NCBI GenBank assembly: GCA_032128875.1
Contig: JAVLKG010000002.1
Coordinates: forward strand, 416,001-480,000
Direction of reading: 5' to 3'
Source: Candidatus Melainabacteria bacterium 17Bon1m
GTDB lineage: Bacteria > Cyanobacteriota > Vampirovibrionia > Obscuribacterales > Obscuribacteraceae
DNA: 64,000 nt
The translations under genes and the position numbers were made by a program. The notes beneath the pieces are model-generated. The model saw nothing but the letters and a program-made list of their open reading frames with translations. It was not told the DNA's origin and searched no databases. Below, piece after piece: positions 1 through 64,000 of the stretch; within the stretch, counting starts at the first letter, position 1; each line of letters begins with the position of its first letter.

Positions 1-996
1 GGACAACGGTACGGATTGAGAAAGATTATGACTGCCTGCGCCATTAGCGAGAGTAGGCTGCGAGTTGGTCGGCATGAAATTCGATTTTGCCGAAGCCAGA
101 CCTGACGAAGCTTGCAATTTGTCGGAGAAAAGTCTTTGTGTTCCGCCCAGGTGCGATGCTAACTTTCCGTCGGACAATTGTGGTCCGGAAAGCATTTCGC
201 CGTAGGCGCCGCCTTCTTGTCCTGAGAATTTGGAGCTCCACTCGAATTGTGGTTTGTTGAGATCGAGACCGCCGGCGACATTCAGCTTGTTGACGGCAAA
301 ATGTTCAGGCGAAACATTCAAATGCGGCGCGCTGGCAAATTTGCTCGTCAGGGAATCGAATCCCATGTTGCCCATAAAATTATGTGCGCCCATTCCTCCC
401 ATGGTCTGGAAGATCGGCGCGTTTTGCGGCAAGAAAGATAGATTGATTGCTGAGTGTTCCAATCCGGGCATTCCAGGCATGTTGGACATGCCGACTTTCA
501 TTTGCGATCCCAGAGAACCTAAATGAGCGAAGAGTGTGTGATCAAACAAGCCAGCCAGTGGCGAGCTTCCTAAGAAGAATTGACCCAGGGCTTCGAAGAA
601 AGAATTCATCAAGCCCATGGCGCCTGGCATACGCATGATCAATTGAATGATTGGCGAGATTGGCTCATTGGCACCGGCCAGAGCTGCAACCATCGGTGTT
701 GCATCCATAGGAGGCGGAGCCATTGCCGCTAAGGCTTGTGCTTCCATGCCGGTTGGAGCAGGAACTGCACCTGTAAATTCAATGCCTGAAGGAAGCGCTG
801 CGGCAGTTGTTGCATCCATAGGCGGATGGAACGAAACCTGCATTCTGCTCAAATCAACTTGTCCCAGACCGCTGCCCATTCCGGCTTCAGCGCCAGCACT
901 GAGGCTGCCTTTCAAAAGCTCGTGTCCGGCTGCTCCGGCGAGATCGCCGCCGCCTGCTGGACTTGAGAATGATTGTGGTCGGAAGTTGAGTGACAT
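1..996 (-). CDS. Hypothetical Met/Gly/Pro/Ser-rich low-complexity protein, 3'-truncated at the window edge (not in the ORF track)
   Basis: Manual translation from ATG at 996 gives an open frame to position 1: MSLNFRPQSFSSPAGGGDLAG...PPMDAT (twice)...IIQLIMRMPGAMGLMNSFFEALGQFF...; purine-rich GAAGAG upstream. Confidence 0.75.
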   Translation of the reverse strand, partial: MSLNFRPQSFSSPAGGGDLAGAAGHELLKGSLSAGAEAGMGSGLGQVDLSRMQVSFHPPMDATTAAALPSGIEFTGAVPAPTGMEAQALAAMAPPPMDATPMVAALAGANEPISPIIQLIMRMPGAMGLMNSFFEALGQFFLGSSPLAGLFDHTLFAHLGSLGSQMKVGMSNMPGMPGLEHSAINLSFLPQNAPIFQTMGGMGAHNFMGNMGFDSLTSKFASAPHLNVSPEHFAVNKLNVAGGLDLNKPQFEWSSKFSGQEGGAYGEMLSGPQLSDGKLASHLGGTQRLFSDKLQASSGLASAKSNFMPTNSQPTLANGAGSHNLSQSVPLS

Positions 997-1266
997 TTGT
1001 ACTGCTCTTCGTAAGCTGGCTCAAATGTACAACTGGGTGGGGGGGCAAGTAAATACGCTTTGTGGGAAGGCTCCCACCTCTAGCCGATTTTCGTGGTGGA
1101 ATTACGAAAGAATTTTTCAATTGGCTGTCCAAAATGTCATTTTCAGCACGCAATGCCGGTCCGATCTCATATGAGTGTTCAAGCGGTTAAAATCATGCGT
1201 ACAGAAACACGCAAATTACTGCGGTTTTAACTGATTTTGTTCAACAGGCAGGGCAGGGAGATTGAC

Positions 1267-2682
1267 ATGAAAATGACCAAGAGTGCGCGTTTGTATATAC
1301 ACGGGGCAAACCGCTTGTCTAACGCATCAATCGCCTTGCTCGGCTCATTACTTGTCTCTGGCGCATTCTCGGGCGTTTCGGCGCTGGCCGCGGACCCCAC
1401 GGATAAGCGATTTGCCACTCTTAAACCCGCTGACTCTGCAACAGCAGGTGCGGCACCGGCAGTTCCTGTCGTACCGGTCGTCAGCCCCGCTTTACAGCAA
1501 GCGTTGGCAGCATATAGCCAAAGCCCTGACCAGGCGGGCTTCGACCGCATGGTCAATGTTATGAAAGATGCCCTTTGCCTGCCTCCACTGCGCGATGCAG
1601 ATGCTTCGGTTGTGATTAAAAACCACCCTCAACTGGCTGATCTCGGCGCCCGTGCCATTGATGCCGGCGGAGCCAAAGTTTGGGCGTTCAATAAGTGCCC
1701 ATTTGCGCAGACCTGCATTATCTTGACCGGACACCCCGGTAGTCCTGCTGGCCCAGCAAAGCCAGCTATTCCAGCTGCCTATCGCGCACAGTTGCTTTCT
1801 ATGCCGCCAAACATCTCCATTTGGAGCGCAAAAATCGTCACAAAATCCAATCCAGCGCCGGTGAAAGTCGTCAAAGTCGGCAAGGGGCGCAACGCCAAAC
1901 TTGTGAAGCAAGCGGCTCCGGCAGCACCAGTAGCTGCTGTTCAAGGCGCCCCCGGTGCTCCCAAATACCTGGTAATCGCCGGCAATGACCGTTCTACCGG
2001 ATTAATCACTTTGTATGGACTGAGACCGACGGATGCCGGTTGGATAGCTGCTCCAGATCTTTTCACATCTGTGCCTCCCTTCCTGCTCTCGAGCGTGCAG
2101 GGGAAGGCTTCTTTCTCAGGCTCGGATATTGTTCTGGCAATCGCGTCCAATAAGCCGCCGGTTGAAAAAGCTGCAGCCGGCAAAGCGACTGGTCCTGCTT
2201 CAGGAAGCTACAAAATTGTTCTCAAATTTGTAAACAGCAAATATTTGCTCGAGGGTAAGGCGCCGGACGAGGGCCCAGCAATGGTGATTCACCAGTTTCT
2301 CCAAGCCGTTAAAGACGGCAAGCAAGACGTCGCTAAAGCCTGGTTGGCGGACGACCATCTGGCTTCCATTCCCAAATATTTGGGTCTCTACGGCAAGACC
2401 GATCAGGTCTACAAGCTTGTGGCTATGTCCAACCCTATGGGCGGCGGTTCGCGTTTCCGAGTAGTAACCTTTGGAAAAGACGATCTCATCCTTGACGTTG
2501 GGACCATTAGGAAGACTCTTTACGGCAAACCAGCTTCTTATGTAGCTATTAAAGCTCTATTTGTAGCCCCGCCGGATCCGTTCGCGAAAAAGCTTGTCGG
2601 GGTAACGCCGAATTTTGAGCGAATTGGCGACCCTGCACCTTCTTCAGATGCTGCGACCAATAAAATTGAGCAAAAACAATAA
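1267..2682 (+). CDS. Hypothetical exported protein
   Basis: Long ORF; AGGGAG RBS before ATG 1267; signal-peptide-like N-terminus (ALLGSLLVSGAFSGVSALA); Ala/Pro-rich linkers. Confidence 0.75.
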   Translation: MKMTKSARLYIHGANRLSNASIALLGSLLVSGAFSGVSALAADPTDKRFATLKPADSATAGAAPAVPVVPVVSPALQQALAAYSQSPDQAGFDRMVNVMKDALCLPPLRDADASVVIKNHPQLADLGARAIDAGGAKVWAFNKCPFAQTCIILTGHPGSPAGPAKPAIPAAYRAQLLSMPPNISIWSAKIVTKSNPAPVKVVKVGKGRNAKLVKQAAPAAPVAAVQGAPGAPKYLVIAGNDRSTGLITLYGLRPTDAGWIAAPDLFTSVPPFLLSSVQGKASFSGSDIVLAIASNKPPVEKAAAGKATGPASGSYKIVLKFVNSKYLLEGKAPDEGPAMVIHQFLQAVKDGKQDVAKAWLADDHLASIPKYLGLYGKTDQVYKLVAMSNPMGGGSRFRVVTFGKDDLILDVGTIRKTLYGKPASYVAIKALFVAPPDPFAKKLVGVTPNFERIGDPAPSSDAATNKIEQKQ

Positions 2683-2775
2683 AAGAAGAGTCTTACTTAG
2701 TAAGAGATCTTGAAAAAAGAGCTGTCATTATGGGCATATAAAGGCTGAACTGCCTGATTGCAATAGGTCATCTCC

Positions 2776-4695
2776 GTGTCGTCATCGTCCGACACTCCAT
2801 TTCAAACCCTTCCTTCTCGTGATGATCAACCATCTGACGAGAAGACTTACTTTGCGCCCTCACTTTCGTTTTTAACCTATTCCTATCGCGAGACTCTCTT
2901 TGCGGAATTCGAGAGGCTGGTGGAAGCAGCAAAGCAGTTCGACGGTTTGATCATCGACCTGATGCAAACTGGTTTTTCTGTGCCTCTTGATGAATTGGTC
3001 AAGTTCAGCCTCTATGCAAAACGGTTGTTGAAACCGCAGGGCGTTTTGCTCTTCGTCAAAGCTGACGGAGCGATTACTCTGACCAAAGATGACCCGGGCG
3101 GCGGTTTGACGTTTAACGTATACGACAGCCCCTTCGGCATTTTTGCGCGGCACCCCATGCTGGCTGATTATGTTTGCGCCACTGTGTCAGGTATCGACAG
3201 GCGACGTCTGCGCGGTGGCGGAAGCACTTTGGCGAACCACATTCTCTACACTTCGACACCTGTTCTCACCGACGCAGGCCGCAAAGCAAAGGAGGGATTC
3301 AATCTTCCGGCGCCGCAAAGCTGGGTTTTGCAAATGATCGACGATTACTCGTCTGTCGAGGCAATTACTCGTACTCTCGAAGAACGCCATCATTTGCCGG
3401 CTGACGAGACCCTGCGCATGCTTCAGGAATTGGAAGCGGAAGACATTATCTTTCCGGTTTTCTCGCGCATTCAGTTTCTCTCCAATTGCTACCACAACAG
3501 AAAACCTTTCAGGCTCGGGCGTTACATGGTTGCAGCCGGTATTCTCAGTGAGTCTCAATTGCAAGAACTTCTGGAAAGACAAGAAGAAGAGGGCTGGGGC
3601 AAAGGGCAGAAGACATTCCTCGGGCTGCTTGCTGTTCGGCTTGGTTTCTTAAATACGCGCGAATTGGAAGTTTTGCTCGACGACCAATACCTTTACGGTG
3701 GCTATCACAAGAAGGCCGACTCTGAAGGTCAATCCGGTCGCAACGTAGAGACCATGCGGGATTCGATGATTGGTTCACTGGGCGCGATCGAGGCGCACGG
3801 TTTGCTTCAATCTTTGTCGACTGCTCAAAAGACGGGCTTGCTCACTGTGGAGAACCGAGACAAGGCGCTCGTTGTTTCATTTACCAACGGCAAACCGATT
3901 GCCGCCAAAATGAACCGTTTGAAGGGCATAGAAGCCATTACAGAGTTTGTTACTAGTTGGACTGAGGGTATTTTCGTATTCCGCGACAAAGGCACCTCAC
4001 AGGAGCTCGAGGAGACCTGCGAGCTGAATCGATCTTTGGACAGGATGCTGCTCGATTCAATGCTTTACAAAGACCAAGTCAATCAAATTCTGGCTCAATT
4101 GCCGACAGGGCGAAACACCATTCTCGAGCGGGTTTGGAATTTCGAGACTCTCTGGAACAAGCTGTCCACCAAGCCTTTGAAATATCTCGATGAGAGTACT
4201 GTCACCGATCGCGACAAGCAGGCGATTCAGCAGCTTGCTAATTTGATCGATGGACTCTCGACTCTCGATGAGGTGATAAAGTCGTTCGACATGTGGCCCG
4301 GTTATGCCATCATCAAGTCGGTTCACCTGCTTATTGAGCAGCGTCTGGTGAATGTGCAGCAAGCCAGCCTTTTCCGTCCTCTTTCAGTCTTCCAGCGCAT
4401 TGTCAGTGAGTTGCAAAAAACTATCGGCAGAGACGACAACAAAGCGCTCTTGCAGGCCAGTCTGCATTATGTTCATGGTGATTCCCCTGCAGCATCCCGT
4501 TTCCACATCGATCACGAGGGACGGGTGAGCGTCAACCTTGCTCAGGTCAAAACCTCGGGTACGCCGGTGTCCGCAGTTTTACTCGAACTTCGTCGCTGGA
4601 TGGAGGCGTACCTTGCGTACTGCAGGCGCCAGATCGATCCGCATATTGTCGACAATGCGGTCGCCAAGATAGTCAACGGCCAGCCGCCGCAGTAA
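2776..4695 (+). CDS. DUF4388 (PATAN-like) domain protein with an MshEN-type c-di-GMP-binding motif
   Basis: GSLGAIEAHGLLQSLSTAQKTGLLTV...F.NGKPIAA...W.EG.F.F resembles DUF4388; RLGRYMVAAGILSESQLQELLERQ fits the MshEN consensus. Confidence 0.75.
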   Translation: MSSSSDTPFQTLPSRDDQPSDEKTYFAPSLSFLTYSYRETLFAEFERLVEAAKQFDGLIIDLMQTGFSVPLDELVKFSLYAKRLLKPQGVLLFVKADGAITLTKDDPGGGLTFNVYDSPFGIFARHPMLADYVCATVSGIDRRRLRGGGSTLANHILYTSTPVLTDAGRKAKEGFNLPAPQSWVLQMIDDYSSVEAITRTLEERHHLPADETLRMLQELEAEDIIFPVFSRIQFLSNCYHNRKPFRLGRYMVAAGILSESQLQELLERQEEEGWGKGQKTFLGLLAVRLGFLNTRELEVLLDDQYLYGGYHKKADSEGQSGRNVETMRDSMIGSLGAIEAHGLLQSLSTAQKTGLLTVENRDKALVVSFTNGKPIAAKMNRLKGIEAITEFVTSWTEGIFVFRDKGTSQELEETCELNRSLDRMLLDSMLYKDQVNQILAQLPTGRNTILERVWNFETLWNKLSTKPLKYLDESTVTDRDKQAIQQLANLIDGLSTLDEVIKSFDMWPGYAIIKSVHLLIEQRLVNVQQASLFRPLSVFQRIVSELQKTIGRDDNKALLQASLHYVHGDSPAASRFHIDHEGRVSVNLAQVKTSGTPVSAVLLELRRWMEAYLAYCRRQIDPHIVDNAVAKIVNGQPPQ

Positions 4696-4776
4696 AACGT
4701 TTCAAAGCCCCATCTAGGCTTTTAGAAACAGTACAATAACGCTCTTGTTTCAAGAAGAACCAAAGAGGAAGTCCTC

Positions 4777-6366
4777 GTGAAGTACAAATTGGAATCGGCT
4801 TCGCTTTCGCAATGCCAGAGCGATTTGGTTTGTGTATTTGTTTATTCAAATGAAAGTATTGCCGACGTTTTGAAAGATGTCGATCCTGCTTTTGGTCGCA
4901 AGCTTAAGCCTTTTGTGGACATGGTCTCCACGCATGCGACTGAGGATGGTTTCAAAGGAAAAGCCAATCAAGTGCTTGTACTTCCGACATTCGGAAATCT
5001 GACAGCCAGAAGAATTTGTTTTCTTGGAGTTGGAGAAGGCAAAGATTTCACCAATGCCAATGCCAGGAAAGCCGCGGCTACACTTGTAAGACGTTTGCCC
5101 GGTGAAAGCTTTCAAGGCGAGATATCGATTTATTTCCGCCATGGTGCAGCAGGCAAAACTACAGCTAAAAAAACTGCGGTAAAACGTCAAGCAAAAACTT
5201 CCGCCGCTTCGAAATCCGCAGAGCATGGGGATGATGCAGAGATCGCTCAAGCGATTGTCGAAGGTATTCACCTGGCGTCTTACTCTTTCAAAAAGTATAA
5301 GTCGAGCAAAAATGGCGACAATAAGAAAGAAAAAACAGCCCAGACCCTCGGCTTCAGTGGTCTGTCACTGTCTGCAAAAGCGCTCGCAGATGTTTGTGCG
5401 AAGGGAGAATCGATCGCCGAATCTACCAACTTCGCACGCCGCCTAATTGCCGAGCCACCGTGCTTTATGACACCCAGTCGGCTGGCTGACGAAGCTCGTG
5501 CCGTCGGAAAGGAATTCGGTCTCACTGTCAAAGTTTTTGATGCCAAAGAAATCGAGAAGATGTCTATGGGCTCTTTTCTTGGTGTCGCCCGTGGTGCCAA
5601 AGAACCGCCTAAATTCATTGTCATTTCTTATGATGTTCCGAAAGCAAAACGAAAAGTTGCTATTGTCGGCAAAGGCATAACCTTTGATTCAGGCGGGCTT
5701 TCGCTCAAGCCGGCCCAGAGCATGGAACATATGAAATATGACATGTCTGGTGCTGCCGCCGTCATCGCGACAATGCGTGTAGTCGGTAAATTCAAACCGA
5801 ATTTTTCCGTAATGGCAGTGGTCGCCGCTACAGAAAACATGCCTGGAGACAATGCTTTGCACCCGGGCGATGTGATCAAGGCAATGAACGGCAAAACCAT
5901 TGAAGTAAACAACACTGACGCTGAAGGTCGGTTGATTCTCGCCGATGCCCTTACTTACGCTGTTAAGCAAGGTGCCGACGAGTTGATTGATATTGCTACT
6001 TTGACAGGCGCAGTAGTTACGGCCTTGGGTCGTGTCGCAGCCGGAATCATGGGTTCTGATCAGAATCTGGTCAACCAGCTCATTGAAAGTGGTGCGCGCG
6101 GTGGAGAAAAACTCTGGCAATTGCCGCTTTATGATGAATATCAGGAAAGCTTGAAGAGTGATATCGCTGATTTGAAAAACGCAGGTGCTCGCGGCGAGGC
6201 TGGAACGGCCAGCGCCGCTATGTTCCTCAAAGAGTTCACTGGAGGCAAGTCATGGGCGCATTTAGATATTGCCGGTCCAGGCTGGCTGGATCGAGATAGA
6301 GAAGAATGCAACAAAGGCGGCACCGGATTTGGTGTACGCACTCTTTGCCGATATTTGATCGGATAG
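4777..6366 (+). CDS. pepA: Leucyl aminopeptidase (M17)
   Basis: VGKGITFDSGG, MKYDMSGAA, NTDAEGRL, WAHLDIAG motifs. Confidence 0.97.
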   Translation: MKYKLESASLSQCQSDLVCVFVYSNESIADVLKDVDPAFGRKLKPFVDMVSTHATEDGFKGKANQVLVLPTFGNLTARRICFLGVGEGKDFTNANARKAAATLVRRLPGESFQGEISIYFRHGAAGKTTAKKTAVKRQAKTSAASKSAEHGDDAEIAQAIVEGIHLASYSFKKYKSSKNGDNKKEKTAQTLGFSGLSLSAKALADVCAKGESIAESTNFARRLIAEPPCFMTPSRLADEARAVGKEFGLTVKVFDAKEIEKMSMGSFLGVARGAKEPPKFIVISYDVPKAKRKVAIVGKGITFDSGGLSLKPAQSMEHMKYDMSGAAAVIATMRVVGKFKPNFSVMAVVAATENMPGDNALHPGDVIKAMNGKTIEVNNTDAEGRLILADALTYAVKQGADELIDIATLTGAVVTALGRVAAGIMGSDQNLVNQLIESGARGGEKLWQLPLYDEYQESLKSDIADLKNAGARGEAGTASAAMFLKEFTGGKSWAHLDIAGPGWLDRDREECNKGGTGFGVRTLCRYLIG

Positions 6367-6375
6367 CTGATTTAG

Positions 6376-9300
6376 CTAGGTAGAAACAACCTGCGTGATG
6401 CTGCGCATTAGCGGTATGAGCGCATCGGTGTCACGTCCGTCGCTAAGGGTCACCAGAAGTCCTCCGCCAAAATCTGCGATTACCAGGAAGCCGCGCGGTG
6501 TGCGAGCGACGACCTGATGGACGCGATTGTGGCCGATCTTCTTAATTGCAGTTTCTGTATTCATGTACACGGCAAGCGCCCAGATGCCGATGGAATCGGC
6601 TTCTATGTCCTGTGGCATAGTGTTGGCGATGAGCAAACCGTCATGCCCGATGATGATCGATCCGACAACATCAGGCGTGCCACCGATGTGGTGAAGTAGT
6701 CCTTGAATTTCGGAAGCGGCTTCCAAAGTAAGGATCTTCATCTTGGTGTCGGAAAGATCCGAAGCAGTCAATTTGCCAATCTTTTCCAGGTCTTTTTGGT
6801 CAAGCAAGAATTTGCCTATCGATGCAATTCTTCCGCTGCCGGTATCGCCGCCCTGATCTGGCTTGGCATCCAACCTTCCCAAACCTTCGATTTTGGGAGG
6901 AGGAACCGCCGCACCCATTGGATCTTGAACGGCAACGTCGCTCAGTGCTTGAACCGCTGCGGCTACATTCACTCTTTGCTGACCTGCGTTTACTTGCGTA
7001 TCTTGATCTTGAACTCCGAGATTGTCGGAGAAGATCTGATTCATCATGTTGTCGTCGACGCTAAAGAGACCAGCCTGAGCCTGAGGTGCTTGCGGCGGTG
7101 GTGCTCCAAACGGTGCGGGAGCCTGAGCCGGGGCGCCAAACGGTGCCGGTGCCGGAGCGCCAAATGGCGCTGGAGCCGGAGCGCCAAATGGCGCTGGAGC
7201 TTGCTGAGCTTGAGGCATTTGCGGCGGCTGCGGTGCTTGAGCTGGTGCTCCGAATGGAGCGCCAAAAGGTGCAGGAGCGGCAGCTTGCTGAGGAACACCG
7301 AAAGGCTGAGGCGGCGCAGCTTGACCAAATTGATCAAGTGCCTGAGGCGGCGCTCCGAAAGGAGCTGGAGCTGCTTGTTGTGGTGGCACTCCGAACGGCT
7401 GTTGTGCAAATGGCGCGGACGGTGCCTGTTGTTGCATGGGTTGTTGCATTTGCTGCTGCTGCTGCATCTGTTGCTGCATGTCTTGCTGCATTTGAGGTTG
7501 CATCTGCTGTTGCATTTGAGCTTGTGCAGGCATTTGCTGTTCGCCGGTTCCACCAACAGGCTTAGCCATTTCTTGTACTCCAAGGTTTTTGGAGAACAAG
7601 TCGTCCATGGCAGTATCGTCTAAATTGAAAAGTCCGTTCGATTTGTTTTCCGGTGCCGCCGGTGCTGCGGCAAAAGGCGCCGGTGCTGCGGCGACAGGAG
7701 CTTGACCGTTCGGCGGTATAGCCGCCGGGAAGCCGCCTGATGCACTGGGCTGTCCCCAGCCTGTAGCCGGAGGACCACCGGATGCGGTGGCAACGTTTTT
7801 CGACATTACAGGAACGATTTTCGGTTGACCCGCTCCACCAGTTGCCGGTTGCGGCATGGCAAAGGGATTGGCAGGAGCCGGTGCAGCAGGTGCACCAAAT
7901 GGCGCTGGCGGCGCCGATGCTGCTGGAGCAAATGGTTGTGGTGCAGCTTCCGGCTGTCCGAACGGAGCAGGCGGTGGTGCGCCAAAAGGTTGGACCGGTT
8001 CTGGAGTTTGCGCCGCAAATGGCATCGGAGCCGGTGCCGGCGTAGCAAACGGCTGAGGTGCTTCAGGCGCGCCAAATGGAGCCGGCGGCGGTGCGCCGAA
8101 TGGAGCAGGTGGTGCACCAAATGGAGCAGGTGCGCTTGGTGTCGCAAACGGCATAGGAGCTTCTTGAGCCGGTGCACCAAACGGTGCCGGTGGTGGTGCA
8201 GGCGCTGCAAAAGGTTGCGGCTCCGGTGCTTGCTGAGCAAATGCTGGTGCTTGCGGCTCCGGCATTGCAGGCGCAAAGGGCTGAGGATTAGAGTCTTGTC
8301 CAGGCACCGGAGGCGGGTTGAAGGGCTGACCCCATGGGTTGGCTACCGGCTCGGGAGGTGCAATCGGCAGCGACTTCATGATCGCCGGTTGTGGCGGACC
8401 TTCTTGCTTCGGCACTGCTGCCTGCGGTGAGCTTTCATTGATGCCAAGGTGCTCTGAGAATATTTTTTCGATTTCGTTATCGTCGACATTGAATAATGCG
8501 CCGCCGATTCCTGCTGCCGGTGCTTGCGGTGGTGCAGGCATTGCAGGCTGCGGAACTGGTTGTCCAGGAACAAATGCTGGTGGATTGATATTCAATCGCG
8601 AAGGCGAGCCACCTGACTGTGGCATTGCCGGTTCTGGCGGAACTCCAAATGGTTGAGCGAAAGGCTGAGGAGGAGCTGCATCAGCTTGAGGCTGTCTGTG
8701 CAATTGATCTTGTGCTTCCACGACCGGCAAATCCCAACTTGATGCTGTGATGCCTTGGTCAGCTGGAGAACCAAACGGATTTGGTGGTGCCGGCGGTGCC
8801 ATTGGTGCTGGAGCCGGTGCTGCTTGCGGAGCAGGAGGCGGCGAGCCCCAAGGTGTCGGAGCTGCTGGCTGCGGTGAAAGCGGCTCACCGACAGGTTGCG
8901 CTGTAGTTGGGGTCAGTTGCTGGGTGCGTTCTTGAATAGGAACATCCCAGCGCGGAGGGGGCGGCGAAAGTTCAGGAGCTTGCTGTTGCGAGCGATCTTG
9001 AATTGGGGTATCCCAACGATTGTCGCCTGTTGCTTTTGCTGCCGGAGCTGCCATCGGAGAGGGCATTGGCGGTGCTGCTGGTGCTGCCGCCATCGCTTCT
9101 TGCTTCATGCGCTCCTGAATTGGCATATCCCAGCGAGACTCTTCAGAGTTTTGTCCTGGAGCCGCTTGTCCTTCAGCAAGAACATTGGACAGCCTATCCA
9201 TAATTGAATCTTTTGGTATGCCTGTGCCGGCCACACCAGCTGGTGCGCTGGGCATAGCAGGGGCTTGCGGAGCCGCGCCCGCGCCAAATCCACCCGGTGC

Positions 9301-11664
9301 CGAAGCGCCCGGCAGAGGAGGAGCTGCACCAGGAACTGGTACTCCCCACGGATTGTTTGCTGGAGCTGGCGCAGGAGCTGCTTGCTCCTGTGCTCGATTT
9401 TGAATTGGTTGATCCCAGCGATTTGCATCGGCCGCCGGTTGCGCACCTCTGTCCTGAATGGGTGTATCCCAGCGGTTTTGTGCTCCACCGGGCGGCGGAG
9501 GTGGTGGCATCTGCGGTGCGGCTGCTCCCGGTGCCGGTGTTGCGCCCCAACCTTTGGGAGTTGCAGGAGCATTGGAAACAAGTGCGTCAGAACCCGGTGT
9601 GAATGCTCTCCACGTGCCGGTTTCAATTTGTTCTGCGTCTACAGACCAAGCATTGCCTGGCTTGGGAGCTGCCGCCGGAGCCTGAGCTGGTGCGGGTGCT
9701 GGTTGAGCCGGTTCTGGTTCGGGCGTTCTTGCTTGTTCTGCGCCCCAAGCGTTTCCGCCACCAGGCTGACCCCAGCCGCCTCCCGGCTGTCCGCCGGCAG
9801 GTGCACCCCAACTGTCGTTCGGTTTTTGAGCTATCTGACCCCAGCTGCTGCCGGAACTTCCTTGATTTCCCCAGGCGCCGGCCGCTGCTGGTGCAGCTTC
9901 GGCAGTAGGCGCTGCCGCTGCAGGCGCTGAAACTGCGGCATTGGCACCGGAATTTGGATCGTTTCCGGGCGGGTTGCCCCAGGCTTGTGGTTGCGCAGGT
10001 GGTGTTGCCCAACTATCCGGAACTGCGTTTTGACTTCCGCTTGGCGCGCCTTGTCCCCAGCCATTTGCGTTTCCGCCCCATGCTGAGTTTGCACTGCCGG
10101 CCTGTCCGCCTGCTTCAACTGCTGGTGCACCCCATGGATTACTGTCCGGTGCTTTTGCGGCAGGTGCAGCCTGAGACGGTGCGGGCGCAGCGGTTTCAGG
10201 AGTAGGAGGTGAACTCCATCCGCCCGGATTGCCACCACTCCAACTGTCTGCACCACTTGGGGGCGCACCCCATGCGCCGGGAGCAGCCGGTGCGGGTGCG
10301 GGCGCTGCGGCTTGTGGAGACTGTAACGGCTTATTCCAGGGCTGGTCGGGAGAGTCCATATTGGGCATTCCACCCGGCATTCCGAAATTCGGCGCCTGTG
10401 TCGGCGGTGCAAATTGATTGGAAGCAGCGGCCTCGTCGGGATCATCCCAGGCGCCACCTTGTGGCGGTGGTCCCCAATCGCCTTCCTGACCATTCGCCCC
10501 TTTAGGAGCCTCATTGCCCCAGTTCGGATCGCCCCATGCGCCCGCCCCTGTAACGCCTTGACCAGGCGCTTTCAGTCCGGGCATGGGTGGCTGTCCACCT
10601 GCAGGACCACCGGGGACTCCGCCACCAGGCGGTCCACCCCAATTAGAAGCTTCTTGTGTTGGGCTTGTTGGCTTGCCCCAATTACCGGCAAGGTTTGCTC
10701 CACCTTCGCCCATTGCATTTGGTGCCGGCATTGGTGGTGGCATTTGCGGCATTCCAGGCATAGGCATGGATTGCGACGAAGACATTGGCGCGCCCATTCC
10801 AGGAGGCGTCAAACTGGGATTTGATTGACCGGGCAAACCGGTCGGACCATTAAGCTGCTGGCGATTTGGCAAGCCTGGCGGCTTCATCCAATTAGGCTCT
10901 TCTTCCTGCTGGCGACCACTGCCTTCCGGACCGAGTTCGTCCTCGACGCTTATCGGTTCGTGCTCGCCGGTTGCTCTTTGCGATTCGGCGATCTTCCTTC
11001 TTATAGATTCTGCAAGTGTCAGCGGCTGATCATCTGTAAGTTGATTCGGTCCGGCCATGCCGAACTTTTCACCGAGCGATCTTGTAGTCGACTGAGCTTC
11101 ACGGCTGTCCATAATAGGCTCGGACATGCCTTTGGCGATTGCTTTGAGTCGAGTTGCCGTACCGGAGTGATCTTCAGGCGGCCGGCCTTTTGCTTGCGGC
11201 GGCGCCATTTGAGGAGGAATTGAATTGGAGTCTTCAAACTGAGTGATCGGCTGATTCATCGGCTGCGAGCGATGCGGATATCGGCTGCCGCCGGCAGGCT
11301 CCATGTCCATATCCATTCCTGGAGGCATGGTGTCTTTCTTGCCTCGACCACCCTTCTGCTCTTTTTCAGCTTTAGGCGCTTTTTCTTTGCCCTTGAACAT
11401 ATTGCCGAACATCGCGAAGGGTGAGGCTTTCTGTTCCGGCAAATCTTCCAGAATTGCGCGGGCGAGCATCTCTGGCTGAGGCGGCGTCAAGTCATCAGGT
11501 AACTGAACATCATCGGCAGCAAGGAGAACTTGTTGAATTTGGTGATGAAATTTAGCGCACGATTCGCACGTTTCCAAGTGAGCAGACAGCATACGCTCGT
11601 CCTGCGCCTGCAGATCCATGTCGAATCGTTGTTGAATTAAGTGTCGGAATCGACTGCAATTCAT
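6376..11664 (-). CDS. Giant protein: N-terminal zinc-finger anti-sigma (zf-HC2/ZAS) domain, long Pro/Gly/Ala/Gln-rich disordered region, C-terminal Roadblock/LC7 domain
   Basis: N-terminal MNC...HLETCESC (HxxxCxxC); C-terminal VVGSIIIGHDGLLIA...IGHNRVHQVVARTPRGFLVIADFGGGLLVTLS; lies directly downstream of an ECF sigma. Confidence 0.85.
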   Translation of the reverse strand: MNCSRFRHLIQQRFDMDLQAQDERMLSAHLETCESCAKFHHQIQQVLLAADDVQLPDDLTPPQPEMLARAILEDLPEQKASPFAMFGNMFKGKEKAPKAEKEQKGGRGKKDTMPPGMDMDMEPAGGSRYPHRSQPMNQPITQFEDSNSIPPQMAPPQAKGRPPEDHSGTATRLKAIAKGMSEPIMDSREAQSTTRSLGEKFGMAGPNQLTDDQPLTLAESIRRKIAESQRATGEHEPISVEDELGPEGSGRQQEEEPNWMKPPGLPNRQQLNGPTGLPGQSNPSLTPPGMGAPMSSSQSMPMPGMPQMPPPMPAPNAMGEGGANLAGNWGKPTSPTQEASNWGGPPGGGVPGGPAGGQPPMPGLKAPGQGVTGAGAWGDPNWGNEAPKGANGQEGDWGPPPQGGAWDDPDEAAASNQFAPPTQAPNFGMPGGMPNMDSPDQPWNKPLQSPQAAAPAPAPAAPGAWGAPPSGADSWSGGNPGGWSSPPTPETAAPAPSQAAPAAKAPDSNPWGAPAVEAGGQAGSANSAWGGNANGWGQGAPSGSQNAVPDSWATPPAQPQAWGNPPGNDPNSGANAAVSAPAAAAPTAEAAPAAAGAWGNQGSSGSSWGQIAQKPNDSWGAPAGGQPGGGWGQPGGGNAWGAEQARTPEPEPAQPAPAPAQAPAAAPKPGNAWSVDAEQIETGTWRAFTPGSDALVSNAPATPKGWGATPAPGAAAPQMPPPPPPGGAQNRWDTPIQDRGAQPAADANRWDQPIQNRAQEQAAPAPAPANNPWGVPVPGAAPPLPGASAPGGFGAGAAPQAPAMPSAPAGVAGTGIPKDSIMDRLSNVLAEGQAAPGQNSEESRWDMPIQERMKQEAMAAAPAAPPMPSPMAAPAAKATGDNRWDTPIQDRSQQQAPELSPPPPRWDVPIQERTQQLTPTTAQPVGEPLSPQPAAPTPWGSPPPAPQAAPAPAPMAPPAPPNPFGSPADQGITASSWDLPVVEAQDQLHRQPQADAAPPQPFAQPFGVPPEPAMPQSGGSPSRLNINPPAFVPGQPVPQPAMPAPPQAPAAGIGGALFNVDDNEIEKIFSEHLGINESSPQAAVPKQEGPPQPAIMKSLPIAPPEPVANPWGQPFNPPPVPGQDSNPQPFAPAMPEPQAPAFAQQAPEPQPFAAPAPPPAPFGAPAQEAPMPFATPSAPAPFGAPPAPFGAPPPAPFGAPEAPQPFATPAPAPMPFAAQTPEPVQPFGAPPPAPFGQPEAAPQPFAPAASAPPAPFGAPAAPAPANPFAMPQPATGGAGQPKIVPVMSKNVATASGGPPATGWGQPSASGGFPAAIPPNGQAPVAAAPAPFAAAPAAPENKSNGLFNLDDTAMDDLFSKNLGVQEMAKPVGGTGEQQMPAQAQMQQQMQPQMQQDMQQQMQQQQQMQQPMQQQAPSAPFAQQPFGVPPQQAAPAPFGAPPQALDQFGQAAPPQPFGVPQQAAAPAPFGAPFGAPAQAPQPPQMPQAQQAPAPFGAPAPAPFGAPAPAPFGAPAQAPAPFGAPPPQAPQAQAGLFSVDDNMMNQIFSDNLGVQDQDTQVNAGQQRVNVAAAVQALSDVAVQDPMGAAVPPPKIEGLGRLDAKPDQGGDTGSGRIASIGKFLLDQKDLEKIGKLTASDLSDTKMKILTLEAASEIQGLLHHIGGTPDVVGSIIIGHDGLLIANTMPQDIEADSIGIWALAVYMNTETAIKKIGHNRVHQVVARTPRGFLVIADFGGGLLVTLSDGRDTDALIPLMRSITQVVST
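7121..7200 (-). repeat. Coding ~24-bp tandem repeat (APAPFGAP units)
   Basis: Repeated gcgccaaa(t/c)gg...gccgga units on the + strand. Confidence 0.7.
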
Positions 11665-11691
11665 TATCAGTTACCGCGCTCTCTAAAAGAA

Positions 11692-12264
11692 CTATCCCCT
11701 GCCAAGGCATTTAACTATTTGCACTCGTGCTCTATAGAGCCACGCCTGAATGGTTTCTTTCGGCTGGTGCAAAACCGAACCCATTTGTTCATACGTAAGA
11801 TCGAGTTGGTGGCGCAGCATGAAAACCTTTTGCTGCTCCTCGGACAATGTGCTCAGGCAACGTCGTACCCTTTGCGTTCCGAGAATGACCGTCGTTTCCC
11901 AGTCCATATTGCCAGATCCATCGGAAGCCGGGTCTGTACGAGCACCAGGTGGCAACGGACCAGTGTATTGCGAGTGATACTCGGCGCAAGCGTCAACGAT
12001 AAAATTTGACACCCAGTACCAGAGAGGCATATTCACCTTCTTTGGGTCCGTGTGTTTCAGCGATGCAAAAGCATTGCGGAAAGCCATTATGGTTAGTTGA
12101 GTCGCTGTTTCTGGATTGCCTGTTGCCATGTAAGCGATGGCGTAAAAACGTTCTTGGTGATTCCAGACGAAATCGTTGCGCTGCTCTTTGTTGCCTTTCT
12201 TCAATTCGAAGAGGACTCCGGCAGCCGCTTGGTTGAAATTATTCCGAGAGGGAAGGATAGGCAT
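11692..12264 (-). CDS. ECF-type sigma-70 factor (divergent)
   Basis: 190 aa; sigma2-like (RFYAIAYMATGN...AFRNAF...WVSNFIVDAC) and sigma4-like (LSTLSEEQQKVFMLRHQLDLTYEQMG..L....TIQAWLYRAR) regions; adjacent to a ZAS protein. Confidence 0.85.
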   Translation of the reverse strand: MPILPSRNNFNQAAAGVLFELKKGNKEQRNDFVWNHQERFYAIAYMATGNPETATQLTIMAFRNAFASLKHTDPKKVNMPLWYWVSNFIVDACAEYHSQYTGPLPPGARTDPASDGSGNMDWETTVILGTQRVRRCLSTLSEEQQKVFMLRHQLDLTYEQMGSVLHQPKETIQAWLYRARVQIVKCLGRG

Positions 12265-12623
12265 CTTTTTCTATGACAAGACCGCTGAAAATGCGAATAC
12301 TGAAACAATAGCCAACAAAATGTCTGTAGCGGGACGTCAGGAGGGTTTTTCTTGATCGCAACACGCGGCCGCGAATACTCCCAACCAGCAACTCTATGAC
12401 CCAAAAAAAGGGCGAGCTGCCGACCGCCAAGTAGCCACTTTTCCAGTTTACCTGATTCGGGCGGGACTCAGGAAGGATTTTGTGGGATAACTGGTGGGCT
12501 CAAAAACGCTTACGGACTGAAAAAACCTCCGTTGACAGGCGATAACGACTCATACCGCTAACATATGATGTACCACGTTACGCGCGTTAGTATCTTCATT
12601 CTGATAATTAGGAAGCTTGCTCG

Positions 12624-13499
12624 ATGCCATTACCGGAAACGCATACTATTGAAATCAAGGTTCGCAACGCCGCTGCCTATACTTTGAACAATGTTGTTGC
12701 GACAGCAAGAAGCTGTTCGCCACAGGATTTGAAGATTGCTGCAGCGAATGTGGACTTGGTTGACGAGTCCGGTAAAGTGCCGCCAGAAGTGACCGATTTC
12801 GTAAATTATGTTATGACAGATCTCTTCACACTTTTGCACCGAAGTGGGCTTTACAACAGGCAAAGAGCCTTCTGGGAATCAATTGCTCGCGCCGTCAAGA
12901 TTACTGTCCATCCGGTCACACAAGGCTTTTTCAAGAAAGAAGCCTTGCCAATGTACGATGTGCATTTTGAGGATGCCTCAGGTGGCACCACGCTCTTAGC
13001 ATTTGTCGTTCTGAATCACGCTCAGTGGAACGTGCCTAAGTACGCTACTGCGTATTTCAAAGAATTGATGCACAGGGCTCAGCAAGCAGACAAAAAGAGA
13101 CCGGTCATGAAATCCATTATGGTCGTCGCGCCCAAACCGTTTTCAGAAGAGCTTTATAAATACGTAGATAAAATTTTGGGCGGACCAAATCTCGATCCGG
13201 TCTCGAGATTCGAATCGGTTTTGCAATCGCCATTAACTGTCCACCTGAACTTGTTTGAGTATGGTGTGTCGGCAGGCGATGCTCAAACAAGAGATAACTC
13301 GCAGATGGAGCCTGCAGGGCAAGATTCTGATGAAGAGGAAAACTCTGTCAAATCGCCTTCATATGATCCTGCTGAAATTGACGACCCCAATGTAATTGGC
13401 GATGAAAGCCTTCTTCATCCGGAAGATATGAAAGTTCGGCCAGGCCGATTCATCTTCAAGATGATTCTGCCGGATGTTGAGAAGGCGCGTAAGAAATAA
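12624..13499 (+). CDS. Hypothetical protein
   Basis: 291-aa ORF with ATG and AGGAAG RBS; acidic C-terminal tail. Confidence 0.7.
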   Translation: MPLPETHTIEIKVRNAAAYTLNNVVATARSCSPQDLKIAAANVDLVDESGKVPPEVTDFVNYVMTDLFTLLHRSGLYNRQRAFWESIARAVKITVHPVTQGFFKKEALPMYDVHFEDASGGTTLLAFVVLNHAQWNVPKYATAYFKELMHRAQQADKKRPVMKSIMVVAPKPFSEELYKYVDKILGGPNLDPVSRFESVLQSPLTVHLNLFEYGVSAGDAQTRDNSQMEPAGQDSDEEENSVKSPSYDPAEIDDPNVIGDESLLHPEDMKVRPGRFIFKMILPDVEKARKK

Positions 13500-13521
13500 A
13501 TCCTCTCTTTTTTCAAAGAGT

Positions 13522-15090
13522 TTATAGAGGAATATTTCCGTGTTTTCTCTTCGGTCTTTCAATGCGCTTGTTTTTCTGCACTTCCAAGGCGGCATGCAGA
13601 TATCGTCTCGTTTCTGACGGCATGATCACATCGTCTACATAGCCAAGCTCTGCAGCTACATAAGGATTGGCAAATCGTTCTCTGTACTCTGCAACGAGCT
13701 CTTTGTGTTTGGCAGGTGCATCGTTTTTGAGCTTGTCCAATTCTTTTCTGTACAAAAGATTGACCGCTCCATCAGCCCCCATAACTGCAATTTCCGCTGT
13801 GGGCCAGGCGAAATTGAAATCACCGCCTACGTTTTTCGAGCCCATTACGTCGAATGCACCGCCATATGCTTTGCGAGTGATTACGGTGAGTTTGGGAACA
13901 GTTGCTTCGCAGTACGCGTAAAGCAGCTTGGCTCCATGCCTGATAATGCCATGATGCTCTTGAGTGCGACCAGGCAAATAACCCGGCACATCGACAAAAG
14001 TAATTAATGGAATGTTGAATGCATCGAGGAAACGCACGAATCGAGCGCCTTTGATTGATGCATTGATGTCCAGCGTTCCTGCTAACTTCTTTGGCTGGTT
14101 GGCGACAATTCCTACTGTTTCACCATGCAGTCGGGCGAAGCCTGTGATTAAGTTAGTAGCGTAAAGTGGCGCTATTTCAAAGAAATCGCCATTATCGAAG
14201 ATGTTGGTGATTACGTCGTGCATGTCATATGGCTTGGCAGGATCATGTGGCACAACGCTGTCGAGAGAAATCATGTTTGCTGGTTCGGCATCCTGACCGG
14301 GTTCTACAAAGGGCGGCGGTTCAAGATTGTTGAGCGGCAAATAGGAGAGCAGTTTTCTCACCATCCAGAAAGATTCTTCTTCGTCCTCTGCCAGCAGTTG
14401 TGCAACACCGCTTTTCTCGTTGTGCACGCGTGCTCCACCCAGTTCGTCAAAGGTGACATCTTCACCAGTGACGGTGCGCACGATTTCAGGACCGGTGATA
14501 AACATATAGCTGGCTTTGTCTACCATGATAGTGAAGTCCGTGACGGCTGGGCTGTAAACCGCGCCGCCTGCGCAGGGTCCGTAAATCACAGAAATCTGTG
14601 GAATCACTCCTGAAGAATTGACGTTTCGATAAAAGATATCTGCGTAGCCCGCCAGTGAAGCTACACCCTCTTGAATGCGCGCTCCGCCGCTTTCGTTCAG
14701 ACCGATGACTGGGCAACCTGCTTGCTTGGCCAGGTCCATCACTTTACAGACTTTGCGGGCGAAGACTTCACCGAGCGCGCCACCAAGGAAGGTGGCATCA
14801 TGCGCGAAAATGTAGACTGGGCGCCCATCGATTTTTCCTTGCCCGGTGACAACGCCATCGCCCACGACCTTCTTTTCATCGAGCCCAAAGTGGTCGCAGT
14901 GGTGGACTGCATAGCGATCTAGTTCGATGAAGGAGCTTTCGTCAAGCAAGCTGGCGATGCGCTCTCTTGCATGCATGGTGCCTTTGTCGTGACGTTTTTT
15001 CAAAGTCGCTTCGCTGACGGCAACTGCTTCTGCGCGTTTTTCAATCAGGCGCTCGTTGGGCGTTTTTGCTGTTTTGCTCTTCGTTTCCAT
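13522..15090 (-). CDS. pccB: Acyl-CoA (propionyl/methylmalonyl-CoA) carboxylase, carboxyltransferase beta subunit
   Basis: GDGVVTG, ESGGARIQEG, GPCAGGAVYSPA, DVPGYLPG, RKAYGGA, KRKHGNIPL; start moved to ATG 15090 to avoid overlap with mgtE. Confidence 0.9.
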   Translation of the reverse strand: METKSKTAKTPNERLIEKRAEAVAVSEATLKKRHDKGTMHARERIASLLDESSFIELDRYAVHHCDHFGLDEKKVVGDGVVTGQGKIDGRPVYIFAHDATFLGGALGEVFARKVCKVMDLAKQAGCPVIGLNESGGARIQEGVASLAGYADIFYRNVNSSGVIPQISVIYGPCAGGAVYSPAVTDFTIMVDKASYMFITGPEIVRTVTGEDVTFDELGGARVHNEKSGVAQLLAEDEEESFWMVRKLLSYLPLNNLEPPPFVEPGQDAEPANMISLDSVVPHDPAKPYDMHDVITNIFDNGDFFEIAPLYATNLITGFARLHGETVGIVANQPKKLAGTLDINASIKGARFVRFLDAFNIPLITFVDVPGYLPGRTQEHHGIIRHGAKLLYAYCEATVPKLTVITRKAYGGAFDVMGSKNVGGDFNFAWPTAEIAVMGADGAVNLLYRKELDKLKNDAPAKHKELVAEYRERFANPYVAAELGYVDDVIMPSETRRYLHAALEVQKNKRIERPKRKHGNIPL

Positions 15091-15127
15091 TGTCTTTGCC
15101 GTCCGTTTTAGTGATTTTGAAATGTCG

Positions 15128-16519
15128 TCATTTAACCACACTCATAGTGGTGTAGAGAAGGAACTGATGAACGATAGTTAGATAGATGGTCATTGTGCAA
15201 ACGTCCAGAATGCTTGTGATGAAGGGACCGCTGGCGTGTGCCGGGTCGATGCCCAACTTTTGAAAGACCATGGGCATGAGTGTTCCAATCAATACTCCGC
15301 AGGTCATTGTGACAAACAGCGAGCATCCGACAACGAATCCGAGAGCCGGATTGACGCTGTGAAACATCAAGCTCATCAGTGTCGTAGCGATGCCGCAAAG
15401 TATGCCAAGTAGCATTCCGACGCGGGCTTCGTGGAAAACGTGTTTGATGATCACTCGCCAGGCGAGTTTTTCCATGCCGGTTCCGCGCAAAGTAATACAA
15501 GTGCTCTGTGTGGCAACCGAGCCTGTGACGCCAGAAAGCAGTGGCATAAAAGAAGCTGCCGCGACAGTTTCCTTGATCACGCTGTCAAAATGAGTAATTA
15601 CAGAAACCGAACCAGCCTCAATTCCAAGTGTAATCAAAAGCCACGGCAAGCGTGCACCGACGGCGCGACGAACGCTCAAACTCAGCTGTTCGCCCAGGTC
15701 TCCTGCTTCGCCTGTGATACCGGACGCTTGAAACAAGTCTTCTGTCGACTCTTCCCACAATACGTCGATGACATCATCGGCGGTGATAATCCCTCTGAGT
15801 TTGCCCGATTCATCGACGACGGGCAAAGTCAGTAAGTCGTATCGGCTTAGTTTTTCGGCTGCTTCTTCTTGGTCGGTGGTGGTCAAAACTTTGATGACAT
15901 TGTCGTCCATCAAGCTTTCGACCAGCGCCTCAGGAGGCGCCATCAGCAGTTCTTTCAAGGTTACGCAACCGGCAAGCTTTTCTTCTTCAGAAACGACATA
16001 GACGTCGTAAATGTCGTCTTCCAGCTCTGCGTATGTTTCTCTCAAGTATGAGATTGCCTGATCAGCAGTCAATTTCCCTTCTACCGCCAGATAGTCGGTA
16101 GACATGATCCCCCCTGCCGAATCTTCCTCGAAGCCCATCAGCTCTTGGATGTCTTCTTTGGCTTCTGTGTCCGTCATCTGGTTGATGATTTGTTGGACCT
16201 TTTCTTTGGGCAGTTCTGCCAGCAAGTCGGCCGCATCGTCAGGACTCATTCTGGTGATGATCGGAACGACGCCGATATCGCCAAGATCCTTAAGCAGATT
16301 TCCTTGGGTCTCAGGCTCCAGTTCTGCCAGCACAGCCGAGGCATTGTCCAGGTCCAAAAGGCGGAAGCACGAAAGTCTATGACTGTTGTCCAGATCGGTC
16401 AGCCATTCAGCAATGTCGGCTGGATGCTCCTCATTGAGAAGCATCCTAAGTTTTTGGCGCTGACCGTCATCGACCAGAGCGCTTAGTTCTTCCGGCGCCA
16501 GACGCGCTTTCTCGCTCAT
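15128..16519 (-). CDS. mgtE: Magnesium transporter MgtE
   Basis: HPADIA N-domain, CBS pair (EDSAGGIMST...GIITADDVID), TM region ARLPWL...DPA..SGPFITSILD. Confidence 0.95.
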   Translation of the reverse strand: MSEKARLAPEELSALVDDGQRQKLRMLLNEEHPADIAEWLTDLDNSHRLSCFRLLDLDNASAVLAELEPETQGNLLKDLGDIGVVPIITRMSPDDAADLLAELPKEKVQQIINQMTDTEAKEDIQELMGFEEDSAGGIMSTDYLAVEGKLTADQAISYLRETYAELEDDIYDVYVVSEEEKLAGCVTLKELLMAPPEALVESLMDDNVIKVLTTTDQEEAAEKLSRYDLLTLPVVDESGKLRGIITADDVIDVLWEESTEDLFQASGITGEAGDLGEQLSLSVRRAVGARLPWLLITLGIEAGSVSVITHFDSVIKETVAAASFMPLLSGVTGSVATQSTCITLRGTGMEKLAWRVIIKHVFHEARVGMLLGILCGIATTLMSLMFHSVNPALGFVVGCSLFVTMTCGVLIGTLMPMVFQKLGIDPAHASGPFITSILDVCTMTIYLTIVHQFLLYTTMSVVK

Positions 16520-16708
16520 GCTCTTCCAGTTGAATCTTGGGTGAGACTTATCGAGTAGCAAAACTCGCGGATGCGATTGCATCCACCAATAACCCTATCA
16601 AGATGAGAGCTAAGGTTTAAGACAAGCCTTCTAAGCTGGGCGCAAGAATATTACCCGCCTTAGCAAAAAGCGGCTTTTGCAGTCATTTTCTCTCTGAGCT
16701 TTTGTTTA

Positions 16709-17677
16709 TCAATCTTCAAGATAGCCGGCCAACTTAGAAGACCAGGCAGGTTGCCGCAGTTTTCTAAATGCTTTGTGCTCAATCTGACGAACGCGCTCGC
16801 GGGTGATATTGAAAAGGCGGCCGACTTCTTCCAAAGTTCTTTGTCTGCCGTCTTCCAGACCGTAACGCAGATGCATGATGTCCCGCTCGCGCGGTGTCAA
16901 TTGGCTGAGCATGCGGTTCAAGTCCTGGCGCATCAATTCTTCTTCTGTTGTCATGTCCGGACGCGAAGTGATGTTGTCTTCGATCAAGTCGCCCAGATAG
17001 GTCTCTTCATCTCTATTGAGCGGCATTTCCATGGAGACTGGTTCTCTATCCGCCTGGATGATTTCCGTGATCTTATTTACGGACAATTCCATGGCACTGG
17101 ACAATTCCGACTCTGTGGGCTTGCGGCCCAGTTCTTGAGAAAGTCGGGCAGAGGTTTTCTTCAATTTGTTGATTGATTCGACCATGTGCACCGGCACTCT
17201 GATGGTTCTTGATTTATCAGCCAGACCGCGGCTGATTGCTTGCCTGATCCACCAGGTGGCATAAGTGCTGAATTTGAAACCTTTGGTGTGATCGAATTTC
17301 TCGGCAGCTCTGATGAGCCCGAGATTACCTTCCTGAATTAAGTCTTGGAACGGCAGACCACGATTTACATATTTTTTTGCGATGGAAATTACAAGACGCA
17401 AGTTGGCTTGAATGAGCTTCTTCTTGGCGTCCAAATCGCCGGCGGCAATGCGTCTGGCAAGCTCGATTTCCTCATCGGGCTTGATCATTTTTACGCGACC
17501 GATTTCACGAAGATAGAGTCTTACAGAGTCTTCAGTAAATCCATCAGGACCTGTCGGCTCCTTCTCTTCCGGCTCCTCTTCCTGTGCAGCAACGGCTGCC
17601 GGCCCTTGCTGAGCATCATCCTCTTCAAAGGCTTCTTGCCAATCGTCAGCTACTTCATCGCGAACTTTAGACGCCAA
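16709..17677 (-). CDS. rpoD: RpoD/SigA-family sigma-70 factor
   Basis: [67 protein letters not shown] start with AGGAG RBS; primary vs group-2 status not resolved. Confidence 0.9.
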
Positions 17678-18138
17678 TCTCGTGAACTCCTACTGGTAAA
17701 AACTTGCGAGTGAACTCGGCAAACGCCACACACTGGATATTTACCCAATCTACTTGTAAATCTCGCGGTCTGCCTACTTCTTTAGCAGTCAAGAGGTAGA
17801 TTAACTTTTGTAAATTTGGACGAAGTCGTTGTTAGATTCTGCATTCTGGCAGAGAAGCGTCACACAGTTAGCGGATTTGTCGCTGGTTCGCCTGATGGCC
17901 AGCCGCTTGCATAAGTTTGCCCTTATATACAAATGTTATACGGGCGGGCGAGGCTGCCCTAACCAGGCACTTTCAGTAGCTGCAAGTAGCTTGAAAACTT
18001 TTCTATGCAGATTCTAAAGGCAGAAATCTTTGGAAAGCATTGAGCCCTGCTCCCCGACCTATATAGTCGTGCTATATTCACTTTTCGCCCATTCTTATCA
18101 AAGTGGGCAGTTATGCCTGGAAAGGCCGGAGAAACAAC

Positions 18139-18252
18139 ATGACCAAGAAATACAACGCTCGCGAAAAGAAGCAACGCCGTTTGGCCAAAGAGCGCCGTAA
18201 AAAAGAACGCATTAAAGAAGTAATCGCCAAGGCTGCCGAAAGGAAGAGCTAG
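18139..18252 (+). CDS. Small Lys/Arg-rich protein (37 aa)
   Basis: GGAGA RBS then ATG; MTKKYNAREKKQRRLAKERRKKERIKEVIAKAAERKS; stop 1 nt before the trpS start. Confidence 0.65.
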   Translation: MTKKYNAREKKQRRLAKERRKKERIKEVIAKAAERKS

Positions 18253-18253
18253 A

Positions 18254-19315
18254 TTGGCTTCTACCAAGCGCATAATGTCCGGCATGCGTCCTACTGGGCG
18301 CTTGCACCTCGGACACTACTTTGGGGCGCTACTTAACTGGGTCGATTTTCAGAGTCGCTACGAGTCGTACTATTCAATCGTCGACTGGCATGCTCTAACT
18401 ACCAAGTATCAAGACAGCGCCTCCGTTCCTGCCAATGTCTTCGAGATTACTCTCGATTGGCTGGCTGTCGGCATCGATCCTGAGCAAGCGACGATTTACG
18501 TGCAATCTGCCATCCCGGAGATTGCTGAAATTCATTTATTGCTTTCAATGATCACCCCCCACAATTGGGTGGAGCGGGAGCCGACCTTGAAAGACATGGT
18601 TCGGATGCTGGCTCAAGACGAATCGGAAGCGCGAGAAAAGGCCACTTACGGCTTGCTCGGATATCCGGTTTTGATGTCTGCAGACATTTTGACATTTAAG
18701 GGAGAACTAGTCCCTGTCGGCAAAGATCAAGAGTCGCATTTGGAGTTTGCGCGCGACGTTGCTCGTCGATTCAATAACACTTACGGCGCTGACTTCTTCC
18801 CAGAGCCGAAGCCTGAGTTCACTGTAACGCCACTGCTTAAGGGCATGGACGGTATGAAAATGGGCAAGTCTTATGGCAATGACATCAAAATTGCTGATAC
18901 CGCCGATGAAACCATAAAAAGAGTAAGAACTATGGTGACGGATCGCACGCGTATCGCCAAAGCCGACCCCGGACATACTGATTTGTGCGAAGTTCCTTGG
19001 CCCTGGTACAAGGCACTTGCGAATGAAGAGCTCCGCGCCACCGTCAAAGACGAGTGCGAGAATGCAAAAATAGGTTGTGTAGATTGCAAGAAGCGCCTCG
19101 GTGGGCTGATTAACGATCGCTTTGCAGAGTTCCGAGAAAAACGCGCGAACCTTGCAAATGATCCCGAAAGAGTCTTTAAAATTATCGATTTCGGTAATAC
19201 AAAGGCGAGAAAAGTGGCATCTGAAACGCTTTCTCAAATGCGCGAAGTAATGGGAATGATCGATTGGAATGACAGCCAGAAGACTTGGTCCAAACTGATG
19301 AAGACTAAGGTCTAA
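18254..19315 (+). CDS. trpS: Tryptophan--tRNA ligase
   Basis: SGMRPTGRLHLGH (HIGH), GYPVLMSADIL, VPVGKDQ, KMGKS (KMSKS). Confidence 0.97.
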   Translation: MASTKRIMSGMRPTGRLHLGHYFGALLNWVDFQSRYESYYSIVDWHALTTKYQDSASVPANVFEITLDWLAVGIDPEQATIYVQSAIPEIAEIHLLLSMITPHNWVEREPTLKDMVRMLAQDESEAREKATYGLLGYPVLMSADILTFKGELVPVGKDQESHLEFARDVARRFNNTYGADFFPEPKPEFTVTPLLKGMDGMKMGKSYGNDIKIADTADETIKRVRTMVTDRTRIAKADPGHTDLCEVPWPWYKALANEELRATVKDECENAKIGCVDCKKRLGGLINDRFAEFREKRANLANDPERVFKIIDFGNTKARKVASETLSQMREVMGMIDWNDSQKTWSKLMKTKV

Positions 19316-19362
19316 ATTTTGCCTCGAGGGCAATCTCTTGTATGACTCACTGGATTCAATAA

Positions 19363-20871
19363 TTGATGAGTCTATTGAAAGACAGGATGCCAGTGTTCGG
19401 AGGTTCGACAAATAACTTGTCGCAAACACCGACGGTATGGAAAGAACGATTGGATACGCTCTCGCTTTTGCAGGGGCTTTGGCTGGTTTTCGTTTCGGTC
19501 TGGATACCGATTTCCATCAGCGCTGTTTGGATTGGCATAATTGTCGGTGCAGTTTTTTGGACTGCGACAAGCGCGATTGCATTGAAGATTGTTCTTGACG
19601 ATATGCCTAAAGATGGCAGTGTCAAGCCATTTTCTTATGTCGGGAAAAAACTCATGGCAATTATCGGCCTGGATGATTTGCCTTTCTTTGTTTCGATGGG
19701 CCTCTTCACTTTAGTGATTGTCTTTGCTGCATTTTGTGTGCCACTACTTGATGGAAAAACTTTCGGTGATGGGATGCGCGTTGCCACTCGAACTCTTGTT
19801 TCTCTAAAAGCCCTAATCATTTATCCGTGGGTATATCAGGTTCTTCGTCGTTGTCCTTCCGTAAAAGCCGCTGCCGTCTCAGCGCTATTACTCGTCAGCT
19901 CATTGTCTTGCTTGTATGCTCCCGTCGAGCCATATGTGAAATCGTTTCTTCGCAATATCACGGACAATCCACCGAGCGACCCATTCCTTCTGTTTCTCCA
20001 CCATATGACGGATGGTTTCGTCAGATGGGTGACAGGATCTCGCGTCGATTTTTTGCAAGGCACCGGTTTTCTCGAGCAACCGATGGCATTTGCAGGACAA
20101 ATGCAAACCGTGATGATGATGGCTCTGGCTCTCCTTCTTTGTAATGGCTACAAGAGTTTGCCTGGCATCTTCGGCAAGAAGTCTACAGCTATTGCAATCA
20201 CCATTTGTATTGCTGTGGGAATCATTTTCGGCGCCGAACGCAGCGCCTGGCTCGGTGTTTTTATTGGTGTAATCGTGGTTTGTGCAAGCGTTTCCAGAAA
20301 AACTGTGATTGCTTCTCTCATAAGCTTGTTCGTTATCGGCGGATTGTCTTATCTCGCCGTACCGATCGTAAAGAATCGAGTCGACGTCCTTCTCAATGGA
20401 AAAGATCCAAGCGTAGCTGCTCGTTTCGCTATCTGGGATTCCACTATTGATAGGTTCAAGCAAAAACCGATATTCGGCAGTTCACTGATTCGCTTCGGCG
20501 TCATTCACGCAAAAGGTGCAATGCCCGACAAAGGATACTTTGATCATGCTCACAGCAATTACCTGCACATGCTGGCCGCCACAGGGGTAGTGGGATTTGC
20601 GGCGTACATGTATTTGCTCTTTTCGATTTTTTCCACAACCGCAAAATTGTCCAGGGCGAAAACAACTGATGGCCTTTGCCAGGCAGATGTAGAAAAATTG
20701 AAATTCGAGCGCTCGATTGCCATAGGCTTGCTGGCTGCAAGCGCCTCTCTTGCCGTGTCTGGACTGTTCGAATTCAATTTCGGTACAGGACACGTGCGAC
20801 TGACTTACTTCTACTGGCTGGCTTTTCTCAGCCTGAGCAACTGCAGAGCAATGTCAGAAGAAAGAATTTAA
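19363..20871 (+). CDS. O-antigen ligase (Wzy_C) family membrane protein
   Basis: Multi-TM; ERSAWLG, RFAIW, HAHSNYLHMLAATGVVGF. Confidence 0.85.
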   Translation: MMSLLKDRMPVFGGSTNNLSQTPTVWKERLDTLSLLQGLWLVFVSVWIPISISAVWIGIIVGAVFWTATSAIALKIVLDDMPKDGSVKPFSYVGKKLMAIIGLDDLPFFVSMGLFTLVIVFAAFCVPLLDGKTFGDGMRVATRTLVSLKALIIYPWVYQVLRRCPSVKAAAVSALLLVSSLSCLYAPVEPYVKSFLRNITDNPPSDPFLLFLHHMTDGFVRWVTGSRVDFLQGTGFLEQPMAFAGQMQTVMMMALALLLCNGYKSLPGIFGKKSTAIAITICIAVGIIFGAERSAWLGVFIGVIVVCASVSRKTVIASLISLFVIGGLSYLAVPIVKNRVDVLLNGKDPSVAARFAIWDSTIDRFKQKPIFGSSLIRFGVIHAKGAMPDKGYFDHAHSNYLHMLAATGVVGFAAYMYLLFSIFSTTAKLSRAKTTDGLCQADVEKLKFERSIAIGLLAASASLAVSGLFEFNFGTGHVRLTYFYWLAFLSLSNCRAMSEERI

Positions 20872-20892
20872 TTGCTAGTCCTGTGGCAATTT

Positions 20893-21159
20893 TTAGTCTA
20901 TACGCAACCACGAAAAGCTCGGTGCGCCAACCATATAAGAACCATCTTGCATGGAAACCATGGTGAAGCCCGGATTGCGCTTTACTTTGATGCCGGAAGC
21001 ATATTCGACAAACACGATCTCACCTTCAGCGTCAGTATTGATTGTTGTTCCGTCGGGCATTGATTGCTCTTTGGCTATGCCGCTGTCCGGGCGCAATTGC
21101 TTGTACTTGGGAGCAGCGAATGTATTTAGAGAGGCGACAGAATTTATCATGCGCAACAC
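20893..21159 (-). CDS. Hypothetical small protein
   Basis: 88-aa beta-rich ORF filling the gap between convergent genes. Confidence 0.55.
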   Translation of the reverse strand: MLRMINSVASLNTFAAPKYKQLRPDSGIAKEQSMPDGTTINTDAEGEIVFVEYASGIKVKRNPGFTMVSMQDGSYMVGAPSFSWLRID

Positions 21160-21371
21160 CGAATCCTATGTGCCAAAGGAGAGGAGCGAATAAGTTGTGA
21201 ATGGCGTTTGGGTACTTTCAGATTAGGGACAATTTGTGACAGTACTATTACAAAATCGCCTTCAAAATAAATTTTGTCGATTTTCTTTCAAAAAGTTTTG
21301 AAATCCAGCCCGAAAAGTCGGAAATTGTCGAATCTCGTCGACTGGCTCGTTTCTTCAGGTTTTCCGATTGC

Positions 21372-22781
21372 CTATACAGTGGTTTGCAGCCAGGCTCTGG
21401 ACTGATATCGCCAGGCAGTCAGTATTCCCATGACGGCAACAGAGAGGGTCATAGACAGCCAGGCGCCATCCGGGCCCATATTCATATTGATGGCGAAGAA
21501 GTAAGCCACAGGCAAGCGTATCGCCCAGTTCGCAATATAGGAAATGATCATCGGGGTTTTGGTGTCGCCCGCACCTTGAAGTGCAGAACTGAGCACCATC
21601 GCCAGAGCAAGAAAGGGTCCGCCATAAGCGTTGTACCGAATGTACGAAGCAGTGATTGCAGCAGTGGCGCGATCTCGAGTCATGATGGCGGATAAGTGTT
21701 CCGAAAAAATGACCAGGAGCGCGCAACTGGTCAGCATCATGCCCAAGCCGATATAAGTGACGTGCCAACCCGCTCTAAAAGCGCGTTCTTCTTGTTTTGC
21801 TCCCAGGTTTTGTCCCACTATCGATGCCACCGCCAAACTGAGCGCCATAAGAGGCATGAAGACCAGCCCTTCAACTCTAATTCCGATCGTCCAGGCCGCC
21901 AGTGCTTCTGTCGGTTTTTCCAGACATCTCAATATAAAGAAGATAACGAATGTCGATAATCCCCATCCCAATCGCTGTAACGCGGCTGGTATGCCGATTT
22001 TTACGATGCGTTGGAGAACAGAAGGAATAAAAGGAAACATGTAGGACGTGCATCCTTTTAAAGGCGAACGCAGAAGAAAGCTGATGGCCACACACGCTCC
22101 GACGCTAGTGCCGATCACGCCCGACCAAGCGACGCCCGCGACTCCCAGACCGGCAACCGGCCAGCTGTGCAAGACGGTCAGGTAATCACCGGCAATATTC
22201 ACTGCCGTTGAGACCAGCATTATGATGAGCGTCGTGCGCGAATCACCTATGGCACGGAAAGCCGAATTGATGATGTTGAGCAAACTGAATGGAATCAAGT
22301 AGAGACAATATATAGATAGATATTGAGCGCCGATGTCCGCGACTTCAGGAGAGCGGCTGAATAATCCGACAATCTTGTGGGCGCCGAGTTTAGCCATGAT
22401 AAGGAGCGCTAGCCCGGTGAGAATAGCGAACACTAAAGACTGACCGGTCGCTCTGGCTGCCTCTTCTTGATCTTTGGCTCCGGTGGCGCGCGAAACCAGC
22501 GCCTGCGTGCCAACTCCTGTGGACATGATGAAAATCATGAGAATGAAGAGCACTTGCTCTGAGACGCCGACTGCCGCCTGAGCCGAGCTTCCCAGGTATC
22601 CTGCCACGTGCATATCGGCAAGACCGACAAGGGAACTGGAAATTGTGGTTACCATCAATGGCCAGGACATCGACCAGATTGCCTTCATAAGGCTTCCAGT
22701 CGCCAAATTCGCCGTCAGAGTGGTCTTTTCTTCAGGCTTGCTTTCCTTTTCCTTCCGCTCCGCATCGTCTAAAGCGGTCAT
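21372..22781 (-). CDS. MATE family efflux transporter
   Basis: Multi-TM two-repeat layout; FRAIGDSRT, VGQNLGA, LQGAGDTKTP. Confidence 0.93.
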   Translation of the reverse strand: MTALDDAERKEKESKPEEKTTLTANLATGSLMKAIWSMSWPLMVTTISSSLVGLADMHVAGYLGSSAQAAVGVSEQVLFILMIFIMSTGVGTQALVSRATGAKDQEEAARATGQSLVFAILTGLALLIMAKLGAHKIVGLFSRSPEVADIGAQYLSIYCLYLIPFSLLNIINSAFRAIGDSRTTLIIMLVSTAVNIAGDYLTVLHSWPVAGLGVAGVAWSGVIGTSVGACVAISFLLRSPLKGCTSYMFPFIPSVLQRIVKIGIPAALQRLGWGLSTFVIFFILRCLEKPTEALAAWTIGIRVEGLVFMPLMALSLAVASIVGQNLGAKQEERAFRAGWHVTYIGLGMMLTSCALLVIFSEHLSAIMTRDRATAAITASYIRYNAYGGPFLALAMVLSSALQGAGDTKTPMIISYIANWAIRLPVAYFFAINMNMGPDGAWLSMTLSVAVMGILTAWRYQSRAWLQTTV

Positions 22782-22866
22782 TTGGGGGTTTCCTCGACGC
22801 CAAATTGGTTACCTGCTATATTCTTCCAGATTCAAGACCCGGCAAGTGGCTGAGGAGATAAGGCTT

Positions 22867-23478
22867 ATGAAACTGCGCAGCAGCGTTTACGGTTGGAAAT
22901 CCGTTTGGATGGAGTTTGCCGACGAGCATCAAGGCTCATTTGACGACGGTCAAAAGGTTTTCGTAATGCGTGTTCCGGTGCCGGGCAAGCCATGGAATAT
23001 CACCTTTCACATGCATGAAAAGGGTGTCGGTGGTGCTGTAAGCGACAACAGTTCTGCTTTTCTTCCGTTTAAAGCGAAAGGAGCATTCAGCTTCGATCTT
23101 CATAATCGTAGTCTGGTTGGTGATGCGAGCAAAGTATTCGGCGCTCAGGACATCGAAATCGGCGAAGATGAATTTGATCGCGAATACATAATAAAAGGAT
23201 CTGACGAAAATCTCGTCAAACGAATTTTCGCCAGTGCGCGCATTCAAGAGCTTATTAAGTTGCAGCCGCACATCAAACTATTTATTCAGGATGAGCCGAA
23301 AGAATTGGCTGAACATGGCAGTGTGCCTCCTGGCATCCATGTGCTCGCATTCAAAGACAAAGCGGCAATCAATAGCTATGAGCGCTTGTCGCTGGTATAC
23401 GACTTGATGTTGGCTGTGTTGGAAGAAATGCTTGCCTGTGACGTTGCATCGCCGCAGGATCCCAGCTTTGACATCTAG
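22867..23478 (+). CDS. Hypothetical protein (DUF3137-like)
   Basis: GAGGAG RBS before ATG 22867; FGAQDIEIGEDEFDREYIIKG motif. Confidence 0.65.
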   Translation: MKLRSSVYGWKSVWMEFADEHQGSFDDGQKVFVMRVPVPGKPWNITFHMHEKGVGGAVSDNSSAFLPFKAKGAFSFDLHNRSLVGDASKVFGAQDIEIGEDEFDREYIIKGSDENLVKRIFASARIQELIKLQPHIKLFIQDEPKELAEHGSVPPGIHVLAFKDKAAINSYERLSLVYDLMLAVLEEMLACDVASPQDPSFDI

Positions 23479-23792
23479 GCTTTTTGCTTAAAGTCTACTT
23501 TGTATATTCTTCAGGCATCACCTGGAAAGGTGATGTCGCCTTGATTTCACGTGAAATATGATCATTTTCACGGGTTATTTCACAAGATTCTCACAACCAC
23601 TGGGAAGAATAAAAGCAGAGCGATATTCGCTCAAAGGATCTGGAGGCCTACCCAGAACCGGCAAATTTTGCACCACTGCGTTTATGAGGGTGAACCTTAC
23701 TAAATTCAGTACTATTTCAGTCCTAAATCAGGGTTCTAGACTAGTGGTCAAAATCGGATGCTGGGGGAAACATCGAAAGGGAGCTTTGACTT

Positions 23793-24140
23793 ATGACCGA
23801 AATTGATGACAATGACACATCCGACTCGGTCCGTCTTGCCGAGCTTTTGACAGAAGCTGGCTATATAAGCCAGAAAGATATCGATGAGGCGATGCAGATC
23901 GGGAAAGAAACCGGCATGCGTGTTGGGCGCGTGCTCATAGTGTCCGGCTGGCTATCAGAAAACCAATTGGTGGCCGCAGTGAAGGCGCAAACTCTTGTGA
24001 ATAACGGCAAAATCAGCCGTGGCGCGGCGGTTAGGGCCTTGAAAATTGCAGACGAGAAAGAGCTCTCTTTCGACAGTGCTCTTCAGAAAATGACCGCAAC
24101 CAGACTGCAGGCCCTGGTTAAGGTAGATACCCGTTCTTGA
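23793..24140 (+). CDS. Stand-alone MshEN (T2SSE_N-like) domain protein, candidate c-di-GMP receptor
   Basis: RLAELLTEAGYIS...RVGRVLIVSGWLSENQLVAAVKAQ tandem motif. Confidence 0.7.
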   Translation: MTEIDDNDTSDSVRLAELLTEAGYISQKDIDEAMQIGKETGMRVGRVLIVSGWLSENQLVAAVKAQTLVNNGKISRGAAVRALKIADEKELSFDSALQKMTATRLQALVKVDTRS

Positions 24141-24168
24141 GCGGGATTTAGAACGATTTTCGGCGATC

Positions 24169-24208
24169 AAAAGCGCTTCGTGAGGCTAAATTTCACGAAG
24201 CGTTTTTT
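24169..24208. terminator. Bidirectional intrinsic terminator
   Basis: A-run, stem CGCTTCGTGA/TCACGAAGCG, T6; between convergent genes. Confidence 0.8.
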
Positions 24209-24274
24209 CTTTTTGCATGTATAAAAACCGGCACCATATACGGTGACTATAACTTTCCGCGTCAATGAATTGGC

Positions 24275-24916
24275 CTAACGAAGCTCTGGATCTGTAATGC
24301 TCATCGACTCTTTGCTGAGCGGCTTGCGTGCACCGGTATGTACAGCACGCTCGGTGCCTTTCACGACCCCGCTCACCATGCCTGTTGCTACTCCGTATGG
24401 AACAGAAAGTGCGGCACCGAACAAGCGTGCGGTCAGGTCAGGTCTTCTTCCGTCCCAGGTCAAATCCTGCGAGACCTGAGCATTCATGCGCTTTGTCTCA
24501 CTGGCCATTGTTTTGGCGGCTCTATAAGGAACGCCGACCATAATCCCGCACATGACGCCTGCAGCTTTTTTGGGGGCTGATATGGCGTTCGAAAGACCTC
24601 CTGCGCTCTTGGGATTTTCGTCCGGAACGTCCCTGGCACTATCAGAATCTTTGGACGCAATTTGTTTTTTCTCTTGCGATCCTCTTCTGAAAAGCGAGAG
24701 CTTGCCGGTTTTCTTGGGCAACACTTCTTCGTTGTCTTGGATTTCCATCCTTATGGGGCGCGGCGGCTCCGCTTGTACTTTGGGTTTTGCGCTCGCCGGT
24801 TCTTCGTCGAATAAGACATCATCTAGCGCTGTGGCCGGTCCTGCTGCGAAGAGCGATACTAGCGCCGCCAGAATGAGCGACTGATTCGTCAGGCAAGTGG
24901 CTGGTCTAATGCGCAT
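24275..24916 (-). CDS. Hypothetical exported protein
   Basis: Signal-peptide-like N-terminus from ATG 24916; Gly-rich hydrophobic C-terminal helices. Confidence 0.65.
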   Translation of the reverse strand: MRIRPATCLTNQSLILAALVSLFAAGPATALDDVLFDEEPASAKPKVQAEPPRPIRMEIQDNEEVLPKKTGKLSLFRRGSQEKKQIASKDSDSARDVPDENPKSAGGLSNAISAPKKAAGVMCGIMVGVPYRAAKTMASETKRMNAQVSQDLTWDGRRPDLTARLFGAALSVPYGVATGMVSGVVKGTERAVHTGARKPLSKESMSITDPELR

Positions 24917-25032
24917 GATTTTCCAAAGGGGCGTATGAAAGCGAAGGCTATTCGGCAAATTATAGCCGCTTCCTTGCAACCGCTATTGTAATAGCTTTTA
25001 ACTAATCAACCGGGCAGTGATTCCCGGGCTTG

Positions 25033-26673
25033 TCAGGAGATTGAAGCTTTGACTTTCTTTCCGAAGTGGTCGGTCAGTCTTCTCAGTGTTGGAGAAATGT
25101 CGTCTTCGGAGATTCTCGCGTCAATTAGATATAGAGAATCGCTGTTGTTCGCATCTTTCAATGCTTGTTTGAACTCTTCGGGTGTTTGCGCTGTCACGCC
25201 TTTACCGCCAAGTGCTTTGGCTAAAAGAGCGTAATCCCATCTCTGCAAATCATAGTAGTCGCGCTTTTGATCGATGAATCGAAGCATTGCGTAGCTGGCA
25301 TTATTGAAGAGGATAACAATCGGATTGATTCCAAGTTTGATGGCAGTGCTGATTTCCATACCGGTCATTTGGAAACCACCATCACCGACGAGGATGATGG
25401 AGCGGCGCTTAGGATTGGCAATCTGTGCCCCAATGCCGGCTGGAACACCGAAGCCCATGCTGGAATAGTATCCAGGGGCAATGAAGATGTCTGTCTTCAA
25501 GCTCATGCCCGCATACAAGCAGTCTCCAACGTCAGAAACCACGGCAAACTTCTCGCTCATCATGTCGTTTAGCTGATTGATCATGTGAGCAACCGTGAGA
25601 TTTTTGTCTCCGTTTTTCGGCTCGATCAATTCCGGCTCAATGGAAGGCAGGCTGAATCTGAGAGTCGGCTTCACTTTGGATGTCGTAAGGTCGATCAATT
25701 GATCGATGAGCGATCTGAGATTGACGCCGTTATAAGTGTGATGTCCTGCTGTTACTTCATGTGCTGTGCACTGGATGAGAGCCTTGGCAGGCAGTTTTGC
25801 TGTGTATCCGGCAGTTTCCATTTCCGTAAGGACTGTCCCCAGCGAAAGAATCAAGTCGGCTGACTCCACGTATTCTTTTACTTTGGGATTGCCGAATTGT
25901 CCGAAATAGTTTCCGGCAAAGCACGGGTGAGACTCTGGGAATGAGGCTTTTCCAAGTATTGATGTAACAACTGGAATGTTCAGAGCCTCGGCAAGTGCCA
26001 CCACTTTGTCTTTCAGGTTGAAGCGTCTGACTTCGACACCAACAAAAAGAACCGGTTGCTGTGCCTCTTTTAGACGGTCGATGATTTCGTGAACTGCTTC
26101 TTCGAGCGCAGCAGAAGGCGCTTCCATTGCACTCGGTGCGCTTTCTTGAATGTCCAGCTCGTAATTGACCATGTCCCGTGGAATTTCGATGTATCCGGGG
26201 CGGGAGTATTTTGTGGTGGTTTCAAAAACCCTATCGATTTCGTCTTGGGCTGTAGCCGGGTTGGCAAGCAGAGCCTGTGATTCAGTCACTTCTTTGAAGA
26301 CATTGAACTGGGTGTCGAAGTTCTTGACGCAGTGGTGGAGCTGCGGCTTTTGGCTTCTGTAGCGGGTTTCGGGGCTGCCTGAAATAATGAGCAGCGGTGA
26401 TTCTTCGGCGTAAGCGAGACCGACAGAGTTGATCATATTTAAGCCGCCGGCACCGTAGGTAACAAGACCTACGCCCAGACCTTTCAAGCGAGCATAGGCA
26501 TCTGCTGCATAGCCAACCGAAGGCTCGTGCGTCATGACCACTGTTTTTAGCTTGGTCTTTTCCTGGGCTGCATAAAGCGGCAGAATGAAATCACCTGGAA
26601 TGCCAAACGTCGTGTCGACGCCAGAATCCTTGATGCGGTCGAAAAGATACTCTGCCAGTTTGCGTTTTGTCAT
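25033..26673 (-). CDS. ipdC: ThDP-dependent alpha-keto acid decarboxylase (indolepyruvate/phenylpyruvate decarboxylase family)
   Basis: FGIPGDF, HEPSVGYAADAYAR, LHH, GDGGFQMTG...NN ThDP motif; substrate not determinable from sequence. Confidence 0.85.
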   Translation of the reverse strand: MTKRKLAEYLFDRIKDSGVDTTFGIPGDFILPLYAAQEKTKLKTVVMTHEPSVGYAADAYARLKGLGVGLVTYGAGGLNMINSVGLAYAEESPLLIISGSPETRYRSQKPQLHHCVKNFDTQFNVFKEVTESQALLANPATAQDEIDRVFETTTKYSRPGYIEIPRDMVNYELDIQESAPSAMEAPSAALEEAVHEIIDRLKEAQQPVLFVGVEVRRFNLKDKVVALAEALNIPVVTSILGKASFPESHPCFAGNYFGQFGNPKVKEYVESADLILSLGTVLTEMETAGYTAKLPAKALIQCTAHEVTAGHHTYNGVNLRSLIDQLIDLTTSKVKPTLRFSLPSIEPELIEPKNGDKNLTVAHMINQLNDMMSEKFAVVSDVGDCLYAGMSLKTDIFIAPGYYSSMGFGVPAGIGAQIANPKRRSIILVGDGGFQMTGMEISTAIKLGINPIVILFNNASYAMLRFIDQKRDYYDLQRWDYALLAKALGGKGVTAQTPEEFKQALKDANNSDSLYLIDARISEDDISPTLRRLTDHFGKKVKASIS

Positions 26674-26858
26674 GACATCCACCGTGGCTGCTTTCGAAAG
26701 CGTGATGCTTTCATGCGGCAGCAAATCTAGTAACAGGCGGAATTGTAGCGCGATGAGACTGCAGAAGCCTGCTTTCAATCATTTCTTCTTCATTTCCTAT
26801 TTGTAATTTGAATGACTGCGATTTGGGATAATCAGGAAGTACTAAATTTGGATACGCG

Positions 26859-27332
26859 ATGAAACCGGCACCGAAAACTCAGTTTGTCTTTGAAGAAAAG
26901 GAAGTCTTCAAAAGGCATTGGTTCAAGCACTTTTCTCGCATTTGCATTTCGCTCATCATCGTGGCGTTGAACGTATGCATGGTGATGAGCAGCGTCGATC
27001 GCATGCTGCATGGCGGAAGCATGCCCATCCATATGGAGTTGCTTAGTTTCTTGTTTTTGGCATTCATCGACATAACCATGTTCGTTCCGATGGTTTTAGA
27101 AGCCAATGAAGTGATCGCCACTCCCAGCCATCTGACACTAAAACTTCTCTATTTCAAGAAAACGCTGGCATGGAGCCAGATCAGCGAGTTCAAAACGTGG
27201 AATTTCCTGGTTTATGCAGGCGTAAAGTCCGGCAGATGTTTTTATTTGATTAACAGGCGAGAGATAAAAGGTTTTGACAAACTGGCGAAGATCATTGCGG
27301 AGCGCGTTCCTTTGATAGAAAAGAAGGAGTAA
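26859..27332 (+). CDS. Hypothetical membrane protein (two TM helices plus PH-like tail)
   Basis: Two hydrophobic helices followed by KTLAWSQI motif. Confidence 0.65.
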   Translation: MKPAPKTQFVFEEKEVFKRHWFKHFSRICISLIIVALNVCMVMSSVDRMLHGGSMPIHMELLSFLFLAFIDITMFVPMVLEANEVIATPSHLTLKLLYFKKTLAWSQISEFKTWNFLVYAGVKSGRCFYLINRREIKGFDKLAKIIAERVPLIEKKE

Positions 27333-27393
27333 AACGCTCCTTATATACTGTACGCTGGCCTCTAGGCAGTCTCACCAGCGATTGGAAACGGTA

Positions 27394-27816
27394 ATGGCAC
27401 AGAAGAAGATACGCGTTTTAATTGGCAAACCCGGCTTAGATGGGCACGATCGTGGTGCGAAAGTAGTCGCCCGGGCTCTTAGAGATGCCGGGATGGAAGT
27501 CGTCTACACCGGTTTGCATCGCTCGCCTGAAGAGATTGTCGAAACGGCGATTCAGGAAGACGTTGATGCTATCGGGCTGAGCGTACTCTCCGGAGCGCAC
27601 ATGACGCTATTGCCTCGTGTAGTTGAACTGCTCAAGCAGCAGAAAGTCGATGACATTCTAGTTTTCGGCGGTGGAGTTATACCGGAGGAGGATAGGCAAC
27701 TGCTTCTTTCTCAAGGCATTAAAGAGGTATTCGTGCCCGGTAACGCTACCCAGCGAACTATTGAGTTTTTAAAAGAGCATTTTGCTGAGCGCAACGGCGC
27801 TCACAAGGTTTCTTAA
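27394..27816 (+). CDS. Cobalamin-binding subunit of a methylmalonyl-CoA mutase-type enzyme
   Basis: KPGLDGHDRGAK (DxHxxG), AIQEDVD.IGLS.LSGAH, GGVIP. Confidence 0.93.
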   Translation: MAQKKIRVLIGKPGLDGHDRGAKVVARALRDAGMEVVYTGLHRSPEEIVETAIQEDVDAIGLSVLSGAHMTLLPRVVELLKQQKVDDILVFGGGVIPEEDRQLLLSQGIKEVFVPGNATQRTIEFLKEHFAERNGAHKVS

Positions 27817-27991
27817 ATAAATCCTAATTACATCCTGTCTATTATCTTGCTCCACCCGGGTATACCTACTTAGGAGCAGACATGCTTCATTAATTATTCG
27901 GTTTTTTGATAAAAATTGCTGAATTATCTCTTGAAGACCGTGTTATACTCCTACAACGTGAGCACTCCCTATATTTGGAGAGTTCGATTAG

Positions 27992-28222
27992 ATGAGACCA
28001 GACGAGAGCAGCAAATTCAACGAAGAAAAGCGCGTTGATTTCGACAATGCAACCACCAGCTGGGAGTCCAGACTGTTGTTTGCAGCGAGATTAATGTTCA
28101 AGCCTACTTCTGAAGCTGAATTGAGAGCAGATTGCGCCAGTGCGCAACGCAACGATTTTGTTGTGTTGAATGCCACACGCGGTTTGACTCGCGACCAAGC
28201 AATGGAAGACGCGTACGCTTAA
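27992..28222 (+). CDS. Hypothetical small protein
   Basis: 76 aa, GGAGAG RBS, TG-n-TATACT upstream, own terminator downstream. Confidence 0.6.
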   Translation: MRPDESSKFNEEKRVDFDNATTSWESRLLFAARLMFKPTSEAELRADCASAQRNDFVVLNATRGLTRDQAMEDAYA

Positions 28223-28246
28223 TTAGTCGAATTTGAACATATTGTC

Positions 28247-28271
28247 AAAAGGGTTCGAAAGAGCCCATTTT
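28247..28271 (+). terminator. Intrinsic terminator
   Basis: GGGTTC-GAAA-GAGCCC followed by ATTTT. Confidence 0.6.
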
Positions 28272-28359
28272 GTGTTGCGTGGATTCTTTTTAGAAACGCT
28301 TTTACCTACTGGTACAATGAAAGGCAGTTGGTTGCTGGGTTCTTACTAGTAGGGATTGA

Positions 28360-28800
28360 ATGTCCCAGAAGACAGTCAATTATAGGAAGGGCGACGTCGT
28401 CCTGGTGTCGTTTCCGTACACCACGGATGAGGGTACGACTCAGACTAAGCGCCGTCCGGCGGTCTTAATCTCCAACGACTACAACAATTCAAGACTTGAT
28501 GATGTGCTTCTGGTTCCATTGACCAGCAACACCACCAGAGCTGCTCGCGAGCCTACCCAAGTCGTAGTAATGATGAACACTCCGGAAGGACAAGCCGGAG
28601 GGCTTCGACTGGACAGTGTTATCGACTGCACAGTTATAGCTACCATTCCAAAGACATTGCTGGTAAACAAGATTGGCGCTTTTCCTCAGGAAACCATGGA
28701 AAGAGTCGACCAATGCTTGATGATTGCAATGGCAATCGGTCGCCCAATCTACAAGGAAAAGCCAGGCGGTCCGGACGAAGACATTCCGGAAAGCGCCTAG
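28360..28800 (+). CDS. mazF: PemK/MazF-family endoribonuclease toxin
   Basis: KGDVVLVSFP...KRRPAVLISND..N...VLLVPLTS...GLRLDS...KIG. Confidence 0.9.
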   Translation: MSQKTVNYRKGDVVLVSFPYTTDEGTTQTKRRPAVLISNDYNNSRLDDVLLVPLTSNTTRAAREPTQVVVMMNTPEGQAGGLRLDSVIDCTVIATIPKTLLVNKIGAFPQETMERVDQCLMIAMAIGRPIYKEKPGGPDEDIPESA

Positions 28801-28876
28801 CCCGATTGCCATGGCAATCGGGCGTCCGATCTACTAAGTAAGAAGCCGCCGGGCACTAAAGGAGAACTCCAGAATC
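28801..28876 (+). pseudogene. Degenerate duplicate of the mazF 3' end
   Basis: 28804-28834 matches 28722-28752 at 27/31 nt with all four differences synonymous (IAMAIGRPIY), then a stop/frameshift and weaker similarity. Confidence 0.7.
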
Positions 28877-28910
28877 AAGGTCGAACCATGCGAATGTGTT
28901 CGCCTTTTTG

Positions 28911-28938
28911 TTGACAGCCATACTTTTGTATGTATAAT
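28911..28938 (+). promoter_or_regulatory. Consensus sigma-70 promoter
   Basis: TTGACA-16 nt-TATAAT. Confidence 0.8.
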
Positions 28939-28946
28939 GCATATAT

Positions 28947-29100
28947 GGGATTTTGCAGCGCCCTGGTGCGTGACCGCCTGAAGAGGGCTAACGGTCCTTA
29001 GCCAATTCAGTTCGCTGGTCCAGTGCGGATCCTATGCGCGAGTGTCACCCGGGGCCCTCGCGCAAACCAAATTGCAGTCTTGCGCGCTTTTGCGTGCAAG
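28947..29100 (+). ncRNA. Putative structured small RNA, family unassigned
   Basis: Begins ~8 nt after a perfect -10; nested stems CTGAA/TTCAG, GGCTAA/TTAGCC, GACC/GGTC, TGCGCGAG/CTCGCGCA, CTTGCGCGC/GCGTGCAAG; no credible + strand CDS. Confidence 0.5.
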
Positions 29101-29128
29101 TATTCGCACTGGAAACTTCACAGCCGGT

Positions 29129-29914
29129 TCAGGCTGTCGTGATTGTCACCTTTTCGCCGCTGCTGACGTTAAGCAGCGCTTGCGCGCTTGCTTCTTTTGC
29201 CGCGATTTCCAAATAGCCGTGGCTGCCGCAAAGCACTTGAGCGTCGCCATCATCTATGGTGTCATAGCTGCCGGCCGCCAATTTCAACGATCGGCTGCCG
29301 ATGCGTATTTCCTTTATTTGAGGTTTTGTTTCTGCACAAACATTCGTGATGAGATTTCCATACCGGTCAATATAGACAATCGTGCCTTCAATCTCACCAG
29401 CTTCGACTTTTGGCTCCAGTCCTTCAATTACTGTAAGCGTGCTTTTGTCTACTTCTACAGCAAGATCTCTCAGGGCTATGCCGCTCAACAAACGTGCCGC
29501 AACCGGTGCAAAAACATCGCGGGCATGAAAAGTTTTGGAAACAGAATTGAGAAAGAATTGCGGTTTTTCCAGTGCATAAGCCTTTTTAGCTCCGGCAATA
29601 AAAGGCGTAGTCAAACCATTATCCGGCGCAAGGATAATGCAATCAGGCAATTCAAGCGCGATTCGTCTCTGTTTTGTACCGACGCGCGGGTCAATGACGG
29701 CGATATGAATGGTGCCTGCCTTGAAATACGGCACGCTTATTTTTAGCGACCAGGCGCCGGCAAGAATATCGAATGGCGGAATCTCATGATTGAGATCCAC
29801 TATTTGAGCTTGCGGAAAACGGCTCAGGATGATGCCTTTCACCACACCCACGTACGGATCTTTAAGACCGAAGTCAGTTGTAAGAGTTACGATTCTGGAA
29901 GCATCATCAGTCAT
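29129..29914 (-). CDS. SAM hydrolase / SAM-dependent halogenase family protein (DUF62)
   Basis: TLTTDFGLKDPYVG, AVIDPRVGT, APDNGL, TFHARDVFAP, IDRYGNLITN. Confidence 0.92.
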   Translation of the reverse strand: MTDDASRIVTLTTDFGLKDPYVGVVKGIILSRFPQAQIVDLNHEIPPFDILAGAWSLKISVPYFKAGTIHIAVIDPRVGTKQRRIALELPDCIILAPDNGLTTPFIAGAKKAYALEKPQFFLNSVSKTFHARDVFAPVAARLLSGIALRDLAVEVDKSTLTVIEGLEPKVEAGEIEGTIVYIDRYGNLITNVCAETKPQIKEIRIGSRSLKLAAGSYDTIDDGDAQVLCGSHGYLEIAAKEASAQALLNVSSGEKVTITTA

Positions 29915-30297
29915 TAGTGCGCAATCACAGTGGCAGTCGCGAACTCGTGCTCATGGCTAACCGAAACTTCGAATTTAGTGAGATTCTGTCGGGCTGCCAC
30001 TTCTAAAGCTCTACCGTGCAACTTGAGAGTGGGCTTGCCGGAACGTTCGCGGACAATTTCTACTTCTTTCCAGCCGACACCGTACCAGCCTGTTCCAAGG
30101 GCTTTTACTGTTGCTTCCTTAGCTGCAAAGCGACCCGCCAAGCGCTGAAACATGTGATGCCGGGCACTATTCACATGTTGTTCTTCGGCTTCGGTCAGAA
30201 TGCGTTTTAGTAATTTATTCCCAAAACGCTCATAGGAGGCGCGAATCCGACTGACAGAACAAATGTCGGTGCCGATCTTGATGTTAAGGTCAGCCAT
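29914..30297 (-). CDS. acpS: Holo-ACP synthase
   Basis: IGTDI, AGRFAAKEATVKALGTG, SVSHE. Confidence 0.95.
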   Translation of the reverse strand: MADLNIKIGTDICSVSRIRASYERFGNKLLKRILTEAEEQHVNSARHHMFQRLAGRFAAKEATVKALGTGWYGVGWKEVEIVRERSGKPTLKLHGRALEVAARQNLTKFEVSVSHEHEFATATVIAH

Positions 30298-30323
30298 GTT
30301 ATTCTCCTTGCCCGTCTAGCTCT

Positions 30324-30902
30324 CTACGAACGGCTTTCTTTGTCGCCACGCGTCCCATAAAGGTAGACGATTTCTGGTTTCGAAAGTGATTCATGCAATT
30401 GTGTGACCGTCTTTTTCAAGGTCGGATGCTGGAAGTCAGGTGCGATTTCCAGAAGCGGCACCAGCGCATACGCCCGGAATGGAACATTTGGATGAGGCAC
30501 CCGTAGTTCTTCTTCCTCGACGATTGTGTTTCCGAAAAAGAGAATATCCAAATCGATGACTCGTCTGCGTTTTTCGCCAGGCACGCAGTCTTTCAAGGTC
30601 TCTTCTTTTCCGTGCATGATGGCCAGACGTTTTTCGATATCAAGAACAGCGTCCAGAAGCGCTTTGCAGGAGAGCGTCGTTTCTACTGAAGCTACCGCGT
30701 TGACGAACCACTTGTCGTATTCAACACCAATCGGCTCGGTTTCATAAAGGCTCGAGCACTCAAGAACCTTGATTCCGCTGACGTCTTTCAGCATTTGCAT
30801 TGACTGCTGCACGAAGCCAAGACGGTCTCCCTCGTTAGAGCCCAGACCAATGAAAGCCTGCGTACGCTTCGGATTGCCCCGAAATTTCAGTTTGTCGGAC
30901 AC
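30324..30902 (-). CDS. folK: 2-amino-4-hydroxy-6-hydroxymethyldihydropteridine diphosphokinase
   Basis: IGLGSN.GDR, SSLYETEP, FVNAV, RVIDLDIL, VPHP. Confidence 0.95.
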   Translation of the reverse strand: MSDKLKFRGNPKRTQAFIGLGSNEGDRLGFVQQSMQMLKDVSGIKVLECSSLYETEPIGVEYDKWFVNAVASVETTLSCKALLDAVLDIEKRLAIMHGKEETLKDCVPGEKRRRVIDLDILFFGNTIVEEEELRVPHPNVPFRAYALVPLLEIAPDFQHPTLKKTVTQLHESLSKPEIVYLYGTRGDKESRS

Positions 30903-31109
30903 CTTTGAGACCTCAGTATGCTTTGTTTAAAGCGCACACATTATATACAAAAGGCGCGGTGAGTGTAGAATCTCATAAAAAAAGAGGGCGTTTTCAATAT
31001 GCGCATTGCCTGAATTCCAGGTGCCACGCGGATATAATAAGCGCCAGGTAAAACAAGTCAGGTGAATCGGCCGTTTGTGCTGGTGTGCACAAAGGTCGAA
31101 GGAGAAAAA

Positions 31110-31757
31110 ATGAACATTCCTCCCGATCGCAAGAAGATTTTTCAAGCCATTGAAGATAGCCCGGTGGCTTACAATCCAACCGTCATCGAAACGACGGCGC
31201 GAGGCGAGCGCTCGTTCGATATTTTTTCTCGACTTTTAAGAGAGCGGATCATCTTCCTGGGACAGGGCGTCGATGACGTTGTCGCCTCAATTATCGTGGC
31301 TCAGTTGCTGCTTCTGGAAGGTGAAGATCCGGAAAAAGACATTCGTCTCTACATCAACTGTCCAGGTGGAAGCATCACTTCCGGCTTTGCAATTTACGAC
31401 ACTATGATGCACATCAGAAGCGACGTGTCGACAATCTGCTTGGGTCAAGCCGCCGCGATGGGAGCCTTCCTTCTGTCATCCGGAGCCAAAGGGAAGCGGC
31501 TTGCATTGCCGCATTCGCGTGTTCTAATGCGTCAGCCGATGGGCGGAGCGGAAGGACAAGCTTCAGATATTGAAATTCAAGCAAAAGAAATTCTGCGCAA
31601 GAAGAAATTGCTTGTAGAGCTGTTCGCGAAGAATACTGGACAAAGCCAGAAGCAAATCGAGAAAGATAACGACCGCGACAACATCATGACTCCTGAGGAA
31701 GCCAAAGAATATGGCATCATCGATGAAGTTGTAGCGCGTGAGATGGTCACGACATAA
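31110..31757 (+). CDS. clpP: ClpP-family subunit lacking catalytic Ser and His (ClpR-like, predicted inactive)
   Basis: [26 protein letters not shown]; nucleophile site GQAAAMG (normally AASMG) and MRQP (normally IHQP); GGAG RBS before ATG 31110. Confidence 0.9.
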
Positions 31758-31774
31758 GGTTCAACAAACTCGAA

Positions 31775-31978
31775 TTACTTCTTACTGTCGTTCTCTGTGG
31801 CTTCAGGTGGGACCGGCTCGCCTGGCGCAAACTCTGTTTTACGTCCGCCGCCATCTGAGTAGAGTTCTTCTTTTCGCTTATCTTCTGCAGTTTGTTGAGC
31901 ATCGCTCGATTGTTCCAAACTTTCCTTTTCTGCGTGGCAATTTGCATCTTCATTGCATGGTCTTTCGCCGTTGCTCAT
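31775..31978 (-). CDS. Hypothetical small acidic protein
   Basis: GAGGAG RBS before ATG 31978 (MSNGERP...). Confidence 0.5.
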   Translation of the reverse strand: MSNGERPCNEDANCHAEKESLEQSSDAQQTAEDKRKEELYSDGGGRKTEFAPGEPVPPEATENDSKK

Positions 31979-32165
31979 GTCAGTCTCCTCGTATGCTTCC
32001 AATTCTGATAGAAGGAAGACCGTAGCCGGCTATCGTTGTTCCCAGGCGAAGATTTATTGAACGAATTAACTCCCTCAGCCCCCGTATTCTCCGCATTTCG
32101 CGCCACACTTATGCCACACATTAAGAGCAAGAGTAGGTCATGTCGGATTCACGAGGTAATCAGCA

Positions 32166-32600
32166 ATGGGGCGCGATTGGATTGACGATAGAGCTGCAAG
32201 CATGGCTCGAGACCTGGATAGAGGAAACGGTGAGCGAGTGGCAGATCAACTGCGAGAAGACGCTTCTCGGCTGAACCAGCGCGATTTCATGAATCTAGTG
32301 CATCAGACACAGCGATACGATCGCAACGGCGTCGGCGACGATTTGGTAATCACACCGATTCCGGGCTACAACGGCGGCGGAAAAGAAATATCCGTGCGCG
32401 TTCGCGAAACTGATAGGCACGGACGCCCTGTACTGGTAAACGAACCTGTTGCCCGTATCGAGCCACCGCCGCCTCCTGCTCCTGGACGTTATCCGCAAGA
32501 GCAACAAGGTGTAGATCCTGCCTCCGTCTTGCTCGGAACAGCAATTGGCATTGGATTAACGACTATCCTGCGAAACAATCACGATCGCCATCGACGTTAA
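32166..32600 (+). CDS. Hypothetical protein
   Basis: GAGGT RBS; 144 aa, Pro-rich linker and C-terminal Gly-rich hydrophobic helix. Confidence 0.65.
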   Translation: MGRDWIDDRAASMARDLDRGNGERVADQLREDASRLNQRDFMNLVHQTQRYDRNGVGDDLVITPIPGYNGGGKEISVRVRETDRHGRPVLVNEPVARIEPPPPPAPGRYPQEQQGVDPASVLLGTAIGIGLTTILRNNHDRHRR

Positions 32601-33293
32601 CTAGTTGAATATTGCTTTTAGAACAGTCTGAGTGTCGGCCAGTGTGGAGAATAAATGATCGGGACATTGTGCCTCGAGCTCTTCCCTTGTGGTTCTGCCT
32701 GAGTTAACCGCAAGACTTACTGCTCCATAATGCTTTGCACAGAGCACATCAAAGATACTGTCGCCGATAACGACAATTTCTCGGGGCTCGAATGTAGTCT
32801 TGAAGTGTTGATCGGCTCTCAGTTTTGCGACATGCGGCAAATCGAGTCGGCTGGCCGAATCGGAGCCGTATGCACCCAAAGGAAAGTGATGATTGAGTTT
32901 AAAGCGCTCTAGTTTCATGCGAGCGCCACGTTCGACATTGCCGGTCAGCAAACCCAGATACGCGTTTTCCATCATGGACAGAGCTGCCAGAATGTCTTCT
33001 ACGCCTTCGTGTACGATGTAGTGTTTGGTTTCGCTGATTTCAGTGGCCAGATGAACCAGATATTCTTCAATCATCGATGGAATGGCAGACTCAATTTCTT
33101 TTCTATCGATACCCGCCTGCGACATAATCTCAGTCAAGATTTGCGGATCCGTCTTGCCGGACATGGATAATTTTATGGTGGCAGGATCGATATCGTAGCG
33201 GTCTTTGAGCACCTTGCTGATAGCGCGGCGACCCGCTCCATCTGACGTGATCATAGTTTCGTCGATATCAAATAAAACTAGTCTCTTCTGCAT
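32601..33293 (-). CDS. HAD-family hydrolase/phosphatase
   Basis: LFDIDET, SGKTD, LLTGN, VIGDS..D motifs. Confidence 0.9.
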   Translation of the reverse strand: MQKRLVLFDIDETMITSDGAGRRAISKVLKDRYDIDPATIKLSMSGKTDPQILTEIMSQAGIDRKEIESAIPSMIEEYLVHLATEISETKHYIVHEGVEDILAALSMMENAYLGLLTGNVERGARMKLERFKLNHHFPLGAYGSDSASRLDLPHVAKLRADQHFKTTFEPREIVVIGDSIFDVLCAKHYGAVSLAVNSGRTTREELEAQCPDHLFSTLADTQTVLKAIFN

Positions 33294-36262
33294 TATTCTG
33301 CAGGCTTTGCATTGCCCGTGGTGTCAACAATAGATGGTGGCGCCGGCAGTGCCTGAGAAGCTTCTGACTCTTCGCCCTCGTAAATGCGAATTTGATCGCG
33401 TCCACTGTTCTTCGCCACGTAAAGTGCCTTGTCTGCTCTTTCTACGAGCTCTGCAGCACTGCTTGCTTGTTTGGGAAAAGAAGCCGCACCGATAGAGCAG
33501 GAGATTCTTCCGAGCCCGGGCACATGGCAGTTTCTAATTTGACTGCAGATACGATCACCGATTAAAGCTGCTTCAAACAGCGATGTTTCAGGCAAAATGA
33601 CTCCAAACTCTTCCCCGCCGTAGCGTGCCGGCGTGTCTCCAGATCGCAGGATTGTTTTGAGTATAGATGCAACCTGGCGGATGGCCGCGTCGCCGACCGG
33701 GTGGCCGTAGGTGTCGTTGATGACCTTGAGTTTGTCCAGGTCGACCATAAGCAGCGAGCAAGACGTGCCTTTTCTCTTTGCGAGATTGAGGTCTTCCTGC
33801 AGACGGTTTTTGAAATAAACGTGGTTGTATAGCGTCGTCAGACCATCTGTAATCGCCTGGTGTTTGACTGTGGCGAAAAGATGAGCGTGTTCGATCGCAA
33901 CTGCGACCTGGTCGGCAATGGCAGCAACTAAACGCACTTCAGTAGGCGTCCACTCCCTGGTGTTCTCGGTTTGATGAACAATGAGCAAACCGACCAATCT
34001 ATTTTCACTGACGAGCGGAGCTGCAATTAAAGAGCGCGTTCCGTTTTGATCGAGGAAGTGGCGGAACGGCATGGCACGTGAATCCATGTCGATGTCCGTA
34101 ATCACGGCTATCGGAGCTTCTTGAAGTGTGGTTGCATCCGGCGGCACCTGGATTAGTTCGCCGTCGTCGGTTTCTACAAAAGTCGCGTAGCCCTTGCTCA
34201 ATCTGTCTAAGTCTATACCGAGAATTGTGTTGCGGCCCGTGACCGGCTCCGCTCTGAGTTCTGCTGGAATCAAAGGTTCTATTTGATCGTGCTCGGAATT
34301 CGGACTGAGAGCTTCGCCAGTTTTTGCCTGGAATGCCTGCATTGTCGATGCCAGAAGATTGGCAGCACGAGTGGATTTTATTGTAGGCGTATGGGAGACG
34401 CGGAAGTCCATTTGATCAGGATAGAGGCTGACGCCTTTAACGCTTTCCAGATGCCCTGCATGGCATTCATGTGTGACCACCAGCGGACCTTCGTTTCTGG
34501 GTTGAGCAATTTGCACACGCTCGACTCCCAGTGCCTTCAGCAGCTCTCCTGTGACCGTATTCAATATCGTGTCGAGATCAAGAGAACTTCTTACGGAGCG
34601 GACAATATGATTGATCAAGACTTCCTGCTCAGCCATTTGCTTGGTACGGTTGTACAAGCGGGCGTGTTGCATAGCCAATGTGACCTGGCGCGCGATAGCT
34701 TCTACTAGTTCGAGCTCATAGTCCGTCCAAACACGAAGTCTGTCGCACTGATGTACGAGGATGATGCCCAGAGGACCTTCGTTGGTCGTAATTGGGCAGG
34801 CGATGAGCGAGCGAACCGATTTCCAATCTTGCGACTGTTCTTCTGTCGCATTTTCAAACAGCGGTGTATTCACGCCATCATCAAGGACATCCAGCGAGAG
34901 AATCGAGCCTTGTTGCAGAATCAGTTTGAGAACACTGTGTTTTGTAATCAATATAGATTTGTTTGCGAGCTCTGTTCCGCCTTTCTTCGGATCAGTCCAA
35001 ACATAGTCGAACATCAGCTCGTCATCGGACGTATCGAGCGTGCAATGCGTATCTACAAGCGCCAGGCAGCAGCGGCTGGAACCAAGTGCTTGGCCCAATT
35101 CGCGCACCGTAGTATTCAAAATTTGGTCGAGATCAAGTGACTTACGAATGGATTCTGAAACTTGATCGGTCATGTTCTTCATGTCCTGGTTCAATTCCAG
35201 GCGTGAGGCCATCTGGTTAAACGCGCGGGCTAACAGTCCGAATTCGTCGCGGGCAGGAACATTGACGCGTTTTGTGAAATCGCCGTGTCCGATCGCCAGT
35301 GATTCTTTGACCAGCAATCTGATGGTGCGCGTAAAGTGCAGCGTCGCCCAAAATGCCAGACCGACGGAAATGAGCACGCACGAGGCCGCAATTGCAGTGA
35401 GGAGAACCAGCCAATCATGTGCCTGTCCATAGATTTCGCTGACAGGCACACCAACGACCAACAGCCAATTCGTAGTCGGGACATGATCGAAAGCATATGC
35501 GCGTGTAACTGGGTCGGCGATTCCAACGGCTTCGTAACTGCCTCGCTGTGCTTTAGACCCCGCTGTCACCGATTTGGCCTTGGAAAAATCTTTGCCTTGC
35601 CAGTATTCATTTTGCAGAGTGCGAGCGATAACACGCTTTTGGCTGTCCACGACTGCAATTACAGTGTCGCTGTCGTCGCTCAATCCGTGGAACAAGCTAA
35701 GCACCGAATCAAGGTCAACAGATGCGAGCATCACGCCTTGATCTTTGATCGGCACAACTACCAGCACAGAAGGGTCACCACAGACCGGTGAATGTGTATA
35801 ACCGCTGATTGCCGGGATTCCCGACTTTTCTACAGTGGCAATGAATTCTTTTGTCGTTGAATCAAGCGTGACTGCTGTTGTTCTTGCTTTGACTCCGTAT
35901 TGACCTCGCTCGGCGGCAGCAATCAGTTTGCCGTCCTTGAGCAGAGCCAAATCGTGCCATTGTTTTTCAGCCTTGAGCGCTGTTTCGAAAATCTTCTGAG
36001 TGGCGTCTACCTTGCCCCCACGTAGGGCTGCAAGTTGAGCAATCGCACCGGCCGTATCGATTTGTGTTTGAGTCCACTGATGCAGGCTGCGAACCGCAAT
36101 GGCGGCCTGGAAAGTGGTGGCACGAGAGGCTTCGAGCCTGAGTGTCTGGTAAGACTTATATAAGGTGAAGCTGCCGATGGCGATTAACGGCGCAGCCACT
36201 CCAAGACACAAGAGGAGCATTCTTGTGCGGATACTACAGGGGTTGGATAGCGATCTCAGCAC
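33293..36262 (-). CDS. Membrane diguanylate cyclase (Cache-HAMP-GAF-GAF-GGDEF)
   Basis: Two TM segments, HAMP (DEFGLLARAFNQMA), two GAF domains, DGLT.LYN, NDTYGHPVGD, RSGD I-site, RYGGEEF. Confidence 0.92.
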   Translation of the reverse strand: MLRSLSNPCSIRTRMLLLCLGVAAPLIAIGSFTLYKSYQTLRLEASRATTFQAAIAVRSLHQWTQTQIDTAGAIAQLAALRGGKVDATQKIFETALKAEKQWHDLALLKDGKLIAAAERGQYGVKARTTAVTLDSTTKEFIATVEKSGIPAISGYTHSPVCGDPSVLVVVPIKDQGVMLASVDLDSVLSLFHGLSDDSDTVIAVVDSQKRVIARTLQNEYWQGKDFSKAKSVTAGSKAQRGSYEAVGIADPVTRAYAFDHVPTTNWLLVVGVPVSEIYGQAHDWLVLLTAIAASCVLISVGLAFWATLHFTRTIRLLVKESLAIGHGDFTKRVNVPARDEFGLLARAFNQMASRLELNQDMKNMTDQVSESIRKSLDLDQILNTTVRELGQALGSSRCCLALVDTHCTLDTSDDELMFDYVWTDPKKGGTELANKSILITKHSVLKLILQQGSILSLDVLDDGVNTPLFENATEEQSQDWKSVRSLIACPITTNEGPLGIILVHQCDRLRVWTDYELELVEAIARQVTLAMQHARLYNRTKQMAEQEVLINHIVRSVRSSLDLDTILNTVTGELLKALGVERVQIAQPRNEGPLVVTHECHAGHLESVKGVSLYPDQMDFRVSHTPTIKSTRAANLLASTMQAFQAKTGEALSPNSEHDQIEPLIPAELRAEPVTGRNTILGIDLDRLSKGYATFVETDDGELIQVPPDATTLQEAPIAVITDIDMDSRAMPFRHFLDQNGTRSLIAAPLVSENRLVGLLIVHQTENTREWTPTEVRLVAAIADQVAVAIEHAHLFATVKHQAITDGLTTLYNHVYFKNRLQEDLNLAKRKGTSCSLLMVDLDKLKVINDTYGHPVGDAAIRQVASILKTILRSGDTPARYGGEEFGVILPETSLFEAALIGDRICSQIRNCHVPGLGRISCSIGAASFPKQASSAAELVERADKALYVAKNSGRDQIRIYEGEESEASQALPAPPSIVDTTGNAKPAE

Positions 36263-36437
36263 TGCCAGACCTGCGTTTTACGGAGTGGAATAATATCGGG
36301 TGCCGTTTGGTTGATATCCCATGGAGCCAAGGATTCCAGTGAGATTATAAGTGTTATTTAAAAGAGTAAAAGAGTCTATTTGTTTTAGAAATGACGTTTT
36401 TACTAAAACGGGTGGGGAAAATACGTATTGAATTAGG

Positions 36438-37643
36438 TTAATTTCTACGGCTCGAGCCAGCCAGAGCTCGTTCTTGAGCAGTTTCCTTCTCGGCAGTGAG
36501 CAAACACTCGAAAGCTTTATCGGTGTCGAGCGGAACTTTGTTTTCCAAATCGAGAGTGAGCCCCATCCGCATAGCTAAAAGGATTTCCTCGCCGGCTTTC
36601 TCCTTATTGCCCTGGCGCAGATAGACATCAACTTTCACCATCCGTGCCACCAGGCATTGCTCATCGAATTCCAATGCGCGCTCTGAAAGATTGATGGCAT
36701 CAACTAGCTCACCATCCGCAAACGCAGCACAGGCGGCGGCTGCGAGCAATGTACCTTTGAGTTCGCCATCTACATTCGGGTAGTTTGATGTAAGCAAAAA
36801 TGCTTGTCTGGATTTTTTGTATTCCCGACGACGATAGGTAAGAATACCTTCAAGAAAGTTTGCATAGAGCGGATGGCGATATTCAGATTTCAGCCTGCCG
36901 AGCAAGCGCTTTGCCTGGCGGCGTAATCCGGCTCGATCATATAGAAGTCCAACACGGAAGGCCAGACGTGCGCTTTCGGGGCTGGCATGCCAGGTAGAAA
37001 TTGCTCTTCTCAGCTCGTCAGAAGCCGCAGGTCTGGTCAGCTCTGAAAACCAGAGACGTACTCTAGCGGTACGCATCATCCACACATAAATCGCGCCCAG
37101 AACGACGTGCACCGTAACCAGTGGCATGCGAGCAGCGATCGGAGCCATGGACATTGCCGCGCTCCACTTGGTGCCGCCAAATCCAACCAGAGCAAGTATT
37201 GGCTCTGCAATGAAGTTGAGACCAAGTACGAATGCCGCGGTATACCCAATCACTGTAGATAAGAATGGGTGCGGTCTGAAAAGCAGTGCCGGCAACAACA
37301 GAAGCGCCAGAATGCACTGAATGATCTCGCCTGCAAACAATGAAGGGATGACGAAACGTTCGGAGGTCAAACCGGCAGGAATCGCTTCATACCAGATAAA
37401 TCCATACGTAAAGCTCTTGATGAAGCCACCAAGAAACTCGGTCGTCACAGTCGTCGCTCGCATATCGAGAAAAACGAAAAGCGGGAAGATGACAAACACG
37501 ACGAGCCGCCAGGCAAAGGCCCGGTCTTCATCGTTCAAATCTTCTTTTGCCAGCCGGTATCGTTCAGTCCACAAGCGATACAGCGTACTTGCCGCTATGA
37601 CGGTTGTGAGAAGCGCTACGCACCACAGGTAAACCTGATTCAT
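36438..37643 (-). CDS. Membrane protein with TPR tail; paralog of the adjacent M50-like protease lacking HExxH
   Basis: Collinear with 37728-38921 (LGG, YG..W, FAG, RLWF.E.T.P) but FLDMRAT replaces MIHELGH. Confidence 0.75.
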   Translation of the reverse strand: MNQVYLWCVALLTTVIAASTLYRLWTERYRLAKEDLNDEDRAFAWRLVVFVIFPLFVFLDMRATTVTTEFLGGFIKSFTYGFIWYEAIPAGLTSERFVIPSLFAGEIIQCILALLLLPALLFRPHPFLSTVIGYTAAFVLGLNFIAEPILALVGFGGTKWSAAMSMAPIAARMPLVTVHVVLGAIYVWMMRTARVRLWFSELTRPAASDELRRAISTWHASPESARLAFRVGLLYDRAGLRRQAKRLLGRLKSEYRHPLYANFLEGILTYRRREYKKSRQAFLLTSNYPNVDGELKGTLLAAAACAAFADGELVDAINLSERALEFDEQCLVARMVKVDVYLRQGNKEKAGEEILLAMRMGLTLDLENKVPLDTDKAFECLLTAEKETAQERALAGSSRRN

Positions 37644-37727
37644 ATGAGTTGCTTGTAATGTCTAGCCGGGGTTTCCAAATTGGCTTGTCATTATAAGTAA
37701 GCTCAAGTCGTCAAGTCTGAAATCTAT

Positions 37728-38921
37728 TCACTCCTTGGCAACGTTTCCTTGCTTTGCGATTGCTAATTCTCTCGGTATCAGGTCAGGGAGTGCCAGATCC
37801 AGCCATTTTCTTTCTTGTGCAGAATAGAGATCAACTTCTGCTCGATCGTAAAGACCAGCTTTATTAAGTAAAACGGCTCTGTGAAAAAGACCGTCGCCCA
37901 CATCCGGCAAAACCTTAATAGCCATTGTGTAGGCCCATACGGCGTTTCCCCACCTCTCGGTATTTGCCAGCTTAGACTGAGGCACGCGTAGTAGGCGCTC
38001 GTCCTCTGCTAGTCCGATGGCAATGAATGCCTTGCCTCGCAAAAGGGGTTCGGCCGCGAGGTTCTCTGCCAATTTTTTGAAACAGCCGATAGCCTGGTCC
38101 GTTTTTCCTTGGGCGTGGCGGACCCACCCTTCTAATAAATGTGTATCGGGCAGGCTCGGGTCGGCAGCGAAGGCATCCTTGACGCAAGTGAGCGCTTGAT
38201 GGTCCAGCCCTGCCGTATAAAAGGACCAACCTACTTCCAGAATGTGCTCTGCCGTCGGTACGCGTTCTGCTTTCGCTTGTACGAAATGATGTTTTCTTGC
38301 CCACGAAGGATTGGTCTTTTCTGCAAACCACAATCTCAGTCGCTGGGAGTAAACACAATAGACCATCACCCCAACCGTAAGCAGGTGTGAAATTCCTATC
38401 GCTATCACAGCGCCCCTCTCCGGGTTGCTGTAGATAATGCGCCAGTCTCCGTAGAACCCAAAAATCGACATTATGGTGTAGAAGATGAGCGTTTCACCGA
38501 TGGACCAGAGCGCAGAATAGGTGCAAAGTGCCACCACCCATGGTGTCTTTGCCATGACTGCAATCCACAAGAAAATCAATCCTGTCAAAACTTGCATGGC
38601 GTTTCCGGCCAAGAAAATCGTCAGATATTGAGCGGAATTGAAGCTGCCATCAGGTGTTACAGACCCCCAGAGAATTCCATAATGGAAGTCTCTGACTGTT
38701 CCACCTAGCAGTAAAATGGCAGCGACGTGGCCAAGTTCGTGAATCATTACCACCGCAGGCAGTATCAATAACATTGAAGCCTGTTTTAAAATATGGCGAT
38801 CAACTGCTGTCAGCTGATCGTCTATAATTCCAGCCCAGCCTCTTTTTAGAAGGATAGCCGTGTAGATCATGATTGGAATCATGAGCCAAACAGTTAGGTC
38901 ATGCTCGTAGAGCCAATTCAT
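37728..38921 (-). CDS. M50-like (site-2 type) membrane zinc metalloprotease with C-terminal TPR repeats
   Basis: TM-embedded HELGH, FLAGN and GDW motifs; TPR-like helices. Confidence 0.78.
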   Translation of the reverse strand: MNWLYEHDLTVWLMIPIMIYTAILLKRGWAGIIDDQLTAVDRHILKQASMLLILPAVVMIHELGHVAAILLLGGTVRDFHYGILWGSVTPDGSFNSAQYLTIFLAGNAMQVLTGLIFLWIAVMAKTPWVVALCTYSALWSIGETLIFYTIMSIFGFYGDWRIIYSNPERGAVIAIGISHLLTVGVMVYCVYSQRLRLWFAEKTNPSWARKHHFVQAKAERVPTAEHILEVGWSFYTAGLDHQALTCVKDAFAADPSLPDTHLLEGWVRHAQGKTDQAIGCFKKLAENLAAEPLLRGKAFIAIGLAEDERLLRVPQSKLANTERWGNAVWAYTMAIKVLPDVGDGLFHRAVLLNKAGLYDRAEVDLYSAQERKWLDLALPDLIPRELAIAKQGNVAKE

Positions 38922-38924
38922 GCC

Positions 38925-39818
38925 TTACTTGCCGAAAAATTTGACCAGGATAATCGAGAGTCCGTAGAGTGCTATCAGGGCCGCCATAGTAACAAGCATC
39001 GAAAACGCCGTCGGGTCCGGGGTTACAACCGCAGCCAGTATGCCGGCTCCGAAAATTGCGTAACGCCAAAATTTGAGCAGATGCTTTGAGGTAATCAGAC
39101 CGGTGAAAGAAAGTGCGCAAATTACCAGCGGCAATTGGAAGCATAGTCCCATATAAAGTAGGAAAGAGCTTACCAATGAGACATAGAAATCCAGGCGCTG
39201 ATGGACTTGAATCACACCTTCGCCAAAGCTGGCAAAGAAGTGAAGCATGCTCGGCAATACTAAGAAATAAGCGAAAGCAACCCCCGTAAAGAAGAGAAGC
39301 GGGCTGCAGATGACGATCGGCAAGACGACCTTCTTTTCCGTCTTCGTCAATCCTGGAGCGATAAAACGACAAATCTCGTTGAGAATGAAAGGGGCGGCAA
39401 TGACAATGCCTGTGTAAAAGCTCACCTTTAAATAGACAATAATCGGCTCTTCCAGAGAAAGTGCCTGAAATGGAATATTGCCCGCTGGAGCTTTGAGTAT
39501 CCTCAAAATATCCTTGCCAAAATAAAGCGCAATGGAAACACCGATGAGAACTGCAAAGAACGAACGGATAATCCCCATCCTGAGTTCTTCCAGATGCTCT
39601 ATGACGGACATCACATGTCCTTCGCCATCCTTAGGAGCGGTGTCTGTATTTCCGGAATCTACTGAGTCCGACATCAGCGACAGCGCGCTGCCTTCGTCGT
39701 CCCGGATGGATTCAGCAACCAACGCAGTGCTCTGCGCCTCCGTCGATACGGCCTCGACGGGGGACTGCTGCTCTAGGTTCTCTTGATGTAGATCAGAGGT
39801 CACTTGCGTAAACGTCAC
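38925..39818 (-). CDS. tatC: Twin-arginine translocase subunit TatC
   Basis: MSVIEHLEELR, FIAPGL...EK, FQLP, VTPDP. Confidence 0.95.
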   Translation of the reverse strand: MTFTQVTSDLHQENLEQQSPVEAVSTEAQSTALVAESIRDDEGSALSLMSDSVDSGNTDTAPKDGEGHVMSVIEHLEELRMGIIRSFFAVLIGVSIALYFGKDILRILKAPAGNIPFQALSLEEPIIVYLKVSFYTGIVIAAPFILNEICRFIAPGLTKTEKKVVLPIVICSPLLFFTGVAFAYFLVLPSMLHFFASFGEGVIQVHQRLDFYVSLVSSFLLYMGLCFQLPLVICALSFTGLITSKHLLKFWRYAIFGAGILAAVVTPDPTAFSMLVTMAALIALYGLSIILVKFFGK

Positions 39819-39934
39819 AGGTTATAGAAGCTAATGATAGTGCGCGTCTCGGCAATCGTCCACAGAGACGGTTCATTTGTTTAACTACGGCTTCTTTGGG
39901 GCTTGCCAGTCCCCCTGACATGTTGTCGAAGAGA

Positions 39935-40735
39935 TTACTTGTTGAAGCCACGTTTTGAAGCAATGAAGCCTAGCGCTACTCCGGCTGCGATGGCGACATT
40001 CAGCGACTCAGAGCGCTCACTGATTGGAATGGCAATGATTCTGTCTGCCTTACACATATTTTCGTCCGTCAAGCCGTTTCCTTCATTGCCCAGCAGCAGC
40101 GCCAGTTTGTCCGGAAAGTCCGCTGTCCAGAGATTTTCCTTCGCCTTTTGATCCATCGCGAAGCTTGTGATTTGATGAGCCTTTAGCTGTTTTATTACAG
40201 CATCAAAAAGCACGTCGGCGGCAATCGGTAAAGCGAACAAAGCACCCATCGCAGAACGAACGACTTTCGGACTAAATGGATCGACTGTTCCCTTTGTGAG
40301 CACGACGGCAGTGGCTCCAAATGCCAATCCAGCGCGCATGATTGTCCCTAGATTACCCGGGTCTTGCACCGTATCTGCCACTATTATGAAAGCATTTTCC
40401 TGGTTCAAAACTTCTTCCAACTCATACCTTTTGATATGGGCTGTTGCCAAAATCCCTTGCGGTGTCTCAGTTGTAGCCAGTTGTGAGAAGAGAGAATCTT
40501 CTACGACGACAATTTCGTCTATCGCCAGGTTCGGCATGCCACTCATGCCGTTTTGCAAATAGGTGTTGCTAACGATTATGTCTTCGATTTCAATGCCATT
40601 GGAAAAGGCTTCCTGCAGCAGCTTTGCACCTTCCAATAGAAACATTCCACTTTCTTTGCGCCCTTTACGGTCGTGCAGAGATCTCACTGTCTTTAGCAGT
40701 GGATTGGCGGTACTGGCTATTTCTTTTACTTTCAC
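39935..40735 (-). CDS. TrmH/SpoU-family RNA methyltransferase
   Basis: QDPGNLGTIMR, VRSAMG, LGNEGNGL, ESLNVA. Confidence 0.93.
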   Translation of the reverse strand: MKVKEIASTANPLLKTVRSLHDRKGRKESGMFLLEGAKLLQEAFSNGIEIEDIIVSNTYLQNGMSGMPNLAIDEIVVVEDSLFSQLATTETPQGILATAHIKRYELEEVLNQENAFIIVADTVQDPGNLGTIMRAGLAFGATAVVLTKGTVDPFSPKVVRSAMGALFALPIAADVLFDAVIKQLKAHQITSFAMDQKAKENLWTADFPDKLALLLGNEGNGLTDENMCKADRIIAIPISERSESLNVAIAAGVALGFIASKRGFNK

Positions 40736-40817
40736 TTGGGTGTTCTAAAAGAGTGAAGGGCGACGCCATGCGCCGCCCTCACGAGATTCTAAACGTTCCG
40801 GCATTGCCAGAACATCA

Positions 40818-41183
40818 CTATTTCTTACGACCGACAGCGGCTTTGGCTGCGTCTACGAGACCAGCAAATGCCTTTTCATCGGTAACTGCCATGTGTGCCA
40901 AAACCTTGCGGTTGAGGTTGATGCCTTCTTTTTGCAGACCGTGCATGAAGAGCGAATAGCTCAGTCCATTGGCGCGGGTGCCGGCGTTGATGCGGGTGAT
41001 CCAGAGGCGTCTGAAATCACGTTTGCGCTTTCTTCTGTCAGCAAATGCATTGCGCCATGCGCGCATGATTGCTTGGTTGGCGGCGATGAAAAGTCTCGAT
41101 TTCGAGCCGCGAAAACCTTTTGCGTACTTGAGGATTTTCTTGTGCCGTTTTTGCAGCACATTCCCACGTTTTACTCTTGCCAT
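40818..41183 (-). CDS. rplT: 50S ribosomal protein L20
   Basis: MARVKRG...AKGFRG...[14 protein letters not shown]...LNRKVLA. Confidence 0.98.
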
Positions 41184-41344
41184 CTTTATCTCCTTCTTGG
41201 CCCACTAATGGGCTCAGGGTTTGTGTGGTTCCTTCGGAATGTGCTTCTTGGCAATGCCAAGCGCGAAACCAGCCATCGGAGAGGAGACTTCCTTATGCAA
41301 GGCGCTCGCTCATTCGAAGGAATGCGAACATGTACAAGGACTTC

Positions 41345-41554
41345 TTAGCGAAGATACTTGGTGTACGGGAAGCACTCCAGGATGTTGTCTTCCTGGGTCT
41401 TATCGAGAGGAGCCCATCCTCTCAATTTTCTCTTGACATTTGCCGACATCCATTCGTTGATGTGGCGCTTGCCGGCTTGGCGGCGCAGGACTTTGCCAGT
41501 ACCGGTTATTTTGAACCGGCGGGCAGCCGCCTTATTGGTCTTCATCTTAGGCAT
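41345..41554 (-). CDS. rpmI: 50S ribosomal protein L35
   Basis: MPKMKTNKAAARRFKITGTGK. Confidence 0.97.
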   Translation of the reverse strand: MPKMKTNKAAARRFKITGTGKVLRRQAGKRHINEWMSANVKRKLRGWAPLDKTQEDNILECFPYTKYLR

Positions 41555-41803
41555 TGCCAGTGACCCTTTTCGTTTCTTATTGGTGGATACGAATTACGTT
41601 TTGCCGGGTTCGGCTAACGTTTCACCATCTCAAAGACAGTGAATTAAACCCCAGTTTTGGGGTCCGGCTTTTCCGCAAGCAAAGGTTGCCCCTGCGGCGG
41701 AATTGCAGAGAGGTCCATGATAACAGACTTGTCTCCAATTATGGCTGCCTGTCAATCATTGCTAAATGTTTTAGCAATCGAAAGTTCCAGAAGCCCTGGT
41801 TAA

Positions 41804-42409
41804 CTATGGGCCTGCTTTGGGCGGCTCTGGTTTTTCCAGTGGTTGCGGCTTACCGCGCTGCGGAATTGCAGAAAGGATCATGATGACGCTCTTTCCTTCC
41901 AAGCGTGGCTCTCTATCAATGATTGCCAGCTCTTTCAGCTCGTTCGAAAAACGGTTCATCAAGTCGATAGCCATCCTGCTGTGCTGCATTTCGCGACCGC
42001 GCAACATGATGACGACCTTGATCTTATCGCCCTCATTGAGGAATTTCTGCGCGTTTCGAAGCTTCACGTTGTAGTCGTGTTCTTCGATTTTGTAGCGCAT
42101 CTTTATCTCTTTGACATCGACGATATGATGCTTTTTCTTGGTTTCGCGCTCTTTCTTTTGTTGGTCGAATTTGAATCGGCCGTAGTCCATAATCCGGGCT
42201 ACGGGCGGATTGGCATCGGGCTGAACAAGGAAAAGGTCGAGACCACGTTCGCGCGCTGTGTTCAGCGCCTCACGTGTGGGAACGATGCCCAGCTGGTTGC
42301 CTTCTTCGTCAATTAGGCGTACCTCTCTGTCCCTTATGCGCTCATTCAAAAGCGGCATGTCGCGTCTGGGATCGTTGGGGCGGCGTACATCACCTTTGTC
42401 TATGCTCAA
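41804..42409 (-). CDS. infC: Translation initiation factor IF-3
   Basis: NERIR..EVRLID, PPVARIMDYG, VKEIK, GDKIKV..RGRE; GAGGAG RBS with TTG start. Confidence 0.97.
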   Translation of the reverse strand: MSIDKGDVRRPNDPRRDMPLLNERIRDREVRLIDEEGNQLGIVPTREALNTARERGLDLFLVQPDANPPVARIMDYGRFKFDQQKKERETKKKHHIVDVKEIKMRYKIEEHDYNVKLRNAQKFLNEGDKIKVVIMLRGREMQHSRMAIDLMNRFSNELKELAIIDREPRLEGKSVIMILSAIPQRGKPQPLEKPEPPKAGP

Positions 42410-42468
42410 GCGTTCTCCTCAAGATTGGGACCGATTATTAATAGTTGCCATCTGGCAAACGAAAAAAC

Positions 42469-42551
42469 TGCCGAAGGTGGGACTTGAACCCACAAGCCCT
42501 TGCGAGCACTACGCCCTGAACGTAGCGTGTTTGCCATTTCACCACTTCGGC
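42469..42551 (-). tRNA. tRNA-Leu (CAG)
   Basis: GCCGAAG acceptor stem, TGGCAAAC D-loop, CTACG-TTCAGGG-CGTAG anticodon arm, long variable arm, GGTTCAAGTCC T-arm; CCA not encoded. Confidence 0.95.
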
Positions 42552-42618
42552 GCGTGCCAACGATTCTACACCAAATTACAACTGGTTAATTCGTTGGCGC
42601 TTTGACTATTCAGGGACC

Positions 42619-42858
42619 TTAACCGTCAGCGGTATAAGCCATGAGGGCGATGTCTCTGGCGCGCTTGATGGCGACTGTCAGGCTTCTTTGGTGCGATGCG
42701 CAGTTACCGGAAATGCGTCTCGGGAGGATTTTGCCTCTTTCGGTGACGAATTTTTTCAAGCGGTTCGGATCTTTGTAATCAATATGTTCGACCTTATCGG
42801 CGCAGAATCCGCAAGTCTTGCGGCGGCGGGGCGGTCCATCTTGATTCATGCGTGACAT
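42619..42858 (-). CDS. rpsR: 30S ribosomal protein S18
   Basis: C.FC....IDYKD...[21 protein letters not shown]. Confidence 0.98.
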
Positions 42859-42928
42859 TTCATTCTTCCTTTATCTATAAGTTGTGGGTTGTAGGGGCGT
42901 TACATGCGCCCGAAAAAGCGGGAGTTAG

Positions 42929-43393
42929 TTAGAACGGAATCTCGTCGTCGGATGCAAAGATTGCGTCCAGATCGTCGGTGTCGCCTGCAGGCTTAGCCTT
43001 TTGGCCGCCTTTCACTCCAGCTTTCGCCAGATTTGCTTCTCCCTTCTCTTCTGAGAATGAGCCTTGTGAGCCGGTCAGGTTGGAAAGATTCTCAACGCTG
43101 ACAGCATCCACTTCCACTTCACGACGTTTTTGACCGTCTTGTGATTGGTAGTTGTTGATTTGCAGTCTTCCGTCAACGGCAACCAGGTCGCCTTTTTTGA
43201 CTTCGGTCGAGCAACGCTCGGCTAGATCACGCCAGGTAATCACTTTGACTGGTGTGGTTTCGACTTGTCCGTCTCTGGGAGGAGATTCGACAGCGATCGA
43301 AAATTCTGTAACTGCTACGTTTGTTGATGGTGTGAAACGCTTCTCGGGAGCACGGATTACACGTCCGGAGACAACAATTTTGCTTAGGCTCAT
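42929..43393 (-). CDS. ssb: Single-stranded DNA-binding protein
   Basis: OB-fold motifs, KGDLVAVDGRLQ, C-terminal DDEIPF; lies between rpsF and rpsR. Confidence 0.96.
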   Translation of the reverse strand: MSLSKIVVSGRVIRAPEKRFTPSTNVAVTEFSIAVESPPRDGQVETTPVKVITWRDLAERCSTEVKKGDLVAVDGRLQINNYQSQDGQKRREVEVDAVSVENLSNLTGSQGSFSEEKGEANLAKAGVKGGQKAKPAGDTDDLDAIFASDDEIPF

Positions 43394-43443
43394 CAGCTAG
43401 TCCTCAATTGAGACTTGGATAGACGCATTCAAAACAACGGAAA

Positions 43444-43770
43444 CTAGGACATCACCGGTGTTTGCGATTCTTCAAAGACAACGACCAGGAAACGGATGAT
43501 GTCTTCGGAAAGGGTCATCATGCGCTTAATCGTGGCGAGTTGATCTGTCTTTACCGTGAAGACTGAGTAGACGTAGTATCCGTCTCTCATTTTGTTTACT
43601 TCATAAGCCAGGCGGCGGCGACCTTTCTTCTCGGTCAGCTCGACGTTTCCACCCAAATTCTTGATGTATTCGTCCACTGCTGCGGACACTTTATCGACTG
43701 CTTCTTCGTCGATGTTCGGACGGACAATGTAAGTAACTTCGTACTTTTCTTGCTTTTCTTTGCGTGACAA
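43444..43770 (-). CDS. rpsF: 30S ribosomal protein S6
   Basis: YEVTYIVRP, GRRRLAYEV.K..DGYY, IIRFLVV. Confidence 0.97.
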   Translation of the reverse strand: MSRKEKQEKYEVTYIVRPNIDEEAVDKVSAAVDEYIKNLGGNVELTEKKGRRRLAYEVNKMRDGYYVYSVFTVKTDQLATIKRMMTLSEDIIRFLVVVFEESQTPVMS

Positions 43771-43776
43771 GTTGAA

Positions 43777-43826
43777 TCCCCCTTATGGTCATGCGCGTCC
43801 TGCTTTGCAGGCAAGGTGAGGCAATA
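43777..43826 (-). promoter_or_regulatory. S6:S18-type ribosomal protein leader
   Basis: ATTGCCTCACCTTG-CCTGC-AAA-GCAGG-ACGCGCATGACCA-TAAGGGGG: hairpin plus anti-SD pairing with the RBS, as in the known rpsF leader. Confidence 0.6.
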
Positions 43827-44024
43827 TAAACCGGCACAAGCCGGACCGGTAATTCTAGCATGCACTGTGGTGAGCGCCCGGTGCGCTGCTGCTTTGAGCG
43901 ACTGAAACTATTGCGTAATCGTCACATAGGCAGCATTTCTTGCTATCAACTAAACTTTTGATCATGGCGCATTCTTGAACTCTTTGCTTGTCAGGTCAAA
44001 GAGATTACAATTTATCCGGAAAGC

Positions 44025-44990
44025 ATGAGGCAATCGGCAGTGGCAGCCCGTTTTCGCAACCTAATTCTGATCTCTCTTCTCTGCTTTGCGCAAGAAGCTG
44101 CGTTGGCACAGGGTTTGCAGAATATGCCCTCCTCCCAAATCATGAACACCCCGCAAGGCAATTTCCCGATAACACCAAAGGGAATGAATGGCAGTGTCGG
44201 TTCTAGCATTTGGAATTCTGTCGGCTCTCGAGTTCCAATCGGCACTCTTCTGTCGGGCATTCTTGAAGATGATCTTTCTTCTGGTAAAAATCAGCGTGGG
44301 GATGTTTTTTCCATCCGTCTTGAAGATGGCTATTTCAGAAATGGGGTAGAGGTTGTTCCGCGTCATTCAAGAATTGTCGGCTCCATCGTCAGTGTCGTGC
44401 CATCAGCACTCACTGGTCATGGGCATCCCGGCAATTTGCAAGTGAACTTACAGACAATCGTTTTTCCTGATGGAAGCAATACACCGATAAGCGGCTTTAT
44501 CGTTCATAACCCCAACATGGATGAATCGCAAAATCCGAGAAAGACAAATGCTGCAGATGCAGCAGCATATTATCCAAAGGCTGCGATCAATTCTCTGGGC
44601 ATGGTTGGCAGAACTTTGAGCGGTCGTTTGATTGGCTACAAGCCGGGCTTTAGACAGAGAGGCGCAGACTTCAGAATGGAGAAGGGCGAGATTTTAGCCG
44701 TGCGTTTGAATCGTTCGCTCGATCTTGGTCACATGTCACCTCCGCCAACGGGTTTTGCTCCCAGCAATTTACCTTCGCCGGGATTGACCTCACCGACGGT
44801 GCCTGCTCTGAAATCAGGTCAGCCTCTATTGCCTGGTCCTGCAACAATTAGTGGTCCGAATGCTGTTATGGGCGGACCGCAGCCTGCTGCCAATGCTGCT
44901 CCAGGTCTTGCGCCAACGAGTGCTCCGAACCAGATATTCAACAATCCGGTTGGACCCAAGCCCGGTTTGAACATGCCGGATCCATTTTAG
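44025..44990 (+). CDS. Exported protein with a TrbI/VirB10-like beta domain and Pro-rich tail
   Basis: Signal peptide; VPIGT.L...L...LSS...GDVF...VVPRHSRIVGSI...LQVNLQTIVFPDG pattern. Confidence 0.6.
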   Translation: MRQSAVAARFRNLILISLLCFAQEAALAQGLQNMPSSQIMNTPQGNFPITPKGMNGSVGSSIWNSVGSRVPIGTLLSGILEDDLSSGKNQRGDVFSIRLEDGYFRNGVEVVPRHSRIVGSIVSVVPSALTGHGHPGNLQVNLQTIVFPDGSNTPISGFIVHNPNMDESQNPRKTNAADAAAYYPKAAINSLGMVGRTLSGRLIGYKPGFRQRGADFRMEKGEILAVRLNRSLDLGHMSPPPTGFAPSNLPSPGLTSPTVPALKSGQPLLPGPATISGPNAVMGGPQPAANAAPGLAPTSAPNQIFNNPVGPKPGLNMPDPF

Positions 44991-45037
44991 ATTTTGTACT
45001 TGCTGCTTTTGCGTCATCGGCAAGTATTTTTGGCAAT

Positions 45038-45067
45038 AAAAAGGGAGGCAGTTCTGCCTCCCTTTTT
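45038..45067. terminator. Bidirectional intrinsic terminator
   Basis: AAAAAGGGAGGCAG-TT-CTGCCTCCCTTTTT between convergent genes. Confidence 0.85.
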
Positions 45068-45084
45068 GAATGTCTAGCGATTGT

Positions 45085-46269
45085 CTAGTCGTCTGACGAT
45101 GTCGGAGCGGAGCTGGCCATGCCTCCCCCACCCTTCTGTTGTTGGGTGGCAGCTTTGTATTCAGCTAAATGACGCCATCCTTGATGAAGAATCAGTTGAT
45201 ATGCATAGATTTGCTCCAACCACCTTCTTTCGCCTTCCGGCAGATCCGGGCGCTCCAGGCGGCGTTTGAGCGAACCTGTGATGTTGCGGGTTTCTTCGAT
45301 TGCCTTTCTGTAATTTCTTACTGTGCGCTGCAGACCTTGCGCAACCACTTGTGATTGCGATGAAGGCTGAGAAACATAAGCGGCAGCTGCTGCCGGTTCT
45401 CTCTCCGCTCTGTCGGTTCTGTCGCTTCTATCGGCCCTGTCTGTTCTATCGGGACGGTCGCGGTCTCTATCTCTATCGCGATCTCTTTGAGGCGCGCGTT
45501 TTGGCTCTTCAACATAACGATCGGTTTCAGCTGCTACACCGTTGGCATCGTTGCGTTGTGCTTGACGGCTTGCCGCTTGTTGCGCCAATGGATGCTGAAT
45601 GACATTTTTGTGGCGCTCTGCTCCACCACGTCTTCTCTCTTTGCGCTTCGCTCTGTAGCAATCGAGGCAATCACGCAGACGCGGATTCATATGTTCAAAA
45701 ACTTTGCCGCAGGTTTGGCAGGTAAGCGAATGTTTTGGCTTTCCTTCTCCCGAATCGCCTTCGGCCGGTGCGCTATCAGCATCACCTTCGACTTCAGGTT
45801 TTTCATCTTCCTCAGCGATCTCTTCCTCTTCCTTGTCTTCAGGAGGAGCTTCTTTTTTGGAGATGCGCTTGGCTGGACGCTTGTTGTCCTTCTCTTTCTC
45901 TTTCTCTTTTTCTTTTTCTTTAGAGCGAGCGGCTGGTTTTTCCTCTTCTTCTTCCTCTACTTCCGGTTCTGCCTTCACTCTGGTTGCAGTCTTGGCTTTC
46001 GCCTTACCTTTTGCAGGTTTGCGCTCGGAAGTGCGCATTTCCTCTAGCTTTTCCAGCACTTGAGGATTTGTCAGACCTTCTTCTTTGAGTTCGCGAACCT
46101 TTTGCAATTCTTCCATTGCAACATCAGGAAGAACTTTGATGCCGTTTTCGTCAGACGTGGTTTCTATATTGAACTCTGTGATGTACCGCCTGATAGTTAC
46201 TGACGTAACGTTGAGATCCTTGGCGGCCTGGGCAATCTTAGTGCCCTCTACCTTGGCGTTTCGACTCAT
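45085..46269 (-). CDS. MerR/RacA-like HTH protein with charged disordered linker, CxxC-x13-CxxC zinc ribbon and RD repeats
   Basis: IAQAAKDLNVTSVTIRRYITEF...LQKVRELKEEG HTH; CQTC...CLDC; RDRDRDRDRD tract. Confidence 0.75.
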   Translation of the reverse strand: MSRNAKVEGTKIAQAAKDLNVTSVTIRRYITEFNIETTSDENGIKVLPDVAMEELQKVRELKEEGLTNPQVLEKLEEMRTSERKPAKGKAKAKTATRVKAEPEVEEEEEEKPAARSKEKEKEKEKEKDNKRPAKRISKKEAPPEDKEEEEIAEEDEKPEVEGDADSAPAEGDSGEGKPKHSLTCQTCGKVFEHMNPRLRDCLDCYRAKRKERRRGGAERHKNVIQHPLAQQAASRQAQRNDANGVAAETDRYVEEPKRAPQRDRDRDRDRDRPDRTDRADRSDRTDRAEREPAAAAAYVSQPSSQSQVVAQGLQRTVRNYRKAIEETRNITGSLKRRLERPDLPEGERRWLEQIYAYQLILHQGWRHLAEYKAATQQQKGGGGMASSAPTSSDD

Positions 46270-46370
46270 TAAGCTGTGACCTTGAAATAAGTATCGACTT
46301 TGAATTGAGGCAGTTCTTCGGATATCGATGCATCGCTAGCATCAAATCAGAGAGTCCGGGATCGACCCAT

Positions 46371-46400
46371 TAGCTCTTAGCTTTTAGCTCTCGTAGCTCT
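46371..46400. repeat. Four near-tandem TAGCT(C/T)T heptamers
   Basis: tagctct tagcttt tagctct cg tagctct in the spacer between xerD and the HTH gene. Confidence 0.7.
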
Positions 46401-46553
46401 CAGCGAACCTTTGCCTTTGAGCAGTAAGACTCTGGCGCGGCTCACAAAGACTGGCTTTGTTATCGCCTTTTGTTGCTCGCACACCCGTAGGTCGCCTCTG
46501 AGCAACTGACCCTAAGTTTATCTCTATATATGCCGGAGGTTACTGTTCAGGAA

Positions 46554-47600
46554 TTAAATTTCATCCATCTTTGCATTTGAGGGCGAAAAATCGACCGGAC
46601 CTTCACTGACAAAAGCCCCCTGGGCTTGGTCATAGGCCTTGCGCAGGTGACCACGGCTGACGTGCGTATAAAGCTGGGTTGTGACGATATTGGCGTGCCC
46701 GAGCAGTTCTTGCACTGAGCGCAGGTCGGCTCCATTTTCAATCAAATGGGTGGCAAAGCTGTGTCTGAGCGTGTGAGGGGAGAGTGATTTTTCAACTCCG
46801 GCTTTTTTTGCCAAACGCTTAACAACTTGCCACACTACCAGGCGCGACAGGCGATTTCCGAGCCTATCTCTGAATAGGGGGCGAACCACATGTTTCACTT
46901 GTGTCAGTGCTCTTGTTTTTCTGGGTGTTTCAGGTCCCGCATCTGTCGCTCTCGATTTCGTATCGCCGGGCGTACTGTCCAAATCCTTGAGCTCATTCAT
47001 ATAGTCCTGAACGCAGGCCAGAGCCTGGCGCCCGATTGGGACAATTCTCTCTTTCGAGCCTTTGCCTAAACAGCGAACATAACTCTGCGACAGATTAACG
47101 TCTTTGACGTCGAGGCCGACTAGCTCTGAAACCCGCAGACCTGCTCCGTAGAGCAATTCAATGATCAGCTTGTCGCGACTAGATTGCGCCGCTTCAATCA
47201 TTCTTTCGACTTCGTCCTTGCTCAAAACGGCAGGCAATTTCTTTGCTCTCACTGGATTGTGCATCGCCTCGAGTGGATCCTCGGCGACGACTCCAGTGGT
47301 TTTTTGCCAGGCAAACCAGCCTCTTAAGCTTGCAATGGCTCTTATGATCGAGCTGGTCTTTTGACCTCTTTGTCGCAAGTAACCTATGTACTGTTGTAAA
47401 TCCTGCCGGCTCGTCGATTGTTTTTGTCTCGTCTTTTGCCAATTGATGAACGACAGCAAATCGCGCTGGTAAGCCATTTGCGTATTTACCGACAAAGATT
47501 TTTCCGAGCGGACAAAATCAATGTAGCGGTTTAGACAGGCGTTGATACGTCTGTCTTCGGGTGTGCCAGGTGGCACCGAATGTGGTGGCGCCGAATGCAT
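46554..47600 (-). CDS. xerD: Tyrosine recombinase XerD
   Basis: LYGAGLRVSEL, GKGSKER, SPHTLRHSFATHL, LLGH...TTQLY; N-terminal SAM-like domain. Confidence 0.9.
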   Translation of the reverse strand: MHSAPPHSVPPGTPEDRRINACLNRYIDFVRSEKSLSVNTQMAYQRDLLSFINWQKTRQKQSTSRQDLQQYIGYLRQRGQKTSSIIRAIASLRGWFAWQKTTGVVAEDPLEAMHNPVRAKKLPAVLSKDEVERMIEAAQSSRDKLIIELLYGAGLRVSELVGLDVKDVNLSQSYVRCLGKGSKERIVPIGRQALACVQDYMNELKDLDSTPGDTKSRATDAGPETPRKTRALTQVKHVVRPLFRDRLGNRLSRLVVWQVVKRLAKKAGVEKSLSPHTLRHSFATHLIENGADLRSVQELLGHANIVTTQLYTHVSRGHLRKAYDQAQGAFVSEGPVDFSPSNAKMDEI

Positions 47601-47630
47601 CGTGCCTCACCTTTCGCCGTGGACGGAAAG

Positions 47631-47654
47631 AGCAATTCGAATATTCGAATTGCT
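47631..47654. promoter_or_regulatory. Perfect 24-bp palindrome upstream of xerD, candidate operator
   Basis: AGCAATTCGAAT-ATTCGAATTGCT, no spacer. Confidence 0.55.
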
Positions 47655-47856
47655 AAATATGTATTAGTGGAGATCGTATGTCTGAGATATATCATACTCG
47701 TGCTTCGTCAAGAGTCAAGCAAAATCGCAATTTTGCGAGCACCATATAGGGTGGCGCCACTTTATCGGCCCTTGTCACCAAATCAGGTGGCTAATAAATT
47801 TGCCTGCGCCACCGTATTAGGTGCAAGACTGCCACTAAAGATATGAGTCACTTAGA

Positions 47857-50800
47857 CTAATTGGCCCTTGCTTCAAGCAGCTTGGCGTCTATACCCGGCA
47901 CCGGGTGAGCTGATTGAAGGGGTTTGCTTGGAAGCCACTTGAAAGACTTTTCGATTGATTGAGCAAGCAATTGTGGTTCGTTCAGTGAAGCCGACATTTT
48001 GAAAGTGAAAGTGCGCGGCTTATCTCCTGCGATATCGCCGAGAACAGGCAAAGATGGCAATTTCTCCAGTTTATTGAAAGTAACCGCATTGAGAAATTTT
48101 TGAATCGTCATGCCGCGAGTGACATGTCCGATTGGTCCTCTCAATACACTTGTCGTTACCCTAGGAAGGGTGCCGGCAATTTCCATGTTCACTTTTCCGT
48201 CAACAAGGTTGGCTGTGCCGCCGCCCCAAAGTCGCATGTCCTCGCCGTTGTACTTGAGTTCTGTGAAAGCCAGCATGCCTTTGGTAATTGCATAGCTTCC
48301 CATCAATTCTTTAAACTCACCAGTTCGTACTGGAACAACACTCTGCAATAGATTATTCAGGTTGAAACCGAGCACACCCGATTGCAGCAAATTGGCTTGA
48401 GTCAGACGTGCCTGAAGGTGACCAAAGCGTGCAAGGACGCCGTTTTTGACGTGAAACTTGCCGTTGCCGTTGAGATTTCGAATCATTTCGTCTTTGTCTG
48501 AGCCTTGCGACTTCAGTAACAGCTCACCATCAGCGGTACCGGTAAGCTCACCAGGATGCCCGAACAAACCTGTCGCAATGACACTAAGGTCGACATTCTT
48601 AAAGTCAGATCTCGAGCCGAATTTCTGCGTTTCAGGATCAACCCAGGCATTGAGATTGACTGACCCATTGCCTGCTTTCAGCTTCATGTTGGCTAGCCTG
48701 ATCTTAGGCAGTTTGTCTTCCCCTGATGATGGCTTAAAGCTCATTTCACCCGAGACATCTGTCACTTTTATAGCTTTCAGCTGCAATTCTTTCATCTCAA
48801 CATGCGCGTTTATAGGCGATGCTTGAGAGCGCGGATCATATGGATCGCGGCTCTGCATACGCCCTGTCGCATGGGTAATATTCAGCTTCGGCACGCCGAC
48901 ATCGACGAGATCAAAATTGCCATTGATCTTAGGGTTGGACATCGGACCGTTTATTGCACCGTCGACGCTTATTGTGCCGGTAACAGAGCTGTCCGCTAAT
49001 TGGGGCGCCAGTCCAGCCAGAAGCCGTTTTGCCGGCAGCGGATTCGGTGTGACAATGGCCAGGTTGATTATTTGTTCGTTGAGCAGATTTGCGTTGTTAT
49101 CGTCTTTGACCTTAATCTCTCCTTTGAAATTCAAGACTGAGTCATTGACGAATAAGTGTGCATCATTAACAGTTACGCCTTTGGGATGAATCGTGACAGC
49201 GCCGTCCAGCGACATTTGCTCGTCTGACGGCTGGTGCAACACACCAAAAGGTCCATATAGTTTCACGTTACTCTTGCGATTGGCTCGTCCAGAGAAGCTC
49301 ACTTTCATTTCGTCTTTGGTGCCGTTTGCTTTGAGGCGAACATCAAGCGGTCCCTGACAGGAGAATTTCAACTGGCTGGCTTTCTTTGCCGGTGAAAACG
49401 TAGCGATCAAATTATTGATTTCGGCAGAGTTTAACGAACCGCGAATATCGCAATTCAAACTCGGTGTCGCAGAGCGGAATTGTCTTACGTACCCGTCCGC
49501 CTGAAATTCACTACCATTCATCCAACCGGCAATATCTTGCAAAAGCAGGTCGTCTTTGGCGGTGGCCAAAACCCCGCTCAGGCGATCAACACCAATCTTT
49601 TCGTCTTCAACTCTAAAGCCGACACCCATCAAACCAATAACGCCATCGAAGCGCGGCAGCGCACTATTGGGAGCATCTTTCAGTAAAAGATCCCCGTAGA
49701 TTTTTCCGTGTAATTTGGCGACGGAATATGTATCGAGCATCTTCTGATAGTCTTTGCGCACTTGCTCAGGTACTACCTGCGAATGAATCCAGGCGTCGAA
49801 GTCGGCAAGATCAAGTCCTTGCGATTTGATCCTTCCGTCGACAAATTCCGCCTGACCAGGCACGCCCTTGATGTGCGCTGAAACCTGCGCAGACCCGCCC
49901 CTGGTTGTGAGCGTCATGTCCTTCAGTGTGAGCAAATCGCCGGTTAAATTGAGAGAGCCGCCGCTGGCTTTGATAAAGCTTTTCGCATCGCTCAACTCCA
50001 AGCGTACATCCTCTGGTATCGCTGTTCCGGAGGCGATTGGAGATTTGAGCGAGCCCGTGATCTTTAGATTTGCATCTCTTACTCGCCCTGATGCTTTCAT
50101 ACCTGTCATTTGCGGGACTTGCATCTTGAAAGTCGTTAAAGCGAGTGTCAATTTTGCAAGGTCGATTTTCTTCCCAGCAACCGCGATATTAAGCCCACCG
50201 CCTTTGATTGGCACTCGCCCCGTGAGGTTGAATGTGCCACCGTCCATGATGCCGGTTAGATGGTCGAATACAAAGTCGTTATCCGTAATTCCAATTTTGC
50301 CGTTCAGCTTGGTGATATTCAGCGAGCCGTCGCTGAAGAAAAAGTCGGCATTGCGCAGATTGAGCGAAATGTCCTGTCTTGTCGTGTTTCCACTGCGCTG
50401 GAGTTTTGCTTTCAAGTCTGCCAGTCCGCGCAGCTGCAGTTTTGTTTTTGCCGGAACAGTGATGCGGGCGCTCATCTCTTTCATCGCTTCTCGCGAAGCG
50501 TTCATGTTTGCAGAAAACTTACCTAAATCGATACCGTTTCCTTCCAGTGCGTAGTTGGAAACTCTATTCTTAAGCTCTGTCTCTCCGCTGATTTTCACTT
50601 TGCCGCCAACGATTTCTGTTTGGGCAGAGCGAACTACCAGCTTTTGACCAGGGATAAGATGAATATCGCCTTCTAAGGCAGATGCATTTGGAACGCCTGC
50701 ATATATAGCGAATTTCGCATTTTCAGGAGCCGCCTCCTGCAAAATATCGCGCAAGAGCAATCCGCCCGCATTGAACTTGCTTTCAATTTCGGTGTGATTG

Positions 50801-52065
50801 TCTATGTTTTGAATGTTTACTATTACCTCCGCCCTTCCGGTCAGACGCTCAGGATTGATACCGTCCAAAAGCATGAGAGGCGACTGCAATGATTTGCCTT
50901 TGCCGGAAGGTGCGCCTAGCAACTTATTCAAGACTTGCAGGTCATCCACTTTTCCGGTCAACTTAGTCGAATATCCGCCCTTCTTTCCTTTGGGACGATC
51001 GAAATGACCGTTGGAGACAAGATTCATGCCGGGCAATTTAAGTGTCAGTTCTTCCCATGCAATCTTGTTTTTGTCGATAATTACTCTTCCATCTGACTTC
51101 GCGTGTGGCGTTGTGATTGTTCCTAATTGTGGATCATGCAGAACCAGACCCTCTGCCTGCATATTGGCTGTGAGTTTGATACCCTTGTCGAGGGTCCCGT
51201 TCCCTTTTACTGTGACGTCAAACAAGCCGCTGAGATCGCGCGTTTTGACTTGTACGGCGTCTTCGGGTTTCATAATAAATGATGCCAATCTCAGTGCATC
51301 ATCAGGATTAATGCGCCTGGCCAGGAGTGCAATCGTATAGTGATTGCTCTTCCAATCTTCAATGGCGCCTACGCCCAGACCTTCCAGTTGAACCTGCGTC
51401 TTGTAGTAAGGTTGCTTGAGTTCAAACGACAAGAAAAACGGCTTGCTGACCTTCTTCTTTGGCCAGACGAATTTGAGTTGCACATTGTCGAGATTGATAC
51501 TGCTTCTGTATGCAGGTGGCGCTGCCATGTCCGTCAGGTGCAGACGTCCATCGTCGATTTGAATAATGCGAACATCTGGCCCAAATTTGATCAGGTCCGC
51601 GAAATTCCAATCGCCGCTGGTCTCACGCGTGAACCAAAATTCGGGCTTGCGAAAGTCCAAGTGATGAAGTTCCACATCGCCTTTCAGTAAGGGGCGAAAA
51701 GCAACACCTATTTCGGTGCGTTGCGCGCGCAAAAATGGCGCATCGTCCAATTCATCCACTTCAACTTTGTTGGTGGCAATGGCTAAGCCGTTAAATCCGA
51801 TACGCCAACTGATATGACCTAGTCTTACTTTTCTGTGGAAAAGCTGGGAAAGTGCACTTTCAAACTGAGGCTTGTACCAGTCAGCGTTCAATGCCAGAGC
51901 AACGACCGCAATTAAGGCAATTGAAAGAACCCAGAAAGCCATGAATTTAAGGGCAAGTTTGCGTGTTGCGGATTTCTCCGCACTGGTCATGGGTGCTTGC
52001 TTGTCTTCTTGGCTGGGTTTTGTGTTCAGGGTAATCAACTTCTTAGGCTGGTTTGAGAGGGGCAA
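47857..52065 (-). CDS. AsmA-family (bridge-like lipid transport) protein
   Basis: N-terminal TM anchor, LNADWYKP, WNFADL, long beta-rich body, AsmA_2-like C-terminus (LNGNGKF....G...GGTANL). Confidence 0.85.
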   Translation of the reverse strand: MPLSNQPKKLITLNTKPSQEDKQAPMTSAEKSATRKLALKFMAFWVLSIALIAVVALALNADWYKPQFESALSQLFHRKVRLGHISWRIGFNGLAIATNKVEVDELDDAPFLRAQRTEIGVAFRPLLKGDVELHHLDFRKPEFWFTRETSGDWNFADLIKFGPDVRIIQIDDGRLHLTDMAAPPAYRSSINLDNVQLKFVWPKKKVSKPFFLSFELKQPYYKTQVQLEGLGVGAIEDWKSNHYTIALLARRINPDDALRLASFIMKPEDAVQVKTRDLSGLFDVTVKGNGTLDKGIKLTANMQAEGLVLHDPQLGTITTPHAKSDGRVIIDKNKIAWEELTLKLPGMNLVSNGHFDRPKGKKGGYSTKLTGKVDDLQVLNKLLGAPSGKGKSLQSPLMLLDGINPERLTGRAEVIVNIQNIDNHTEIESKFNAGGLLLRDILQEAAPENAKFAIYAGVPNASALEGDIHLIPGQKLVVRSAQTEIVGGKVKISGETELKNRVSNYALEGNGIDLGKFSANMNASREAMKEMSARITVPAKTKLQLRGLADLKAKLQRSGNTTRQDISLNLRNADFFFSDGSLNITKLNGKIGITDNDFVFDHLTGIMDGGTFNLTGRVPIKGGGLNIAVAGKKIDLAKLTLALTTFKMQVPQMTGMKASGRVRDANLKITGSLKSPIASGTAIPEDVRLELSDAKSFIKASGGSLNLTGDLLTLKDMTLTTRGGSAQVSAHIKGVPGQAEFVDGRIKSQGLDLADFDAWIHSQVVPEQVRKDYQKMLDTYSVAKLHGKIYGDLLLKDAPNSALPRFDGVIGLMGVGFRVEDEKIGVDRLSGVLATAKDDLLLQDIAGWMNGSEFQADGYVRQFRSATPSLNCDIRGSLNSAEINNLIATFSPAKKASQLKFSCQGPLDVRLKANGTKDEMKVSFSGRANRKSNVKLYGPFGVLHQPSDEQMSLDGAVTIHPKGVTVNDAHLFVNDSVLNFKGEIKVKDDNNANLLNEQIINLAIVTPNPLPAKRLLAGLAPQLADSSVTGTISVDGAINGPMSNPKINGNFDLVDVGVPKLNITHATGRMQSRDPYDPRSQASPINAHVEMKELQLKAIKVTDVSGEMSFKPSSGEDKLPKIRLANMKLKAGNGSVNLNAWVDPETQKFGSRSDFKNVDLSVIATGLFGHPGELTGTADGELLLKSQGSDKDEMIRNLNGNGKFHVKNGVLARFGHLQARLTQANLLQSGVLGFNLNNLLQSVVPVRTGEFKELMGSYAITKGMLAFTELKYNGEDMRLWGGGTANLVDGKVNMEIAGTLPRVTTSVLRGPIGHVTRGMTIQKFLNAVTFNKLEKLPSLPVLGDIAGDKPRTFTFKMSASLNEPQLLAQSIEKSFKWLPSKPLQSAHPVPGIDAKLLEARAN

Positions 52066-52214
52066 GGTGCAGATAGAACTACTTGCCTGAAGCTTTGAGC
52101 CTGTTGAGACCCAGGAAAGTAGAGGCTGCCCATATATCGGCTCCTGAATCTTGCTGAATCTCAGGGGATTCTTTGGATGATAATCTTGAAGATAATCGGT
52201 GAACTCGTATAGAA

Positions 52215-52880
52215 GTGACGATCATAACGGTCTGCTGTTCCCCTTTATGTCGGGTGGCTATATTGGCAGAAGCTTTTTCTCGAAACCGCGCTGTATTCAG
52301 CGTTTCTTTGTTAACTTTCGTCATTGGCAGCAGTGCTTTTGCTGATCCGGCAAATGTCACTTCGGAAAAAGGCTCAAACGGCAGCCCTACTAGAATCAAA
52401 CGTGACCGCAAAGTCGAGAGAAAGAAGCCATCAGGCTACCATAACCGTGTATGGTCGCCAAGTAGAGATGCCGGTGATGAGAGTTATTTACTCGTAGCGG
52501 AAGAACCGAAAACCGATGAAGAGAAGACAGGGCGCCAGTTTGAAGCAACACAACTACCGAAAATTTTATCCATTTTGAAAACGGGCAATTTCGCAAAAGC
52601 TCAGCAAATGCTGGTTGAGCTTGCCAAATCAATGCCTGTTGATTCTCAAGCGCGATATCTTTACCAGCGCCTAGCTCAGCGTTGTGAAGAACGCCGCGAT
52701 GCCGAGTATTGGTACAGGTATGACATCAAAGAAATGCGGCAATCTGGCAGCAGGCAGTCGATTGCGGAATTGCCGAGTAATTCTTCGTCGGCAATTTCTA
52801 CCGCTGCTTTATCCAATGATTCAGTGCATACTCTGAGAAAAGAGGCATGGATGCTTCTCAGCACGGAAGATCGTAAGTAG
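52215..52880 (+). CDS. Hypothetical exported protein
   Basis: Hydrophobic stretch ending SSAFA; one TPR-like helix pair; start uncertain. Confidence 0.6.
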   Translation: MTIITVCCSPLCRVAILAEAFSRNRAVFSVSLLTFVIGSSAFADPANVTSEKGSNGSPTRIKRDRKVERKKPSGYHNRVWSPSRDAGDESYLLVAEEPKTDEEKTGRQFEATQLPKILSILKTGNFAKAQQMLVELAKSMPVDSQARYLYQRLAQRCEERRDAEYWYRYDIKEMRQSGSRQSIAELPSNSSSAISTAALSNDSVHTLRKEAWMLLSTEDRK

Positions 52881-53006
52881 AGGCGACAGATTTTATAAGA
52901 CCATCTGTCCATCATTTGTCGGATGAAAAAGCAGCCGAAGCTGGCAAACAGGTTGATTCTGCGCCTCTTCGGGTACAGTTAAGGTAGTCCGGCTTAGGAA
53001 TTTAGC

Positions 53007-53243
53007 GTGCCTCAACTAAGTGCCGAGGAATTAGATAATGCTTGCTGGCCTATATTCCAGCGGCTCATGCATGAGCTGGGCGATCGCTACGAAAATTGGC
53101 TGGTTGTTATCGAGCCTAATTCTTCCGATTATTTTCTCGGACAAGATGATCACGAAGTATTAGCCCGTGCCAGAAAGAGACATCCGCACGGTTCGTTTTT
53201 TGCTTATCGTCTCAACAAAGACCCGGTCATAGATACACTTTGA
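53007..53243 (+). CDS. Small protein of the type found upstream of clan AA aspartyl proteases (DUF5678-like)
   Basis: RYENWLVVIEP.S.DYFLG....V..RARKRHP...FAYR pattern; abuts the next gene. Confidence 0.6.
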   Translation: MPQLSAEELDNACWPIFQRLMHELGDRYENWLVVIEPNSSDYFLGQDDHEVLARARKRHPHGSFFAYRLNKDPVIDTL

Positions 53244-53278
53244 GTTTGAAAATGGTGGCATACAGTGAAGAAGGCTCT

Positions 53279-53671
53279 ATGAGCCTCACGGAGCGTAAGA
53301 AGGTGAATAGGTCTGTGCGCGGTCGCATTGACGAATCCGGAAAAGTTCTGTTGCCGATCATACTTGTTGCCTCTGATGGTCTGGAGATCGAAGTCGAAGC
53401 ACTGATCAATTTGCAGTTTGGCGGCGCCATGGTTATTCCTGAAGATTTGACTGCGCCATTGGGATGGCGCTGTCTTGGAGCACGCAGAGTGCAAGCTGGC
53501 AGCGAAGTGGTGCGCATGAATCACTATATAGGCATGATGTCTTTAGGTGGCGAATTAAAAAACGTCGTCGTCTTAGGCGGTGCAAAGACGCATCCGGTCC
53601 TGGGCCAGCGCCTCATGTCAGGGCGCAAGCTAACCGTAGATTTTCAAAACGGAACTGTTGTTCTGGAATGA
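53279..53671 (+). CDS. Clan AA (retropepsin-like) aspartyl protease homolog with degenerate active site
   Basis: IEVEALINLQFGG in place of ALIDTGF; C-terminal PVLGQRLMSGRKLTVDF..G.V; start uncertain (53240/53252/53279). Confidence 0.65.
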   Translation: MSLTERKKVNRSVRGRIDESGKVLLPIILVASDGLEIEVEALINLQFGGAMVIPEDLTAPLGWRCLGARRVQAGSEVVRMNHYIGMMSLGGELKNVVVLGGAKTHPVLGQRLMSGRKLTVDFQNGTVVLE

Positions 53672-54916
53672 TCAGCAAAGGTGGTTTTCGTAGGCATAGC
53701 GTACGAGAGCCGCACGGCTGCTCAAGTTCAACTTCTTTCGCAGGCGAGAAACGTGCACTTCTGTGGTCCCTTCAGTAATGTGCAATGCCTCCGCGATTTC
53801 CCTGTTTGATAGTCCCTGAGCCACTTTTCTCAAGACTTCAATTTCGCGTGTGGAAAGCTTGACCCGCACTTTTTCACGACTCTCTTGCCGCTCTGTAAGG
53901 TCGCGGGTTGAGTTAACCACTGAGTTCAGCTGTGTGCAGAGATCGGTCAGTTTGTTTATGGAATTGCTCTGAGTTTCGAAATCTTGGTAAAGACGCGCCT
54001 GGCTGATCGCGATAGAGAGCTGGTTGGCAATTCTCGACAGTAAGCTGATTTCCGCTTGTGTAAACAATCTGGCTTCATCGCATTGATCGAGGTGAACAAG
54101 CCCCATTAGGCGCCCACGATAAACAAGCGGCACCATAATCATCGAAAGAATGCCGTGATGTATCAAGTCGGCTTTCACATCGGTAGCGAATGGAAACGTA
54201 TCTTCCTGCATAACCACGAGAGGACGCCGCTCTCCCACATCGAGAAGCAAATCGTGATAGCGCTGAAATAAAACGCTCTTTTCAGAAATTGCATTCGCTT
54301 GCGCCACTGTAACCTGACGTGCTATGCGCATAGCCGACGTTGGATCGGACGACAAACAGATGATTGCTCGTGAAACTTTAAACTCATCAGCCAGGCTTTG
54401 CGCTGCTCGATCGATGATTTCTTCCAAATCAAGCGAGCCGTGAATATTCACGATCAATCGATTGAGAAGTGCTTCATCTCTGGATATACGCTCGACACGC
54501 TGATACATCTCTCGCAAATTCTCCAGAAGCAATGCTCTCTGGATATTGGTAGTGATCATTCGTGGCAGAAATTTTTGGTACTCGGCGATCTTAGGCAAAT
54601 AATCGCTCGCACCGGCCATCAACACTTTCAATGCCTTGTCCGGACTATCTGCTGCAGTCATAGCGATGATTGGGCAGTTAGGGTTGATTTGATGGATGTC
54701 ACGGATCAAATCATCGCCGCTCATGTCGGGAACTTCGTAGTCCATGACAACGAGGTCGAAATGGCTGGATGCCATTACCTCACGAACTTCGCCGCCTGTG
54801 GATATGCCTTTAACCCCATATAAGGGTGATTGGGACAATATGGCATCTCGGCAGAGCTTAAACTGTGCCTCGTTGTTTTCTATAAGCAGTACCAGACGCT
54901 CTCTAGTTTCCGCCAT
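53672..54916 (-). CDS. Response regulator (REC-GAF-LuxR HTH)
   Basis: DLVVMDYEVPDMSG...DYLPK receiver; GAF; LSTREIEVL..VAQGLSNREIAEALHITEGT...H. Confidence 0.9.
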   Translation of the reverse strand: MAETRERLVLLIENNEAQFKLCRDAILSQSPLYGVKGISTGGEVREVMASSHFDLVVMDYEVPDMSGDDLIRDIHQINPNCPIIAMTAADSPDKALKVLMAGASDYLPKIAEYQKFLPRMITTNIQRALLLENLREMYQRVERISRDEALLNRLIVNIHGSLDLEEIIDRAAQSLADEFKVSRAIICLSSDPTSAMRIARQVTVAQANAISEKSVLFQRYHDLLLDVGERRPLVVMQEDTFPFATDVKADLIHHGILSMIMVPLVYRGRLMGLVHLDQCDEARLFTQAEISLLSRIANQLSIAISQARLYQDFETQSNSINKLTDLCTQLNSVVNSTRDLTERQESREKVRVKLSTREIEVLRKVAQGLSNREIAEALHITEGTTEVHVSRLRKKLNLSSRAALVRYAYENHLC

Positions 54917-55219
54917 TTCTTAGCGTCCCTGTATCCTTTGGGGCTCCTATCCCGCCATCTGTGGACTTTCCCTATACATATAATGCTCAGGAAATGCTTT
55001 CGGATTAACCTGCCGAAGATAGGGGAGGGGATAAACAATTATTGCCCAACCCATAATCTAAGGGTGGATCGAAACTGCTATAAAAGCAATAGTGCTGGTT
55101 GCAAAGTGCCAGGCGCCGATATCTGACACCGTACATTCAATCCTGTTAGCGTCTTTCGACCCTCACAAAAGCCCCCCAGATCCAGGTTTGGCGCTTACAA
55201 ATTGAATTAGCGAGGTCCC

Positions 55220-55257
55220 AAAAGAGCAGCCATCCCCTCCGGCTGCTCTTTTATTTT
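55220..55257 (+). terminator. Intrinsic terminator with a C-rich loop
   Basis: AAAAGAGCAGCC-ATCCCCTCC-GGCTGCTCTTTT-ATTTT. Confidence 0.75.
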
Positions 55258-55398
55258 GGAATTTTTGCCACGGGCAGCTAATTTCGGACGATTCCAAAAA
55301 AATCAACCTGTCAATAGATAGTTTTGGCCAACCACCAAATTAGGCAGTTGGCCAAAAAATGGCCACTATGAGCGCTTTTGCTGCTTTTGGCGCGTTTG

Positions 55399-55680
55399 CT
55401 AGTTTTTGCCTTTGCCGGTCATTTTTACCGGTTGTCTGCCGCGCTGAACGTAGACGTTGATCAATTCGCTATAAGGAATTTCTTTGGCTTGCGAAAGGTC
55501 GCAGGAATATGGAACAGCTTCCGGATTGAAGTCGATGCGTTGAGTACGTTCGTTGTTGGCATCGAAGAATTCTCCTGATATCTCGAACTCGCCTTCAGGA
55601 AAAGTGGCGAAGGACGGATTTAGAAAATAGCCAACCGGCTGGCCGTGAGTAGAGAAAACTTGAACCTTGACTTCGGACAT
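55399..55680 (-). CDS. Hypothetical protein
   Basis: 93-aa ORF, GGAGG upstream, followed by an inverted repeat at ~55322-55357. Confidence 0.65.
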   Translation of the reverse strand: MSEVKVQVFSTHGQPVGYFLNPSFATFPEGEFEISGEFFDANNERTQRIDFNPEAVPYSCDLSQAKEIPYSELINVYVQRGRQPVKMTGKGKN

Positions 55681-55883
55681 TAGTGGAAGACCTCCAGATG
55701 TCAGACCTCTTGTCTGTCTGCACGCTCCTTTTATAGTCTGCGCAGGAAGAAATTTGGGAAGTGTAAGAAGAAAAATTCGTTAAAAAAAGGCCGCAAGTCG
55801 TGGCCCTCATCTTCCACTGTGGTTTAGTAGTGATGAGAGCCGTGAGGTTCTCACAGACAAGAAGCTATGAGGAGTTTGCCAAA

Positions 55884-56108
55884 ATGTCCTACACCATAGT
55901 TGCTGACGTCTGCGAAGGTATTGGTGATTGTATTCCTGTATGTCCAGTAGAGTGCATCCACTGGGTAGAAGGCAAAGTCAATACTAAGTCGACGAAGTAC
56001 ACATACATTGACGACAGCACCTGCATTGATTGCGGTGCCTGTTTGTCGGTTTGCCCTATTGAAGGTGCAATTCTTGATGAGTGGAAGCCCGAGCTGCAAA
56101 AGCCCTAA
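55884..56108 (+). CDS. Dicluster ferredoxin, likely 7Fe [3Fe-4S][4Fe-4S] type
   Basis: CEGIGDCIPVCP (second Cys absent) and CIDCGACLSVCP; GAGGAG RBS. Confidence 0.9.
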   Translation: MSYTIVADVCEGIGDCIPVCPVECIHWVEGKVNTKSTKYTYIDDSTCIDCGACLSVCPIEGAILDEWKPELQKP

Positions 56109-56134
56109 GCTTCTTCCCGTCAAAATGTAAGACT

Positions 56135-56160
56135 CGCGCCCACTCGAAAGAATGGGCGCG
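56135..56160. terminator. Hairpin between convergent genes
   Basis: CGCGCCCA...TGGGCGCG with GAAA loop. Confidence 0.55.
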
Positions 56161-56206
56161 TTCTGCTTTAACTGGCTCTTTCTGCGCGATACCGCGTGAC
56201 TACTTC

Positions 56207-56965
56207 CTAACCTTTGTAATTGAATTTTTCAGGCTTTTCAAAAAACGAAGCTGCCAGCTCGCGCATTTTGTCCATTCGCGTTTGCAAAAGGTTGGTAAAT
56301 GCCAGACTCTCTTCCTCGGATATGCCTTTCGGTATATCTATTGGATGTCCGTATATGTGCACCATCGGAGTGCACCACCAGGGAGCCATGAAGTTGTCCC
56401 ATGAATCCATCCAGTAATTTTTGCGCGTGTGTGTGACGAAAGGAATGATCGGCAGCCCTGTAATTTCAGCCAAACGCACTAGTCCAGGTTTTACTTCATA
56501 ACGTGGACCGCGCGGGCCATCTACCATCATTGCCAGCCTGCTGTTTGCTTTTGCTGCTGACTTCATCTCGAGGGCTCCACGAACCCCGCCGTGAGCCGGC
56601 GAACCCCTGGCGGTAGAAAAACCTATCTCTTTAAGAGCGCGGGCAATTATCTCGCCGTCTCGGCTATTGCTAATCAGGATGGTCAAGTTGTTGTTCGGAC
56701 GCAAACTCGGCAGTCCAACCATACGCCCGTGATAGATAGCAAAAATGGCCGGCTTTGATTGGTCTTCGACTTGGCCATCTACCGAACCATTCTCAATCCA
56801 GAGATTGTCAAGGTAGGGTCGGGTCTCGGGCGGATAAAAAGATGTATTTGGATAAGTAGAAGTTGAGAAAAGAGTGCCGGTTTTGCAGACGCCAACCAGG
56901 ACAGATCGCCTGAATCCGTCCAACAGTGGGTACTTTAGAAAGATGTCCCGGAGCCGAATCTTCAA
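56207..56965 (-). CDS. DUF374 / lysophospholipid acyltransferase-family protein
   Basis: YHGR, LISNSRDGEII, RGS...GG..A, DGPRGP...KPG...LA..TG.PI.P. Confidence 0.85.
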   Translation of the reverse strand: MKIRLRDIFLKYPLLDGFRRSVLVGVCKTGTLFSTSTYPNTSFYPPETRPYLDNLWIENGSVDGQVEDQSKPAIFAIYHGRMVGLPSLRPNNNLTILISNSRDGEIIARALKEIGFSTARGSPAHGGVRGALEMKSAAKANSRLAMMVDGPRGPRYEVKPGLVRLAEITGLPIIPFVTHTRKNYWMDSWDNFMAPWWCTPMVHIYGHPIDIPKGISEEESLAFTNLLQTRMDKMRELAASFFEKPEKFNYKG

Positions 56966-57120
56966 AGTGCTGATTATATCCTGCTTAAGAAGAAGGCCTT
57001 AACGATACAAAAAAGGTCATAAAGTGCTCAAAAGCATGACTGGCGCATGCACTGTGATATTATCTACTACTGCCAAGAAATAGATCATAGGAAAAACACA
57101 AGAATAAGGGCGAACAGGCA

Positions 57121-57390
57121 ATGGCACTTGTAGCAGAACATAAAGTTGAAATCGTAGAATCACATCGCCGTTCAGGCAAAGACACCGGCTCGCCGGAAGT
57201 GCAAGTTGCACTTTTGACAGAGCGTATTAATCAATTGACCGACCATTTGAGAACTCATCCCAAGGATTTTCACAGCCGCCGCGGCCTCCTTATGATGGTA
57301 GGTAAGCGCAGAAGGCTTCTTCAGTACTTGAGTCGTGAAGCACACGATCGCTACAGAAGCCTGATCGAAAAGCTGGGATTGAGACGCTAA
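57121..57390 (+). CDS. rpsO: 30S ribosomal protein S15
   Basis: [29 protein letters not shown]. Confidence 0.98.
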
Positions 57391-57395
57391 GTTCT

Positions 57396-57428
57396 AAAAA
57401 GGCGAGCTTTAGGGCTCGCCCTTTTTTT
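57396..57428 (+). terminator. rpsO intrinsic terminator
   Basis: GGCGAGC/GCTCGCC stem followed by T7. Confidence 0.85.
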
Positions 57429-57669
57429 CGCTATGGATCTTTAATTACTGGAATCGGACAAAGATTCAATTAGAGGATCCGCAGAAGCACGGCATTTTTG
57501 ATCCCAGGCAATGACCGCATAGATTTGCAGTCTTTGTTCAGCCAAAAGCGAAAAGAGTAACTAGAAATCTCCGCCGAGTATTCGATCTGGCTTTTTAAGC
57601 CGGTCGAACTTTTGGCATTTAGAGCTTTATTTAGACGTAAAAACAGAAGAAGTAGAAGGAAAAGAAAAA

Positions 57670-59832
57670 ATGGATGTTCAGACACTTTCACCGGATGCAG
57701 TCAAATCGTTTGAAATTGAAATCGACGGCAAACAAATAGTCATAAAAACCGGTCGAATGGCAAGACAGGCCTCAGGTTCTGTAGAAATTTACTGCGGCGA
57801 CACGATGTTGCTGGTCACCGCTACAGAGAGCAAAAATGTGCGCGAAGGAATCGATTACTTCCCGCTTTTGGTCGACTACGAAGAAAAGCTCTATGCGGTC
57901 GGTCGCATTCCAGGCAGTTTTGGCCGTCGCGAAGGCAAGGCTCCGGACAAGGCAATTTTGATCAGCCGTCTTATCGACAGACCGATTCGCCCGCTTTTCC
58001 AAGAAGGCTATCGCAACGATGTTCAAATTGTCGCCACGGTGATGTCTGCCGATCAAGAGAATCCGACTGACACTTACGCAATGCTTGGCGCCTCTGTTGC
58101 ACTCGGTCTTGCCGGTCTGCCATTCAATGGACCGATTGGTGCTGTTCGTGTCGGCAGAGTAGAAGGCAAGCTAGTGGCTAACCCGACATATAGCCAGCTC
58201 GACGAATCGGACTTGGATCTGGTCGTTGCCGGAACCGAAAATTCAATCATGATGGTAGAAGCCGGTGCTAAGTTTGTCAGCGAAAAAGACGTCCTTGCCG
58301 CTATCGACTATGCTCACCAACATATCAAACGCCAGGTAGAAGCGCAGCACAAATTCTTGCGTCAGCTCGGCATAGAGAAAAAGCCGTTTGAAGCTCCTGC
58401 TGAAATTACAGCACTCAAAGATTTGATTCGCGAGAAAACAACCGAGTCATTGAAAGAGTCAATGCAAGGCGTCACTGAAAAGTCCGTAAGAAGCGCTCTT
58501 ATTGATGCTTCCAAAAAGGCTGTCGTCGAAGCAATCGCCGAACTTCCGGAAGACCATGAGCTAAAAACCGTATCCTCGGGCAAAATCGCCGAGTACTTAG
58601 AACTGTACGAAGCAGAATTGATGCGTGCTCAAGTACTTGATACAGGCAAGCGTGCCGACGGCAGACGCTGCGATGAAATTCGTCCTATCACAGTGGAAGC
58701 TGGCATATTGCCTCGCACTCACGGCACTGGACTTTTCACACGTGGAACAACGCAAGCTCTTTCGATTGCCACACTAGGTATCGCCGGTGATGCGCAAAGA
58801 TTGGATTCAATCGATCCGCAAACCGAAAAGAGATACATGCACCACTATAATTTCCCAGGCTTTTCTGTCGGTGAAGTTAAGCCGATGCGTGGACCAGGAA
58901 GAAGAGAAATCGGTCACGGCGCACTGGCTGAGCGCGCCATCATCCCGGCACTTCCTTCTCATGAAGACTTCCCTTACACATTGCGTGTAGTTTCTGAAGT
59001 AATTGAGTCCAATGGTTCGACCAGTATGGCTTCTACTTGTGGCTCTTCTCTGGCTCTCATGGATGCCGGCGTTCCGTTGAAAGAAACCATCGGCGGAATC
59101 GCGATGGGTCTAATTCTGGAAGGTGATCGCTTCGCGATTCTCTCGGACATTCAAGGTCTGGAAGATTTCCTTGGTGACATGGATTTCAAGGTCGCAGGCA
59201 GCAAAGAAGGCATTACTGCTCTGCAAATGGACATCAAGATTGAAGGCATCTCCCTGGACATCATGAGAGTTGCTCTCGATCAAGCTAAGCGCGGACGCAA
59301 TCACATCATCTCCAAAATGGAAGAAGTATTGCCGAAGGCGCGTGTCGAATTGTCCAAGTGGGCACCACGCATCATCACCATTCACATTCATCCTGAAGAT
59401 ATCGGCACGGTCATTGGACCCGGCGGCAAGATGATCCGTAAGATCATTGAGGAAACCGGTGCCACCATCGACATCGAAGATGACGGCACGGTTCTCATCG
59501 GCAGCGTAGAAGCTGCTGGTGGCGAAGCTGCTCGCGACAAGATTCTCAATCTCGTAAAGCGCATCGAAGTAGGTCAAATCTACTGCGGGCGAGTGACCAG
59601 AATCATCCCGATGGGCTGTTTCGTTGAGTTGCTTCCAGGCAAAGAAGGTATGGTGCACATCTCCCAACTTGAGAACCGTCGTGTTGAAAAGGTTGAAGAT
59701 GTAGTATCCATCGGTCAGCGCGTTATCGCCAAAGTAAGAGAAATTGACGACCGCAATCGCGTCAACCTGACAATCAAGGGTGTAAGCGAAGAAGAGCGCG
59801 CTGAATGCGAAGCTAAGAACCCGACAATCTAG
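57670..59832 (+). CDS. pnp: Polyribonucleotide nucleotidyltransferase
   Basis: RLIDRPIRPLF, RREIGHG, SNGSTSMAS, GDMDFKVAG, KH and S1 domains; follows rpsO. Confidence 0.98.
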   Translation: MDVQTLSPDAVKSFEIEIDGKQIVIKTGRMARQASGSVEIYCGDTMLLVTATESKNVREGIDYFPLLVDYEEKLYAVGRIPGSFGRREGKAPDKAILISRLIDRPIRPLFQEGYRNDVQIVATVMSADQENPTDTYAMLGASVALGLAGLPFNGPIGAVRVGRVEGKLVANPTYSQLDESDLDLVVAGTENSIMMVEAGAKFVSEKDVLAAIDYAHQHIKRQVEAQHKFLRQLGIEKKPFEAPAEITALKDLIREKTTESLKESMQGVTEKSVRSALIDASKKAVVEAIAELPEDHELKTVSSGKIAEYLELYEAELMRAQVLDTGKRADGRRCDEIRPITVEAGILPRTHGTGLFTRGTTQALSIATLGIAGDAQRLDSIDPQTEKRYMHHYNFPGFSVGEVKPMRGPGRREIGHGALAERAIIPALPSHEDFPYTLRVVSEVIESNGSTSMASTCGSSLALMDAGVPLKETIGGIAMGLILEGDRFAILSDIQGLEDFLGDMDFKVAGSKEGITALQMDIKIEGISLDIMRVALDQAKRGRNHIISKMEEVLPKARVELSKWAPRIITIHIHPEDIGTVIGPGGKMIRKIIEETGATIDIEDDGTVLIGSVEAAGGEAARDKILNLVKRIEVGQIYCGRVTRIIPMGCFVELLPGKEGMVHISQLENRRVEKVEDVVSIGQRVIAKVREIDDRNRVNLTIKGVSEEERAECEAKNPTI

Positions 59833-59864
59833 GGCTCGAAAGAACCCAAACACCAAAATAAAGA

Positions 59865-61022
59865 ATGGGGACTGACGTTTCTTACAGCCTACTGAAAGAT
59901 CCGGACGGTAAAGAGTTGCGGACTCTTCGTTCGCCGCCGATTCGTCAGCGGTTTAATCCGCTCAAGCCGAAAACGCTTGGGCGGATTTTTCGCCTCAGTC
60001 TTTCTGTCTTACTTCTTGTTTGCTTTCTGAGCGAATCGACCGTTGCGGTTCAAGCACGCTCCAGGCGAGCCGTTACTGGCCGCTCCAGGCATTCTGCCGG
60101 CGGATCATTTAGAACGGGCCGATTTGTAAGCAGCAGCAGATCCAAACGCTCGTCGAGATCCTCTCTTTCTCGATCATCTAGTCGAAAGGGTGGCAAAGCA
60201 CATCCTCTGTCCGCCAGGACGCCTTCGCATCACGGTCCGACAGCTGCACAAGTTAGGCGTCAGGAAACTTCCGGCTCTAACGATTTAGAGAAAAGAACAG
60301 ATCTCGAGCGTGCGTATCGAACATATGATCAAGGTTTGTCAGAGTGGCTGGCCGGAAACTACGGACAGGCCGCTAAGTATCTGAATGAATCCTATGATCT
60401 CTATAGCGATTTTCATGGCTCTCGTGATGTTCTAGATTCAATCTACCTTTATGATCTCGGCCAAGCGGCTGAGGCAGCCGGTGATATTTCGTTGGCAAAA
60501 AACAGTTATCAGCGTTCGTTACGCAGGCGTCCTGACTTTTGTGATTGCTGTATTCGTCTGACTGCCTTATTGACTAAGAACGGCGAGACCGCGCTGGCTC
60601 TTGTTTATGCACGTCGATTGGCGGACAAAAATCCTCAAGATCCTCGCTCACAATTCTTGCTTGCCACTATGCTCGACAAAGCTGGATTTACAGAAGAAGG
60701 AAAAATTGCTCGGTCAAACTTCAATTTATTGATGAAGGGTGGGACTTTGCCTAATTCAGCTACGTCATCTACTTCCTCTTCTTCAAGTGCCTCAACCTCA
60801 ACGCCGAAAAATCAAGAGGAGCAAAGCGTTACAGACTCTCCTTCCAGTAAATTTCAAGGTCCGGCATCCGAATCTACGAAGTCTGAGCAAGAAGAGAAAG
60901 TAGAAAAAGATGAGGGCGTAGTCGAAAGCGGTTCAGCTAAAAACTCAAATTCGTCCGGCAAAGAAAATGGAGCGACTGGCGGAGCTCTTAGAAAGCCGGA
61001 TTCCGAGAGCGAAGGCAAATAA
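59865..61022 (+). CDS. TPR-containing exported/membrane protein with Ser/Arg-rich and Ser/Glu-rich low-complexity regions
   Basis: Hydrophobic anchor LSLSVLLLVCFL; TPR-like helices (YLYDLGQAAEAAGD...YQRSL). Confidence 0.7.
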   Translation: MGTDVSYSLLKDPDGKELRTLRSPPIRQRFNPLKPKTLGRIFRLSLSVLLLVCFLSESTVAVQARSRRAVTGRSRHSAGGSFRTGRFVSSSRSKRSSRSSLSRSSSRKGGKAHPLSARTPSHHGPTAAQVRRQETSGSNDLEKRTDLERAYRTYDQGLSEWLAGNYGQAAKYLNESYDLYSDFHGSRDVLDSIYLYDLGQAAEAAGDISLAKNSYQRSLRRRPDFCDCCIRLTALLTKNGETALALVYARRLADKNPQDPRSQFLLATMLDKAGFTEEGKIARSNFNLLMKGGTLPNSATSSTSSSSSASTSTPKNQEEQSVTDSPSSKFQGPASESTKSEQEEKVEKDEGVVESGSAKNSNSSGKENGATGGALRKPDSESEGK

Positions 61023-61161
61023 ACAATCTCTTCTTGATTGCTTCTTTCTTTTGAATTTAAGTCGTGAAATTTTGATATGTCCGATCGAACTTCTCTTCAG
61101 TGATCCGACTGTCGTATTTTTACATATGCGTATCTCCTCATGAAAAGCCGGTTTCAGCAAG

Positions 61162-61189
61162 AAAAATGAGGGTGCTTGCGCACCCTCAT
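61162..61189 (-). terminator. hup terminator
   Basis: ATGAGGGTGC/GCACCCTCAT stem with U-run on the minus strand. Confidence 0.75.
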
Positions 61190-61219
61190 CAAAGTCTTTC
61201 AATTAAGATCTTTGAGATC

Positions 61220-61498
61220 TTATCTGTCTACTTTTTCTTTGAACTCTTTACCAGGAGCAAAGGCCGGTACTTTCTTCGCCGGTACTTTGATCTTTTCGCC
61301 CGGTTTTTGCGGGTTGTTGGTTTCGCGAGCGTTGCGGCTTCTGCGTTCAAATGTGCCGAAACCAACGAGGGTTACGCGATTTCCGCGAGCAACTTCTTCG
61401 GTTACAACATCGGTAAAGGCCGCCAAAAATTCTTCTACAGCTTTCTTTGTAGTCGTTGTGCGGGCGGCGATTTCTGCAGCGAGTTCTGCTTTGTTCAC
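61220..61498 (-). CDS. hup: DNA-binding protein HU
   Basis: MNKAEL...VTLVGFGTF...R..R..NPQ..GE.I.VPA..VPAF.PGK. Confidence 0.95.
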   Translation of the reverse strand: MNKAELAAEIAARTTTTKKAVEEFLAAFTDVVTEEVARGNRVTLVGFGTFERRSRNARETNNPQKPGEKIKVPAKKVPAFAPGKEFKEKVDR

Positions 61499-62107
61499 TG
61501 AGTCTCCTCCTGTGCCTATCCTGGGTCTACGAGCTAGTAATCAACTCTACGTAGAGGGCAAGAATACAGCACCTATCACCCTTAGACAAGATAGGCGCGC
61601 ATAAAATGTCGCACTTGATAAACGTTTTTGCCTTTTTGTTTTTTTTCTCGGATGTCGAGATGCACTTTCTAACCTACTTTTCGACATTCATTCGTGCAGT
61701 TGTAAGGAAAGTTTTTGCGCTATATAAGTATCTGTGATTTCTATTCTTGCTTCACGCGGTAGTCCGTAAGCGCTTGGTACGCAAGGGTTTTCAGGTTTAA
61801 TTCTCGGCGACTTTCAAAATGTTTTTTACTTCTGAAAGATAAAATCCGTTCGCCGCCCAGAAAAAAGCACACCAATTTCGATCTTTTTGTGGCAGGACTT
61901 TTTTTCGCTCAAAAAAATATTGCCGAAATGTTTCACTGGGCGGCAGATTCCGCAACATTAAGCTGCAAATTTCATGGAGCGTCTTTAAAAGAGGCATTTT
62001 TTACTGCAACTTCCGGCAAAAAGTTCGCTCAGGCTGCGTGAAATGCTAGCTAAAATGGGAACAACTATAATACTGATCATATAGCTGTTCATACTAGGAA
62101 ATCCAAT

Positions 62108-62497
62108 TTGGGACGAAGATCCGCAAGCTCAACTGCAGTCGATTCGCGCACGGCAGCCTTTGCCGCAGCAAACGCGGCTGAAGCTAAGAAGGGAAAGGGA
62201 ACTGTTGTACTTGATGTAAGACAGGTGACCGTTCTGGCGGAGTATTTTGTTATCACTGGAGGGGACTCACCAAGTCAAGTCAGGGCTATTGTTGAGGCGG
62301 TGGACGAAACGCTGGAACCCTTGGGATGTAAAGCTCTGGGGATTGAAGGCAAATCAGAGTCCAGATGGGTGCTTCTTGACTATGGCGACGTAATTGTCCA
62401 TGTGTTGCACGAAAAGGAAAGAGGGTATTACAAGCTAGAGCAGTTTTGGAATCAAGCTCTTATGGTTGATCGCTCGGAGTGGGAACAAGAAGAGTAA
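62108..62497 (+). CDS. rsfS: Ribosome silencing factor RsfS (Iojap)
   Basis: KKG...VVLDV...AEYFVI.G.S..QVRAI...WVLLDYGDVIVHV....R.YYKLE.FW. Confidence 0.95.
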   Translation: MGRRSASSTAVDSRTAAFAAANAAEAKKGKGTVVLDVRQVTVLAEYFVITGGDSPSQVRAIVEAVDETLEPLGCKALGIEGKSESRWVLLDYGDVIVHVLHEKERGYYKLEQFWNQALMVDRSEWEQEE

Positions 62498-62587
62498 GAA
62501 ACCACGAGCCGCACGGCTCAAAAACGACTGAAGTCCGATAGTTAAATGGTTTAGGCTGATTTAGTATCTTGGGGGTTGCGGTTACCT

Positions 62588-63745
62588 ATGAGTTTCAGGA
62601 CCAGATTACAAGGGTTTGTAGAAAACCGGCAAAAAATACAAATCTGGTACGGAATGGGCTGCCATAACACGGTGACCGGAAGAGTCCTTTCGGTTGACCA
62701 TGATCACATCGACGTCGAGTCGTACTCGCATGAAAGCGACGGGCAGATTCACATTCGCCGTATCCTCGTGCCGCTTCATCTCATTCTCCATATTGATATA
62801 ACCTCGGCAGAGATGGCTGAGGAAGAAGACAATTTTTCGTTGCCTGTAGAAAAGGAATCGAAACAAACAGCTGCTGCGCCGCAGATGTCAGTCATCGACT
62901 TGCCGGATGCGCCCAGAGGCTATGGCGTCAAAGTGCTGTCTCAGCTCAACGCTTCATATTCCAACCGCTTTTCACGCATGGCATCCGGTCCTGGAGGCGT
63001 TTATTTCGCATGCGACGGCAGTGTGTGGTTCGTCGACAACTCCGGCCAATTGACCGAGTACGCTCGCATTCGCGGCAACAGCACCATCTCAGGGTTGCGC
63101 TTTGATCGCAAAGGCGTTTTGTATGTAGCCACTATTCAAGGAACGGTATATCGGATCGACCCCAATAAGTCCGGACGTATTCTGGCTCAGTTGGACGGCA
63201 GTCTGACTGGCGGCGGAACCTTCCTTTCCGATTTGGCAATCGGAACGAGAGATGAGATATACGTTTCAAATTTCCCATCCAACACCGGCGGTATTTTCAA
63301 AATTGATCGTACCGGCGAATATGAAGTTCTTGTTGGTGGTCCAGGACATGGAACACAGGGGCTACTTCTGGATTCTGATGGCTTCTTGTGGTGCCTTGAG
63401 CACGCTACAGGTTCTGTCGTAAAACGCTCACTGGATGGTCGTGAAGTTGCGCGCATTCAAGTAGCTGAGCCGGAAAGCTTCAATTTCGCCGACGGATATG
63501 ACGGTAACTTGTCCATGGACAGCCTGGGCCGGATATACGTCACAGCCGGACGTGCAGGTTCGGTCTTCCGCGTAAATCGCGAAGGCAGAAGCGAAACTTT
63601 CCTCGTTGGGCTCGTCAATCCGACCGGTGTCGCATTCGGCGGAGACGGAGCACTCTTTGTTCTGGAAGCAGGAAGATCCAGAGTTCTCAGGGTTGCTGCT
63701 CTGGAAAAGGGTGATCGTGCCACCTCGGCGACGGCGCTCAGCTAA
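62588..63745 (+). CDS. SMP-30/NHL-like beta-propeller protein with a small N-terminal beta-barrel domain
   Basis: Repeating GL..D..G.LYV blades; separate ~70-aa N-terminal domain and acidic linker. Confidence 0.7.
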   Translation: MSFRTRLQGFVENRQKIQIWYGMGCHNTVTGRVLSVDHDHIDVESYSHESDGQIHIRRILVPLHLILHIDITSAEMAEEEDNFSLPVEKESKQTAAAPQMSVIDLPDAPRGYGVKVLSQLNASYSNRFSRMASGPGGVYFACDGSVWFVDNSGQLTEYARIRGNSTISGLRFDRKGVLYVATIQGTVYRIDPNKSGRILAQLDGSLTGGGTFLSDLAIGTRDEIYVSNFPSNTGGIFKIDRTGEYEVLVGGPGHGTQGLLLDSDGFLWCLEHATGSVVKRSLDGREVARIQVAEPESFNFADGYDGNLSMDSLGRIYVTAGRAGSVFRVNREGRSETFLVGLVNPTGVAFGGDGALFVLEAGRSRVLRVAALEKGDRATSATALS

Positions 63746-63767
63746 TTTGTCAGAGTTGTTTAGCAAT

Positions 63768-63800
63768 AACGGTCCAACGATAAGCGTTGGACCGTTTTCT
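63768..63800. terminator. Terminator between convergent genes
   Basis: AACGGTCCAACG/CGTTGGACCGTT 12-bp stem followed by T-rich tail. Confidence 0.8.
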
Positions 63801-63820
63801 TTAGCTATGATTTTTTCGCC

Positions 63821-64000
63821 CTATCGTCCGCTGGAGACCAAACCCTTGCCGGATTGTCCCTTGGCTGCAGGCTGGCTTGCTTTCTCTTCTTTGTACAGTC
63901 TCTCGATAATTGCCTTGTAGTTTTGAGCAACAACATTGCGCTTGATTTTCAATGTGGCTGTCAATTCGCCTGCTTCTACCGAAAGGTCGTTAGCCAGAAC
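63821..64000 (-). CDS. C-terminus of a long-chain fatty acid--CoA ligase (partial; not in the ORF track)
   Basis: Manual translation: VLANDLSVEAGELTATLKIKRNVVAQNYKAIIERLY...stop; matches the GELTPTLKxKR motif. Confidence 0.8.
   Translation of the reverse strand, partial: VLANDLSVEAGELTATLKIKRNVVAQNYKAIIERLYKEEKASQPAAKGQSGKGLVSSGR

Follow-up and report, generated by a model that had tools for sequence, protein, structure and literature searches.

Introduction

Pairs of an ECF sigma factor and its anti-sigma factor rank among the principal signalling systems of bacteria. Where such pairs have been well studied, the signal is received by a sensor in the membrane or periplasm, by a zinc site with redox activity or by a partner switch. 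RsiW, the partner of SigW in Bacillus subtilis, spans the membrane once and is released by site-1/site-2 proteolysis; it is a zinc-binding anti-sigma factor that is not known to be redox-regulated. RsrA, the partner of SigR in Streptomyces, has about 100 residues and no further domain, while ChrR, the partner of RpoE in Rhodobacter, carries a cupin as its second domain, joined by a short linker. The Roadblock fold is otherwise a platform for small GTPases and disordered partners. The Roadblocks of dynein LC7 and Ragulator bind helices of disordered partners, and the Ragulator, dynein LC7 and CvnB systems gave rise to the notion that Roadblock dimers serve as docking platforms. To our knowledge none of these three forms a fusion with a sigma or anti-sigma factor or is known to control one, and literature searches returned no such case.

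Here we describe a locus in a 64,000-nt stretch of DNA from Candidatus Melainabacteria bacterium 17Bon1m (the window), where an ECF sigma gene is followed by a gene for a giant protein with an anti-sigma-like head, a very long linker and a Roadblock tail. As in SigW/RsiW (PDB 5wuq), the ECF sigma factor is followed by a predicted zinc-binding class I anti-sigma domain, and RsiW aligns to the head of the giant over 70 residues with 24% identity. Unlike RsiW, the giant has no transmembrane helix; an 11-residue hydrophobic patch, which presumably falls where the helix of RsiW begins, stands in its place, and a further 1,680 residues follow the head. With SigR/RsrA and other small soluble ZAS proteins it shares solubility, an HxxxCxxC motif with an upstream Cys and a gene directly after that of the ECF sigma factor, but the RsrA equivalog model gives the giant protein only 15.6 bits, far below its cut-off of 62.5. 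RpoE/ChrR may follow the same logic, a cytoplasmic anti-sigma domain combined with a second soluble domain that receives the signal, but the second domain of the giant is a Roadblock, 1,500 apparently disordered residues away. At the other end of the protein, the fold matches MglB, the Roadblock GAP of the polarity GTPase MglA (TM 0.71-0.82 to 6izw, 6hjm, 6h5b, 1j3w and 3t12). In contrast to MglB, the giant gene is uncoupled from mglA, the domain ends a giant protein with an anti-sigma head, MglB is missing from the sequence matches at E <= 0.01, and a separate small Roadblock is the likelier MglB of the genome. Ragulator (LAMTOR2/3, MP1/p14), dynein LC7 and Streptomyces CvnB are also matched in fold (1veu, 3cpt, 5y3a, 3l7h, 3kye), and CvnB in sequence as well (cvnB5, 3leq, E 3.2e-5).

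Our literature search found no paper with both "anti-sigma factor" and "Roadblock LC7", and no pathway by which a Ras-like GTPase/Roadblock system would reach RNA polymerase. "Roadblock" has zero occurrences in the main texts of the ECF/anti-sigma classification papers PMC7826278 and PMC7406223, which is consistent with the initial annotation of this DNA, where the architecture was not recognised among described ECF groups. In addition, "Roadblock", "Robl", "PF03259" and "Melainabacteria" are absent from one supplement file of each paper, and "melainabacteria" and "LC7" from the main text of PMC7826278. Passages of PMC7406223 put soluble class I anti-sigma factors at about 35%, with a zinc motif in 72% of those; the unusual part of the giant is its linker and Roadblock, not its solubility. 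The architecture is a real, conserved and undescribed variant of the ECF/anti-sigma pair; its signalling logic we infer. New here are the motif-array linker, the hydrophobic-plus-polybasic patch and the presence of the Roadblock module in three paralogues.

Locus organization and conservation

The two genes, their spacer and the conserved neighbour are located in the window as follows.

11692..12264, minus strand: ECF sigma gene (190 aa), with matches to TIGR02937 and Sigma70_r4_2
11665..11691, minus strand: spacer of 27 nt from the sigma stop codon to the ATG of the giant
6376..11664, minus strand: giant anti-sigma/Roadblock gene (1762 aa), a single open frame
2776..4695, plus strand: neighbouring gene for a 639-aa DUF4388/PATAN protein with an MshEN-like motif (DUF4388 E 1.7e-14)

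The initial annotation, which named no strand, had described an ECF sigma gene followed after 27 nt by a giant protein with a ZAS-type HxxxCxxC head, no evident transmembrane helix, about 1,500 aa of low-complexity sequence and a C-terminal Roadblock/LC7 domain. The ORF list and translations bear out the gene arrangement, and the profile, composition, hydropathy and fold results given below uphold each of the other parts, the ECF identity of the sigma factor included. A survey of synteny, also proposed there, placed the sigma gene immediately 5' of the giant gene on the same strand in 60/60 species-level loci. Each of the 14 orthologues of the giant that were fetched consists of one ORF (957-1762 aa) in which both ends are kept. 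Since the sigma gene is 5' in all 60 loci and the ORF is intact in 14 orthologues with both ends conserved, the giant ORF is real, and an assembly artefact or fusion of two genes, which the initial annotation had named as a possible flaw, is rejected. Throughout an order of non-photosynthetic relatives of the cyanobacteria the pair is kept, and its two genes are obligately linked.

No terminator-like site was found in the 27-nt spacer. Across loci the spacer measures approximately 5-154 nt, a rough estimate that covers the 56 of 60 species-level loci with a recognised downstream start. The PATAN gene is convergent with the giant gene. Its orthologues (53-99% identity) lie near the 3' end of the giant in 13 of 20 fetched loci, directly abutting it in two, and a relaxed MshEN motif is present in 7/7 of them. 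DNA of the locus also occurs in RNA-labelled runs, as contigs of 7.8 to 112 kb, which do not count as expression data.

The sigma factor and its upstream element

The sigma protein matches the sigma70-ECF model TIGR02937 over residues 28-187 (49.1 bits, cut-off 42.9; NCBIfam) and Sigma70_r4_2 (45.1 bits, cut-off 25.7, E 7.8e-12; Pfam). Pfam Sigma70_r2 gave no match, so the assignment of region 2 rests on the TIGR02937 alignment. With about 190 aa, sigma-2 and sigma-4 as its only regions and a family model above cut-off, the protein belongs to the ECF (group IV) sigma-70 factors. Among the best 25 of 55 matches to sigma models, the NCBIfam subfamily and equivalog models all fell far under their cut-offs (SigW, for example, 29.2 versus 209 bits). 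The closest solved relative is SigW (5wuq_A, E 6.1e-5). Orthologues with 44-100% identity were found in 23 of 24 genomes of the family and in 3/3 of the sister family.

12555..12576, minus strand: partly palindromic, conserved DNA element GTGGTACATCATATGTTAGCGG, 312 nt upstream of the sigma ATG

Of the 60 species-level loci, 51 have the form GTGGTACA upstream of the sigma gene. The 9-mer of the element occurs 14 times in the genome, where about 58 occurrences are expected, and its extended form was found nowhere else in the genomes searched. The searches did not define a regulon for the sigma factor.

The anti-sigma head

11425..11664, minus strand: predicted zinc-type (ZAS) class I anti-sigma domain, residues 1-80 (profile, motif and fold model)

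The candidate zinc ligands are C3, H29, C33 and C36, where residues 29-36 form HxxxCxxC and C3 is the extra upstream cysteine. Across 13 orthologues C36 is invariant and C3, H29 and C33 are conserved at 90% or more, and HxxxCxxC is found in 53 of the 56 loci with a recognised start. The exception is one lineage (G014 and three loci of the 60-locus survey) that lacks the His and two Cys and retains the whole architecture; zinc or redox sensing is therefore not universal. Pfam zf-HC2, one of the two profile checks suggested by the initial annotation, scores 22.2 bits against the first 90 residues alone, which is exactly its cut-off, and 16.2 bits, under that cut-off, against the whole protein; the same model matches 12 of 13 orthologous N-termini (best E 2.9e-7). 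A profile built from the 13 orthologous heads finds RsiW in the PDB (5wuq_C, E 6e-7, residues 7-80/8-76). SigW and RsiW, the best solved relatives of the sigma factor and of the head, thus come from one crystal entry, which counts in favour of the anti-sigma identity. Head identity among genera is 45-62%.

The model of the head has a pLDDT of 81.7, exceeding 90 over the first 50 residues, with predicted helices at 4-15, 20-32, 34-52 and 64-74. A structural search with it ranked MucA (Z 7.9), RsiW (Z 7.8) and RslA (Z 5.6) as the first three of 48,161 chains, the Z scores of 7.8-7.9 being middling for a helical bundle. Six anti-sigma domains, including PupR, RseA and the SigK partner, were in the top 20 of these chains. 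Foldseek with the head model returned no significant match. The HxxxCxxC with its upstream Cys ligand, the profile and solved-domain matches and the predicted three-helix bundle with a fourth helix all agree with a ZAS protein. On these grounds residues 1-80 are assigned as a class I zinc-type anti-sigma domain; its gene adjoins that of an ECF sigma factor in 60/60 loci, and it is predicted to bind that factor.

The patch after the head

11320..11427, minus strand: candidate peripheral membrane-binding segment, residues ~80-115, with 11 hydrophobic residues and then a stretch rich in Lys, Arg and Gly

A hydrophobic patch is present at this position in 13/13 orthologues. Its hydrophobicity is at or above the 97th percentile of the respective protein in 11 of the 13 and at the 85th and 89th percentile in the other two, and a basic run follows it in most of them. 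Patch and polybasic stretch together may form a peripheral membrane-binding segment. No transmembrane helix was detected in the giant, where the highest Kyte-Doolittle mean over 19 residues is 1.32 and the two top windows both lie within the Roadblock fold. A membrane-anchored anti-sigma factor of the RsiW/RseA type, controlled by intramembrane proteolysis, was considered and rejected, as the segment after the head has only about 11 hydrophobic residues.

The linker and its motif arrays

6895..11394, minus strand: low-charge Pro/Ala/Gly/Gln linker, residues 91-1590, defined by composition and motif counts
9595..9654, minus strand: conserved island NAWSVDAEQIETGTWRAFTP inside the linker, residues 671-690
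8926..9474, minus strand: five RWDxPIQxR copies, residues 731-913
8440..8496, minus strand: acidic amphipathic motif LFxxDDxxIxxIFSxxLG, copy 1, residues 1057-1075
7576-7632 and 7012-7068, minus strand: copies 2 and 3 of the same motif

Residues 91-1600 consist of 21% P, 18% A, 11% G and 10% Q, charged residues make up 11% of the linker, and from this composition the linker is judged to be disordered. It contains 34 W and 45 F, none adjacent to another, with W motifs and F motifs segregated into a W-rich half (~300-1000) and an F-rich half (~1000-1590). The aromatics are spaced more evenly than in 97% of shuffles (CV 0.78 versus 0.96 +/- 0.11). Approximate motif counts are 20 WGxP, 18 PFG, 5 RWDxPIQxR and 3 LFxxDD...IFSxxLG, the last also written as LFxxDDxxIDxIFSxNL.

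Among giant orthologues the ends are conserved and the middle changes fast, with motif arrays kept in kind and not in position. R/HWD(V/L/T)PI is also found in orthologues G018, G022, G017 and G014. Among the contexts listed, the island context xTGxW(R/Q/K) is present in at least 6 of 8 genus-level orthologues (four ETGTW and two variants) and none is given for G017 or G014. Nine-mers containing WGAP have been amplified separately in several lineages, with PVSAWGAPV at least seven times in G026, Q(N/D)DGWGAPP seven times in G024, DQGAWG at least seven times in G014 and (N/S/A)DAWGAPA five times in G022. The acidic LF...IF-type motif occurs in 46/134 long family members versus 0/134 shuffled ones, and it is common to the giant and the membrane-anchored type of paralogue. 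As read from these repeats, the linker appears to be a multivalent motif array, which is a new observation.

The Roadblock tail and its paralogues

6379..6894, minus strand: conserved C-terminal module, residues 1591-1762, with a lead-in GSGRIASIGKFLLDQKDLEKIGK of about 55 residues and the Roadblock/LC7 core
6382-6726, minus strand: Roadblock/LC7 core, residues ~1647-1761 (~115 aa)

Robl_LC7 (PF03259), the second suggested profile check, matches residues 1657-1738 above its Pfam cut-off (27.9 versus 23 bits). The model of the core has a pLDDT of 73-92 and the order helix, two strands, helix, three strands, helix. Foldseek matches it to Roadblock3 (9jue) with E 4e-8 and TM 0.87; there are 109 PDB matches at E <= 0.001, and all among the matches listed are of the Roadblock family, with TM up to 0.88. 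The profile score and the alpha-beta-alpha sandwich fold place the domain in the Roadblock/LC7 family. At E <= 0.01 its sequence matches include archaeal, dynein and CvnB Roadblocks. Identity of the C-terminal module among orthologues is 47-74% (alignment A1).

The module is found in four ORFs of the genome, the giant and three paralogues. One paralogue has an N-terminal hydrophobic domain, interpreted here as roughly four membrane helices, and shares the acidic LF...IF motif of the giant. Another (C6:265240-267345) has a degenerate anti-sigma-like head without zinc ligands and no adjoining sigma gene. The last is a stand-alone Roadblock of 122 aa, 58-100% identical across the order and 22% identical to the Roadblock domain of the giant. 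Elsewhere in the phylum a gene for a long Roadblock protein is commonly paired with one for a small Roadblock protein, and such a pair lies directly downstream of the giant in G018.

Proposed mechanism and alternatives

The locus probably encodes a dedicated ECF sigma/anti-sigma pair in which the membrane-spanning sensor has been replaced by a very long disordered tether ending in a Roadblock docking domain. The head, as a zinc-bound class I domain, would clamp sigma-2 and sigma-4 of the co-encoded sigma factor and bar it from RNA polymerase, in the way that RsiW holds SigW. The hydrophobic-plus-basic patch and the C-terminal Roadblock would fix the complex at one site, most likely a membrane-proximal platform made of Roadblock dimers, or of heterodimers that include the membrane-anchored paralogue, the 122-aa Roadblock or both. 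The 1,500-residue linker would act as a multivalent surface that recruits partners or self-associates; since it would relay no conformational signal, the sigma factor would be controlled by the location and persistence of its anti-sigma factor. Release could occur by oxidation of the zinc site, by displacement or by degradation of the exposed linker, and would not depend on envelope-triggered intramembrane proteolysis.

A rather unlikely alternative is an RsrA-like redox sensor with a passive tail, in which oxidation of the zinc thiolates frees the sigma factor and the linker and Roadblock serve localisation or an unrelated second function. All four ZAS ligand positions are present, HxxxCxxC is nearly universal among the loci, and passages of PMC7406223 link the zinc motif of soluble class I factors to cytoplasmic redox sensing. 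Against this, the RsrA model scores far below cut-off, the best match of the head is RsiW, which is not known to be redox-regulated, and the whole architecture persists in one lineage from which three of the four ligands are gone. The C-terminal module is moreover better conserved among genera than the head (47-74% versus 45-62%), which is hard to square with a passive tail. That the head is no longer an anti-sigma domain at all, and the giant a Roadblock scaffold that merely shares an operon with the sigma gene, is very improbable: the paralogue at C6:265240-267345 indicates that such heads need not be tied to a sigma factor, but all 60 loci retain the sigma gene directly upstream, and the head is conserved over the whole length of the anti-sigma domain, including the fourth helix.

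Two other alternatives assign the control to the tail or to the linker. A polarity or motility switch, the idea of the initial annotation, in which an MglA-type GTPase is acted on by the Roadblock as by MglB, or binds it, its nucleotide state deciding whether the sigma factor is held or freed, seems unlikely to us. Its attraction is that the genome, searched for MglA-like GTPases as the initial annotation had advised, holds two such genes in tandem on contig C3, with no Roadblock gene adjoining; one of the proteins is 94-98% identical in 9 of 11 aligned rows, most of the family. Both families of the order contain MglA, the small Roadblock and the sigma/giant pair, and 11 genomes from five further families of the class yielded none of these. 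The fold of the giant's Roadblock matches MglB chains, and its conserved neighbour is a PATAN gene, near which MglB homologues are reported in passages of PMC4316618. However, the shared distribution is that of a single clade and counts as one observation, and MglA is also present in family f3, where the sigma factor was not found. The MglA-like genes (C3:548.7-550.8 kb) and the giant (C2) fall outside the within-four-genes criterion in the same passages of PMC4316618, the scanned ORFs of the window included no GTPase gene, the well-conserved 122-aa Roadblock is the more obvious MglB, and the giant's Roadblock is nearer in sequence to archaeal, dynein and CvnB Roadblocks. We are similarly doubtful that the giant is a condensate or hub former, where aromatic stickers in a low-charge spacer chain drive self-association and the sigma factor is stored in a membraneless body; here the Roadblock dimer may bind the protein's own acidic LF...IF helices, much as the Roadblocks of dynein LC7 and Ragulator bind helices of their partners. 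The 80 non-adjacent, evenly spaced aromatics, the low charge, the separation of W and F motifs into linker halves, the independent amplification of W motifs in separate lineages, the acidic motif common to paralogues with the same Roadblock and a dynein intermediate-chain/Roadblock structure (3l7h) among the fold matches suit such a body, but these arguments are drawn from composition, and the evidence from spacing is modest, with 3% of shuffles at least as even. A wider version of the tethered-pair reading, in which the anti-sigma factor works by place and not by shape, is more speculative still. The zinc head would store the sigma factor on a Roadblock-nucleated, membrane-proximal hub with the membrane-anchored paralogue, the small Roadblock and possibly MglA-type GTPases, the aromatic-sticker linker would make the hub multivalent or condensate-like, and transcription by the sigma factor would reflect how a polarity or motility platform is assembled.

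Conclusions

In the giant protein the sensor end is a Roadblock, separated from the head by a chain too long and flexible for an allosteric signal. Since the hosts are uncultured, tests of the proposed mechanism must be heterologous. If it holds, the locus would be a natural case of transcription controlled by tethering or sequestration, and it would link Roadblock systems, perhaps including Ras-like GTPases, to RNA polymerase. It would also offer a first functional handle on the orphan MglB-like proteins, of which passages of PMC4316618 count 328 homologues, none characterised. The finding bears on a family of long Roadblock-ended proteins in the non-photosynthetic relatives of the cyanobacteria.

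Gene pair and sigma factor

The two genes lie head to tail in the window:

11692-12264, minus strand: ECF sigma factor gene, a 190-aa ORF
6376-11664, minus strand: giant gene, a single 1762-aa ORF, 27 nt after the sigma gene

The initial annotation had described an ECF sigma gene followed after 27 nt by a reading frame of 1762 aa, and the ORFs and translations of the minus strand bear this out. The sigma protein scores 49.1 bits against TIGR02937 (cut-off 42.9) and matches Sigma70_r4_2 with an E-value of 7.8e-12; these matches identify it as an ECF sigma factor. The NCBIfam subfamily and equivalog sigma models (best 25 of 55) all fell far short of their cut-offs, and the closest solved relative is SigW of B. 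subtilis (5wuq_A, E 6.1e-5).

Anti-sigma head

Residues 1-80 of the giant, here called the head, contain C3, H29, C33 and C36, which form HxxxCxxC with an upstream Cys, the pattern of zinc anti-sigma domains. The zf-HC2 match expected at the N-terminus holds for the excised segment and fails for the full chain: the isolated 90 residues score exactly at the cut-off of 22.2 bits and the whole giant reaches 16.2 bits, with 12 of 13 orthologous heads being matched. A profile of 13 heads (alignment A2) finds RsiW at E 6e-7 over nearly the whole domain (profile 7-80 against chain 8-76), and this match and the best match of the sigma factor come from one crystal entry.

The head was modelled with a pLDDT of 81.7 and helices at residues 4-15, 20-32, 34-52 and 64-74; in the model this is the three-plus-one layout of class I anti-sigma domains. 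Foldseek returned no match to the model at E <= 0.001 (best, MucA at E 5). An exhaustive structural aligner run over 48,161 chains ranked MucA first (Z 7.9, rmsd 1.6 over 52), RsiW second (Z 7.8, 70 aligned, 24% identity) and RslA third (Z 5.6), with PupR, RseA and the SigK partner also among the top 20; such Z values are middling for helical bundles, and the weight lies in the enrichment of anti-sigma factors together with the sequence match. The head is predicted to bind and silence the co-encoded sigma factor, a prediction that we regard as very probably correct.

A search for short stand-alone heads, word-indexed and thus no proof of absence, gave only three matches, which are taken to be fragments because all lie on contigs of 0.6-3.3 kb. 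Directly behind the head, all 13 orthologues carry a hydrophobic patch of ~11 residues, which in 11 of the 13 ranks at or above the 97th percentile for the protein concerned; in most, a Lys/Arg/Gly-rich run follows. The patch sits at what we take to be the position where the membrane helix of RsiW begins, and patch and basic run together are a possible peripheral membrane-binding segment. The giant has no transmembrane helix, in line with the initial annotation, to which none was evident: its highest 19-residue Kyte-Doolittle mean is 1.32, and its two most hydrophobic 19-residue windows fall within the Roadblock fold.

Roadblock tail

The Roadblock/LC7-like domain proposed for the C-terminus was recovered by Robl_LC7 at residues 1657-1738 (27.9 bits, cut-off 23). 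The region conserved among orthologues exceeds this match, comprising 172 residues (1591-1762, alignment A1), and a strongly conserved lead-in of ~55 residues (GSGRIASIGKFLLDQKDLEKIGK) lies N-terminal to the fold. The tail was modelled as a Roadblock sandwich with a core pLDDT of 73-92 and a lead-in of low confidence. With this model Foldseek gave 109 PDB matches at E <= 0.001, and all among the matches listed belong to the Roadblock family; they include Asgard archaeal Roadblocks (TM up to 0.88), MglB (TM 0.71-0.82), a Streptomyces Roadblock, MP1/p14 and Ragulator, and dynein LC7. The nearest solved proteins by sequence are archaeal Roadblocks (2.8e-11), dynein light chains and CvnB5, and MglB is absent from these sequence matches at E <= 0.01.

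Linker

Residues 91-1600 consist of 21% P, 18% A, 11% G and 10% Q, and between residues 96 and 1590 charged residues make up 11% and Cys is absent. The linker contains 20 WG motifs (mostly small-W-G-x-P), 18 PFG, 5 RWDxPIQxR and 3 LFxxDDxxIxxIFSxxLG, with the W motifs at residues 300-1000 and the F motifs at 1000-1590. Its 80 aromatic residues are never adjacent, and 97% of shuffles space them less evenly. Repeats at the DNA level were rejected as the source of the protein repeats, since nothing beyond short, imperfect 12-30 nt arrays turned up.

W motifs are retained in the linkers of all eight genus-level orthologues (8 to 45 W), and WGxP is the top context in most. Different lineages show separate amplification of WGAP-containing 9-mers of their own, e.g. 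PVSAWGAPV, Q(N/D)DGWGAPP, DQGAWG and (N/S/A)DAWGAPA, a pattern that speaks for selection acting on motif number rather than motif position. An island at ~residues 671-690 (…ETGTWRAF…) was found again in 6/8 of the same orthologues. The acidic LF...IF motif occurs in 46 of 134 long Roadblock-ended family members, against 0 of 134 shuffled sequences, and is common to the sigma-linked and membrane-anchored types.

Conservation and distribution

Sigma orthologues (44-100% identity) are present in 23 of 24 other genomes of the family and in 3/3 genomes of the sister family in the same order. The lone exception (G020) is a genome that is 77% complete, with a best ECF match of just 27% identity. No orthologue was found in 13 genomes from six other families of the class. 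A head-bearing ORF directly follows the sigma gene in 19 of 20 fetched loci. An assembly fusion of two genes, which the initial annotation had left open, is contradicted by 14 orthologues, each one uninterrupted ORF (957-1762 aa) that retains the two conserved ends; two further orthologues look split (602+552 aa and 164+884 aa) by frameshift or error, and the rest are cut by contig ends.

The head alignment was also scanned over one genome per species (185,579 species), yielding 60 loci. The gene order first seen in the window recurs throughout, with a sigma gene directly upstream on the same strand in 60/60. In the 56 loci with a recognised giant start, the gap is approximately 5-154 nt and HxxxCxxC is present in 53. 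Nearly all record titles name Obscuribacterales, Obscuribacteraceae, Melainabacteria or 'Cyanobacteria bacterium', and the giant itself is publicly named 'hypothetical protein' or 'roadblock/LC7 domain-containing protein'.

Seven records carrying the pair are titled Drouetiella, Planktothrix, Oculatellaceae, Bryobacterales, Actinobacteria or Proteobacteria (L077, L080, L082, L083, L084, L091, L105). They are probably mislabelled metagenome bins, because their gene order is shared with Obscuribacterales records. An occurrence of the membrane-anchored paralogue type in photosynthetic cyanobacteria was likewise dropped: the 'Drouetiella' and 'Oculatellaceae' labels are unreliable, since that record series carries the Obscuribacterales-type pair.

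Roadblock-ended paralogues

A profile of the C-terminal module searched against 1.84 billion representatives matched 1,746 proteins at E <= 0.001, of which 131 reached E <= 1e-30; most are long chains that end in the module. An anti-sigma-like head was detected by a custom HMM in 40 among the 150 matches listed, some headless ones being start-site miscalls or fragments. The giant has no entry of its own in the ESM Atlas, where a search with a homologue leads no further than the homologue's cluster, 80 'hypothetical' Robl_LC7 proteins. The genome contains four module-bearing ORFs, the giant and three paralogues:

contig C9:167657-170035 (locus L050, 7661-10036), minus strand: 792-aa paralogue with the module, two acidic LF...IF motifs and a long PEPK repeat
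contig C6:265240-267345 (locus L049, 6241-8346), minus strand: ~655-aa paralogue with a related head lacking zinc ligands and the same module
contig C3:631.8 kb: stand-alone Roadblock of 122 aa

The N-terminal hydrophobic domain of the 792-aa paralogue is read as about four membrane helices; its relatives (826-1376 aa) are all unnamed or called 'predicted regulator of Ras-like GTPase activity'. The C6 paralogue has a Ser/Pro/Thr-rich linker and no adjoining sigma gene, and lies upstream of VWA-like, Sel1-repeat and hybrid histidine kinase genes. Long and small Roadblock genes often stand side by side elsewhere in the phylum, and in one related genome (G018) a 132-aa Roadblock gene is immediately 3' of the giant.

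Upstream DNA and neighbouring genes

Two elements precede the sigma gene:

12555-12576, minus strand: strongly conserved element GTGGTACAT..ATGTTA, palindromic in part, 312 nt ahead of the sigma start codon
12411-12428, minus strand: terminator-like hairpin with a T-run, within the ~310 nt between the element and the sigma start codon

Of the 60 species-level loci, 51 have the element ahead of the sigma gene, between -31 and -370 nt, and a second conserved block (ATCAGGTAAACTGG) follows ~120 nt downstream of the element. Its 9-mer is rarer than expected (14 genome copies against ~58), and none of the 14 is convincingly promoter-like beyond the sigma locus. With <= 2 mismatches allowed, the 17-mer turned up 11 times in 29 genomes, as often as the reversed control (11), and meaning attaches only to its three occurrences at sigma loci; neither the 9-mer nor the 17-mer revealed a regulon. 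In its long form the element is confined to the sigma locus, and it may serve as a promoter or as the operator of a dedicated regulator. The conserved blocks of the leader are read as DNA elements because Rfam gave no match at E <= 1 over 12150-12750 and RNAalifold on 11 leaders from 11 genera gave -0.06 kcal/mol, with no compensatory pair and no consensus structure.

Four sequencing runs labelled RNA (X1-X4) were rejected as evidence of transcription, start sites or co-transcription, as their contigs are 7.8 to 112 kb long with genes on both strands. Over window 2500-14000 these contigs are DNA-like and show no differences from the window; such long difference-free contigs indicate genomic DNA of the same or a near-identical organism, and the runs may be the source sample. 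In two of them a contig breaks at ~9386-9388, inside the giant gene.

Two further genes lie beyond the sigma gene:

12624-13499, plus strand: 291-aa protein without a Pfam match, divergent from the sigma gene
16709-17677, minus strand: full-length sigma-70-type gene (regions 1.2, 2, 3 and 4), 4.4 kb upstream of the ECF gene

Most of the fetched loci in both families preserve the divergent arrangement (27-95% identity), and in two other genera (L037, L033) the sigma-70-type orthologue directly precedes the ECF gene. On the other side, a conserved block convergent with the giant encodes a 481-aa unknown protein, a 639-aa DUF4388/PATAN protein (2776-4695, plus strand) and usually pepA. The PATAN gene directly adjoins the giant in two genomes; this synteny is weak evidence of a link, because housekeeping genes are equally syntenic. 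PMC4316618 notes that homologues of MglB occur close to PATAN genes and puts the number of orphan MglB homologues at 328, none characterised. In the PATAN neighbour, RLGRYMVAAGILSESQLQELLERQ at residues 246-269 fits the relaxed 24-residue c-di-GMP-binding MshEN motif as defined in PMC5013675. That motif is found in 7/7 orthologues, with a second half-motif lacking the first Arg 11 residues on in 6/7, and the protein may by its sequence be a c-di-GMP receptor.

Mode of action and alternatives

The initial annotation proposed that sigma release may be coupled to a GTPase polarity switch or a polar scaffold, and MglA-like GTPases, for which it suggested a search, do exist in the genome:

contig C3:548718-550785 (loci L025 and L027): two tandem MglA-like GTPase genes, ~0.9 kb apart

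No Roadblock gene stands beside this pair. In most of the family (9/11 aligned rows) one copy shows 94-98% identity; the other, at 86-100% identity within the genus, appears to be specific to the genus and its nearest relative. MglA is present in 23/24 genomes of the family, 3/3 of the sister family and 2/2 of another family (f3), and in 0/11 elsewhere in the class, and both families of the order have small Roadblock orthologues (58-100% identity). This common distribution with the sigma/giant pair weighs little, because it describes one clade, and putative direct control of the pair by MglA seems to us improbable. A pure redox switch at the zinc site with a passive tail is also an unlikely account. 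Condensate formation by the giant, to which the evenly spaced linker aromatics would lend themselves, we rate as rather doubtful; these alternatives overlap one another.

Full-text literature searches found no paper on an anti-sigma factor with a Roadblock domain; among the matches listed, 'roadblock' beside anti-sigma and ECF bore its everyday sense only. The word has no occurrence in the main texts of the ECF re-classification (PMC7826278) and class I anti-sigma (PMC7406223) papers, and one supplement file of each contains no 'Roadblock', 'Robl', 'PF03259' or 'Melainabacteria'.

A flexible chain of 1,500 residues is unable to relay a conformational change, so that tail and head would be coupled through location, multivalent assembly or stability. 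The Roadblock domain, as a dimer or as a heterodimer with paralogues, and the patch behind the head would hold the complex on a platform close to the membrane, the linker's motif arrays would recruit partners or self-associate, and the sigma factor would be released through zinc-site oxidation, displacement or linker degradation. This combination of platform anchoring, recruitment or self-association by motif arrays and release by one of these three routes, its binding steps being putative, is the reading that we favour as reasonably likely for the Obscuribacterales pair.
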